The notes: generated from the sequence alone by a model not told the origin. Shown: positions 1-40,772, counted from the stretch's first letter. The stretch is DNA of 40,772 nt from Lentisphaeria bacterium (GCA_041690595.1 JAWLHB010000060.1:1-40772); one strand, 5' to 3'. Translations and numbers: made by a program.

Positions 1-72
1 GTCGCCAGCGGCTCCAACCAGACCGCCGCGGGCATTCGCGATGAACTTGAGGCTATCCGTCCAAATAAATAA
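1..72 (+). CDS. 3' end of an unidentified CDS entering the window (…VASGSNQTAAGIRDELEAIRPNK*)
   Basis: Frame 1 is open from base 1 to TAA at 70-72 with GC3-rich codons; a repeat-rich intergenic region follows. Confidence 0.45.
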   Translation, partial: VASGSNQTAAGIRDELEAIRPNK

Positions 73-110
73 TCAAATACCATCAGGGTTGATGGGTGGA
101 GGGCAGAATA

Positions 111-175
111 CCCAGGGTAGCCCCGCCATATGCGGGGCAACCCTGGGCTATGGGACGATGCCCCTTCAGGGCATT
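111..175. repeat. REP-like double hairpin element
   Basis: CCCAGGGT-a-GCCCCGC-catat-GCGGGGC-a-ACCCTGGG (111-147), then ATGCCC-cttca-GGGCAT (158-174). May also act as a terminator between convergent genes. Confidence 0.75.
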
Positions 176-206
176 CCCCGACGTCGCGCCAATGAGGAAG
201 TGAGAC

Positions 207-520
207 GAGAAGTACCTGTCCCCGAGTTGAGGGAGAGGCGATGGTACGGGAATCCCGACCGGATTCTGTCCATAGCCAGATGGTGAGAAGGACGAGAGGT
301 GCCTGTCCCCGAGTTGAGAGGCGATGGTCCGGGAATCCCGACGGGATTCTGCCCATGGCCAGATGGTGAGAAGTACCTGTCCCCGAGTTGAGAGGCGATG
401 GTCCGGGAATCCCGACGGGATTCTGCCCATGGCCAGATGGTGAGAAGTACCTGTCCCCGAGTTGAGGGAGGCGATGGTCCGGGAATCCCGACGGGATTCT
501 GTCCAGTAGCCCAGGGTTGC
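207..520. repeat. Tandem array of four ~74-bp REP-like units
   Basis: Units start at 207, 294, 368 and 442 (GAGAAGTACCTGTCCCCGAGTTGAG…GGAATCCCGACGGGATTCTG…). Each contains the palindrome GAATCCCG-A-CGGGATTC (one mismatch in unit 1). The array ends in TAGCCCAGGGTTGC (507-520), the exact inverse of 137-150. Confidence 0.92.
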
Positions 521-521
521 G

Positions 522-1196
522 TCATGTGCCTGGGCATTGACGAGAAATGCCTCTCCCCGCGTTGAGGGGAATGAGATGGCCGCGCGCCACTGAAAGGAGC
601 GAGAATCCCAGGCCGGTCAGCGCCCCCACCAGGTGCGCCAAGGGCATGGGCACCATCTGGGCAGCGGTGCTGTCCACAAAGAGGGTGGTGCCGAAGGTCA
701 GCTCGAAGAGGCACTTGGCCAGCAGCAGAAGCATGGCGCCGACCATGAGGGCGACGTGTCCCGGGCGGTGCTCCCGCCAGCTTTGCAGGGCCATGCTGCC
801 GATCACCAGGCCGAAGAGGGCTGCATCGAGTCCGGAGAGGCCGCGGCAATGGGTGAAGCCGGGCTGCATGACCCAGGTCGTGGCGGAGATGAGCAGTGCC
901 GCGGCTGCCAGGCAGGTGGCGTAGTGGCGCAGGCGAAGGCGAAGGCGGCAGGCGCAGAACGTCAGACCGGCAAAGGCAGCCGCATCCCAGAGCAGATGGT
1001 CCCAGCTCCAGTGCGCGAAGTGCCAGGTGACCAGCCGCCAGAGTTCGCCGTCGGCGATGGCCGCGCGATCGTACTGAAGCGCCTCGGCCCACGCGGGGAG
1101 GATCATGATGGCGAGGGCGAGCAAGAGAAGGGCCAGCGGTCCACCCAGAGGCAGACCGCCGGCCGATGTGCTGTATGCACGGGAGGAGATCATCAA
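522..1196 (-). CDS. rrtA: Rhombosortase (GlyGly-CTERM-processing rhomboid serine protease)
   Basis: LQYDRAAIADGELWRLVTWHFAHWSWDHLLWD rhombosortase-type motif; catalytic GLSG Ser and PLAH His; multiple TM helices; 4-bp overlap with a GlyGly-CTERM gene. Confidence 0.88.
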   Translation of the reverse strand: MMISSRAYSTSAGGLPLGGPLALLLLALAIMILPAWAEALQYDRAAIADGELWRLVTWHFAHWSWDHLLWDAAAFAGLTFCACRLRLRLRHYATCLAAAALLISATTWVMQPGFTHCRGLSGLDAALFGLVIGSMALQSWREHRPGHVALMVGAMLLLLAKCLFELTFGTTLFVDSTAAQMVPMPLAHLVGALTGLGFSLLSVARGHLIPLNAGRGISRQCPGT

Positions 1197-3190
1197 CGGG
1201 TCCTGTTCTGCCTGCGCTCGCGGCTGGCGGCGGAGAGGGTGCCGATGGCGAGCAGCAGCATGGCGAGAACCGTCATCGGATCGAGAGCGCCGCCACCGAG
1301 CCGCGGTGCATTGCGGTTGAAGGCGGGTTGCTGCGAATCGACGCGGTGATTCGCGGGCGGCTGCTGACTGCGCACAGCCTGCGCCTGGCGTTCGCGGGCG
1401 ACGCGGTCGCGGTTGTGCCGTTCGAGTCCATGCCGGCTGAAGGCGGCGTCGCTGAGGACGAGCATCGAGGTTTCATCGGTGACGAGCTGAGCGGCGAGGC
1501 CGAGGTCGCGGATGGCCTGCTTGGCTTCGGCGGGCTCTTCGAGACCGGCATCGCGGCGGGCTTCGATGGTCTCGATCCTGTGCAGAGCCCAGAGGCGCTC
1601 CAACTCGGGATGAAGGAGGTCGGTTTCGGGGAAGTCGAAGGTGGTGGTATAGCTCTTGGTTTCGCCGGTAAGGCGGGCCTGGAGGGAGAGGGTGGCCGGG
1701 CCGGGGTTGCGGTAGCGGCCAAAGATGACGAGCTGCTGGCCGCGATAGACCTTGCCGATCCATTCATCGGTGCAGTCGTAGACGTCCCCGCCGCGGATGC
1801 GCAGAGTCGCGTCGTGGAGGCTGGCGTGGGTAACCTTGCTCTGGGCGAGGAGGAGTTGGCCGATGATGTCGTCATTGTTGGAGATGCCCGCGTAGAAGCC
1901 GCCGCTCGCGTCGCAGATGGTGCGCATCAACGGCCAGTTGGCGCTGTTGCCCATGAGGAAGCCGAATACCCGGACATCGACCTGAGTCATGAGCTTGTGA
2001 AAGTCACGCGGATCGACAATGCCGGTGTTGGTGACGCCATCGGTGACGAGGACGATGCTGGTGGCGCGATCGGCATCGATGCCGCGCAGCCCTTCGCGAA
2101 TGCCGTCGAAGAGGTTGGTGGAGCCGCCGGATTTCAGCCGCCGCACCAGGGCGAGGGCTGCGCCGACCTGTTCCGGGGTGGCGTTACGACGCGAGACCAG
2201 CTCCCCAGCCCGATCGTTGAAGGTGACGACACGGAAAGTGTCCTGGGGCCGCAGCTTGCCCAACGCCTTGCCCACCCCTTCGGCCAGGGTGGCGATCTTG
2301 GCATCCATGCTTCCCGAGACGTCGAGGATGAAGACATAGTCGGCGCCGCCGTCGAGCGGCCGCAGATCGATCCCCGGCGTCACGATCATCATGAAGGTGC
2401 CGGGATCCTGGGCGTTGGGGCGATAGGTCAGCATCTCGACGCGGCCCGGCAGGTTGTCGGCGAGGCGGTAGTAGACGACGAGGTCGCGGTCGAGGCTTGC
2501 CTGCTGGAGTTCGATGTGAGCGCGATGGTGGCCTTCGCCGAGTTCCTCGATGGTCGCGGCGTCGCCATATCCGGGAATGCGCACATCGGCGAGGGGCCAC
2601 GACGATTTGATTTCGACGTCGATGGTCAGCGTCTGCTCGACCTGCTGATTGCGGGTCCAGAACTGGTCGGCGGCGTCATCGGTGCCACCCTCTTCGAGCG
2701 GGTAGAGGTATCGGCAGATACCGCTGTCGATGGTCAGCGGCTGGTAATAGACAAAGGCGATCCGCACCGTCTGCTGAGCTCTGACGGGGGATACCTTGAA
2801 CTCGAAGTACGCGTAGCCATCCTTGTTGGCGACGGCAGCTTCATTACCGCTGTCGCGCTCTTCCTCGTAGATGCGATTCGCCTCGCCCTTCGCCACCACC
2901 TCGCCGTGCAGTTCCTTTTCGCCGATGGTAACGACGACTTCCGAGAGGCTGGCGGAGGTGGGGAGGGGGAAGCTGTAGATGGCTTCGAGATCGAGGGGAT
3001 TGGGGTTGTAGAAGGTCTGCGTGACGGTGGTCTGCGCGAAACCGTTGTTGAGAAGCACCTGCACATGATGATCCTGGATCTGGATGGGAGCATCGGGCGA
3101 TCCCACTGGCTGGAGTGTCCCGGCCCCATGACCGGCAACCGTCATGATGAGCATGAGCGTGAAGAGGGAGAGTGCGACGTTGATCTTCAT
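1193..3190 (-). CDS. Secreted VIT + vWA domain protein (inter-alpha-trypsin inhibitor heavy chain-like) with C-terminal GlyGly-CTERM anchor
   Basis: Signal peptide; VIT (FAQTTVTQTFYNP…EAIYSFPLP); vWA MIDAS (DVSGS…GGSTNL…VTDG); tail RLGGGALDPMTVLAMLLLAIGTLSAASRERR. Start is ATG 3190 or GTG 3199. Confidence 0.9.
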   Translation of the reverse strand: MKINVALSLFTLMLIMTVAGHGAGTLQPVGSPDAPIQIQDHHVQVLLNNGFAQTTVTQTFYNPNPLDLEAIYSFPLPTSASLSEVVVTIGEKELHGEVVAKGEANRIYEEERDSGNEAAVANKDGYAYFEFKVSPVRAQQTVRIAFVYYQPLTIDSGICRYLYPLEEGGTDDAADQFWTRNQQVEQTLTIDVEIKSSWPLADVRIPGYGDAATIEELGEGHHRAHIELQQASLDRDLVVYYRLADNLPGRVEMLTYRPNAQDPGTFMMIVTPGIDLRPLDGGADYVFILDVSGSMDAKIATLAEGVGKALGKLRPQDTFRVVTFNDRAGELVSRRNATPEQVGAALALVRRLKSGGSTNLFDGIREGLRGIDADRATSIVLVTDGVTNTGIVDPRDFHKLMTQVDVRVFGFLMGNSANWPLMRTICDASGGFYAGISNNDDIIGQLLLAQSKVTHASLHDATLRIRGGDVYDCTDEWIGKVYRGQQLVIFGRYRNPGPATLSLQARLTGETKSYTTTFDFPETDLLHPELERLWALHRIETIEARRDAGLEEPAEAKQAIRDLGLAAQLVTDETSMLVLSDAAFSRHGLERHNRDRVARERQAQAVRSQQPPANHRVDSQQPAFNRNAPRLGGGALDPMTVLAMLLLAIGTLSAASRERRQNRTR

Positions 3191-3247
3191 GGTGTTCACC
3201 TTTCCTAAGTCTGATTGAAACGACTGTTTGAGAACTGACTCACCCTA

Positions 3248-3265
3248 TTGCACCCCAAATGCCAA
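3248..3265 (-). promoter_or_regulatory. Sigma54 (-24/-12) promoter for the VIT/vWA-rhombosortase operon
   Basis: Minus strand TTGGCATTTGGGGTGCAA = GG-N10-GC with TGGCA and TGCA boxes, about 55 bp upstream of the start. Confidence 0.6.
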
Positions 3266-3351
3266 ACGCCCCAAGCTGACAGCAAGTGCCTGCTACAGGC
3301 CAACTTAGCGAAGCAACGCTGTCGTTAGCACACAGAGCACAAAACACCCAC

Positions 3352-3368
3352 TGCACATCCCATGTGCA
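3352..3368. promoter_or_regulatory. Putative enhancer (NtrC-like bEBP) site
   Basis: Perfect palindrome TGCACAT-ccc-ATGTGCA = TGCAC-N7-GTGCA, about 90 bp upstream of the sigma54 promoter. Confidence 0.45.
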
Positions 3369-3417
3369 TGAGATGGACATCCCACTACTCTCTCAGTCTG
3401 GCGTTCCCCATCTGTTT

Positions 3418-3444
3418 GAACAGTTGCAAATTCTGCAACAGTTC
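3418..3444. promoter_or_regulatory. Second palindromic putative TF site
   Basis: GAAC-a-GTTGCA-aattc-TGCAAC-a-GTTC in the divergent intergenic region. Confidence 0.3.
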
Positions 3445-3540
3445 CCTCCCGCATCGTTCGCGGCGGAAGTGACTTCCACACTATGCTTGGCACCCGGCAC
3501 TCCGTCCGCCGACTGGAGGATTTCCAGACAAGAAGCACTC

Positions 3541-3592
3541 AGGGGTCTGGGGAGGTGCGCCTCCCCAGCGGGGTTCGGGGCAGCGCCCCGCT
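3541..3592. repeat. 52-bp dispersed REP-like double-hairpin element (copy 1)
   Basis: AGGGGTCTGGGGAGGTGCGCCTCCCCAGCGGGGTTCGGGGCAGCGCCCCGCT; 51/52 identical to 37572-37623. Confidence 0.9.
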
Positions 3593-3670
3593 ACGTTCAC
3601 TTTGACTTTGGGGATGGTGGGGAGTAAGATGATGGCGGCGGCGGCAGTTCAACTCAGCAATGGTGGATGG

Positions 3671-4375
3671 ATGGGCAATATCTATACGGATGGTGATTAT
3701 CTGGAGACGACGCGGACGTGGCACTCCGAGGATTCACCCTGGAAGGCGGACCAGATTGCGCGGATGATCGACAAGGTGGGGCTGCAGCCTGGCCTGGTGG
3801 CCGAAATCGGTTGTGGCGCGGGAAAGATTCTGGATGAATTGTCGCGAAAGCCCTCGCTGGAGAAGGCGAGATTCAAGGGGTACGACATTTCTTCGCAGGC
3901 GATCGAGCTGTGCGGAGAGATCGAGTCGAACAGGATCGAGTTCTTCCGTGAGGATCCCCTGACCACGGCGTCGCCCGAGGTCTTCGATCTGCTGCTGGTG
4001 ATCGATGTCTTCGAGCATGTACCGGACTACTTGAGCTTTCTGAGGCTGTGCCAGGCGAAGGCGGAGTACAAGATCTATCACATCCCGCTGGACCTTCATG
4101 TATCGTCGATGTTGCGCAACTCGTTCTTTCGCGAGCGCTATACGGTGGGGCATCTGCATTACTTCACGGCGGACTCGGCGCTGGCGGCGTTGCGCGATAC
4201 GGGCCATGAGATCGTCGACACCTTCTATACGAATGGCACGTTCGGCACCTTCAGGGAGCATCCCGCGCTCAAGACGGCGATTGCCAACGTGCCGCGCTGG
4301 CTCTTCTCGAAGATCAGCCTGCCGGTTACGGCACGGCTCTTCGGCGGGTATTCGCTGATGGTCTGCGCGAAATAG
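3671..4375 (+). CDS. Class I SAM-dependent methyltransferase
   Basis: VAEIGCGAG motif I, GYDIS motif II, DVFEHV post-II motif; start taken at MGNIYTDGDY. Confidence 0.85.
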   Translation: MGNIYTDGDYLETTRTWHSEDSPWKADQIARMIDKVGLQPGLVAEIGCGAGKILDELSRKPSLEKARFKGYDISSQAIELCGEIESNRIEFFREDPLTTASPEVFDLLLVIDVFEHVPDYLSFLRLCQAKAEYKIYHIPLDLHVSSMLRNSFFRERYTVGHLHYFTADSALAALRDTGHEIVDTFYTNGTFGTFREHPALKTAIANVPRWLFSKISLPVTARLFGGYSLMVCAK

Positions 4376-4381
4376 CGGGGT

Positions 4382-4975
4382 TCAGGGGATGGGGAACTGG
4401 CCGATAATGCCGATGCGGATCATCATCACCCCGATTGCGGCCAGGAAGAGGGCGGCGACTTTGGCGGTGGCGCGGGTGATGGGGGCGCCCACTTTGGCGA
4501 GGATCCATTCGGCGCGTGCGAAGACGATCCAGACGATGAAGAGATTGACGAGGATGGAGATGAGCGTCGGGGGGAGACCGTGATTCTCGAGGCTCATGAG
4601 GATGGTGGTCAGGGCCGCGGGGCCAATGATGAGCGGTGTGCCCAGAGGGACAACGCCAATGGAGTCGTCGGGCGTACGGCGCTGTTCCTGCTGCGAGAAG
4701 AGGAGGTCGGCGATGGCCATGATGAGGAGGATAAGGCCGCCTGCTATGCGGAAGTCATTGGTGGTGATGCCCATGAGGCGGAGGACCAGGCGCCCGGCGA
4801 GCATGAAGAGGAGCGAGACGACGAGGCCGGTGAAGCAGGCCTGATTGAGCAGACGCTGACGCTCGGCTTTGGTATAGCCGCCGGTGAGGGAGAGATAGAT
4901 GGGGAGGATGCCTATGACGTCGATGGCGACAAAGAGCGGGACGAAGGCGAGGATGAAATGATTGAAGAGTTCCAT
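4382..4975 (-). CDS. marC: MarC family integral membrane protein
   Basis: [26 protein letters not shown] and [17 protein letters not shown] signatures; about 6 TM helices. Confidence 0.88.
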
Positions 4976-5033
4976 TACGTAAGGTAATGGCGCATGGGCT
5001 CCTGTTGCCACTGGAGCAGTGCGATATCAGCGC

Positions 5034-5062
5034 TTGCCAACGGGGCTTGGGGGCAGTACCTT
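5034..5062 (+). promoter_or_regulatory. Possible sigma70 promoter for thyA-folA
   Basis: TTGCCA-N17-TACCTT, 45 bp upstream of the thyA ATG. Confidence 0.3.
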
Positions 5063-5106
5063 TTCGGGCGATATACAGAGGCGAAAACCCAGATGACGAG
5101 AGATGG

Positions 5107-5901
5107 ATGAAGCAGTACCTGGAGTTGCTGAAGCATGTGCTTGAGAGCGGCACGCCGAAGAGCGACCGAACCGGCACGGGAACCCGCAGCCTGTTCGGCT
5201 ACCAGATGCGGTTCGACCTGCGGGAGGGTTTCCCCCTGCTCACGACCAAGAAGCTGCATGTGAAGTCGATCATCCACGAGCTGCTCTGGTTTCTGAGCGG
5301 CGACACCAACGTGCGCTACCTGCAGGAGAATGGTGTTCGCATCTGGAATGAATGGGCGGACGAGAATGGCGATCTGGGGCCGGTCTACGGTTACCAGTGG
5401 CGGCACTGGCGCCGCCGCGACGGGAGCGAGGTCGATCAGATCCGCCAGCTTGTGGAAGGACTGCGGCAGGCGCCGGACAGCCGCCGCCACATCGTCAGCG
5501 CCTGGAACGTGGGGGAGCTGGACGAGATGGCGCTGCCCCCCTGCCACCTGCTCTTTCAATTCTATGTGGCCGACGGCAAGCTTTCGTGCCAGTTGTACCA
5601 GCGGAGCGCCGACATTTTTCTGGGAGTGCCCTTCAACATCGCCTCCTACGCGTTGCTGACGATGATGGTGGCGCAGGTGACGCAGCTGGAGCCGGGCGAC
5701 TTCGTACATACGCTGGGGGATGCGCATCTGTACAACAACCATCTGGAGCAGGCGCAGCTGCAGCTCAGCCGCGAGCCACGCGCGCTGCCGACGATGCGCA
5801 TCAATCCCGCGGTCGACAGCATCTTCGGCTTCCAGTTGGCGGATTTCACCCTTGACGGCTATGACCCTCATCCCCACATCAAGGCACCGATCTCCGTATG
5901 A
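5107..5901 (+). CDS. thyA: Thymidylate synthase
   Basis: MKQYL start; [26 protein letters not shown], catalytic LPPCH, QRSAD and PFNIASY motifs; 264 aa. Confidence 0.98.
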
Positions 5902-6422
5902 CCATCTCCCTGATAGCCGCGATGACCGAAGATGGGGTGATCGGCCATGACAACCGCATTCCCTGGCACCTGCCGGACGACCTGCGCCAGTTCAAGCGGC
6001 TGACGCTGGATCACCCGATCGTCATGGGCAGGAAGACGTGGCAATCGCTGGGGCGCCCCCTGAAGCAACGGCGCAACATCGTGGTGACCCGCGATATCGA
6101 TTTCGAGGCGGATGGAGCGATCGTGGTCCATGATTGCGAAGCGGCCCTTGCCGCGGCGCAGCCAACGGATGAAGTCTTCATCATCGGAGGCGCGGATCTG
6201 TATCGCGCCTTCATCGGACGGGCCGATCGCTTTTACCAGACGATTGTTCATGCCCGCGTGATGGGTGACGTTCACTTCCCGGCGTTCGACGCGGCGGCGT
6301 GGCGGTTGGTCGAGGAGGAGGTCCATGAGTCGGACGACGCCCATCCACATGCGTTTACGCTGCGGGTGCTGGAGCGTATTCACGAGGGAGGCGGGAACTC
6401 TGCCGGACGGCAGGTTTCCTAA
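5898..6422 (+). CDS. folA: Dihydrofolate reductase
   Basis: IAAM…[28 protein letters not shown] and FIIGG motifs; ATGA overlap with thyA. Confidence 0.97.
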
Positions 6423-6577
6423 GGAATAAGCTGCGTTTTGGTGCAGTGGCGCGGGGAGAAAAGGATACTCATGCAATCTGATGCCTGTACATTGCAATGA
6501 AACAGCGATTTGCTTAGCAGAGAAACGATGTGTCCCAGTTAGCAGATACCAGTCTGGGTGATGAGGTCAGAGCGCAG

Positions 6578-9500
6578 ATGGAACCCAAATTCAGATGCCC
6601 GACCTGCCGGTCAAAGATGAGGGCCGATCAGCAGCTTAGCGGTCAGGAGGTGGCTTGTCCCAAATGCTCGACGCTGGTGATGGTGCCGAAGGTGAGCTAT
6701 TCGGCCGGGGACGTGATTGCGGGTTTCAGGCTGGAGAGCTGGATCGGCAGCGGTTCGATGGGGGAAGTGTACAAGGCCCGGCAGCTTTCGATGGACCGGG
6801 AAGTGGCGATCAAGCTGCTGCGGCCGGACATGCTGGAGGATGCGGAGCACATCGACCGCTTCAACAGCGAAGTGCGGACGCTGGCGAAGCTGGATCATCC
6901 GAACATCGTGACGGCGTTCGAGGCCGGCCAGTACGAGCATCATTACTTCCTGGCGATGAGCTTCGTGAACGGGTACAACCTGGACGAGTGCCTGCTGGAG
7001 CGTGAACGGCTGGAGGAGCATGAGGTGCTGAGTATCGCGATCAAGGTGGCCAGGGCGCTGGCGTATGCCTGGAACCGCTTTCAGATCCTGCATCGCGACA
7101 TCAAGCCTTCGAACATCATGATTGACAGCGATGGCGAGGTGAAGCTGACGGATGTCGGGATCGCCATGCACGTCGGAGAAGATCTGGAGGCCACGCAGTC
7201 GGGTTTTGTGGTGGGAACGCCCTTCTACATGAGCCCCGAACAGGCAGGCGGAAAGGAATCGCTGGACTTTCGCGCCGACATGTTCTCTCTGGGCTCCACG
7301 ATGTACCATCTCATGGTGGGGCTCCCGCCTTACGATGGCGACACGCCGATGGAGATCATGCTGAAGGTGATCAATGAGCCGGCGCCCGACCCGCGGCAGT
7401 TCAACCCGGAGATATCCGAAGCCGCGGCGGGGATCATCCGTAAAATGATGGCGAAGCAGCGTGATGAGCGCTATGCGACCTGGGAGGAGATGATCGACGC
7501 GGCGCAGCGAGTCGTCAGCGGTGAACCAGCCCATCCGCCCAAAACGGGACGGAGCAGGAAGAAGAAACTCAAAGCCCAGGTACCGCCGATAAGCAGCTCG
7601 GTGCCGCTGGAGCCGCCCCCTCGCAGCGCGACACACTGGCTACTGCCGCTGCTGGCGGCAGTCATTGGCCTGGGGTTGATCGGTGCGGTTGTCTTCCAGA
7701 TTGTCCGTTCGGCGAGTGATCCCGCGGAGGTCGTCCCGCCGGCGCCACGCGTGGAGCGGCCGGTGGTTCAACCACCAGTCGAGAGAGCGATTGAGCGTCC
7801 CGTCCCGCCACCTGCAGTGGAAAAGCCGGAGCGTCCACTGGCAGCATACTCCAAGGCCTTTGACACGGCCATGCGGCTTGCCGACCAGAGCCCGACGGAT
7901 TACACCGCCAACATCGAACGCTTCGAGGCCGTCGCGCGAGAAGCAGCCGGTACGCCCGTGGAAACTCGGGCGCGCAGGCAGATAGCCGAGGAGCGGAAGG
8001 AGCTGGAACAGATGCTGGAGATTCGCCGGAAAGAGCTTCGGCAGGAAGCGCAGCAACTGATAGAGAGGGATGGGATCAGCGAGGCAATCAAATGGATGAC
8101 CGACTATGATGGGCCGCTGGCCACGGAGCTCTTCGGCTGGCGCCAGGAGGAAATCAAGCGCTATCGCAAACTGCTGCAGGAGGCGGCGCAGCGGGAGCGG
8201 AGCACACGCGTGGCGACGCAGAGCAAGCTGGATGAGCTGGTCGGGCGCATGGCGAATCACTTAGTCGCGGGCAATGTCGCGGACGCGCAGCAGGAGGTCG
8301 CCACCGCCGCGGACGATCCGGCTTTTGCCCCACTGCTCGACGAGGTGAAGGCGATGGAGGAACTGATCGGGGGAATCCGCAACTGGCAGGCGGTCGTGCT
8401 CGACACGTTTCGCGGGCAGATCGGGCAGGAGGTGCAGGTGCGGCTGAAACGCAGTACGGAGAAGGTAACGATCAAAGAGGTGGAATCGAGCCGCGTCAAG
8501 GGGTTGAAGGTGGTGGATCAAGGCAAACTTGGCGTATCGTTCAGCCTGGCGGAGCTGGACTATGAGGAGTTGCACAGGCGGCTGGTTCACGCTGAAGATC
8601 CAGCCGCGCGACTGGCGTTGGGGCTGCTGAGCCTTCGATCGCGGGAGGTTGACCGCGCGGCTGAGCTTTTCAACACCATGCCGGCGCCGTTATCGCTGGC
8701 GCTGCTGCGAGCCCTCCATGCACAGGAGCCGGAGCCGGTGGAAGCGATGGCGGAGAAGGAGCTGAAAGCTGTTTACGGCGCTGCCGGACTGCCCGCCGAG
8801 AGTACGCCGATAGCGCTTTACGCTACACTGATGGAGAATCCGCCCGCCAAAGAGCTGCGGGATCGGCTTCGAGAACCCGTGAACGCATTTCTCCACGCCT
8901 ATGATTTCACCGGGATCGCTCGGGGGCACAGGCCGATCCTGGAGACCCTGAGCGCCCGCCGGAGCGCGGCGGACAGCTGGCCTTTCGATCGCCAGGGGCT
9001 TGTCTTCATCTGGGGGCCCGGCATGAATGTCCTGCACGATGTGACCACCGGCTACTGGCGCCAGACTCAGGTCGAGGCTCGCGGAGGCGCGGCCATGGGT
9101 GAGAACAATGCACTGATTCTGCCAGGCGGTGAAGGAATCTGCGAAGCCAAGGATGCGGGAGAGCTGCTGCTGACTGCCTGTCAGCGAACCAACCAGTTGA
9201 CGGTTGAAGTGGTGCTGCACCTGGCGTCCGTCGACGTGGGCTCGGATAGTCCGGATCAACGGAGCACCGGCGCCATTGCGGCATTCGGAGGCGGCCGCGG
9301 CTCCAACTTCCTGATCGGGCAGCGCGGGCAACAGATCGGGGTTCGGCTGGATACGGACAATGATTCAGGGCTCTTTGAGCACCGGACCAGCGCCTTCAAG
9401 GGCACCACGGAAAAGCCGATCCACCTGCTGCTGACCCATCGCGACGGCGCGACAAAACTCTATGTCGATGGCCGGAAGATGATCGATGTGCAAGGCTGGA

Positions 9501-9664
9501 AGGGCGGTTTCTCGGAGTGGTCGAGCGGCTCGCTGACCTTTGGCAACACAGACAATCTCGAGCTGCCTTGGGCGGGACGGATCGAATGCGCGGCGGTGTA
9601 TGCGCGTGAATTCAGCGCCGCGGAGGCAGCCGAGCGCTTCCGCAAGTACAGCGGGGCTCGGTGA
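6578..9664 (+). CDS. Membrane-anchored Hanks-type Ser/Thr kinase with N-terminal Zn ribbon and C-terminal LamG/ConA-like domain
   Basis: CPTC…CPKC; GSGSMG, VAIK, HRDIKPSN, DVG and YMSPEQ motifs; TM WLLPLLAAVIGLGLIGAVVF; Pro-rich linker and helical region; LamG-like HLLLT…KLYVDG…W.GRI..AAVY. Alternative start GTG 6530. Confidence 0.9.
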   Translation: MEPKFRCPTCRSKMRADQQLSGQEVACPKCSTLVMVPKVSYSAGDVIAGFRLESWIGSGSMGEVYKARQLSMDREVAIKLLRPDMLEDAEHIDRFNSEVRTLAKLDHPNIVTAFEAGQYEHHYFLAMSFVNGYNLDECLLERERLEEHEVLSIAIKVARALAYAWNRFQILHRDIKPSNIMIDSDGEVKLTDVGIAMHVGEDLEATQSGFVVGTPFYMSPEQAGGKESLDFRADMFSLGSTMYHLMVGLPPYDGDTPMEIMLKVINEPAPDPRQFNPEISEAAAGIIRKMMAKQRDERYATWEEMIDAAQRVVSGEPAHPPKTGRSRKKKLKAQVPPISSSVPLEPPPRSATHWLLPLLAAVIGLGLIGAVVFQIVRSASDPAEVVPPAPRVERPVVQPPVERAIERPVPPPAVEKPERPLAAYSKAFDTAMRLADQSPTDYTANIERFEAVAREAAGTPVETRARRQIAEERKELEQMLEIRRKELRQEAQQLIERDGISEAIKWMTDYDGPLATELFGWRQEEIKRYRKLLQEAAQRERSTRVATQSKLDELVGRMANHLVAGNVADAQQEVATAADDPAFAPLLDEVKAMEELIGGIRNWQAVVLDTFRGQIGQEVQVRLKRSTEKVTIKEVESSRVKGLKVVDQGKLGVSFSLAELDYEELHRRLVHAEDPAARLALGLLSLRSREVDRAAELFNTMPAPLSLALLRALHAQEPEPVEAMAEKELKAVYGAAGLPAESTPIALYATLMENPPAKELRDRLREPVNAFLHAYDFTGIARGHRPILETLSARRSAADSWPFDRQGLVFIWGPGMNVLHDVTTGYWRQTQVEARGGAAMGENNALILPGGEGICEAKDAGELLLTACQRTNQLTVEVVLHLASVDVGSDSPDQRSTGAIAAFGGGRGSNFLIGQRGQQIGVRLDTDNDSGLFEHRTSAFKGTTEKPIHLLLTHRDGATKLYVDGRKMIDVQGWKGGFSEWSSGSLTFGNTDNLELPWAGRIECAAVYAREFSAAEAAERFRKYSGAR

Positions 9665-10924
9665 TCAACCCAGGAGGTTGTGCAGGAGCAGGAAGTAGTT
9701 CGGCGGCTCGGTCATCTGGCTGGTGAGCGTGGCGAACATGCCAAAGCTGAGGTAGGCGGAGCGGCCGTAACTGTGATCGATGGCCCCCACGGCGTAGTCC
9801 ACGTCTTCGGGGCGTATGAAGATCGTCTCCGGGTCGCGAGCTATAGCGGCTGCCTTGGCGGTGGCCATCACCAGCGGGAAGGTGACGAGCAGCGATTTCA
9901 GACCGCTGAAGAAGCTCAAGCCATAGTTGGCCGGTCCCATGAACTGATAAGCCTGGAGGCGGATCCGAAAGATCTCCATCCAGAGAGACCAGTCGACATC
10001 GCGTGCGTTGGCGACAGTGGTCGCAAAGAGCTGGCTGCGGTGAATGCGCATGTCGGGATGTTCTTTGCCGAGGGTATGGAGGTTGGCACTGCCGAAGTAG
10101 AGCCTCGTCATCTCGATGCTTCGTCTTATGCGCGCGAGGCCGCCGCGGCCAACGATCTCCTCGTCACGGCGCAGATAGGCGCTGAGCAGGGCAAGAAAGC
10201 GCCACTGTTCGGTTCGTCCAAGCCGGCGCAGCGGCTGATGTGCCATATCGAGCTTGATACGCTTGAAGAAGGATGGCCAGATGGCCTGCAGATCATTACC
10301 GTTGAGGAAGGAGCTGCCCATGGTCTCCATGCGGTCGATGGCCATCAAGGCCATGGCGATACGCGGAGCCTGCTCGGCCTCCTTGAAGTCGATGATGTAC
10401 TCGAAGAGTGCTCTGGAAATCTTCCGGGCGGTCTCCTCGGTAAGCCCATCGAGCACTTCAGCGTCAAAGCCGCCCTTGATCCCCATCTCGTCGATGAAGC
10501 CGCGGATGGCGGGCATGTCATCGGCGATACGCTTGCCGTCGTTGGCGCGAACGGCGGGGCAGTCCATGCGGCAGGTGACGGAGAATTTGCCTGGGAAGGT
10601 GGTGGTGATGGTGTACGGATAGGCGCGGCAGCCGATGGGCTTGGCCTCGTAACCATGCTTCGCGTGGATCTTGCAGAGATTGGTCGCTTCCTCGAGAAAG
10701 ATGCAGGAGCCATTCGCACGGCGATCGATATAGTCGTTGCCGCCAATGCGGGTGTACAGTTTGCGGGGGATGCCGTCTTCGGGCGTCCAGGCCAACTGGC
10801 TCAGGCGCTCCTGCTCGGCTTTGTCGACATAGACATGCCAACGCTGGGTGCAGCAGGCGCCGCACCCAGTACAGGAGTACTTCCAGGCGGGAACAGTCAC
10901 ATCTTCAGGTCGAGGTTTGGCCAT
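9665..10924 (-). CDS. YkgJ family cysteine-cluster protein (flagellin lysine N-methylase FliB-like)
   Basis: CTGCGACC…CIFL…CKIH…KPIGCRAYP…DCP cluster plus long helical C-terminus; start MAKPRPEDV. Confidence 0.75.
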   Translation of the reverse strand: MAKPRPEDVTVPAWKYSCTGCGACCTQRWHVYVDKAEQERLSQLAWTPEDGIPRKLYTRIGGNDYIDRRANGSCIFLEEATNLCKIHAKHGYEAKPIGCRAYPYTITTTFPGKFSVTCRMDCPAVRANDGKRIADDMPAIRGFIDEMGIKGGFDAEVLDGLTEETARKISRALFEYIIDFKEAEQAPRIAMALMAIDRMETMGSSFLNGNDLQAIWPSFFKRIKLDMAHQPLRRLGRTEQWRFLALLSAYLRRDEEIVGRGGLARIRRSIEMTRLYFGSANLHTLGKEHPDMRIHRSQLFATTVANARDVDWSLWMEIFRIRLQAYQFMGPANYGLSFFSGLKSLLVTFPLVMATAKAAAIARDPETIFIRPEDVDYAVGAIDHSYGRSAYLSFGMFATLTSQMTEPPNYFLLLHNLLG

Positions 10925-11042
10925 ATGCGGGTGCGATGGGGTGAGAGTCCGGGAAGGGCGCGGCAGTTGTACTAGGACGAACGACGCCCGCGATAGTTCC
11001 ATGGGTGGGGGCAACGCCGCCGGCGCTGACAGGCGAGTGCGG

Positions 11043-12050
11043 TCAACCGCGCTGGGCCTGAAGTTCGTCGATGAAGGCGAGGATGTTCTCCAGCGGCGCG
11101 TCGCCCTCGACGGCATGGGCGGGAGCGAAGATGTAGCTGCCCTGCCGGCCGAGCTCCAAGAGCTCGCGGGTTTCGGCGCGGACCTCCGACGGCGTTCCGT
11201 GGGGAAGCGTTCGCTGGGTGGATAGGCCGCCATGAAAGGCCAGCCGGCCACGGTAGCGCGGCAGCAGCTCATGGACATTCATGACTTCCGGCTGGAACGG
11301 ATTGAAGCAATCGAGGCCGATCTCGACCAGATCGTCAAAGAGCTCGTCGACGTCGCCGCAGGAGTGAATGAACTGGAACTTGCCGGCCTCCTTGGCGACG
11401 GCATACATGCGCGCCAGGCGAGGTTTCAGGAACTCTCTCCAGAGCCGCGGTCCCATGATCAAGCCCTGCTGCTGCCCCCAGTCGTCGCCAAAATAGATGG
11501 CGTCGATATCGAAGTCCCGCAATGCCTTGGTGGCGAGGGCGACGTTGAAGTCGGCAATGGCATCGAGGAGCTGATGCACGAAGCCGGGATGCTCGTAGAA
11601 GTCCATCATGAGCTTTTCCATGCCGCGCAAGGTCCAGGCGCGCTCGAAGAGGCTGAAGCCGATACAGAAGACACGGAAGGAGTCCGGATGGCGAGCGAGC
11701 TTGGCGGGAATGTCTTCGAAGAAGCGGGGATCGTGCGGGTCGGGGAAGGTATAATCGGCGAGGGTGGGCTCAGGAAGGACTTCGCCTTCGACCATGCCGA
11801 TATCCTTGTCGACAGCGCGATTCCAGCGGACGCCGAAGAAGTCACGGTAGAGGTCATTGCCCAGTGGCTCGTAGAAGCCGACGGGGTTGCTCAGCTGAAC
11901 GAGATGATTGTCAATGGCCCCGTCGATATCATCGGTGCCGAAATACTCGACCAGGGCAGCTCTGGGCTCTACGGTAAAATCGCAGTGCCATGGCACATAG
12001 GGCGGGCTTTCGCCACGAACGGCCATGGTGACAATGTCGCGTCTTGTCAT
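11043..12050 (-). CDS. Uroporphyrinogen decarboxylase / MtaA-CmuA methyltransferase fold protein
   Basis: FERAWTLRGME, FGDDWG.Q, FIHSCG, FHGGL and YIFAPAHAV motifs; GGAG RBS upstream of ATG 12050. Confidence 0.85.
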   Translation of the reverse strand: MTRRDIVTMAVRGESPPYVPWHCDFTVEPRAALVEYFGTDDIDGAIDNHLVQLSNPVGFYEPLGNDLYRDFFGVRWNRAVDKDIGMVEGEVLPEPTLADYTFPDPHDPRFFEDIPAKLARHPDSFRVFCIGFSLFERAWTLRGMEKLMMDFYEHPGFVHQLLDAIADFNVALATKALRDFDIDAIYFGDDWGQQQGLIMGPRLWREFLKPRLARMYAVAKEAGKFQFIHSCGDVDELFDDLVEIGLDCFNPFQPEVMNVHELLPRYRGRLAFHGGLSTQRTLPHGTPSEVRAETRELLELGRQGSYIFAPAHAVEGDAPLENILAFIDELQAQRG

Positions 12051-12093
12051 GATGCGTCTCCATGTTGCGGCAGCAGGCGATGGCTGGCCAACG

Positions 12094-13350
12094 TCAGTTG
12101 CGGGAGGTGGTGGGCGCCTGTTCGCAATCCGCATCGCCGCGGCTCTCATCGTCCGCGTCGCAGCAGGTGGTCTCCTCATCTTCCGGAGGAAGCTCTTCGT
12201 CCGGGCACACAGGCACGCCAAGTTCGTCAAGAATCGTCTTCACGACCATACTCGCGGCCTGGGGTGCGGCAAAGCCGCGAATGTGCTCAGCCAGCATGTC
12301 AAACTTGCCTGGTTCATAACACCAGCCGAGGAGGAGGTCGGCCAGATGCGCCGGCTTGAGCAGGCGCTCCTGGATGCTGATGGCGGCTTCCGCATCCATG
12401 AGCGTATCGGCGTTAGCCTGCTGATGATTGTCGAGCGCATCGGGATAGGGAACAAGGATGGCAGGCTTGCCGAAGAGCGCGAGTTCGAAAATGGTGGAGG
12501 CCCCGGCACGGCAGAGCACAAGATCGGCGGCTTGATACAGACGCTGCATCGCGCGTTCGCTCTTCTTGACCAGAGCCTTGACCGACATCTGCTTGTAAGC
12601 GAGGTCATAAGCATCGTTGTGCTTGCTGCCTGTAAGGTGAATCACCTGAAAATCGCGGCGATGCTGATCGAGCAGCGGGAGGGTTTCGGTCATGAGGCGA
12701 TTGATGAAGCGAGCGCCCTGGCTGCCGCCAAAGACAAGAAGGACCGGTTTATCCGGCAGCAGCCCCAGGCTCTTGCGCAGGACATCACGGTGCGCATCGC
12801 TCAGAGGTTGCCGCGCCGCCCTCCGCAGTTGCCCACGTACGGGCATGCCGACGACGACCTGGCGGGCGTGGGTGCTTTCACCGCCGCGCAACGGCAGCGA
12901 GAGAAAGATGATCCCGGCACGCTTACTGAGCCAGCGATTCGCCCGCCCCATCACCGCGTTGCCTTCGTGGATGAAAAGCGGCAGATGGAGGCTGCTTGCG
13001 GCGAGGGCCATGGGTACACTGGCAAAGCTTCCCATGCCAAGGGCCGCCGTGATGCCATGCTCGCGCAGGAGCGCCTTGTTGCGCTGGATGCACTGCAGCA
13101 TCCGTACCAGAGCCAGGGGCCATTTGAGCTTGTTGCCAGGAATCCGGACGGTCGGCGATGCCACGGCGGCAATGCCCAACTCCTGAGCGGTCAGGATCTT
13201 TTCGCTGGGGTCCTGCCCACCGATAAACAAGACGGGCGTGATGCCGCGACGCTTGAACTCCCGAGCAATGGAAAGTCCCGGGAGGAAGTGCCCTCCGGTG
13301 CCGCCGCAAGCAATACCTATCACGGGTCGATTCTTGTTCGTACTCTGCAT
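12094..13350 (-). CDS. murG: UDP-GlcNAc:lipid I N-acetylglucosaminyltransferase MurG
   Basis: GGTGGH, HEGN..G.AN, G.PVR, GGSQGA..IN, CRAGASTI.EL and LVPYP….HQ..NA motifs; extra acidic C-terminal tail. Confidence 0.9.
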   Translation of the reverse strand: MQSTNKNRPVIGIACGGTGGHFLPGLSIAREFKRRGITPVLFIGGQDPSEKILTAQELGIAAVASPTVRIPGNKLKWPLALVRMLQCIQRNKALLREHGITAALGMGSFASVPMALAASSLHLPLFIHEGNAVMGRANRWLSKRAGIIFLSLPLRGGESTHARQVVVGMPVRGQLRRAARQPLSDAHRDVLRKSLGLLPDKPVLLVFGGSQGARFINRLMTETLPLLDQHRRDFQVIHLTGSKHNDAYDLAYKQMSVKALVKKSERAMQRLYQAADLVLCRAGASTIFELALFGKPAILVPYPDALDNHQQANADTLMDAEAAISIQERLLKPAHLADLLLGWCYEPGKFDMLAEHIRGFAAPQAASMVVKTILDELGVPVCPDEELPPEDEETTCCDADDESRGDADCEQAPTTSRN

Positions 13351-13525
13351 ACAGTATCCCAAACGCCTTCCAGGAGCGGCAAGATGCAGGCACATGACGC
13401 TACGCCGCACTCCCCGCGGATCTTCCGCCGACCGCTCCTTGTTATACCCTGAACCACCACTTCCATGAAAGATAGCGGCAGGCTGCCAAATTGCGAGTCA
13501 TGAAGCGGATAATCGTCTCCAGCGG

Positions 13526-15985
13526 TCAAGGGGCAGAATCAAAGCTCCAGCCATCCTTACTCTGGCGGAGCAGCCAGGAATGGAGGCGGAAGGGGGCTAC
13601 GGTACCGAGCGGAAAGCGACGATCGCCCCAGGTGAATTCTCCGGTCAACGGTTGCGACGTGCGGTTTTGGAGGCGAATCTCCCAGCCGTCCTTGTCGTCG
13701 GCCGGGGTCATGGCGAGCAGCTCCAGACCGTCACTGAGCGCGGCAAGGGAGCCTCGGCGAGGCAGGCCCCCGGGACTGGGCCACGTGTGCAGCACAACGG
13801 GTGGCTGCGCCAAGATTGCGGCAATGCCGGTCAGCGCATCGACGTCGGCGGTAAGGCAGCAGCGGAAGCGGAGCAGGCCCGCATCGGTGGTTGGCCGCCA
13901 GGGCAATTCATGCGCCTCGTGCGTATCGGTGGTGGCAAAGCCGGAGGCGCGCGCGATGGAGGCACGAAGAGCGCCATCCTTGACATCGAAGCCATAGATG
14001 GCGTTGCTGGCGAAGCCGAAAGGGGTCGGCCCCATGCACTTCACCCAGCGTCCACCAGGCACTTCGCGTCCATCGCACGGGCGCTCGGCGACGGCACCGG
14101 GAACGTCGTAGATTGCCGATTCGGCGCCGCACGGCATGACCATCTTGAGGCGGGCGGCGCGCTCATTCCAGAGCAGCCGCGCTTCGATATCGACCACCTC
14201 CCTGCCACGATACAGGTGGACGGTAAGCTCGATCCAGGAGTTGCCCCCGGTAAGGCGGGTCCAGAGGGTGGCCCGTAGCGGCCCGGCATCGACAACCCGC
14301 GCGTCGCTTACGCGCCATTCATGGCGAACGTTCGACAGATCGAAGGAGGCAGGATCTTCCTGCATCTCTCCCCATGAACCGTAGGGATCCTCCACCGTGA
14401 TGAACGAGAGGCCGGGGGCACCCAGCAGCGGCTCCCCTGCCCGATCGATCTGGACACCATAGCCGCCAGGCCGGGCCGTGACGTCGAGAGAACCATTGCC
14501 AATCCGGCCTTGATCGCCGATGGCCGGCCCGGAGACGGACGGATTCTCGGCACCCTCGACATAGCCGACATCGTAGACGGCCCAGCCGAGTGCCGGAAGA
14601 TCGGCCTCGATGACCGTGCGTACGCGCCATGGATAGGTCGGCAGCATGCGGTTCTCAGGGTGTACACACTGATGCGCCACCGGCCGGCCATCCGGTCCGC
14701 GCACCTCGACGGGAAGCTCGTCGGGCCGATCCCGATAGGTAAAGATCGGGCGATAATCGAGATGCGTCTCGATCTCGATGGGGCCTCGCCAGCGGAAGGG
14801 GTGGGGATTGAAGAGCAGCCGGGGAACGCGGGCCGGCATGTCACCATCCGGAGCGGGAACGGTGGTGTCGACACGTTCAGCCAGGGCATTGAGGGCGGCC
14901 AGTTCGGTTTCCTGGGCGGTGAAGGCAACGCGCCCGAGCTGGGCCAGTTGCGCATCGATGGCGGATTCGATGCTGCTGCCGGGGAGGATGTCATGGAAGG
15001 CGTTGAAGAGCAGGTCGCGCCATGGCCCCTCCAACGGCGCCGGCTGCCGCGCCAGCGTGGCGGCAAGGGCGCTGTCGATGGTCTCCGCCTGCCCCAGAGC
15101 GGCTTCAGCGCGGCGGTAGGCAAACTTGAGATTGGCGCACGAGACGTAGCAGCCGCGAAGGCAGAAGTTGATCTCACCGCGATGCACGGGCAGAGCATCC
15201 TCTCCCATCGTCGCCAGATCCTCGCGCATGGCGTCGAATACCCGATGCATGCCGGAGAAGGTGACAGTGACCTCGGGATGCGCCTGGCGCCAGCTCATCA
15301 CCGCTTCGATCTGAGCGCGCGAGCTTCCGCCGCCATGATTGCCGAGGCCGAAGAAGAAGGGGATGTGCCGGATCCCCCAGTCACCCGCGGCGGCCAGATA
15401 CTGGTCGAGCAGCTCACCAACTCCCGTGCGTTCGGAGCCATACCACCCAATGGGAATGCGCCAGGCAAGGAGGCGCGACCCACCGGGGCCTTCCCACCAG
15501 AAGAGGGGCTTGCCAATGGGCGCCAAGGCTTCGGATGGTCGGCTGAAGGCGATCCCCGTCATGCCCGCGGCGGCATAAATCTCCGGGAGACCGGCACTGT
15601 GCCCGAAGGAGTCGGCGGTCCAGACGATGCGAGGACGCTGCCGCAGATTTTCCTGGAACCATCGCAGACCGATGCGGAATTGGCGCAGAAAACTTTCGGT
15701 TGCCGGCATATTTGTGTCGGGCTGCAGCCAGGACCCGCCAACCACATCCCAGCGCCCATCGGCGATGCGTTGGCAAATGCGCTCGAAGGTGGCTGGATCG
15801 TGGCGACGAATGTGGTCATAGATGACGGCTTCGCCGCGAATGAAGCTCAAATCTTCATACTCATCCATCAGATCGAGCATGGTGCGACACGTGACAATGC
15901 CTTCATTCAACCCTTCCCGCCAATCCCATAACCAGACCGGATCGAGATGCGCATTGGGCAGCAGATGGAATGTCAGATCCGGCAT
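13526..15985 (-). CDS. Glycoside hydrolase family 38 alpha-mannosidase
   Basis: NAHLDPVWLW, VGGSWLQPDTNMP..ES, DSFGH nucleophile motif, GNHGGG and FHDILPGSSI; GAAAGGA RBS before ATG 15985. Confidence 0.92.
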   Translation of the reverse strand: MPDLTFHLLPNAHLDPVWLWDWREGLNEGIVTCRTMLDLMDEYEDLSFIRGEAVIYDHIRRHDPATFERICQRIADGRWDVVGGSWLQPDTNMPATESFLRQFRIGLRWFQENLRQRPRIVWTADSFGHSAGLPEIYAAAGMTGIAFSRPSEALAPIGKPLFWWEGPGGSRLLAWRIPIGWYGSERTGVGELLDQYLAAAGDWGIRHIPFFFGLGNHGGGSSRAQIEAVMSWRQAHPEVTVTFSGMHRVFDAMREDLATMGEDALPVHRGEINFCLRGCYVSCANLKFAYRRAEAALGQAETIDSALAATLARQPAPLEGPWRDLLFNAFHDILPGSSIESAIDAQLAQLGRVAFTAQETELAALNALAERVDTTVPAPDGDMPARVPRLLFNPHPFRWRGPIEIETHLDYRPIFTYRDRPDELPVEVRGPDGRPVAHQCVHPENRMLPTYPWRVRTVIEADLPALGWAVYDVGYVEGAENPSVSGPAIGDQGRIGNGSLDVTARPGGYGVQIDRAGEPLLGAPGLSFITVEDPYGSWGEMQEDPASFDLSNVRHEWRVSDARVVDAGPLRATLWTRLTGGNSWIELTVHLYRGREVVDIEARLLWNERAARLKMVMPCGAESAIYDVPGAVAERPCDGREVPGGRWVKCMGPTPFGFASNAIYGFDVKDGALRASIARASGFATTDTHEAHELPWRPTTDAGLLRFRCCLTADVDALTGIAAILAQPPVVLHTWPSPGGLPRRGSLAALSDGLELLAMTPADDKDGWEIRLQNRTSQPLTGEFTWGDRRFPLGTVAPFRLHSWLLRQSKDGWSFDSAP

Positions 15986-16098
15986 TTGAAGCATCCTTTC
16001 CACAAGAGGAGTTGGCATTCGAGGGCGAGAGATTGTATCAATACCACAGAAGCCACTGTTTTGCCATATGCCACCAGATGATTCCAGGAGTCCCAGCC

Positions 16099-17652
16099 AT
16101 GACCGTCCCCGAGTACCGTTTCGACAACCGCCCGCTGCGCGACTGGCTGCTGGAGCTTGTGGATGAGAATACCGACGTGCGGCGTGATGCCGGTGTGGCG
16201 CTCGCTGCCATGCAGTTTGGCTTGACGTCTTCCGACGAAGATTTCGAGAACGTGCAGATGGATCTGGATGCACCCGAGGAATTTGCCGCGGCCATTCGCG
16301 CGGTAGCCGCGGAGCCGGATTTCCCCAGGGAGGAGTGGATCGGCAAACTGGTTGCCTACATGCGCGATGTCCAGCAGGACTGGATGACCTTCGCGGCCGA
16401 GCATTGGCAACAGCGCCAACTGGAGGAAGAAGACGAGGGGCTCCTGCACTTTCCCACGGATGTCGGCCTGTCAAAGGATGAACGTGCCGAGGCGCGCCGT
16501 TACGAAGCACTGCGCGAGATGGCCTTTGAACAGGAGACGCCGGACTTGGAGCATGAGGCGCTTACCTTTGCCCACGTCATGGCACGAACCGTTTTTCAGG
16601 CACTCGACGATGTCCTGCTCGAAAACGAAAAAGCCTTACGGTCGATGCTGCAGTGGGCAGAAGGTGCCACGGAGGCGCTGAACGCCCTGGCGCGGATCGG
16701 GCCGGAGGCCGCCGATTTCGTCCCCGAGTTGATGGAACGGTTGGATAATCCCGAAGGCGGGCTCGATCTTGCGCTCGCCGAAGCGCTGGCCGCCATCTGC
16801 GGTGATGATCCCGAGCTGATCCACGCGCTCCTCGACCGGCTCCATGCGCCGCATCCTCAGGTGCGCCAGACTGCCGCCGCCACGCTCGGCTTCATGGAGC
16901 CCGCGGCGGATGCGGAGATCCCCCGCATCACCGAAGCACTGCTCAAGGCGACTCATGACGAGGACGAGGACGTGATGTCGGAAGCCATCTGGGCACTGGG
17001 AAGCGTCGCCGCGCCCGATGAGCGCATCCATGCCCGCGTCTATGCCCTGTCGCAGCATCCCTCTGCATGGGTCCAGGCGGCCTCCATCGATGTTCTGGGC
17101 GACTTGGCCATGAAGCCTGAACAAACCGTGCCTCGCCTCATCGATGCGCTCGATACCTTCGAAGAGCCGGACGACGACATGGAAGACTATGAGCGCGTCT
17201 GCAATGCCCTCATGCAATTCCCGCCGGAACTGATCGCCGCCCAGGGACTCCCCCTGTTGATCGACCTGCTCTGGGATGAGGACGAATATCTCTCCCTCGA
17301 TATCGTCGACCTGCTCGGCTACCTCGGACCTCTGGCCAAAGAGGCACTCCCGGAACTCCTCGCCGCCGAAGGTTGGCTCACCGCCGCCGCGGATTTCCTA
17401 GAGGACGAAGAGGACATTGACGAGGAAGAGATCGAAGGCCTTGACGAGGATGTCGCGTTTGACTGGGTGGAAGACGACGACGACTGGATAGAGGACGAAG
17501 AGGATGAGGGCGAAGACTGGATAGAAGACGAAGACGAAGACGAAGACGTTGGAGAAGAAGCAGTAGCGGAAGAGGAATGGGACGAGGACGACTCGCTACA
17601 GAGGACCCGCGCCGCCATTGCCAGGATCGAGGGCTGGCCCGAAAACCCGTGA
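16099..17652 (+). CDS. HEAT/PBS-lyase repeat protein with very acidic C-terminal tract
   Basis: Repeats such as VRQTAAATLG, VMSEAIWALG, VQAASIDVLG and LGYLGPLAKEALPEL; AGGAG RBS; Asp/Glu tract at about 17400-17590. Confidence 0.8.
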   Translation: MTVPEYRFDNRPLRDWLLELVDENTDVRRDAGVALAAMQFGLTSSDEDFENVQMDLDAPEEFAAAIRAVAAEPDFPREEWIGKLVAYMRDVQQDWMTFAAEHWQQRQLEEEDEGLLHFPTDVGLSKDERAEARRYEALREMAFEQETPDLEHEALTFAHVMARTVFQALDDVLLENEKALRSMLQWAEGATEALNALARIGPEAADFVPELMERLDNPEGGLDLALAEALAAICGDDPELIHALLDRLHAPHPQVRQTAAATLGFMEPAADAEIPRITEALLKATHDEDEDVMSEAIWALGSVAAPDERIHARVYALSQHPSAWVQAASIDVLGDLAMKPEQTVPRLIDALDTFEEPDDDMEDYERVCNALMQFPPELIAAQGLPLLIDLLWDEDEYLSLDIVDLLGYLGPLAKEALPELLAAEGWLTAAADFLEDEEDIDEEEIEGLDEDVAFDWVEDDDDWIEDEEDEGEDWIEDEDEDEDVGEEAVAEEEWDEDDSLQRTRAAIARIEGWPENP

Positions 17653-17670
17653 TCCGCCGCGCCTGAAGCT

Positions 17671-19977
17671 TCAATACTTGCCAAACTCATCGTCATCCAG
17701 CGAGATGATATCCGACGGACGGACGACCTGATCGTCAGGCTCTGCCCTGACGTTGAGTCTGCGTCCTTCGACAAGGCCGGGAACTTGGCGTCGATCGTCA
17801 CCGCGGGAGATGCGGGGACCACGATGGGCGAGCTGGTTCTCGCGCAGGCGAAAGCGGGAGAGCATGTTACGCAGATCGGCGGCCTGGCTGGCCAGTTCCT
17901 CGGCCGCGGAAGCAGTCTCTTCGGCGCTCGCCATGTTCTGCTGCGTGACACCATCGATCTGGTGCAGCCCCGCATTGACCTGAGCAACGCCTTGAGCCTG
18001 CTCTTCCGAGGCGGCGGCGATCTCACTCACCAGGTCGGAGACTTTGGTGATGCTGGTGACGATATCCTCCAGAGCCTGCGCGCTCTGCTGGGCAATCTCC
18101 ATCCCATTGCCGACACGATCGGCGGAGCTTTCAACCAGCTCGGCGGTTTCACGCGCGGCCTTGGCACTGCGGCCCGCAAGGTTGCGAACCTCTTCCGCCA
18201 CAACCGCAAATCCCTTGCCATGGCGCCCGGCACGAGCGGCCTCGACCGCGGCATTGAGCGCCAGGAGATTCGTCTGGAAGGCAATATCGTCGATGACCTT
18301 GATGATCTTGCTGATGCGCGCGCTGGCGGTCTGAATCTCCTCCATCGCGTGAAGCATCTTCTGCATCTGCTTGTTGCCGCCTTCCGCGCAGGTGCGGGCG
18401 CCGTCGGAGAGCTGACTGGCCTGAGTGGCATTTTCGGCGTTAGACTTGGTCTGAGAGCCGATCTGGGTGGTGCTGCTGGTGATCTCCTGGAGTGAGGCGG
18501 CCTGTTCGGTGGCGCCTTGGGAGAGGGATTGGCTGGAGTCGGAGACCTGCCGCGAGCCGTTGGAAACAGCCTCGCCGACATCTTGAATGCGCGCCAGAAC
18601 GCTGGCGAGTTGGGCCGCCATGTTGCGGAGGGCTTTGCCGAAGATGTCGTGGTCAGAGGAGACGGGGATGTCGCGCGTGAGGTCACCGTCCGCCATGGCA
18701 TTGGCAATGGCGATGCGTGTCTGCTGCATCTCGATCATCTCGCGCAGGGCCGCGGCCATCTGCCCGACTTCGTCACTGCCCGAGACGGTGATACTGTGTG
18801 AAAAGTCGCCGTGGGCCATCTCCTTCACGAGGCGGGTCATGTTGGTGATCGGGCTGGCGATGGTTCGCGCAAGGATGAGGCCAAGCAGTACGGCGAGGAG
18901 GATGGTCACGAAAAGGGCGCCCAGCACCCAAGTGAAGGTGCGGTCGAAGGCAGCGTTGATCGAGGCGGCCGTTCCGCTGGTTTCCTGCACGCTGGAAAGG
19001 ACACCGACAACCCAATCCCACGGCGCAAACCAGACTCCGGAAGCAATCATCGGCTGCTCATTCTCTTCAGCACTCAGCCGCTGCACGCTCACAATACTTC
19101 CACCCGGTGTATTGAGCTGCTTGATCAGGCCCAGCTCCGCCCCAGTGAGCGAAGCGCCATGACCATAGGGACGTGGCGGCAACGCATCGTCCACGATACT
19201 CGCCTGGCGCTTGACGAAGAGAAAGCCGTCCGGCACGGCTATCTGGTGCAGGGCGGCTTCGATGACCTCCAGGCGGTCAGCGGCATCGATGGTGACTTCG
19301 AGCATGCCCTGGAGCTTGCCGTCGGCGCCATACAAGCCACGGATGGCCGCGAAGAAAGCCGTACCGCTGAGCAGGCGTCGCCCCACCCAGCTCTCCTGGG
19401 ACTCCTTGATTTGGCTCAGGATCTCCTGGTCGGCCGCGGCACTGGGGCCGCCATCACGCATCAGGACGCTGATGTGGCGCTGGCCGTCAACGTTCACGTG
19501 GGTAGTGGCGACGCGCAGCATATTACCTTCGAGCGTCGCCTGGTAGAGGGAGCAATCGGCGCCGGTCACCTCCCGTACGCGATCGACCAGGATGGCCGGG
19601 CGGTCGAAGTCGCGGAGGGGCTGGAGAACGATGTCGCCGATCCGCAGCCGGGGCAACGGGTACTGCTTCTCCTTGAGGACCCAGTCGGTCCATCCTCCAT
19701 CGGGGTCCTGGCGCAAGCCTCCGAGCGCCTCCAGTTCCTGCAGCGCCACCCGCAGCTTGATCCGCAATTCCTCTTCGATGGCAACATGTTCACTCGCGCA
19801 CAAAGACTGAACATTGCGAACGATCGATTCATTGAAATCGCGGGCATAGCTGGTCTGTGCTCCCTCGACCTCCTCGCTGAGGTTGCTCACCTGCACGACA
19901 ACGCAGGTCACGATCACCGCGGCTGAAAAAAGCACGCTTCCCACCAAGGCCACCATGATCTTTGCCCACAGTCTCAT
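17671..19977 (-). CDS. Methyl-accepting chemotaxis protein (Cache-type sensor, HAMP, MA domain)
   Basis: Two TM helices flank a Cache-like region (MLRVATT…WFAPWDWVVG); HAMP (DEVGQM); tip IAFQTNLLALNAAVEAARAG.HGKGFAVVAEEVR; C-terminal EFGKY. Confidence 0.96.
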   Translation of the reverse strand: MRLWAKIMVALVGSVLFSAAVIVTCVVVQVSNLSEEVEGAQTSYARDFNESIVRNVQSLCASEHVAIEEELRIKLRVALQELEALGGLRQDPDGGWTDWVLKEKQYPLPRLRIGDIVLQPLRDFDRPAILVDRVREVTGADCSLYQATLEGNMLRVATTHVNVDGQRHISVLMRDGGPSAAADQEILSQIKESQESWVGRRLLSGTAFFAAIRGLYGADGKLQGMLEVTIDAADRLEVIEAALHQIAVPDGFLFVKRQASIVDDALPPRPYGHGASLTGAELGLIKQLNTPGGSIVSVQRLSAEENEQPMIASGVWFAPWDWVVGVLSSVQETSGTAASINAAFDRTFTWVLGALFVTILLAVLLGLILARTIASPITNMTRLVKEMAHGDFSHSITVSGSDEVGQMAAALREMIEMQQTRIAIANAMADGDLTRDIPVSSDHDIFGKALRNMAAQLASVLARIQDVGEAVSNGSRQVSDSSQSLSQGATEQAASLQEITSSTTQIGSQTKSNAENATQASQLSDGARTCAEGGNKQMQKMLHAMEEIQTASARISKIIKVIDDIAFQTNLLALNAAVEAARAGRHGKGFAVVAEEVRNLAGRSAKAARETAELVESSADRVGNGMEIAQQSAQALEDIVTSITKVSDLVSEIAAASEEQAQGVAQVNAGLHQIDGVTQQNMASAEETASAAEELASQAADLRNMLSRFRLRENQLAHRGPRISRGDDRRQVPGLVEGRRLNVRAEPDDQVVRPSDIISLDDDEFGKY

Positions 19978-20519
19978 GCTTCGTCCCTTTTTGTTATGGC
20001 ATCCGGGCTCACCTGCGCCAGGTGCTCCACGTCGTCTCCAAAGACCAGTTCATCGGCGCTCAAGAGGAGCTTGACGCCGTCATCGGCCCGCCCTACCCCG
20101 TAAAGGCAGCGAGCGGTCGGTCCGCGCGACAAGCGCGGCGCCGGCGAGATCTCCGTCGGAAAGATCGTGACAACATCGTCCACCTGATCGACGATCAGCC
20201 CGATCGACATACCCCGCAATTCCGTGACGATGACGCAGGTGCGTTCATCATAGGGGCGTTCGGCCAGGTTGAAGCGGCGGTGCAGATCGATAACCGGCAG
20301 CACCTGCCCGCGCAGGTTGATCACCCCCCGTACATAAGCGGGCAGATCCGGCACTTCGGTGATGGGCTGCAGCACGACGATCTCGAGCACGTGGCGGATT
20401 TCAATGCCATAGGCATCGCTGTCGAGAGAAAAGGTGAGATAGCGATCGCTGAGAAGATCCTCGTCTTCCTCGTCGGGCTGGTCGGCATCTGGCCAGTAAT
20501 GTCGGTGTGGATCGTCCAT
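19974..20519 (-). CDS. cheW: Chemotaxis coupling protein CheW
   Basis: YLTFSL….YGIEI..V.EI, ITEVP..P.YV.GVINLRG.VLPVIDL and GLIVD.V motifs; ATGA overlap with the MCP. Confidence 0.95.
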   Translation of the reverse strand: MDDPHRHYWPDADQPDEEDEDLLSDRYLTFSLDSDAYGIEIRHVLEIVVLQPITEVPDLPAYVRGVINLRGQVLPVIDLHRRFNLAERPYDERTCVIVTELRGMSIGLIVDQVDDVVTIFPTEISPAPRLSRGPTARCLYGVGRADDGVKLLLSADELVFGDDVEHLAQVSPDAITKRDEA

Positions 20520-20554
20520 GACTGCAGCTCGTTCCGGGGTTGCCGTTGCGCTTC

Positions 20555-20583
20555 AATGTACAGCGCGGGAGCACCATCGTCTA
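20555..20583 (-). promoter_or_regulatory. Possible internal sigma70 promoter for cheW-mcp
   Basis: Minus strand TAGACG-N17-TACATT in the 89-bp Hpt-cheW gap. Confidence 0.3.
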
Positions 20584-20608
20584 CCCGTACGGAAGCATCG
20601 GCAAAGCG

Positions 20609-20920
20609 CTACTGGTAGTAGATCTGCACTTCAGTCAGGTAGCGATAGAGCTCGTTGATCCAGTAGAGGACATAGTCGCCGTTCTGCTCGCCGGCGGAGG
20701 CCTCGATCTCGCGGCCGATATCGGTGATCTCGTCGAAACCATAACCGCCGCCAATGCCCTTGAGCGTGTGGCCAATGCCGCGGATAGCCTCGAAGTCATT
20801 CGTTTCCAGGGCGCGGACGATCTTCTGAATGTCCTTGTGCCGATTGGCGAAGAAATCTGGGACCAGCTCTTCCAGTTCACTATCGACATAGGCGATGTAC
20901 TCGCGTGGCGTTTCAGACAT
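20609..20920 (-). CDS. Stand-alone histidine phosphotransfer (Hpt) protein
   Basis: DFEAIRGIGHTLKGIGGGYGF…IE Hpt motif (H-x-LKG); AGGAG RBS; 103 aa. Confidence 0.88.
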   Translation of the reverse strand: MSETPREYIAYVDSELEELVPDFFANRHKDIQKIVRALETNDFEAIRGIGHTLKGIGGGYGFDEITDIGREIEASAGEQNGDYVLYWINELYRYLTEVQIYYQ

Positions 20921-20937
20921 CGTGGTTACTCCTGTCG

Positions 20938-21690
20938 TTAAACATCTTCCGCCGACACGCTGGAGGAATTCGCGGCGGAATCGGTCTGGAAATACGCCGT
21001 AAACATTTCTTCGATCTCTTCCAGAGAGTCCGACTCGACGCTGATCGCGGTAATCGAAGCGAAACAATCCAGCTTGGTCAGTGCATTGAGGCTGGCGTCG
21101 CGGGTGGTCACCTGCGAGAGGCGGCGCGATATGTGTTCGTTGACGACGTTGATATCGTCATAGATCCTGACCAGATTCCGCAGTTGCCAGTCGGGCTGTC
21201 CGCCCCGGCGATTGACAAAGAACTGGGCGAGAAGATAAGTGCTGATGGCCCGGGCGATGGTCTCCTGCTTGGAGGCAAAGGGAAGATGGGTGTGCGCCAT
21301 CGGCCGCAGGCGGTCCAGATAGGGACAGCCGCTGGTCACCATGATGAGGCCGATCATCGAGCTGAGCCCCTGGGCGAGCGGAGCCCGATGCCCGTAGCTG
21401 CGGTTGTGCGTCCGGATCACAATCTCCACCTCGTCGGTAGCCACGCCATCTTTGAAGGTGTCCACCACCTCCACGAGGTTCGCGGCCAGCGGGCAGCGGG
21501 GACTGGACGCGGCATTCAGGGGGCAGTGCGGGCACTTCTCATGATCCAGCGCGGTCCACGCGGGCAAGTCGTCCTGCCGATGATTGGCCAGCGTGAGGCC
21601 GGGGGTGCTCAGCTCCAGATCGAACTGCAGGCATTCGCCATTGCTGAGGAAGAAGCGGTAGTGAATCTGTCTGGAATCCCGCGTCGGCAC
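20938..21690 (-). CDS. Cys-rich conserved hypothetical protein (DUF6901-like)
   Basis: PAWTAL…KCPHCPL…CPLA, QGLSSMIGLIMVTSGCP, PMAHTHLPFA and DASLNA…LDCF; GTG 21690 with GGAGAG RBS. Family assignment is from recall, not a search. Confidence 0.65.
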   Translation of the reverse strand: MPTRDSRQIHYRFFLSNGECLQFDLELSTPGLTLANHRQDDLPAWTALDHEKCPHCPLNAASSPRCPLAANLVEVVDTFKDGVATDEVEIVIRTHNRSYGHRAPLAQGLSSMIGLIMVTSGCPYLDRLRPMAHTHLPFASKQETIARAISTYLLAQFFVNRRGGQPDWQLRNLVRIYDDINVVNEHISRRLSQVTTRDASLNALTKLDCFASITAISVESDSLEEIEEMFTAYFQTDSAANSSSVSAEDV

Positions 21691-21703
21691 GGCACTCTCC
21701 ACG

Positions 21704-23785
21704 TCAGGCTTTGGACCGTTTGTACACGGCTCGCACACGCGCGGGCAATGTCTTGCGGTTGAAGGGCTTGCGGACAAAATCGTTGGCGCCTGTCTCCAGG
21801 CTGCTGATCTCCGCATCTTCCGTGGCATCGGCGGTCAGGACGATGACCGGAATGTGTGCCGTCTTCGGATTCTCACGGATCTTACGGCAAAGGGTGATGC
21901 CGTCACATTTGGGCATGTTCACGTCGGTGATAACCACATCGGGCGGGTTCGCGAAGATCATGCTCAGAGCGGCCTCGCCGTCCGAGGCGGCGTAGACACG
22001 CGCCTTGAGCGGACGAAGCGCCATCTCGATGAGGGTCTGGATCTCGGGGTCGTCATCGGCGATGAGGATCGTCTGCGGCGTGTCGCCATGGACATGCTCG
22101 ACGACGGAACGCGGGACGTGCCTGGCCATCTCTTCCAGGGTGGTGACGCCCTGCGCCACAAGCGTGAGGCCGGTCTCCCACATGGTCCGCATGCCGGATT
22201 TGCGCGCGGAGTCGAGGACTTCGTTGGTACTGGCGCCTTCGACGATCTGGGAGCGAATGTGGTCGTCGATCACCAGCAGCTCTGTCACCGCAATTCGGCC
22301 GCTGAAGCCGCTGTTGTAGCATTTCTCGCAACCAGCGCCGCGCGAGAGGGAGTATTGCACTTCCGTGCCGAGCACCGAGAGGGCGCGTTCTTCGTCCGGG
22401 CTGGGGACGACCTGGTAGGCGCATTCGCGGCAGATGCGGCGGGAGAGGCGCTGCGCCAGCACGGCGGAGAGAGAGGAGGCGATGTTATAGGGCTCGATGC
22501 CGATGTTGATCAGCCGGGTGATGGCGGAGACCGCATCGTTGGTATGGAGGGTCGAGAAGACCATGTGCCCCGTCTGCGCCGCCTGAATGCAGGTCTTGGC
22601 CGTCTCCGGGTCGCGGATCTCACCCACATAAACGACATCGGGATCCTGGCGCAGGATGGCACGCAGCGCTCCCGCGAAGGTCATCCCCTGCTTCTCGTTC
22701 ACGCCGATCTGGTTGACGCCCGGAATCTTGTACTCGATCGGATCTTCCACCGAGACGATGTTGGTCACTTCCGACTTGATGGAATTGATGATCGAGCAGA
22801 GCGTCGAACTCTTGCCGGATCCAGTCGGTCCGGTGACGATGGCAAAACCCTGCGGCGACTTGGCCAGCGCGACCAGACGCTGGGCGATGTCGGGCAACAA
22901 GCCGATCTCGGAGAGCTGGACGCTTCCTCGGTTCGGATAGAGGAAGCGGATCACGATCTTTTCCCCAAAGGGCGTGGGAATCGAAGAGACACGCAGGTCG
23001 CACTGCTGTTTCTTGGTCTTGACGGTGAGACTGCCGTCCTGCGGACGCCGCTTCTCGGCGATGTCCATCTTGGCGAGAATCTTCAGGCGGCCGATAACCG
23101 GGATACCGGTGGAGAATGGCAGCTCACATACGATGTGGAGTTCACCGTCGACGCGGTCGCGGATGTAGACCTTGTCGCGGCGAGGCTCGACGTGCATGTC
23201 GGAAGCGCTGCGATAAATGGCATTCTTGAGCAGTCGGTTGGCAATCTTGATGGCGGCATTTTCAGCCTCGATATCGTCGAACTGCAGGAAGTCCTCGGCC
23301 TGGTATTCCTCTTCCTCGTGGTGCTCTTCCTCGTGAGTGACCTCGAGATCGCCGGAGCCGAGATCGCCGCCGAGGATGTCATGCAGCGTCTCGATGATCT
23401 GGCGCCGTCGGGCCAGACGCTCGATCACCTGCCGGTCGGTGGCGAAGGCAATATCGTCGATGACGAAGATGTCACCCGGGCATGCGGTGGCGATTTCAAT
23501 GGTCTCGCTGTCGCAGGCGAGCGGGATGACCACGTGTTTCTTGAGGACCCACGGAAGCACAAGGCGAACGGCAAAGATGGAAGGGATCTTGATATTCAGG
23601 TCGACATACGGAATGTCGAGCATCTTGGAGACGTTGCCGTAGATCTGGTGCTCACTGGCGAAACCGAGCTTCTCCAGAGCCTCCTCGATGAAGAGGTCAG
23701 GATAGGTGGTCTCGGCCATCTCGAGCTGCACCTCGTCAACGACCTGGGAGTCCAGAATATACTGCCTGAATAGTTCTTCGTTCAT
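21704..23785 (-). CDS. PilB/GspE-family traffic ATPase with C-terminal response-regulator receiver domain
   Basis: ASDMHVEP, RVDG, DIAEKRRPQDG, Walker A GPTGSGKS, EDPIE, LRQDPDVVYVGEIRD, GHMVFSTLH, CxxC…CxxC; then REC: ILIADDD…VITDVNMP..DG…VLTA…FVRKPF. Confidence 0.93.
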   Translation of the reverse strand: MNEELFRQYILDSQVVDEVQLEMAETTYPDLFIEEALEKLGFASEHQIYGNVSKMLDIPYVDLNIKIPSIFAVRLVLPWVLKKHVVIPLACDSETIEIATACPGDIFVIDDIAFATDRQVIERLARRRQIIETLHDILGGDLGSGDLEVTHEEEHHEEEEYQAEDFLQFDDIEAENAAIKIANRLLKNAIYRSASDMHVEPRRDKVYIRDRVDGELHIVCELPFSTGIPVIGRLKILAKMDIAEKRRPQDGSLTVKTKKQQCDLRVSSIPTPFGEKIVIRFLYPNRGSVQLSEIGLLPDIAQRLVALAKSPQGFAIVTGPTGSGKSSTLCSIINSIKSEVTNIVSVEDPIEYKIPGVNQIGVNEKQGMTFAGALRAILRQDPDVVYVGEIRDPETAKTCIQAAQTGHMVFSTLHTNDAVSAITRLINIGIEPYNIASSLSAVLAQRLSRRICRECAYQVVPSPDEERALSVLGTEVQYSLSRGAGCEKCYNSGFSGRIAVTELLVIDDHIRSQIVEGASTNEVLDSARKSGMRTMWETGLTLVAQGVTTLEEMARHVPRSVVEHVHGDTPQTILIADDDPEIQTLIEMALRPLKARVYAASDGEAALSMIFANPPDVVITDVNMPKCDGITLCRKIRENPKTAHIPVIVLTADATEDAEISSLETGANDFVRKPFNRKTLPARVRAVYKRSKA

Positions 23786-23800
23786 AACAGCCGGCAAGCT

Positions 23801-24763
23801 CTACTTGCAGAAGTCTTTGGGGTCGAAGGGGTCTTTGCCGATGTACTGTCGGAAAGCCCCCCGGATGTAGCGCGCATTGTCTGGAGTGATACGCAGAAAG
23901 TGCTTGTCCACGAGTGCATCCAGATTTGCATCGTCCGGCACGGAATCCCGCCTATTATAGGTGCCCTTGGAAACGAAGGCAAGGTCAACTTCCCCACTCT
24001 CGACCATATCCAGATACTCCGTCAGCCGCGAGTCGATCGTGAAGACGGCAAGAAAGTAATTGCGGTCGCGTCGGCCAGGCTGAGTGCGAATCGCGCCGGG
24101 ATCGTAATTGGCCAGGCAGATCACCAGTTGCACCTCGCCCGCGGAGCGCAGAATGTCGCGCAGATCCTGAGCACGTAGTGAATGATCGGCCCCCTCCTTC
24201 GAGCGCTCCGAGACCAAGTCCACGCTCGCTCGCACCGCCTTGATCTCGAAATTGTTGGCGCGCGTGAGCACCTCACGCAAGGCAATGATTTCGCTTGGAT
24301 CCTTGATCTTCTCCTTCTCCGCGCCCTCGGCCCGTTCGCGCGCCGCCTCGGCACTCTGCAACTGGCGATAAAGCATCGGCGGCAGCACCAGCAGCACGGG
24401 AGTCCTCTTTTCCTTGAAAAGCTGGTTCGCCGTCAGCACTTCGCTCATGTGCCGTAAGGCGACATGCTCATAGCTGTTGGAACCGTCCGAGGAGGATGCT
24501 TCATGAAAGAAGATGAAATAGAAGACCAGAATGACCGTCAGGCCGATGGCGAGCGTCATGGGCAGCTTGGTCGGCGCCTGAGAGTAATCCCTCTCGCCAT
24601 GGTCGTCCTCATCCAGGGAAAGCACATCTTCCTGGTTCCCATGGCCGCCCACGCCACGCCCCTGGTGATACAACCGCTGTTGATGCTTCTTCAGCATCCA
24701 CTGATAGTGAATCAAGGTGCCGATCGTCGCCAGAATGGCGGCAATGATGATATAGATGAACAT
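23801..24763 (-). CDS. Hypothetical membrane protein (2 TM + soluble domain)
   Basis: AAGGAG RBS; TMs MFIYIIIAAILATIGTLI and LAIGLTVILVFYFIFF; C-terminus (…GEVDLAFV…FLRITPDN) loosely resembles type I periplasmic binding proteins. Confidence 0.7.
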   Translation of the reverse strand: MFIYIIIAAILATIGTLIHYQWMLKKHQQRLYHQGRGVGGHGNQEDVLSLDEDDHGERDYSQAPTKLPMTLAIGLTVILVFYFIFFHEASSSDGSNSYEHVALRHMSEVLTANQLFKEKRTPVLLVLPPMLYRQLQSAEAARERAEGAEKEKIKDPSEIIALREVLTRANNFEIKAVRASVDLVSERSKEGADHSLRAQDLRDILRSAGEVQLVICLANYDPGAIRTQPGRRDRNYFLAVFTIDSRLTEYLDMVESGEVDLAFVSKGTYNRRDSVPDDANLDALVDKHFLRITPDNARYIRGAFRQYIGKDPFDPKDFCK

Positions 24764-24986
24764 GACCCCACTCCTTCTCTCGCCAGCAACCAGCCAGCCC
24801 CCTGAACCGCCCGCGCTTACCCGTACAGCCTCGAAGCCACCAGTCTGCCAATTGAAAAACCGCACGGAAAGGTAATGCAAAGCGGCTCCAATACAAGTCA
24901 TGGAAATCTTCCGCTGCCAGACGGCGCTTGAAAAGGCCTGTCGATGATCGTATTCTTTCTCCATTGTACCTTCACCGCGGTTCCTT

Positions 24987-25709
24987 ATGCGCATCTCTCC
25001 AACTTCATCTCGCCATCACCCCTTCTCGCTGGTGGAACTGCTGCTCACCATGGCCGTGGTGTTGGTCCTCTTTGCCATCTCGATTCCCACCATTCGCGGC
25101 ACTCTCCGCGCCAACAAGGTAAATGTGGCTGCCAGCACCGTGGCCCAGGAGCTGCGTCTTGCCCGTGCCCGTGCCGTCACCAGCGGCCGCCACGTCGCCC
25201 TCCTCATACCGACCGCCGAGCACAGCGACGCCGGCGGCTTCAGCGCCCCCATGTACAAGGCCAGCGCCATTCGCGCTTGCTACCTCACCGGCTCGCCCAT
25301 CACCAGGACGGATGCCTACGGCTCATGGTACGAAGGCACTTTCGATAACTATATCGAGGGTACCAGCTGGACCTTTCTGCCAGCCGGCACCTACGTGGGT
25401 TACACCGAATCCTTCGGCCCCTTCAGCAAGCAGTCCGTCGAATACTCCCGGCGAAGCTGCAACGTCGTCAGCGGCGTGCTCTTTCCCAACGTCTCCAGTC
25501 CTCTGGCCCCGATCACCAATGTGCGCGCCATCGTCTTCACCCCCACGGGGACCATTCTGCCCGCGCCGAAGACCGGCTCTCACACTCGCTTCTGGGTCGT
25601 CGAAGGGGTCATCAAGTCCGGTACAGATGAGCTTCTCCACGATCCCTACAACTTCGTCGGTGCCGAAATCAATCGCTTCACCGGCAAGTTCCGCTTCGTC
25701 ACCGACTGA
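24987..25709 (+). CDS. Prepilin-type N-methylation domain protein (GspH/FimT-like pseudopilin)
   Basis: Short leader, then FSLVELLLTMAVVLVLFAISIP with E5; L..ARARAV, IVFTPTG and EINRFTG, typical of GspH/FimT. Confidence 0.85.
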   Translation: MRISPTSSRHHPFSLVELLLTMAVVLVLFAISIPTIRGTLRANKVNVAASTVAQELRLARARAVTSGRHVALLIPTAEHSDAGGFSAPMYKASAIRACYLTGSPITRTDAYGSWYEGTFDNYIEGTSWTFLPAGTYVGYTESFGPFSKQSVEYSRRSCNVVSGVLFPNVSSPLAPITNVRAIVFTPTGTILPAPKTGSHTRFWVVEGVIKSGTDELLHDPYNFVGAEINRFTGKFRFVTD

Positions 25710-25742
25710 GCCCTCCTCCCGCCCGGGTTGAGATAAAAATAC

Positions 25743-25783
25743 CAATAGTGGACCTTGACATCCACTATTGCATGGCGTAAGGT
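25743..25783 (+). promoter_or_regulatory. Sigma70 promoter of ric with perfect inverted-repeat operator around the -35
   Basis: TTGACA (25755-60)-N17-TAAGGT (25778-83); CAATAGTGGA-N8-TCCACTATTG (25743-25770). Confidence 0.65.
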
Positions 25784-25861
25784 AGATCTCATGAAAGCGG
25801 ACATCTGGATGCAGATTTCCAGATACCTGAAACAGAACGCCAGACAGGGAGCATCACCCAC

Positions 25862-26560
25862 ATGAGCACACTCGCCACTACGACCGTTGGGAATCTTGTA
25901 CGTCGCGCCCCGGCCCGCGCCAGAGTCTTCGAACAGTACGGCATCGACTACTGCTGCGGCGGCAAACAGCCGCTGGCGGACGCCTGCCGGGCGAAGGATC
26001 TGGCGCTGGAAGAGATCCTTGCCCAGTTGGAGCAGGTAGACGCGCAGGCATCCGGCACCGCCGATCCCGACAGCATGTCCATGACCGAGCTTTGCGACCA
26101 TATCGAGGCCACCCATCACCAGTGGCTGCGGCGGGAACTCCCCCGCCTCGACGGCCTGCTGGCGAAGGTGCAGCGGGCTCACGGTGATCGCCACGCCTGG
26201 CTGGCGCCCCTGCGGCAGACCTTCGATGCACTGGTCGACGAGCTGACGCCGCACATGGCCAAGGAGGAGCAGGTGCTCTTCCCGATGCTGCGGGCGATGG
26301 AAGCGGGTGACGCGCATGCCGGCTCGCATTGCGGCGGTATCCAGAACCCAATCAGCGTGATGGAGTTCGAACACGACAACGCCGGCAACGCGCTGGCCCG
26401 CATGCACGAACTCACCAACGGCTACGTGCCTCCGGCCGAAGCGTGCAACACCTTCCGGGCGTTGCTCTCCACCCTCGCGGAACTCGAACTGGATCTTCAC
26501 ACGCACATTCACAAAGAGAACAACATTCTCTTCCCGAAGGCCATCCAGGCCGCGGGCTGA
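25862..26560 (+). CDS. ric: Iron-sulfur cluster repair di-iron protein (Ric/YtfE/ScdA)
   Basis: VF..YGIDYCCGG, HIEATHH, HMAKEE.VLFP, PISVM..EH and LHTHIHKENNILFP motifs. Confidence 0.96.
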   Translation: MSTLATTTVGNLVRRAPARARVFEQYGIDYCCGGKQPLADACRAKDLALEEILAQLEQVDAQASGTADPDSMSMTELCDHIEATHHQWLRRELPRLDGLLAKVQRAHGDRHAWLAPLRQTFDALVDELTPHMAKEEQVLFPMLRAMEAGDAHAGSHCGGIQNPISVMEFEHDNAGNALARMHELTNGYVPPAEACNTFRALLSTLAELELDLHTHIHKENNILFPKAIQAAG

Positions 26561-26589
26561 CGAAGCGCTCACGCGTCATGCCGCCCCTG

Positions 26590-27582
26590 TCAAATGGCCG
26601 GCATGGCGCGCCAGCGGTCGATGATCGTGTCGTACTCGGGATCGCTCTGCCAGCTCGCGATGCCGTCGTGGTCGGCAAGCCAGCCGATCGTGCGGCGGAC
26701 CCCCTCGACGAACGGGATGCTCTGGGTGAAGCCGAGTTCCCTCTGCGCGGCGCTCATGTCGTAGATGCCGGGATACTGAAGGCTGCGTAAGACCTGCGCG
26801 GCGCGGGTTGGCGCCAGTTGACCAAGCACCTCCGCCGGGATATGCACCAGTTCCGGCTCTTGGCACGACATGGCCGCGGCGATACCGGCATAATACTGGT
26901 CCCACGTCATCCACTCCGTCCCACAGGCATTGTAGGTGCGACCGTAAGCGACAGGATTGCCGGCAGCGGCTGCGAAGATGGCAGCCACATCGTCGGCATG
27001 AAGGGCGGACCACAGCCCGTTGCCATCGCCGTGCACCACCAGCGCCTTGCCATGGCGGATGCGATCCAGCATGGCCGTCGTATTGCCGAGGCTGTGAAGG
27101 ATGTTGCCACCCTCGCCATAGGTGTGCCCCGGGCGAATGATCGTCAGCGCGTACCCGCCGTTCTTGTCCATTCCACGGTGCAACACCTCGCACATACCCT
27201 TATCGATGCCGTTCTTGTACGTGACCCCGAAACGGTGATCTTCGCGCACCGGATAGCTGTCCGGCGGCTTGGCGTAGACATTGGTGGTGCTGCAGAAGAT
27301 CACCTGCGTGGCGCAGCCCCGGCAGCCTTCGGCAAGGGCGCTGGCATCGTCGGGATCGGAGCAGATCATGTCGATGACGCAATCCCACGGTCCGGCTTCG
27401 CGGATAGTGGCCGAAAAGGCATCGCGCTCAGTACGGTCACCGACCAGAAGCTTGCAGCTGCCGGTGAAACGGCTTGGGGTGAGCCCCCGGTTGAAGAGGG
27501 TCACCTCCTCGCCACGATCGATGAGCTGCTGCGTCACGGCCGTGCTTATCAGGCCCGTTCCGCCGATAATCAGGATCTTCAT
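26590..27582 (-). CDS. NAD-dependent epimerase/dehydratase (extended/atypical SDR)
   Basis: MKILIIGGTGLIS, FNRG, IRPGHTYG, HGDG…LHADDVA and YN motifs. Confidence 0.85.
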   Translation of the reverse strand: MKILIIGGTGLISTAVTQQLIDRGEEVTLFNRGLTPSRFTGSCKLLVGDRTERDAFSATIREAGPWDCVIDMICSDPDDASALAEGCRGCATQVIFCSTTNVYAKPPDSYPVREDHRFGVTYKNGIDKGMCEVLHRGMDKNGGYALTIIRPGHTYGEGGNILHSLGNTTAMLDRIRHGKALVVHGDGNGLWSALHADDVAAIFAAAAGNPVAYGRTYNACGTEWMTWDQYYAGIAAAMSCQEPELVHIPAEVLGQLAPTRAAQVLRSLQYPGIYDMSAAQRELGFTQSIPFVEGVRRTIGWLADHDGIASWQSDPEYDTIIDRWRAMPAI

Positions 27583-27624
27583 GAAATACCCTCTAAGGTT
27601 GGATACTGGAGTACCCCTCGGCCT

Positions 27625-29673
27625 TCAACGCAGACCGAAGGTTCGCAAGGTAAAGCTGTCGGTTCGGAAGGGAGAAGCGGGAAGGCCACTGCCGTTGTAG
27701 AGGTTGACCGTAGGATTGTCGGCCCAGCCATAGCGCACCGCAACTGGTTCCGCAACCTTGTCTGACCAGACCAGAACCGAATCGCCGTCTATCTCGGCCT
27801 CTGCCCAGACCCACTTCTGATCCACGCCGCAAATGGCGAATCCCTCCAGTTGGCTTGTCGGAGAGTTGCGCAACAGAGGCGCCCGCCGACCCGCCTGAAT
27901 GTAGACATCATGCGTGGCTGGTATCGCGTGGGCGACAAGCCCCCCGTCCGTATGCTCGAACCCGATGCGCATCTTCCCATCCTCCACGGCGCGGGAGGAC
28001 CACGTGGGACCTGACCATGCAAGCTCACGCCCATAGCTCTTCGCCAGGGCAATGCGCGCCAGTCGTTCCCCCGCCGCCTGCTTGTTCCACGGATGGATGT
28101 TGCCCGCTTCGCCGATATCGATCAGGACCGCCTGCCCAGTATGCGGCAGGGAGAGGGCCAGCCCCTGCGCTTCCCGCAACTCGGCCCAGTTGGACTCCGC
28201 GGGCTCCGGCAGCTTCGGCCCGTAGTTGGCCAACTGGCAGTAGTAGAAGGGCATGGAGGGCGTATTCCAATGTCGCCGCCAGTTTTCGATAAGCATGGGA
28301 AAGAGGGTGCGATAACGCCAGGCGCGAGTCGCATTGGACTCCCCCTGGTACCAGATCACACCGCGGATCGAGAAGGGTACGATCGGATGGATCATGCCGT
28401 TGAAGATCGCTCCGGGCAACCCCTGCGGGTGCGAGAGTGCGGCGGGTGGGCGCGGCGCGGCGCGGACAACCAATTCCGGAATGGCATACTCCTGTCGCGT
28501 CAGCCATTCGCCCGCAAGGGAGAGAGCCCCCAGCTTCAGCACCCTGCCCACCAGGGAAGGCGACGCGGATGGATTGAAGACCCGAATCGCCAGTGTAGCG
28601 GCCCCGGAACCAACCAGATCGGCCGGGATCACGATCTGACGGGCGTACGGTGAACCGGGTAGCTCCTCCGGCCGCGTGGCGCCAACCAGCCGACCATTCC
28701 AATAGACCTCCTCGAAGCCGGAGATGTCGCCCAAAACCAGTATTCCCTGCTTCCCCGCCTGCCGCTCGCCGATCTCGACCCGCCGGCGAAACCACAGCGC
28801 TCCCGGAACGCCTGGAGCCTCCGCCTGCCGGGACAACGGCAGCATGATCGGCTGCCATGCCTCGACAGCAATCTCGTCACCTGCGTATACCGATGGCTCC
28901 TCCAGGCGGCGATCACCACGTCCACTCTCTTCCAGCCATCGAGCGAACTCAACTCTGTACTCCTCGATCAGCTTGGGATACGCCCGTGCGGCCTGCAGCC
29001 GCTCCTCGATGGCGGGGGCGTATTCCGGCTCAGCGCGCAAGGCATCCGGACTGATCCATGACTCGATGGCCGTTCCGCCCCAACTGGCATTGATCAGACC
29101 GATCGGTACCGACATCTCCGCCTGCAGCCGCTGCGCGAAGTAATAGCCCACCGCCGTGAAGTCGGGCAGGTGCTCCGGGTCGGCAATCACCCACTCGCCC
29201 CGGCATTCCTCCAGCGGGTCCAGTGACGCGCTCAGCTCGATCTTGAAATGACGGATCAGCGGGTTGGCGGGTTTGGCAAGCTCATCCGCCGCATCCTTGT
29301 CGCCCCGCATGGCAAACTGCATGTTGGACTGCCCGGACGCAAGCCAGACTTCCCCGATCAGCACATCCCGAATACGCACGGTATTCTGGCCCGTAACCGT
29401 CAGCTCGAAGGGACCGGCCCCCAGCCCCGTCAGCGCCAGGCGCGTCAGCCAGGCTCCTGTTGCATCCGCCTGCACCACCGCCTGGCGGTCGCCGATGGAG
29501 ATCGTCACCGCTTCCCCCGGCTCCGCCTTTCCCCAGATCGCCGTCGTCTCGTCACCCGCCAGCACCATGTGGTCGGAGAAGATCGGCGGCAACCGGACTT
29601 CGGCGTGAGACCTGCCACTCCACGCGCAGGCGATCGCCATCAGCATCAGAAGCCTTGCCATGTTGCGCCTCAT
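27625..29673 (-). CDS. Secreted sialate O-acetylesterase (SASA/SGNH) with inserted sugar-binding domain
   Basis: Signal peptide; LPPIFSDHMVL, GEVWLASGQSNM, WGGT.IESW, GVIWYQGESN, NIHPWNK, VRYGW and LPASPFRTD motifs. Confidence 0.92.
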   Translation of the reverse strand: MRRNMARLLMLMAIACAWSGRSHAEVRLPPIFSDHMVLAGDETTAIWGKAEPGEAVTISIGDRQAVVQADATGAWLTRLALTGLGAGPFELTVTGQNTVRIRDVLIGEVWLASGQSNMQFAMRGDKDAADELAKPANPLIRHFKIELSASLDPLEECRGEWVIADPEHLPDFTAVGYYFAQRLQAEMSVPIGLINASWGGTAIESWISPDALRAEPEYAPAIEERLQAARAYPKLIEEYRVEFARWLEESGRGDRRLEEPSVYAGDEIAVEAWQPIMLPLSRQAEAPGVPGALWFRRRVEIGERQAGKQGILVLGDISGFEEVYWNGRLVGATRPEELPGSPYARQIVIPADLVGSGAATLAIRVFNPSASPSLVGRVLKLGALSLAGEWLTRQEYAIPELVVRAAPRPPAALSHPQGLPGAIFNGMIHPIVPFSIRGVIWYQGESNATRAWRYRTLFPMLIENWRRHWNTPSMPFYYCQLANYGPKLPEPAESNWAELREAQGLALSLPHTGQAVLIDIGEAGNIHPWNKQAAGERLARIALAKSYGRELAWSGPTWSSRAVEDGKMRIGFEHTDGGLVAHAIPATHDVYIQAGRRAPLLRNSPTSQLEGFAICGVDQKWVWAEAEIDGDSVLVWSDKVAEPVAVRYGWADNPTVNLYNGSGLPASPFRTDSFTLRTFGLR

Positions 29674-32306
29674 TCCTCCGGGGGGTCCGCCAGCAGGAAG
29701 ACCCGATCGTAGCTGCCGCCGTGATCGAAGCTCTTGAAGAGGCGGAAGGCAATGGTGTTGCGTTCACCCGGTCGCACGTGGGCCGTGATGTCGAACATCC
29801 GGCTGTGATTGTAGTCCATCCAGAAGTAACTCGGGCCGCGCCAGATGGGATCGCGATACTCCCCATGATCGAAGGCGACCGCCTCACCGTTGATCCAGAT
29901 GCGCAGCGCCCGGGCAATGATGCTCGGGAAGTAAAGTACGACCTTCTCACGCCCGGCAAAGCTGGCGGGCACCTCCACCTCCGTGCGATAGAAGTAGGCC
30001 GCGGGATCGCGCTGCGTCTGGTACTTGATGTCCGGCACCTGCGTCGAATCCCACTTCTCCAGGTGATCGACGGAGACCTCCGGGCGGTGCCAGCCCCGGG
30101 CAAAGGCCAGGTTGCTCGTATCCAGAGCGACGGCCATCTCGCGCGGCAGGACCACCGAGGCGGCCGCCCCCCCAATGGTCTCCGCCCAGATCCGATACTT
30201 GTTGAACCACCCGTTCGCACGATAGCGGCGAAGGTTGTGCACCTTGCTGCGATCCGGATCCGTCTGCATCGGATTGATGAAATGCGAGTAGTACTGGTTG
30301 AGCCGCTCCCGAATCTCAAAGGCAGGTTCCATCATGGCGGCGCCGGCCGCGAAGTCGCCCGTCTCGCGGGTATGATCGATGCCGTCGCACCACGCATCCA
30401 TGGCCTGCTGAAAGAGTTCCACCGTCGCAAAATGCTCCTGTTCACGCTCGCCATCGACGAGTGGCTTGGCGGCCGCCAGGGCCTGCCGCGCGCTGGCGCG
30501 GGTGGCGGCATCGATGATCAGGTGATTGTCCCAGATCTCGTTGCTGCACATGTCCGGGATCTCGTCCATGCGCTGCTCGAAGACCCGGTAGTAGGCATGC
30601 ATGGCCGCGGCGGCGCGCTCGCCGAAGCGGATGCGGCAATACTCGGCCACCAAATCGTTGTAGTCCAGGCTGGCGTCCCAATACAGGCGAATCGCGACCC
30701 ATGCGGTCAAACCCATGGCGCCCCAGTCGTCGAAGCCCTGAGTCGTATGCCCGGTCAGTCCCATCTCGTGGAACCACGGATAATTGCGTCCCACGATCTG
30801 CCACTGCGGCGAGAGGATGAAGTTGGACCACTGGAAGCCGATCGGCAGATAGTCGTAGTAATAGGTCTCGGCGCCGACGGCGCGCGACTGCTCCATCCAG
30901 ATCTCCAGCCATTCGCGGTAGGCGCGATTCGTCTTGCACTTGTCATCCCGTACATGGTGCAGCGGGCAGATCCCCAGCGGCGCCAGCACCAGCGCCATGG
31001 CCGGATGAACCGTCTCGATCCGCGGCGGCGTCAGGTTGTTCGCATAGACCAGAACCCCGAACTTCCGGTCGGGATGCTCCTCGCGGACCGCGTCCAGGTA
31101 CTGCCGGTGGAAGAACCACATGCGATCGGTAACCGCATGCACCCCCGAGGGCCAGTCGTACTCGTTGCTGTCCAACTGGCGAACCTCCGGCCGATCGTCC
31201 AGAACCAGCCCGTCCTCGGCGGAGATCGACAGGTAATCCTCCATCGGCGAGTTGTAGAAGGCATGGCGATAGTAGTCCGCATGCAGTTGCCACGCCTTGG
31301 GATTGGTCATGTTCGCGAAATGCGTCACAATCTTGCCGTTCACCAGCGCGTAGTACTCGTCAGGCAGTTGGCGCACCTCCTTCTTCACGGTGATCCGTTC
31401 GGCGGGACTGCCATCCTTGTTGCGGATGATCTGGTTCTTCTCGTCGCGCCGAAAGTCGGGAGCATCGATGGTGACCGTGCTGCCGAGTTCCGTCTTGGCT
31501 CCCCATTCCATCGGCAACCGCGAAGCATGGGACTGATTGATCCGCGGATCGCCCAACGCCCGGTGCGCACTCCCCTTGTTGCGCAGCGTCCAGCGGTTGT
31601 ACTCGGCTCCCGATCCCATCGTGCACCACCAGTAGCGCTGAATCGGATGCGAGGGATTCTCTGTCACCTCCAGCTCGACCGCCAGGTCTGCCGACTGGGG
31701 ATAGATCTCCCCCAGGCTGCCGGGCATGATCCACCGGCACCCCAACTGCTCGAGCAGGGCATAAGCCCCGTGCAGCGTCCCGCGAGCCGTGCGGCCGGTC
31801 ACAATCAGCCGATCCGGTCGCGTGCGAATCAGAAAGCCATGCGGATCGAGCGCCTCGATCTCCGCCGCCAGTCCTTCGGCGCGAGCCAGTTCGGCACCGA
31901 GCAGAATGCGGATACCGTCGGGCTGCGCCGCCCCCGCCTCGGGACGGGCTATCGTCAGCGTCACCCCGGAGATTTTCTCGATGAACTCGACCAACTCCTG
32001 GGCTGCCAGCACCTCGTCGTCCCCCGCCCGCTTGGCCTCGCGTTGCCGCAAGGCGGGCAGCTTTGCCACGACCGCCGCCAGTTGCTCCGCCGAAGCATTC
32101 GGAAAGCGCTCACGCGCAAAGGCCTCGATCTGTTCCGGCGTCGCATTGGCATAGCGATCCCATTCGGTTTCCGCCGGCAGAACGATCGTGGCGATAGCCT
32201 TTCCATCCCTCACCAGATCCACGCCGGATGCCCACTGCGCCGTCAAGCCCAGCAGCACCGCCGCCGCCAGCAGCACCGCCGCCGGATTGTGTCGTTTCCC
32301 CTTCAT
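29670..32306 (-). CDS. Secreted DUF4838-like putative glycoside hydrolase
   Basis: RBS GGAGGACAAGGAG; signal peptide; GH20/67-like N-domain (AAQEL..FIEKISG, GTLHGAY.LLE.LGCRW..PG); LYWDA…EYC…FG; C-terminal beta-sandwich. Confidence 0.72.
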   Translation of the reverse strand: MKGKRHNPAAVLLAAAVLLGLTAQWASGVDLVRDGKAIATIVLPAETEWDRYANATPEQIEAFARERFPNASAEQLAAVVAKLPALRQREAKRAGDDEVLAAQELVEFIEKISGVTLTIARPEAGAAQPDGIRILLGAELARAEGLAAEIEALDPHGFLIRTRPDRLIVTGRTARGTLHGAYALLEQLGCRWIMPGSLGEIYPQSADLAVELEVTENPSHPIQRYWWCTMGSGAEYNRWTLRNKGSAHRALGDPRINQSHASRLPMEWGAKTELGSTVTIDAPDFRRDEKNQIIRNKDGSPAERITVKKEVRQLPDEYYALVNGKIVTHFANMTNPKAWQLHADYYRHAFYNSPMEDYLSISAEDGLVLDDRPEVRQLDSNEYDWPSGVHAVTDRMWFFHRQYLDAVREEHPDRKFGVLVYANNLTPPRIETVHPAMALVLAPLGICPLHHVRDDKCKTNRAYREWLEIWMEQSRAVGAETYYYDYLPIGFQWSNFILSPQWQIVGRNYPWFHEMGLTGHTTQGFDDWGAMGLTAWVAIRLYWDASLDYNDLVAEYCRIRFGERAAAAMHAYYRVFEQRMDEIPDMCSNEIWDNHLIIDAATRASARQALAAAKPLVDGEREQEHFATVELFQQAMDAWCDGIDHTRETGDFAAGAAMMEPAFEIRERLNQYYSHFINPMQTDPDRSKVHNLRRYRANGWFNKYRIWAETIGGAAASVVLPREMAVALDTSNLAFARGWHRPEVSVDHLEKWDSTQVPDIKYQTQRDPAAYFYRTEVEVPASFAGREKVVLYFPSIIARALRIWINGEAVAFDHGEYRDPIWRGPSYFWMDYNHSRMFDITAHVRPGERNTIAFRLFKSFDHGGSYDRVFLLADPPEE

Positions 32307-32350
32307 CTCCTTGTCCTCCGTTGGTCTTCGGTTTACGATCATGGTGACAT

Positions 32351-33691
32351 TCAACTTGAAGATACGTCCAGATTGGCGCCGCGCGCGAGCACCACGCTCC
32401 GGACCTCGTCGGCCGGCACGTCGCGGATCGCGCACCGGCGGCTGGCGGCCATGGCGGCGGCGATGCCCGCGGCCTGCCCCATCATCGCCCCGGCCGGTGA
32501 AACCCGCGCCGTGGACTGCGCCAGCACATCCGCGGAAAGGCACCGACCCGCCATCAGCAGGTTGACCCCGTCTCGGGCAATCAGGCTGCCCAGCGGGATC
32601 TGGTAGGGAGGCACGCCCATGTCGGCGTGGCTGACGTGATAGGTACGCTTGTCGGTGTCGGGGCTGTGGGCATCGATGTACCAGGTGCCTCGGGCAACCC
32701 CATCCGAGAAGGCGCGGCCTGCCCGCACATCGGCCTCGGTGAGCAGGTAATCGCCCACAATGCGCCGCCCTTCCCGGATGCCGATGATGGGAGAGCAATG
32801 ATCGAGAACCCACGGGCGCTTCTCCACCCGCTGATAGTAATCCAGAACGTGGGCAACCTGCCGGCGCGCCTGGATCTCCGCACCCGTCATGCTCTCCGTA
32901 TCGGTCGATTCATAGCCGACAACCTTGATCTTCAGCGCTACCGAGCGTGGGCCGTTCGGCCACACGGTGACCATCGGCAGGTCGTCCTTCGACCCGATCG
33001 GACCGAAGAGCCCCTCGGGGATCTGCTCCGGCACATACTCGATATACTGGTCCTCCCACGAATACCGAAAGCGCGGCGCATTCAATTCCTCCGGCTCCAC
33101 GCAGCGCATGAAAGCCATCATCGACATGGCCAGCGCCTTGCCGTCGCTTTCCCGGCCCTTCTTGGTGGCAAAACCGGCCGCATGGGCCAACTGCGCCTCA
33201 CCGCTGCAGTCGATATAGACCCGCGCCCGCACCGCTTCAGGCCCCGATTGACCGCAGACGATCAGCTCCGAGATCTCCCCATCATGCACGATCGCATCGA
33301 CAAAGCGGGTGTGAAGCAGCAGCTTGACGCCCCGCTCGAGCAACAGCTCCTGCAGGACCAGCGCCAGGATCTCATGGTCGAAAAGCTGCTCACGCGTATG
33401 ATGCGGGCTCTCCCGCAGCGGCCCCAGCGCGTGGAAGCGCGACAACTCCGCCAGGATCCTGTCGAAGACCTCGCCGAGACCGCGCGTATCGCCGGAGAAG
33501 TTGGCGACTCCCCCCGTCGTGAGCACGCCGCCGGTGATGGCGAAGCGCTCGATCAGAATCACGGAAGCGCCGGACGCAGCCGCCGCGCAGGCCGCGCATA
33601 CCCCGGCAATTCCTCCACCGACCACCGCCACATCTGCCTCATACCGCAACGGAACCTCCCGCGCATACGCGATACCGACTGACTCAGCCAT
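32351..33691 (-). CDS. FAD-dependent oxidoreductase (FAD_oxidored-like)
   Basis: DVAVVGGGIAGVCAA, IDCSGEA, GIREGRRIVGDY.LT, YQIPL.SL, AGRCLS and MGQAAG motifs. Confidence 0.9.
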   Translation of the reverse strand: MAESVGIAYAREVPLRYEADVAVVGGGIAGVCAACAAAASGASVILIERFAITGGVLTTGGVANFSGDTRGLGEVFDRILAELSRFHALGPLRESPHHTREQLFDHEILALVLQELLLERGVKLLLHTRFVDAIVHDGEISELIVCGQSGPEAVRARVYIDCSGEAQLAHAAGFATKKGRESDGKALAMSMMAFMRCVEPEELNAPRFRYSWEDQYIEYVPEQIPEGLFGPIGSKDDLPMVTVWPNGPRSVALKIKVVGYESTDTESMTGAEIQARRQVAHVLDYYQRVEKRPWVLDHCSPIIGIREGRRIVGDYLLTEADVRAGRAFSDGVARGTWYIDAHSPDTDKRTYHVSHADMGVPPYQIPLGSLIARDGVNLLMAGRCLSADVLAQSTARVSPAGAMMGQAAGIAAAMAASRRCAIRDVPADEVRSVVLARGANLDVSSS

Positions 33692-35852
33692 CTGCTTTCC
33701 CCCTTGCCGGCAGCGTCAGTCGCCGCCGTTCGTTACCATGGATCAACTCGATCTCCCGTTCGCCGGGAAGAAGATTCTTTACCTCGACGGAAATCAGCTT
33801 GCCGCCCGAGATCCGGGCGCTGACCACCAGCCCATGGCCGGCATGAAGGTTCTCGAAGGCGACCTCACCCCACTCCGGATCGGCGCCGCTCAACAACCGC
33901 AGGGTAGTCGGTGTCGCGCTCGCCAGCATGCCGTTGACACTCCAGACCATCGCCGCGTGTCCCGTTCCGAACCAGTGGTTGTACAACTCGCCGTGGTAGA
34001 AGACCCGTTCCGGAATGCCCCCAAAGTAGTTGACCGACGCGAGGGCGTTCCGCAGCAGCGCCCCCGCCCGGGCATCGCCAATCCCGGCAAAGCAGCGCGC
34101 CGCCCAGAGGGTCGCCCACGGAAAAGCCTTCTCTCCATAGCGCGTGACGCCGTGGAAATTGTAGAGATCCATCTCCGGATCGTAGTTCTCCATCATTCTG
34201 GCGAGTGTCGGCAAGAGGGCCGGGTGCTCCGGAAAGAGATCGAAGATCAGGGAGCCCCAGTGCGGCAGCGCCCCGGTATGGAACGATTGAAGCACGCCAT
34301 GCTCATCCACATTCCTCTGCAGACCGGCCGACAACCCCTCGATGATCCGATCGAGTCCGTCTATGGCGGCGGGTCGCGAAAGAAGCCGCAGCGCCTCCCG
34401 GTACTCGATCAGCGCCTTCAACGTGATCGCGTTAGTCCAGGTATCGTTCACCTTCTCGTTGTCGTACGATTCATCCAGACCCGCGCACTTGGCCACTACG
34501 AGATGATCCCCGCAATCCTGCAGGCAGTGATCCGTGACGAAGAGCAGCAGCGCCTCCACCATGTCGACCCGCTTGGCGAGCAGGGCGAGATCCCCAGTGT
34601 ACGGATACGAGAGGAAGATCTGGTGCGCCCAGACCGCGTTGTTGTGATACTGGTTGCTCGGCGGCGTATACGGCGTCATGTCCCGCGACGTCACCGTCCA
34701 TTCCAGCCGTTCGCCAGCGGCGCCGAGGCTCGCCGCCAGCTCCCGCGCGGGCTCGCGGAAGCGCGCCAGATGGTCGAGGATCCGCTCGGCCTCGGCCAGA
34801 TTCCCACAGGTCAGAAAGGCCTCCCGGCAGAACGCCGAATCCCAGAACATGACCCCCTGCCAGAGGTGGGGGAAGATGCCCACCGGCTGAAAGCCACTCT
34901 CTGGATGGTGGTTCGCCCGCAAGAGGTAACGACTCACCTCGTAGACGTACTGCACGGCTGGATCGGGCAGCGTCACCCGGCTCGTCGCAAAGTAATCGCC
35001 CCACTCGCTCACGTGCCCGGCGCGCAGCTCGTCGTAACTCAGCTCGTGACACCGCCCCCAGATGCTCTCCAGGCGCGCCGCGGGATCGGCGGCGTCTTCA
35101 TTGTCGACCACGGCCAGGTAACGGGTGACGCAGTCGCCCGCTTGCAGAGGGACGGTCGACATCCTGCCGAGGACCCAGCCCCGGCTCTCATTCCGCATGA
35201 CGCTGCTGCCGGCAGCCGCGGCGGTGAACCAGGATCGTGCCCGCCCGCTCCAGCTGTCGACCGCATACTCGTACGCCATGCAGGATGCCCCCTCGTCGAG
35301 GTCGAGGCTGACCCGGTCCATCGTGACGATCGGCCTGTGGAGCGCCAGATAGGGCACCGATGGCGCCCCAAGGAAGAAGGCGAAGGCCGCGCCGGAGCTG
35401 GGTGCGGCGAGCACCTCGTAGTGCTCGACCAGCAGATGCTCGCGCGTCATGAAGGTCGTCACCTTCACCCGCAAGCGTTCCAGCGTGCGATTGTCGAGCT
35501 GCTCGATGAAGGTGTGCAGCGTGGCGGTCAGCGGATCGAAGAACTGCCGGCAGGTGCGGGGGACGATCGTATCGCCATTGAGGATGGGCGCGGAGGAAAA
35601 CTCGAGGAGCGGAAAAACATTCCCATAGACGATATCCTCCCCCACCCGCACCCGCCGGTCCGACTTGAACCAGCCGACCGAACGCAGGAAGGAATAGCAG
35701 GCGCCCTTCTCCTGATCCCAGATCTCGGTGGCCGTGTCCCCCGACCCCATGATGTTGATCGAGACGGCATCCACGCCATTGGCCAGCACCATCGGGTAAT
35801 ACGGCCGCTCCGTGAAGCGCCCCCCCCATTCCGTGCGTTCGAAGCTCATCAA
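33684..35852 (-). CDS. Putative GH65-like (alpha/alpha)6-barrel glycoside hydrolase/phosphorylase
   Basis: H..EW..YF, WQGVMFWDS (cf. GH65 FWD), AGLDES (cf. GPDE) and VNDTWTN motifs; no signal peptide. Confidence 0.6.
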   Translation of the reverse strand: MMSFERTEWGGRFTERPYYPMVLANGVDAVSINIMGSGDTATEIWDQEKGACYSFLRSVGWFKSDRRVRVGEDIVYGNVFPLLEFSSAPILNGDTIVPRTCRQFFDPLTATLHTFIEQLDNRTLERLRVKVTTFMTREHLLVEHYEVLAAPSSGAAFAFFLGAPSVPYLALHRPIVTMDRVSLDLDEGASCMAYEYAVDSWSGRARSWFTAAAAGSSVMRNESRGWVLGRMSTVPLQAGDCVTRYLAVVDNEDAADPAARLESIWGRCHELSYDELRAGHVSEWGDYFATSRVTLPDPAVQYVYEVSRYLLRANHHPESGFQPVGIFPHLWQGVMFWDSAFCREAFLTCGNLAEAERILDHLARFREPARELAASLGAAGERLEWTVTSRDMTPYTPPSNQYHNNAVWAHQIFLSYPYTGDLALLAKRVDMVEALLLFVTDHCLQDCGDHLVVAKCAGLDESYDNEKVNDTWTNAITLKALIEYREALRLLSRPAAIDGLDRIIEGLSAGLQRNVDEHGVLQSFHTGALPHWGSLIFDLFPEHPALLPTLARMMENYDPEMDLYNFHGVTRYGEKAFPWATLWAARCFAGIGDARAGALLRNALASVNYFGGIPERVFYHGELYNHWFGTGHAAMVWSVNGMLASATPTTLRLLSGADPEWGEVAFENLHAGHGLVVSARISGGKLISVEVKNLLPGEREIELIHGNERRRLTLPARGKADG

Positions 35853-37132
35853 GCGATTCCTCCCGGGTGGTTGCGGCTGGCATGACCGTCGGCATCGACC
35901 TCCGCGCTCCAGATGGAGAACGCCTCGCGCAAGGCGGCGACCCGCTCCGGATAGAGGCTCGACAGATCGACGCTCTCCCCCAGATCGTCATCCAGATTGA
36001 AAAGGCCCTGGCCATGACTGTGCACGACATACTTCCAGGCCCCCTCCCTCACCGCGAACTGCTCTCCCTGGCGCCAGAAGAGGCGGCGGTGAACCAAGGG
36101 CTCCCGCCTGGTCAGCAGGGGCAGCAGGCTGAGGCTGTCGAGGTGGCGCCCTGCCGGTGGCGCGATGCCGCCAATCTCCAGCATGGTCGCAAAAAGATCG
36201 GTCAGCATGACCGTATCCGCCAGCGGCGCCTGTGGCGGAACAGTTCCCGGCCAGCAGGCTATCGCCGGCACCCGATGCCCACCTTCCAGCGTCGAACCCT
36301 TGGCGCCGTTAAGGGGATGATTGTCGCAGATCAGCTCGTGCCCCCCATTGTCGGAGGTGAAGAAGAAGAAGGTCTCCTCGCCGAGCCCCAGCTCCTCCAC
36401 GTGACGGACGATTCTGCCGACGTTGGCGTCCATCGCTTCGACCATCTCACGATAGGCGCGCTTGCGATCGACGACGCTCCCGTACTTCTTCTCCGGCGCG
36501 CTATTGTCGACCCCCTTGGTGAAATCGATGGGATCGTTCGGCCCCTGCCACGGGAAGTGGACCATCCAATCCGCCACGTAGCAGAGAAAGGGCCGATCCC
36601 GGTGGGCGCTGATAAAGTCGATCGCATGGTCGCTGATCAGGTCCGTCGAATACCCCTCTTCGTTCTCGACCATGGTTTCGTCATGGTACCAGACACCCTC
36701 GCCCCAGCGATTGAAGCGGGAATGATGATCCATGCCGCCATTGTTTCCCCGAAAGATATCGAAGCCCATCTTGCGTGGAGACTGATGGGGAATGTGCCCC
36801 GTGTGGTACTTACCGAACATGCCCGTCGCATACCCCGCCTCCTTGAAGAGATGGGCGAAGGTCAGCTCATGCTCCGGCATTCCCGGCCACTTCACCGGAT
36901 CGGGGCCCAGCACATACTCCAGCCCGCAACGCTGCTGATACCGTCCCGTCAGCAACGCTGCCCGCGACGGGCTGCACATCACCCCGTTGGAGTGGCAGTC
37001 CGTCAGCAGCACCCCCCGCGCCGCCAGCGCATCGAGATTCGGCGTCGCGTGCAGCCTGCTCCCATAGCAGCCCAGATCGTCGTAGCCCAGATCGTCCGCC
37101 AGGAAGATGATAATGTTCGCTCGCTTCTCCAT
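35849..37132 (-). CDS. Formylglycine-dependent (S1, Cys-type) sulfatase
   Basis: NIIIFLADDLGY, CSPSRAALLTG, GKYH, SDNGG and EGGHRVP motifs; GGAGGAG RBS; no signal peptide. Confidence 0.95.
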   Translation of the reverse strand: MEKRANIIIFLADDLGYDDLGCYGSRLHATPNLDALAARGVLLTDCHSNGVMCSPSRAALLTGRYQQRCGLEYVLGPDPVKWPGMPEHELTFAHLFKEAGYATGMFGKYHTGHIPHQSPRKMGFDIFRGNNGGMDHHSRFNRWGEGVWYHDETMVENEEGYSTDLISDHAIDFISAHRDRPFLCYVADWMVHFPWQGPNDPIDFTKGVDNSAPEKKYGSVVDRKRAYREMVEAMDANVGRIVRHVEELGLGEETFFFFTSDNGGHELICDNHPLNGAKGSTLEGGHRVPAIACWPGTVPPQAPLADTVMLTDLFATMLEIGGIAPPAGRHLDSLSLLPLLTRREPLVHRRLFWRQGEQFAVREGAWKYVVHSHGQGLFNLDDDLGESVDLSSLYPERVAALREAFSIWSAEVDADGHASRNHPGGIA

Positions 37133-37183
37133 CGGCACTACTCCTCCAGCGTACTTACTCACGGACAGAATCCCAGAATCGCT

Positions 37184-37220
37184 ACTTTATGAATATGCCC
37201 ATGAATATGCAAGAATATTT
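37184..37220 (-). promoter_or_regulatory. Sigma70-like promoter of the sulfatase operon overlapped by direct repeats
   Basis: Minus strand TTGCAT-N17-TAAAGT (37212-37184); plus strand ATGAATATGC twice (37189, 37201) plus AAGAATATTT (37211). Confidence 0.5.
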
Positions 37221-37321
37221 TCAGGAAATAGTTTGCGCCCTCCAACGCCTGACCTCCTCGCCGTTATCCTCAACGGCCGGCGTCGCCCCCAACTGGAGCC
37301 GCTCCCCGAGCGGCGCAGCCC

Positions 37322-37436
37322 CAATGTGGGAGGGGCTCTCCGAGCCGCGACTTGTGCAATGCCATCCCCCCACATGATCACAATTACCCCCGCCTTAGCC
37401 TCGGCAGGCCCGACAACGTGTGAGGTCCTCTCCGCG
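37322..37436. repeat. Diverged copy (about 1.2 units) of the 93-bp GTGGGAG REP-like unit
   Basis: CAATGTGGGAGGGGCTCTCCGAGCCGCGACTTG…GCCATCCCCCC…GCCTCGGCAGGCCCG aligns to 40391-40603. Confidence 0.8.
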
Positions 37437-37452
37437 CCCCCCCCCGCTCCTT

Positions 37453-37480
37453 CTCTGCGCTCTTTGCGCTCTTTGTGGTT
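37453..37480. repeat. 9-bp periodic repeat (CTYTGYGST x3)
   Basis: ctctgcgct ctttgcgct ctttgtggt; a related element lies in inverse orientation at 40643-40669. Confidence 0.6.
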
Positions 37481-37523
37481 AATCCTCCTGCATGTCCCCC
37501 GCCTCCACTTCCCATCCCCATAG

Positions 37524-37623
37524 CTTGTCGGGATCTGGAGATCCGATCTCCGGAACCCGACAAGAGTATCGAGGGGTCTGGGGAGGTGCGCCTCCCCAGC
37601 GGGGTCCGGGGCAGCGCCCCGCT
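37524..37623. repeat. Long hairpin plus copy 2 of the 52-bp REP-like element
   Basis: CTTGTCGGG-a-TCTGGAGAT-ccg-ATCTCCGGA-a-CCCGACAAG (37524-37564), followed by 37572-37623 matching 3541-3592. Confidence 0.85.
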
Positions 37624-37737
37624 TCCGTCTCCGCCCCGCGTCCGTCTCCTCCCCCGCCCCGCTGAGATTGCAAACCAGTCACCAACCGCTATCTTCAGCC
37701 TGTCCCACACACCTCGGCACACAGAAGGATCGCAACC

Positions 37738-38985
37738 ATGCATCTGAGCGCGAAAGACAGAGAGATCTTGAGGCCTTTGGCTGAACGGTACAGCGACATT
37801 GCGCACCTGGACATTCAGCAGGAGCGCACCGAGCGCTACTTCAGAACCAACGCTCTGGAGCAGGTCCGCCCGGTCATCCTGATCGACGAGGTGCCGTGGG
37901 GCGAAATCAAGGATGACGCGCTCACGAATGTTTGCGCGCCCGAGCTGGCATGGATCGAGTCTCACCTGCGACGCACCCTTTATCAGTGGGAGCATTTCCA
38001 GGTCGATCTCGTGGTGCCGCCGGTCTATCGCGTCAACAAGCACAGACGCCAGCTGCGCGACATCGGCGTACAGGTACAGGACCAGCAGATCAAGGGCGAT
38101 ACGGGTACCTACGCCGCCGCGCACGCCTACACTGATCAGCTCCAGACCGAGGACGATCTCGCCAAGCTGCGCGATCCCAACATTGTTTATGATCAGGCCG
38201 CCTCCGACGAAGCCCATGCCGTCGCCTCCGACCTCTTTGCCGGGCTCATGGACGTCGCACTCGTCGGACAGAATGCGCTGACCGCCAACATCTGGGACAG
38301 CATTGCCATGTACCGGGGCGTCAACAACCTGCTCTTCGACCTCGTCGAGCGCCCCGACTTCATGCACAAGACCGCCAGGCGCTTCATGGAGATCGCCCAG
38401 GCGCAGTTCAGACAACTCGAGGAGCAGGAGCTGCTCGATCCCCATGCTTACCTCCTTCATTGCACCCCCGCCTGCTCCCGCGAGCTTCCCGCGGCCGATT
38501 GCGCCGGTCACATCCGGCCAAAGGATGTCTGGGGACGTTGCGCCGCCCAGATCTTCTGTTCCGTCTCCCCCGACATGCACGACGAATTCGACCTTGCCTA
38601 CAACCAGCAGTTGTTCAAGGAGAGCGGCCTCCTCTACTACGGTTGCTGCGAACCGATGGACCGCAAGATCGACCTCCTGCGCAAGCGATTCACCAATCTC
38701 CGCAAGATCTCGATCACCCCATGGGCCGACGCACGCCGGGCAGCGGAGCGCATCGGCCGCGACTACGTACTCGCCGCCAAGCCCAATCCCGCCTTCGTCG
38801 CCTCCCCCCAGTTCAATCCCGAACCCGTGAAGCAGGAAATCGCCCGCTACTGCGAAGCTTGCCGCGAGCACGGCACCACCCTCGAGTTTGTCCTCAAGGA
38901 TATCAGCACCATCGCCAACAATCCCGACAACCTGACCCAATGGGCCGCCACCGTCAACGCCACCATCGACCACTACTACTCCTGA
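37738..38985 (+). CDS. Conserved hypothetical protein, distant URO-D/methyltransferase TIM-barrel-like
   Basis: YRGVNNLLFDL.E.P.F.H, AQIF.SVSP.MHDEF, YYGCCEP…LRKISITPWAD and KPNP motifs. Confidence 0.7.
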   Translation: MHLSAKDREILRPLAERYSDIAHLDIQQERTERYFRTNALEQVRPVILIDEVPWGEIKDDALTNVCAPELAWIESHLRRTLYQWEHFQVDLVVPPVYRVNKHRRQLRDIGVQVQDQQIKGDTGTYAAAHAYTDQLQTEDDLAKLRDPNIVYDQAASDEAHAVASDLFAGLMDVALVGQNALTANIWDSIAMYRGVNNLLFDLVERPDFMHKTARRFMEIAQAQFRQLEEQELLDPHAYLLHCTPACSRELPAADCAGHIRPKDVWGRCAAQIFCSVSPDMHDEFDLAYNQQLFKESGLLYYGCCEPMDRKIDLLRKRFTNLRKISITPWADARRAAERIGRDYVLAAKPNPAFVASPQFNPEPVKQEIARYCEACREHGTTLEFVLKDISTIANNPDNLTQWAATVNATIDHYYS

Positions 38986-39024
38986 TCTCGATAACCGCCC
39001 ACTCTGCTGTGCGAGGAGACGAGA

Positions 39025-40326
39025 ATGAGATTCCCACGCTTCAAGACGGTCTCGCGGTGGCTCCTTCCAGTTGCCATGTTGTTCATGGTTATCGGTTCAA
39101 ATCGGTCGGACAGAGTTGACCCGGAGATTCCGGGTATCAGCCAGCGAGTCAACGATTTCACCATCGATCTCCTGAAACATCAGGCGAAGAGCGAAGACTT
39201 TCCCACAAACTCCATATTCTCCCCTCAAAGCATCTTCCACGGCTTGGCCATGAGCTACATCGCCAGCGATCAGGATACACGAGAGGAGCTGCGGCAGGTC
39301 CTTCACTTTCCGGAGCAGAACCAAGAGCTGCTCAAGGATCTCGCTGACCTGCGAAAGCAATTGCACCAGGCCGACAGCAAGCGAATCGAGATGACGATGG
39401 CCAATTCCGTTTGGCTCGACAATACCCACGCGGATTTTCGAGATGAATACGTGGATCAGGTGCAGGACGCCTTTGGCGCTTCCCTTCATCAGGTCACCTT
39501 TGCGCACAAGCAGCGCGTCAGTGACGACATCAACAAGTGGGTGTCGCAAGCGACTCGCGGCAAGATACAGAAGAGCGTCGCCCCAAGTGACTTCGAGCCT
39601 CGGAGCCAGCTTGGCATCGTTGACGAACCGGCTCTCGTCACGGTAAATGCCGTCTACTTCAAGTCGGACTGGAGCAGCCGCTTCGACAAAGCCTCGACCC
39701 AGGACCGGATCTTCCATACCGGTAAGGCAACCACGGTGGAAACTCCGATGATGCACCAGCAATCTTTGCTGCCCTACTTCGAGAATGACCACCTCAAGTT
39801 CCTTGAGCTACCCTATGTAGACAACCACTATTCCATGTATCTCATCTTGCCCAGGGAGATCGTCGACATCCGGCAGCTGATACAGACCATCACAAGCAAC
39901 CAGATCGTTGAAATGCGGCAACGGGCCTACCGGCACAAAGTAGATGTTCTCCTGCCGAAGTTCGAACTGAGGACTCATCTCGGCGTAAAGGACGCTCTCT
40001 CCGCAATGGGCGTGCGTGCGGCCTTCAGCAACCGGAATGCCGATTTCGACAAGATGATAATCAAGAAGAATGACGCGTTTCGCATCCATATCTCGCAGAT
40101 CTATCACGATGCCTGGATCGATGTACACGAAGACGGAACCAAAGCAGCGGCAGCAACATCGACAGGGCATTTCTCTTTCGGTTGCAGTGCCGCGCCGCTG
40201 CCGATGTCGGTGCACTTTCATGCCGATCATCCCTTCCTCTTCATGATCGTCCACAACGGCAGCCGCAGTATTCTCTTTGCGGGATGGATATCCAACCCAG
40301 AGAACTCGCACCCACCCGACAAGTGA
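39025..40326 (+). CDS. Secreted serpin (serine protease inhibitor)
   Basis: N.IFSP.SI, ANSVW, INKWV…T.GKI, NAVYFK..W…F, LPKF, hinge EDGTKAAAAT and serpin signature FHADHPFLFMI; N-terminal signal-like segment. Confidence 0.95.
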   Translation: MRFPRFKTVSRWLLPVAMLFMVIGSNRSDRVDPEIPGISQRVNDFTIDLLKHQAKSEDFPTNSIFSPQSIFHGLAMSYIASDQDTREELRQVLHFPEQNQELLKDLADLRKQLHQADSKRIEMTMANSVWLDNTHADFRDEYVDQVQDAFGASLHQVTFAHKQRVSDDINKWVSQATRGKIQKSVAPSDFEPRSQLGIVDEPALVTVNAVYFKSDWSSRFDKASTQDRIFHTGKATTVETPMMHQQSLLPYFENDHLKFLELPYVDNHYSMYLILPREIVDIRQLIQTITSNQIVEMRQRAYRHKVDVLLPKFELRTHLGVKDALSAMGVRAAFSNRNADFDKMIIKKNDAFRIHISQIYHDAWIDVHEDGTKAAAATSTGHFSFGCSAAPLPMSVHFHADHPFLFMIVHNGSRSILFAGWISNPENSHPPDK

Positions 40327-40390
40327 GCCTGAGCCCCCCTGTATGAGTTCAAGGCAAGAGGCATTCAACCTTGCCGAGGTGGCATTTGCT

Positions 40391-40603
40391 CAATGTGGGA
40401 GGGGTTCTCCGAACCGCGACTTGGGCTATGCCATCCCCCCGCGTGAGCACCATTCCCCCAGCCTTCAGCCTCGACAGGCCCGGCAATGCAGGAGAGGTTC
40501 TCCAAACCGCGACTTGGGCTATGCCATCCCTCCACGTGAGCACCATTCCCCCAGCCTTCTGCCTCGACAGGCCCGGCAGCGTGGGAAGGGTCCTCCCCGC
40601 CGC
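40391..40603. repeat. Tandem 93-bp REP-like repeat (about 2.3 units)
   Basis: Units start at 40391, 40484 and 40577 (exact 93-bp period); unit 1 begins CAATGTGGGAGGGGTTCTCCGAACCGCGA and the others are variants of it. Confidence 0.9.
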
Positions 40604-40642
40604 GTGTCACTCTCGTGGCGGGATCCAAACCGCACACATTTC

Positions 40643-40669
40643 ACCACGAAGTACACGAAGAGCACGAAG
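40643..40669. repeat. 9-bp periodic repeat (NNCACGAAG x3)
   Basis: accacgaag tacacgaag agcacgaag. Confidence 0.6.
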
Positions 40670-40772
40670 GTTAACCCAACTTCAGCATAAGTGACGGCTG
40701 AAATGGCGATTTTTGAGCCTTTTGTGCGGACCACAGGCTCAAGCGGTTTCATTTCTGGCGAAATAGTGACTG

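Follow-up and report, generated by a model that had tools for sequence, protein, structure and literature searches.

Assembly ATPases of the PilB/PilF and GspE type (PF00437; PDB 6f8l, 5tsg, 3jc8, 4pht) share an MshEN-like N-terminus and a T2SSE core with Walker A/B motifs, Asp and His boxes and a tetracysteine motif, and few cases are known in which a receiver directly affects the pilus extension motor. In Xanthomonas, both PilB and PilT are bound by DrdR, which stimulates their ATPase activity (PMC13507683); in the Tax1 system of Synechocystis, phosphorylated PixG binds PilB1 (PMC11181946). As for PilG and PilH of the Pseudomonas Pil-Chp system, no interaction with PilB had been reported in P. 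aeruginosa according to a 2024 review (PMC11656802). All these regulators place the extension ATPase under the control of a receiver domain, but as separate proteins acting in trans; PixG and PilG/PilH are fed by CheA-type kinases. Regarding receivers joined to the ATPase in one polypeptide, the architecture REC-MshEN-T2SSE was catalogued in 2016 for Gmet_3473 of Geobacter metallireducens, without a reference (PMC5013675 Supplementary Table 4), and the order MshEN-T2SSE-REC is not in that table. A literature search found no paper with the tag Gmet_3473, no study of the N- or C-terminal REC form and no description of the C-terminal fusion.

The locus described here encodes this second form, with the receiver at the C-terminus and not, as in Gmet_3473, at the N-terminus. 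The window, that is, the whole stretch of DNA analysed, is the entire 40,772-bp contig C60, and the locus consists of six genes on the minus strand plus a divergent one on the plus strand (Table 1). An earlier note on this DNA had described the same seven genes, and the recomputed coordinates agree with it, giving intergenic distances of 15, 13, 17, 89 and -4 bp from the membrane protein through the MCP; genome-trained codon scores were positive for 8/8 genes scored. Its statement that the window holds no cheA, histidine kinase, pilC/gspF or secretin was also confirmed, as none of the 32 window ORFs matched cheA, HisKA/HATPase, pilC or secretin in a profile scan; a second scan agreed for cheA, HisKA/HATPase and pilC, using a local profile set without secretins. 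A Ser/Thr kinase is present in the window (6530-9664), and elsewhere the genome has two CheA, about seven PilC genes, seven other PilB/GspE and five full-length secretin matches. The description "novel system" was an overstatement, given that the fusion is a large family and the reverse architecture was already listed, and "kinase-less" applies to the window and not to the system, for which loci L027, L028 and L030 have histidine kinases no more than two genes from the fusion.

Table 1. Features of the locus, numbered from the first nucleotide of the window
Feature	Position	Strand	Match or remark
MCP: Cache3-Cache2, HAMP, MCPsignal, EFGKY-type tail	17671..19977	-	Pfam
CheW	19974..20519	-	Pfam E 5e-36
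Weak sigma-28-like -10 element, 6 of 8	20595..20602	-	in 89-bp hpt-cheW gap, no matching -35
Stand-alone Hpt, 103 aa, proposed phosphodonor to ATPase receiver	20609..20920	-	Pfam PF01627 33.1 bits, cut-off 24.6
Hpt phospho-site His51	20768-20770	-	
DUF6901 protein, 250 aa, possible metal site	20938..21690	-	Pfam E 2e-74
MshEN-T2SSE-REC fusion, 693 aa, system core	21704..23785	-	Pfam: T2SSE E 9e-120, Response_reg E 7e-29
C-terminal receiver domain, about aa 573-685	21731..22069	-	PF00072 E 7e-29
Predicted phospho-acceptor Asp621	21923-21925	-	
Conserved membrane partner, 320 aa, two predicted transmembrane helices	23801..24763	-	no Pfam or NCBIfam family
Acidic motif D-V-L-S-L-D-E-D-D, residues 46-54, predicted cytoplasmic loop of partner	24602..24628	-	
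Prepilin-like gene	24987..25709	+	GspH 22.9 bits, cut-off 21; Verru_Chthon cassette protein D 41.7 bits

The fusion has the complete set of motor residues, namely Walker A K325, Asp-box E347, Walker B E389, His-box H414 and the zinc tetracysteine motif C452/455/486/489, and its T2SSE domain scored 400 bits against a cut-off of 24.9. Among solved structures it is closest to PilF/PilB, which match residues about 35-556, and all 12 solved relatives listed leave the extra C-terminal receiver uncovered. That domain is likewise intact (D577, D578, D621, T651 and K673), and in 7/8 members of the clade it follows the end of the ATPase profile after a spacer of just 17-20 aa. The key residues of both domains are conserved across the 66 fusions compared: the Walker A/B, Asp-box and His-box residues are kept in 65, the remaining one being truncated, and the receiver Asp, Thr/Ser and Lys in 65 each; the four zinc cysteines are conserved as well. 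Scores for the canonical NCBIfam families are under the cut-offs, with 500 against 675.65 for PilB (TIGR02538) and 481.5 against 630.25 for GspE (TIGR02533). The MshEN motif that binds c-di-GMP, RLGxx(L)(V/I)xxG...LxxxLxxQ (PMC5013675), is absent in its RLG-type form from the window protein and the three full-length clade members, and is present in 6/66 fusions, all six deltaproteobacterial; given this degenerate motif, the receiver is proposed to take the place of c-di-GMP control. On balance, the protein reads from its sequence as a response regulator with a PilB/GspE-type assembly ATPase as its output, that is, an accessory motor that would be switched by phosphorylation. Such a natural fusion makes response-regulator control of the motor a one-protein question, and it would reveal the position that a receiver needs in order to gate a motor of the PilB type.

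MshEN-T2SSE-REC proteins form a subfamily of their own within PilB/GspE, with members in six sampled phyla and in 45/81 sampled Gemmatimonadota genomes. In the tree, a single branch (SH-aLRT 96) separates them from canonical PilB/GspE, with the rooting unsettled; a first FastTree run rooted on PilT made them paraphyletic with weak support. Therefore, the contrast between fusions and plain ATPases amounts to one evolutionary comparison. The neighbourhoods of 66 fusion loci were compared with those of 86 plain PilB/GspE loci; 29 of the former are from Gemmatimonadota, and this kinship inflates the counts, so that p-values computed for the comparison are too strong. A profile scan of genome contigs found at least two intact fusions among the 80 loci listed, and this set was therefore used as control. 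Within two genes, any two-component gene occurred in 37/66 fusion loci against 10/86 plain ones, any Hpt-domain gene in 15/66 (four phyla) against 0/86, a stand-alone Hpt in 10/66 (one of the ten, in L176, having no Pfam match) against 0/86, and a hybrid kinase in 11/66 against 0/86. The Hpt neighbours are spread over several branches of the fusion tree; in L161, L184 and L199 the fusion has a complete HK-REC-REC-Hpt gene next to it, and in L200 an HK-REC-Hpt gene. It should be noted that at this distance an Hpt gene is absent from 51/66 fusion loci and a two-component gene of any kind from 29/66. The survey of T2SSE+Response_reg fusions that the earlier note had proposed supports a link with Hpt genes, and not with cheW/MCP, or with DUF6901 beyond the closest relatives. 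This widespread, unstudied family probably lets signalling switch a motor directly.

The same neighbourhoods differ in their pilus genes: pilC lies within two genes of the ATPase in 3/66 fusion loci and 56/86 plain loci, and pilT in none of the fusion loci and 22/86 plain ones. Because pilC is lacking in 63/66 loci and pilT in all, a role in pili depends on action in trans, and these counts are consistent with a reading, possible though doubtful, in which the fusion no longer belongs to the pilus machine and works instead in signalling, as an ATPase or scaffold whose ATP-driven contact with something other than the pilus, for example the membrane partner, is gated by phosphorylation. The separate position on the tree, the scores below both NCBIfam cut-offs and the seven other PilB/GspE of the genome fit this reading, as does a reported signalling role for M. 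xanthus PilB (PMC5544727). However, orphan placement is not rare among plain ATPases either (30/86 have no pilC at that distance), several fusions have pilin-like genes in their vicinity (L026, L027, L030, L057 and L164), and in three Omnitrophota loci the fusion immediately precedes pilC; in one of them, L190, Pfam confirms T2SSF plus a GspG-like pilin. The subfamily can thus serve as an operon motor, with the three loci, being near-identical, counted as one event.

As for the phosphodonor, multistep His-Asp-His-Asp phosphorelays pass through stand-alone Hpts such as LuxU, HptB and ShpA. The window Hpt resembles these in its conserved His, invariant in nine aligned Hpts, and in the many hybrid kinases encoded elsewhere in the genome, where local profiles counted about 39 hybrid kinases without an Hpt and three stand-alone Hpts; the terminal output differs, being a motor ATPase here and a DNA-binding, c-di-GMP or partner-switching domain there. 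The fusion's likely donor is the Hpt of such a hybrid-kinase relay, in contrast to the CheA-fed PixG and PilG/PilH. In the explanation to which somewhat more than even weight is given as a whole, a hybrid histidine kinase without its own Hpt, encoded elsewhere, would autophosphorylate and pass the phosphate by His-Asp transfer to His51 of the stand-alone Hpt, which would then phosphorylate Asp621 of the ATPase receiver; this may alter the activity of the ATPase hexamer or the way it docks onto a PilC platform whose gene lies elsewhere, and the motor would thereby assemble a subset of the many pilin-like proteins in the cell. The frequency of Hpt genes near fusions supports such a relay, and together with the intact His51 and receiver it lends support to the transfer from Hpt to ATPase receiver suggested by the earlier note; the link to CheW-MCP that the note also made was not supported.

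Linkage of the Hpt varies among relatives. Orthologues 76-77% identical to it occupy the same position in L031 and L034, the DUF6901-Hpt pair being retained in these two relatives, whose identity to the window protein is about 88-90%; in L032 (90% identical) neither gene is directly behind the fusion, on a short contig, and only 3/8 loci of the clade have a linked Hpt. Outside the clade, neighbouring Hpts are of differing types, with 15-38% identity to the window Hpt. It is conceivable, if rather unlikely, that a classical kinase phosphorylates the receiver directly and that Hpt and DUF6901 joined the locus late and by chance, or that the receiver is a phosphate sink draining the Hpt. Kinases lie within two genes in 21/66 fusion loci, L027 and L028 have a PAS-PAS kinase without receiver at this distance and no Hpt nearby, and DUF6901, tried as a general partner of the fusion, was rejected: it is unlinked in G007, G012 and G014, and in 8/8 deltaproteobacterial DUF6901 loci the surrounding 1.5 kb or so contain neither a fusion nor an Hpt. 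Against this, Hpts 33-41% identical to that of the window recur immediately behind the fusion in the Elusimicrobiota loci L178 and L179, the DUF6901-Hpt pair persists in the two relatives, and the gaps of 13 and 17 bp between fusion, DUF6901 and Hpt suggest a single transcript. The DUF6901 protein itself has the invariant residues C53/C56/C66/C122/H135, and its structure model (pLDDT 93) gave no Foldseek match at E <= 0.001, with a best VIA Z of 5.0; a literature search found no paper using the term DUF6901.

The chemotaxis genes downstream look incidental to the fusion. CheW or an MCP lies within three genes in 3/66 fusion loci, window included, and downstream of the ATPase in 0/6 of the closest loci with readable sequence there (L026, L027, L028, L030, L031 and L034); in L031 and L034 unrelated genes come after DUF6901 and Hpt, and all MCP and CheW matches in G007, G012 and G014 are on contigs other than that of the fusion. 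Flagellin and FliM are encoded in the genome, along with a cheA-W-R-D-Y-X-B-X-Y cluster on C15, with whose CheW the window CheW is 36% identical, and the signalling domain of the window MCP is co-linear with those of the three other orphan MCPs of the genome (45-54% identity). Loading an Hpt by His-Asp-His relay requires a receiver on the kinase, and both CheAs of the genome are Hpt-Hpt-dimer-HATPase-CheW proteins without one, so they cannot load the Hpt by this canonical route; a CheA with a C-terminal receiver, which in the Tfp/ACF class (Pil-Chp, Tax, Wsp type) is encoded together with CheW and MCP, is absent from the genome. Regarding promoters, sigma-70 and terminator scans were at chance (2 vs 1.9 and 6 vs 5.0), and both full sigma-28 elements are carried by the flagellin promoter on C19. 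Most likely, CheW and MCP are an orphan pair that would serve the flagellar che pathway and not part of a conserved module. The chemoreceptor wiring of the earlier note, an MCP and CheW array with a CheA encoded elsewhere acting on the pilus ATPase without a separate CheY, is therefore improbable, even with the co-orientation of the genes, the absence of a terminator-like site from the 89-bp hpt-cheW gap, the presence of a second, orphan CheA (C46) alongside an operon without kinase, and the cheW-cheW-mcp-cheA(REC)-cheB clusters that adjoin the fusion in deltaproteobacterial L167 (co-oriented) and L169 (divergent), to whose MCPs that of the window is only 24-26% identical in the signalling domain.

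On the other side of the fusion, the membrane protein is directly upstream in the window, L026, L027, L029 and L033, and 8 kb off in L028. Hydropathy and the positive-inside pattern predict a cytoplasmic loop of roughly 45 aa; the acidic motif in it was matched by 17/21 close-family proteins against 1/86 distant-family ones, for which a slightly stricter pattern was used, and its D51 is at least 90% conserved. Homologues numbered two in a word-based search and 108 in a HMMER scan, and the profile found nothing under E 0.49 among PDB sequences. In the structure model (pLDDT 84.5), residues about 90-306 resemble the C-terminal lobe of type-1 periplasmic binding proteins, with LuxP the best match (Z 11.9, rmsd 4.1, 164 aligned) in a list filled with sugar-binding proteins. 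With respect to LuxP, the ribose- and arabinose-binding proteins and XylFII, the partner shares this lobe fold, but is single-lobed (about 150-165 residues), 6-16% identical and anchored by two transmembrane helices, and the two-lobed ligand cleft cannot be assumed for it; it defines an unannotated family with a single such lobe, new here. With the same confidence as the phosphorelay, and jointly with it, the protein is taken as a dedicated partner of the fusion in this lineage, most simply a tether or sensor, with the half-binding-protein domain in the periplasm and the acidic motif inside; a complex prediction of the ATPase-REC with loop residues 24-68 scored 0.02, which counts neither for nor against such a contact. 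More speculatively, and with little confidence, MshEN-T2SSE-REC may be an ancient multi-phylum class of response regulators with mechanical output, through which phosphorelays switch an alternative motor at the pilus/T2SS platform, the partner, gained in this lineage as a transmembrane sensor, docking the ATPase via its acidic motif and integrating a periplasmic cue to choose among about 200 pilin-like proteins. Distant homologues of the partner at 15 loci (L130-L144) have no fixed neighbour gene; the one in L130 sits four genes from pilC-pilT-pilB-pilB, and two, in L136 and on contig C33 of the same genome, are divergent from pilin-D-like genes.

Finally, the link of the divergent pilin to the fusion system, of which the earlier note had made it a part, is uncertain: L033, a relative with 92% identity, does not keep it upstream, and with about 200 prepilin-like genes in the genome the chance of one lying within two genes of any gene is 12%. 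Its best NCBIfam match, Verru_Chthon cassette protein D (TIGR02596), is below the cut-off of 70 bits, and it stands alone, without the D-B-C-A gene set and followed by a hemerythrin/ScdA gene; its closest homologue (35%) is in L026, where it belongs to a pilin cassette close to the fusion.

Regarding the ATPase of the locus, Pfam assigned the 693-aa window protein the architecture MshEN-T2SSE-Response_reg, and it scored under both the PilB and the GspE equivalog cut-offs; it genuinely belongs to a subfamily of receiver-fused PilB/GspE proteins that is widespread and, it seems, unstudied. Among the Atlas clusters with this architecture, the largest has 3005 members. The family was searched with a 33-row profile, a match being counted if it reached the receiver end, and a few best candidates per genome were scored, which makes the genome counts lower bounds: at least 45/81 in Gemmatimonadota, 8/81 in Elusimicrobiota, 6/121 in Omnitrophota, 6/201 in Acidobacteriota and 9/151 in the deltaproteobacterial phylum sample (a second draw gave nearly the same genomes plus one), and, nearer the host, at least 2/351 in its phylum and 3/301 in its class. 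The phyla are named here after the titles given to the centre loci.

The 66 fusion loci compared comprised 29 from Gemmatimonadota (part of about 53 matches in that phylum), 10 deltaproteobacterial, 8 from the clade of closest relatives, 7 from Elusimicrobiota and 6 each from Acidobacteriota and Omnitrophota; L173 and L182 were excluded, not being single ATPase-REC frames. Of the 66 fusions, 65 have intact residues in Walker A/B, the Asp box and the His box, the remaining one being truncated; on the receiver side, Asp, Thr/Ser and Lys are each kept in 65. The RLG-type c-di-GMP motif, as defined in PMC5013675, occurs in six fusions and was not found in the window protein. A quick IQ-TREE tree of the ATPase core only, built on 84 of 156 rows without PilT, the long-branch controls L041-L043 or the contig-truncated control L106, had one branch splitting 36 fusions from 48 plain PilB/GspE proteins (SH-aLRT 96), and a fuller FastTree run did not fix the root position; from this unrooted tree, a single origin of the fusion appears likely.

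As for precedents, the available part of PMC5013675 lists REC-MshEN-T2SSE (Gmet_3473), with the receiver N-terminal whereas that of the window fusion is C-terminal, and does not list MshEN-T2SSE-REC; in the available part of PMC11656802, the words "receiver" and "fused" do not occur. A separate tandem-receiver protein stimulates PilB and PilT (PMC13507683), and phospho-PixG binds PilB1 (PMC11181946). No description of the C-terminal fusion was found in the open literature searched, and a catalogue mention may exist.

The neighbourhoods of the 66 fusions were compared with those of 86 plain PilB/GspE loci, by our own gene calls and local profiles with Pfam spot checks. Within two genes, any two-component gene was found at 37/66 fusion versus 10/86 plain loci, a histidine kinase at 21 versus 5, a hybrid kinase at 11 versus 0, any Hpt-domain gene at 15 versus 0, a stand-alone Hpt at 10 versus 0, pilC at 3 versus 56 and pilT at 0 versus 22, while cheW or MCP genes lay within three genes at 3 versus 0; these counts are descriptive, because related loci do not count as independent and all fusions probably belong to one clade. 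Pfam confirmed seven of these ten stand-alone Hpts; two others share 76-77% identity with the window Hpt, and that of L176 was recognized by local profile only. The Hpt neighbours come from four phyla and several tree branches and are of differing types, and a full relay is encoded beside the fusion in L161, L162, L184, L188, L199 and L200; against the Hpt link, an Hpt gene is missing from the vicinity of the fusion in 51/66 loci, and most neighbours in the main Gemmatimonadota locus are housekeeping genes. In L162, KaiC and KaiB genes adjoin the Hpt-fusion-hybrid kinase block. A platform gene accompanies the fusion in just three of the loci, all Omnitrophota and near-identical (L190, L191, L194), where a REC gene precedes the fusion, pilC and a GspG-like pilin gene in one orientation; this fusion-pilC-pilin order is the best sign that members of the subfamily can act as real motors.

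In the proposed mechanism, signals would run from a hybrid kinase through an Hpt to the receiver of the PilB/GspE-type ATPase, the fusion being the phosphorelay end point, and for the window fusion this is the most likely reading, held with slightly better than even confidence. The earlier description of the system as kinase-less holds for the locus and fails for the cell, whose genome (8.1 Mb, 97% complete, the window being its entire contig C60) encodes about 39 hybrid kinases without Hpt, by our own gene calls and local profiles, and two CheAs. It also encodes, beyond the window, two more stand-alone Hpts, three more DUF6901 proteins, seven other PilB/GspE, about seven PilC, five full secretin matches, flagellin and FliM; the genome as a whole has 16 REC-Ser/Thr kinase genes (local profiles). 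Its Verru_Chthon-like pilin cassettes, together with Atlas hits to Verrucomicrobiota, point to a Lentisphaeria-like host within the PVC group.

The earlier note had also joined cheW and mcp to the relay. The seven genes it described, six on the minus strand and a divergent one for a pilin-like protein, are indeed present, with the gaps it gave (15, 13, 17, 89 and -4 bp), but a conserved six-gene chemosensory system is contradicted by the relatives, whose order does not keep cheW-mcp, an outcome that the note itself had named as refuting: fusion, DUF6901 and Hpt follow one another in L031 and L034 (88-90% identical) and lead into deiminase or cNMP-binding genes, with no cheW. One host CheA lies inside a full cheA-W-R-D-Y-X-B-X-Y cluster; the second carries a pair of Hpt domains, and the 20 kb around it contain no further che gene. 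In the established His-Asp-His-Asp chemistry, CheA needs a receiver to load an Hpt; both host CheAs lack one and thus could not load the Hpt directly, although direct transfer from CheA to the predicted Asp621 is possible. The simplest reading is that cheW-mcp is an orphan pair serving flagellar chemotaxis: the signalling region of the window MCP is 45-54% identical to the host's three other orphan MCPs, and identity to the MCPs of the L167 and L169 clusters is 24-26%. A scan of the 89-bp hpt-cheW gap found no terminator-like site and a single, weak sigma-28-like -10 element. The loci in which a receiver-fused motor is most credibly a target of chemosensory control are the deltaproteobacterial L167 (genome G524) and L169 (G517), where the fusion adjoins a cheW-cheW-mcp-cheA(REC)-cheB cluster.

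The clade comprises twelve proteins (at least 50% identity), with loci from genomes G007, G012 (two copies) and G014 (split across two contigs) and four metagenome contigs. In L032 neither DUF6901 nor Hpt follows the fusion; indirect evidence suggests DUF6901 on the same contigs as three more clade proteins. Remoter members have PAS, hybrid or Ser/Thr kinases beside the fusion instead: a PAS-PAS histidine kinase and a Ser/Thr kinase-HEAT protein recur near it in L026, L027 and L028, with a REC-Ser/Thr kinase also beside it in L027 and L028. In G007, G012 and G014, every MCP, CheW, DUF6901 and Hpt match lies on contigs other than the fusion's; a divergent DUF6901 subtype recurs in all three. 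The DUF6901 model had no clear match among solved folds.

The membrane partner, which has no Pfam family, is lineage-specific. Upstream sequence exists for five of the relatives' loci; the partner gene lies immediately before the fusion in four of these and 8 kb off in the fifth. Among 41 related genomes close profile matches occur only in the four carrying a clade fusion, a result partly circular since the profile was built from them. HMMER gave 21 close full-length relatives (six being query rows; genomic context covers 6/21) and about 86 distant ones. The model (pLDDT 84.5) aligns with one lobe, the C-terminal one, of type-1 periplasmic binding proteins: LuxP is the best match (Z 11.9, rmsd 4.1, 164 aligned), and about fifty such proteins come next. 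From its hydropathy and the basic residues that follow helix 1, the loop (about 40-48 residues in the close family) is predicted to be cytoplasmic and the C-terminal domain periplasmic. An acidic loop motif occurs in 17/21 close versus 1/86 distant proteins, and suggests a putative docking site for the ATPase, because it is conserved although the rest of the cytoplasmic loop varies, and because this family accompanies the ATPase. The partner's motif (VLSLDEDD) has a look-alike in the MCP tail (IISLDDD before EFGKY), which may be chance.

The divergent pilin is Verru_Chthon D/GspH-like, with a sub-threshold score. The host has about 200 prepilin-like genes, 12% of genes having one within two genes, and in L033 this pilin is not upstream. 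Mild support for a link to the fusion comes from the nearest homologue, found in a pilin cassette beside the L026 fusion, and from distant membrane-family genes divergent from pilin-D-like genes on host contig C33 and in L136. Further features are collected in the table; the VIT-vWA and rhomboid-domain pair resembles a rhombosortase module.

Coordinates of the window genes and of further features (G, genome, G000 being the host; C, contig; L, compared locus)
Feature	Location	Strand	Remark
VIT-vWA protein, then rhomboid-domain gene	window 522-3199		
HEAT-repeat protein	window 15970-17652		long acidic tail; convergent with MCP, gap 18 bp
MCP	window 17671-19977	-	
MCP tail	window 17674-17715		
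CheW	window 19974-20519	-	
Hpt	window 20609-20920	-	
DUF6901	window 20938-21690	-	
MshEN-T2SSE-REC fusion	window 21704-23785	-	
Membrane partner	window 23801-24763	-	
Partner loop motif	window 24602-24628		
Pilin-like gene	window 24987-25709	+	
ScdA_N-hemerythrin gene	window 25862-26560		iron-centre repair type; behind pilin
Serpin gene	window 39025-40326		close to contig end
Second CheA (L012)	G000:C46:9079-11229		
Three further DUF6901 copies	G000:C25:43264-44763 and C13:155109-155927		two in tandem behind AAA ATPase
Verru_Chthon-like four-gene pilin cassette	G000:C33:4207-11507		divergent from distant paralogue of membrane partner
Verru_Chthon-like four-gene pilin cassette	G000:C11:176354-180901		
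Fusion with che cluster	L167:10904-18033		
KaiC and KaiB genes	L162:11225-13274		Gemmatimonadota
Platform-motor fusion, 1047 aa	L135:9007-12150 (G009:C35)		two T2SSF (PilC) then two T2SSE domains; directly upstream of distant membrane-partner homologue
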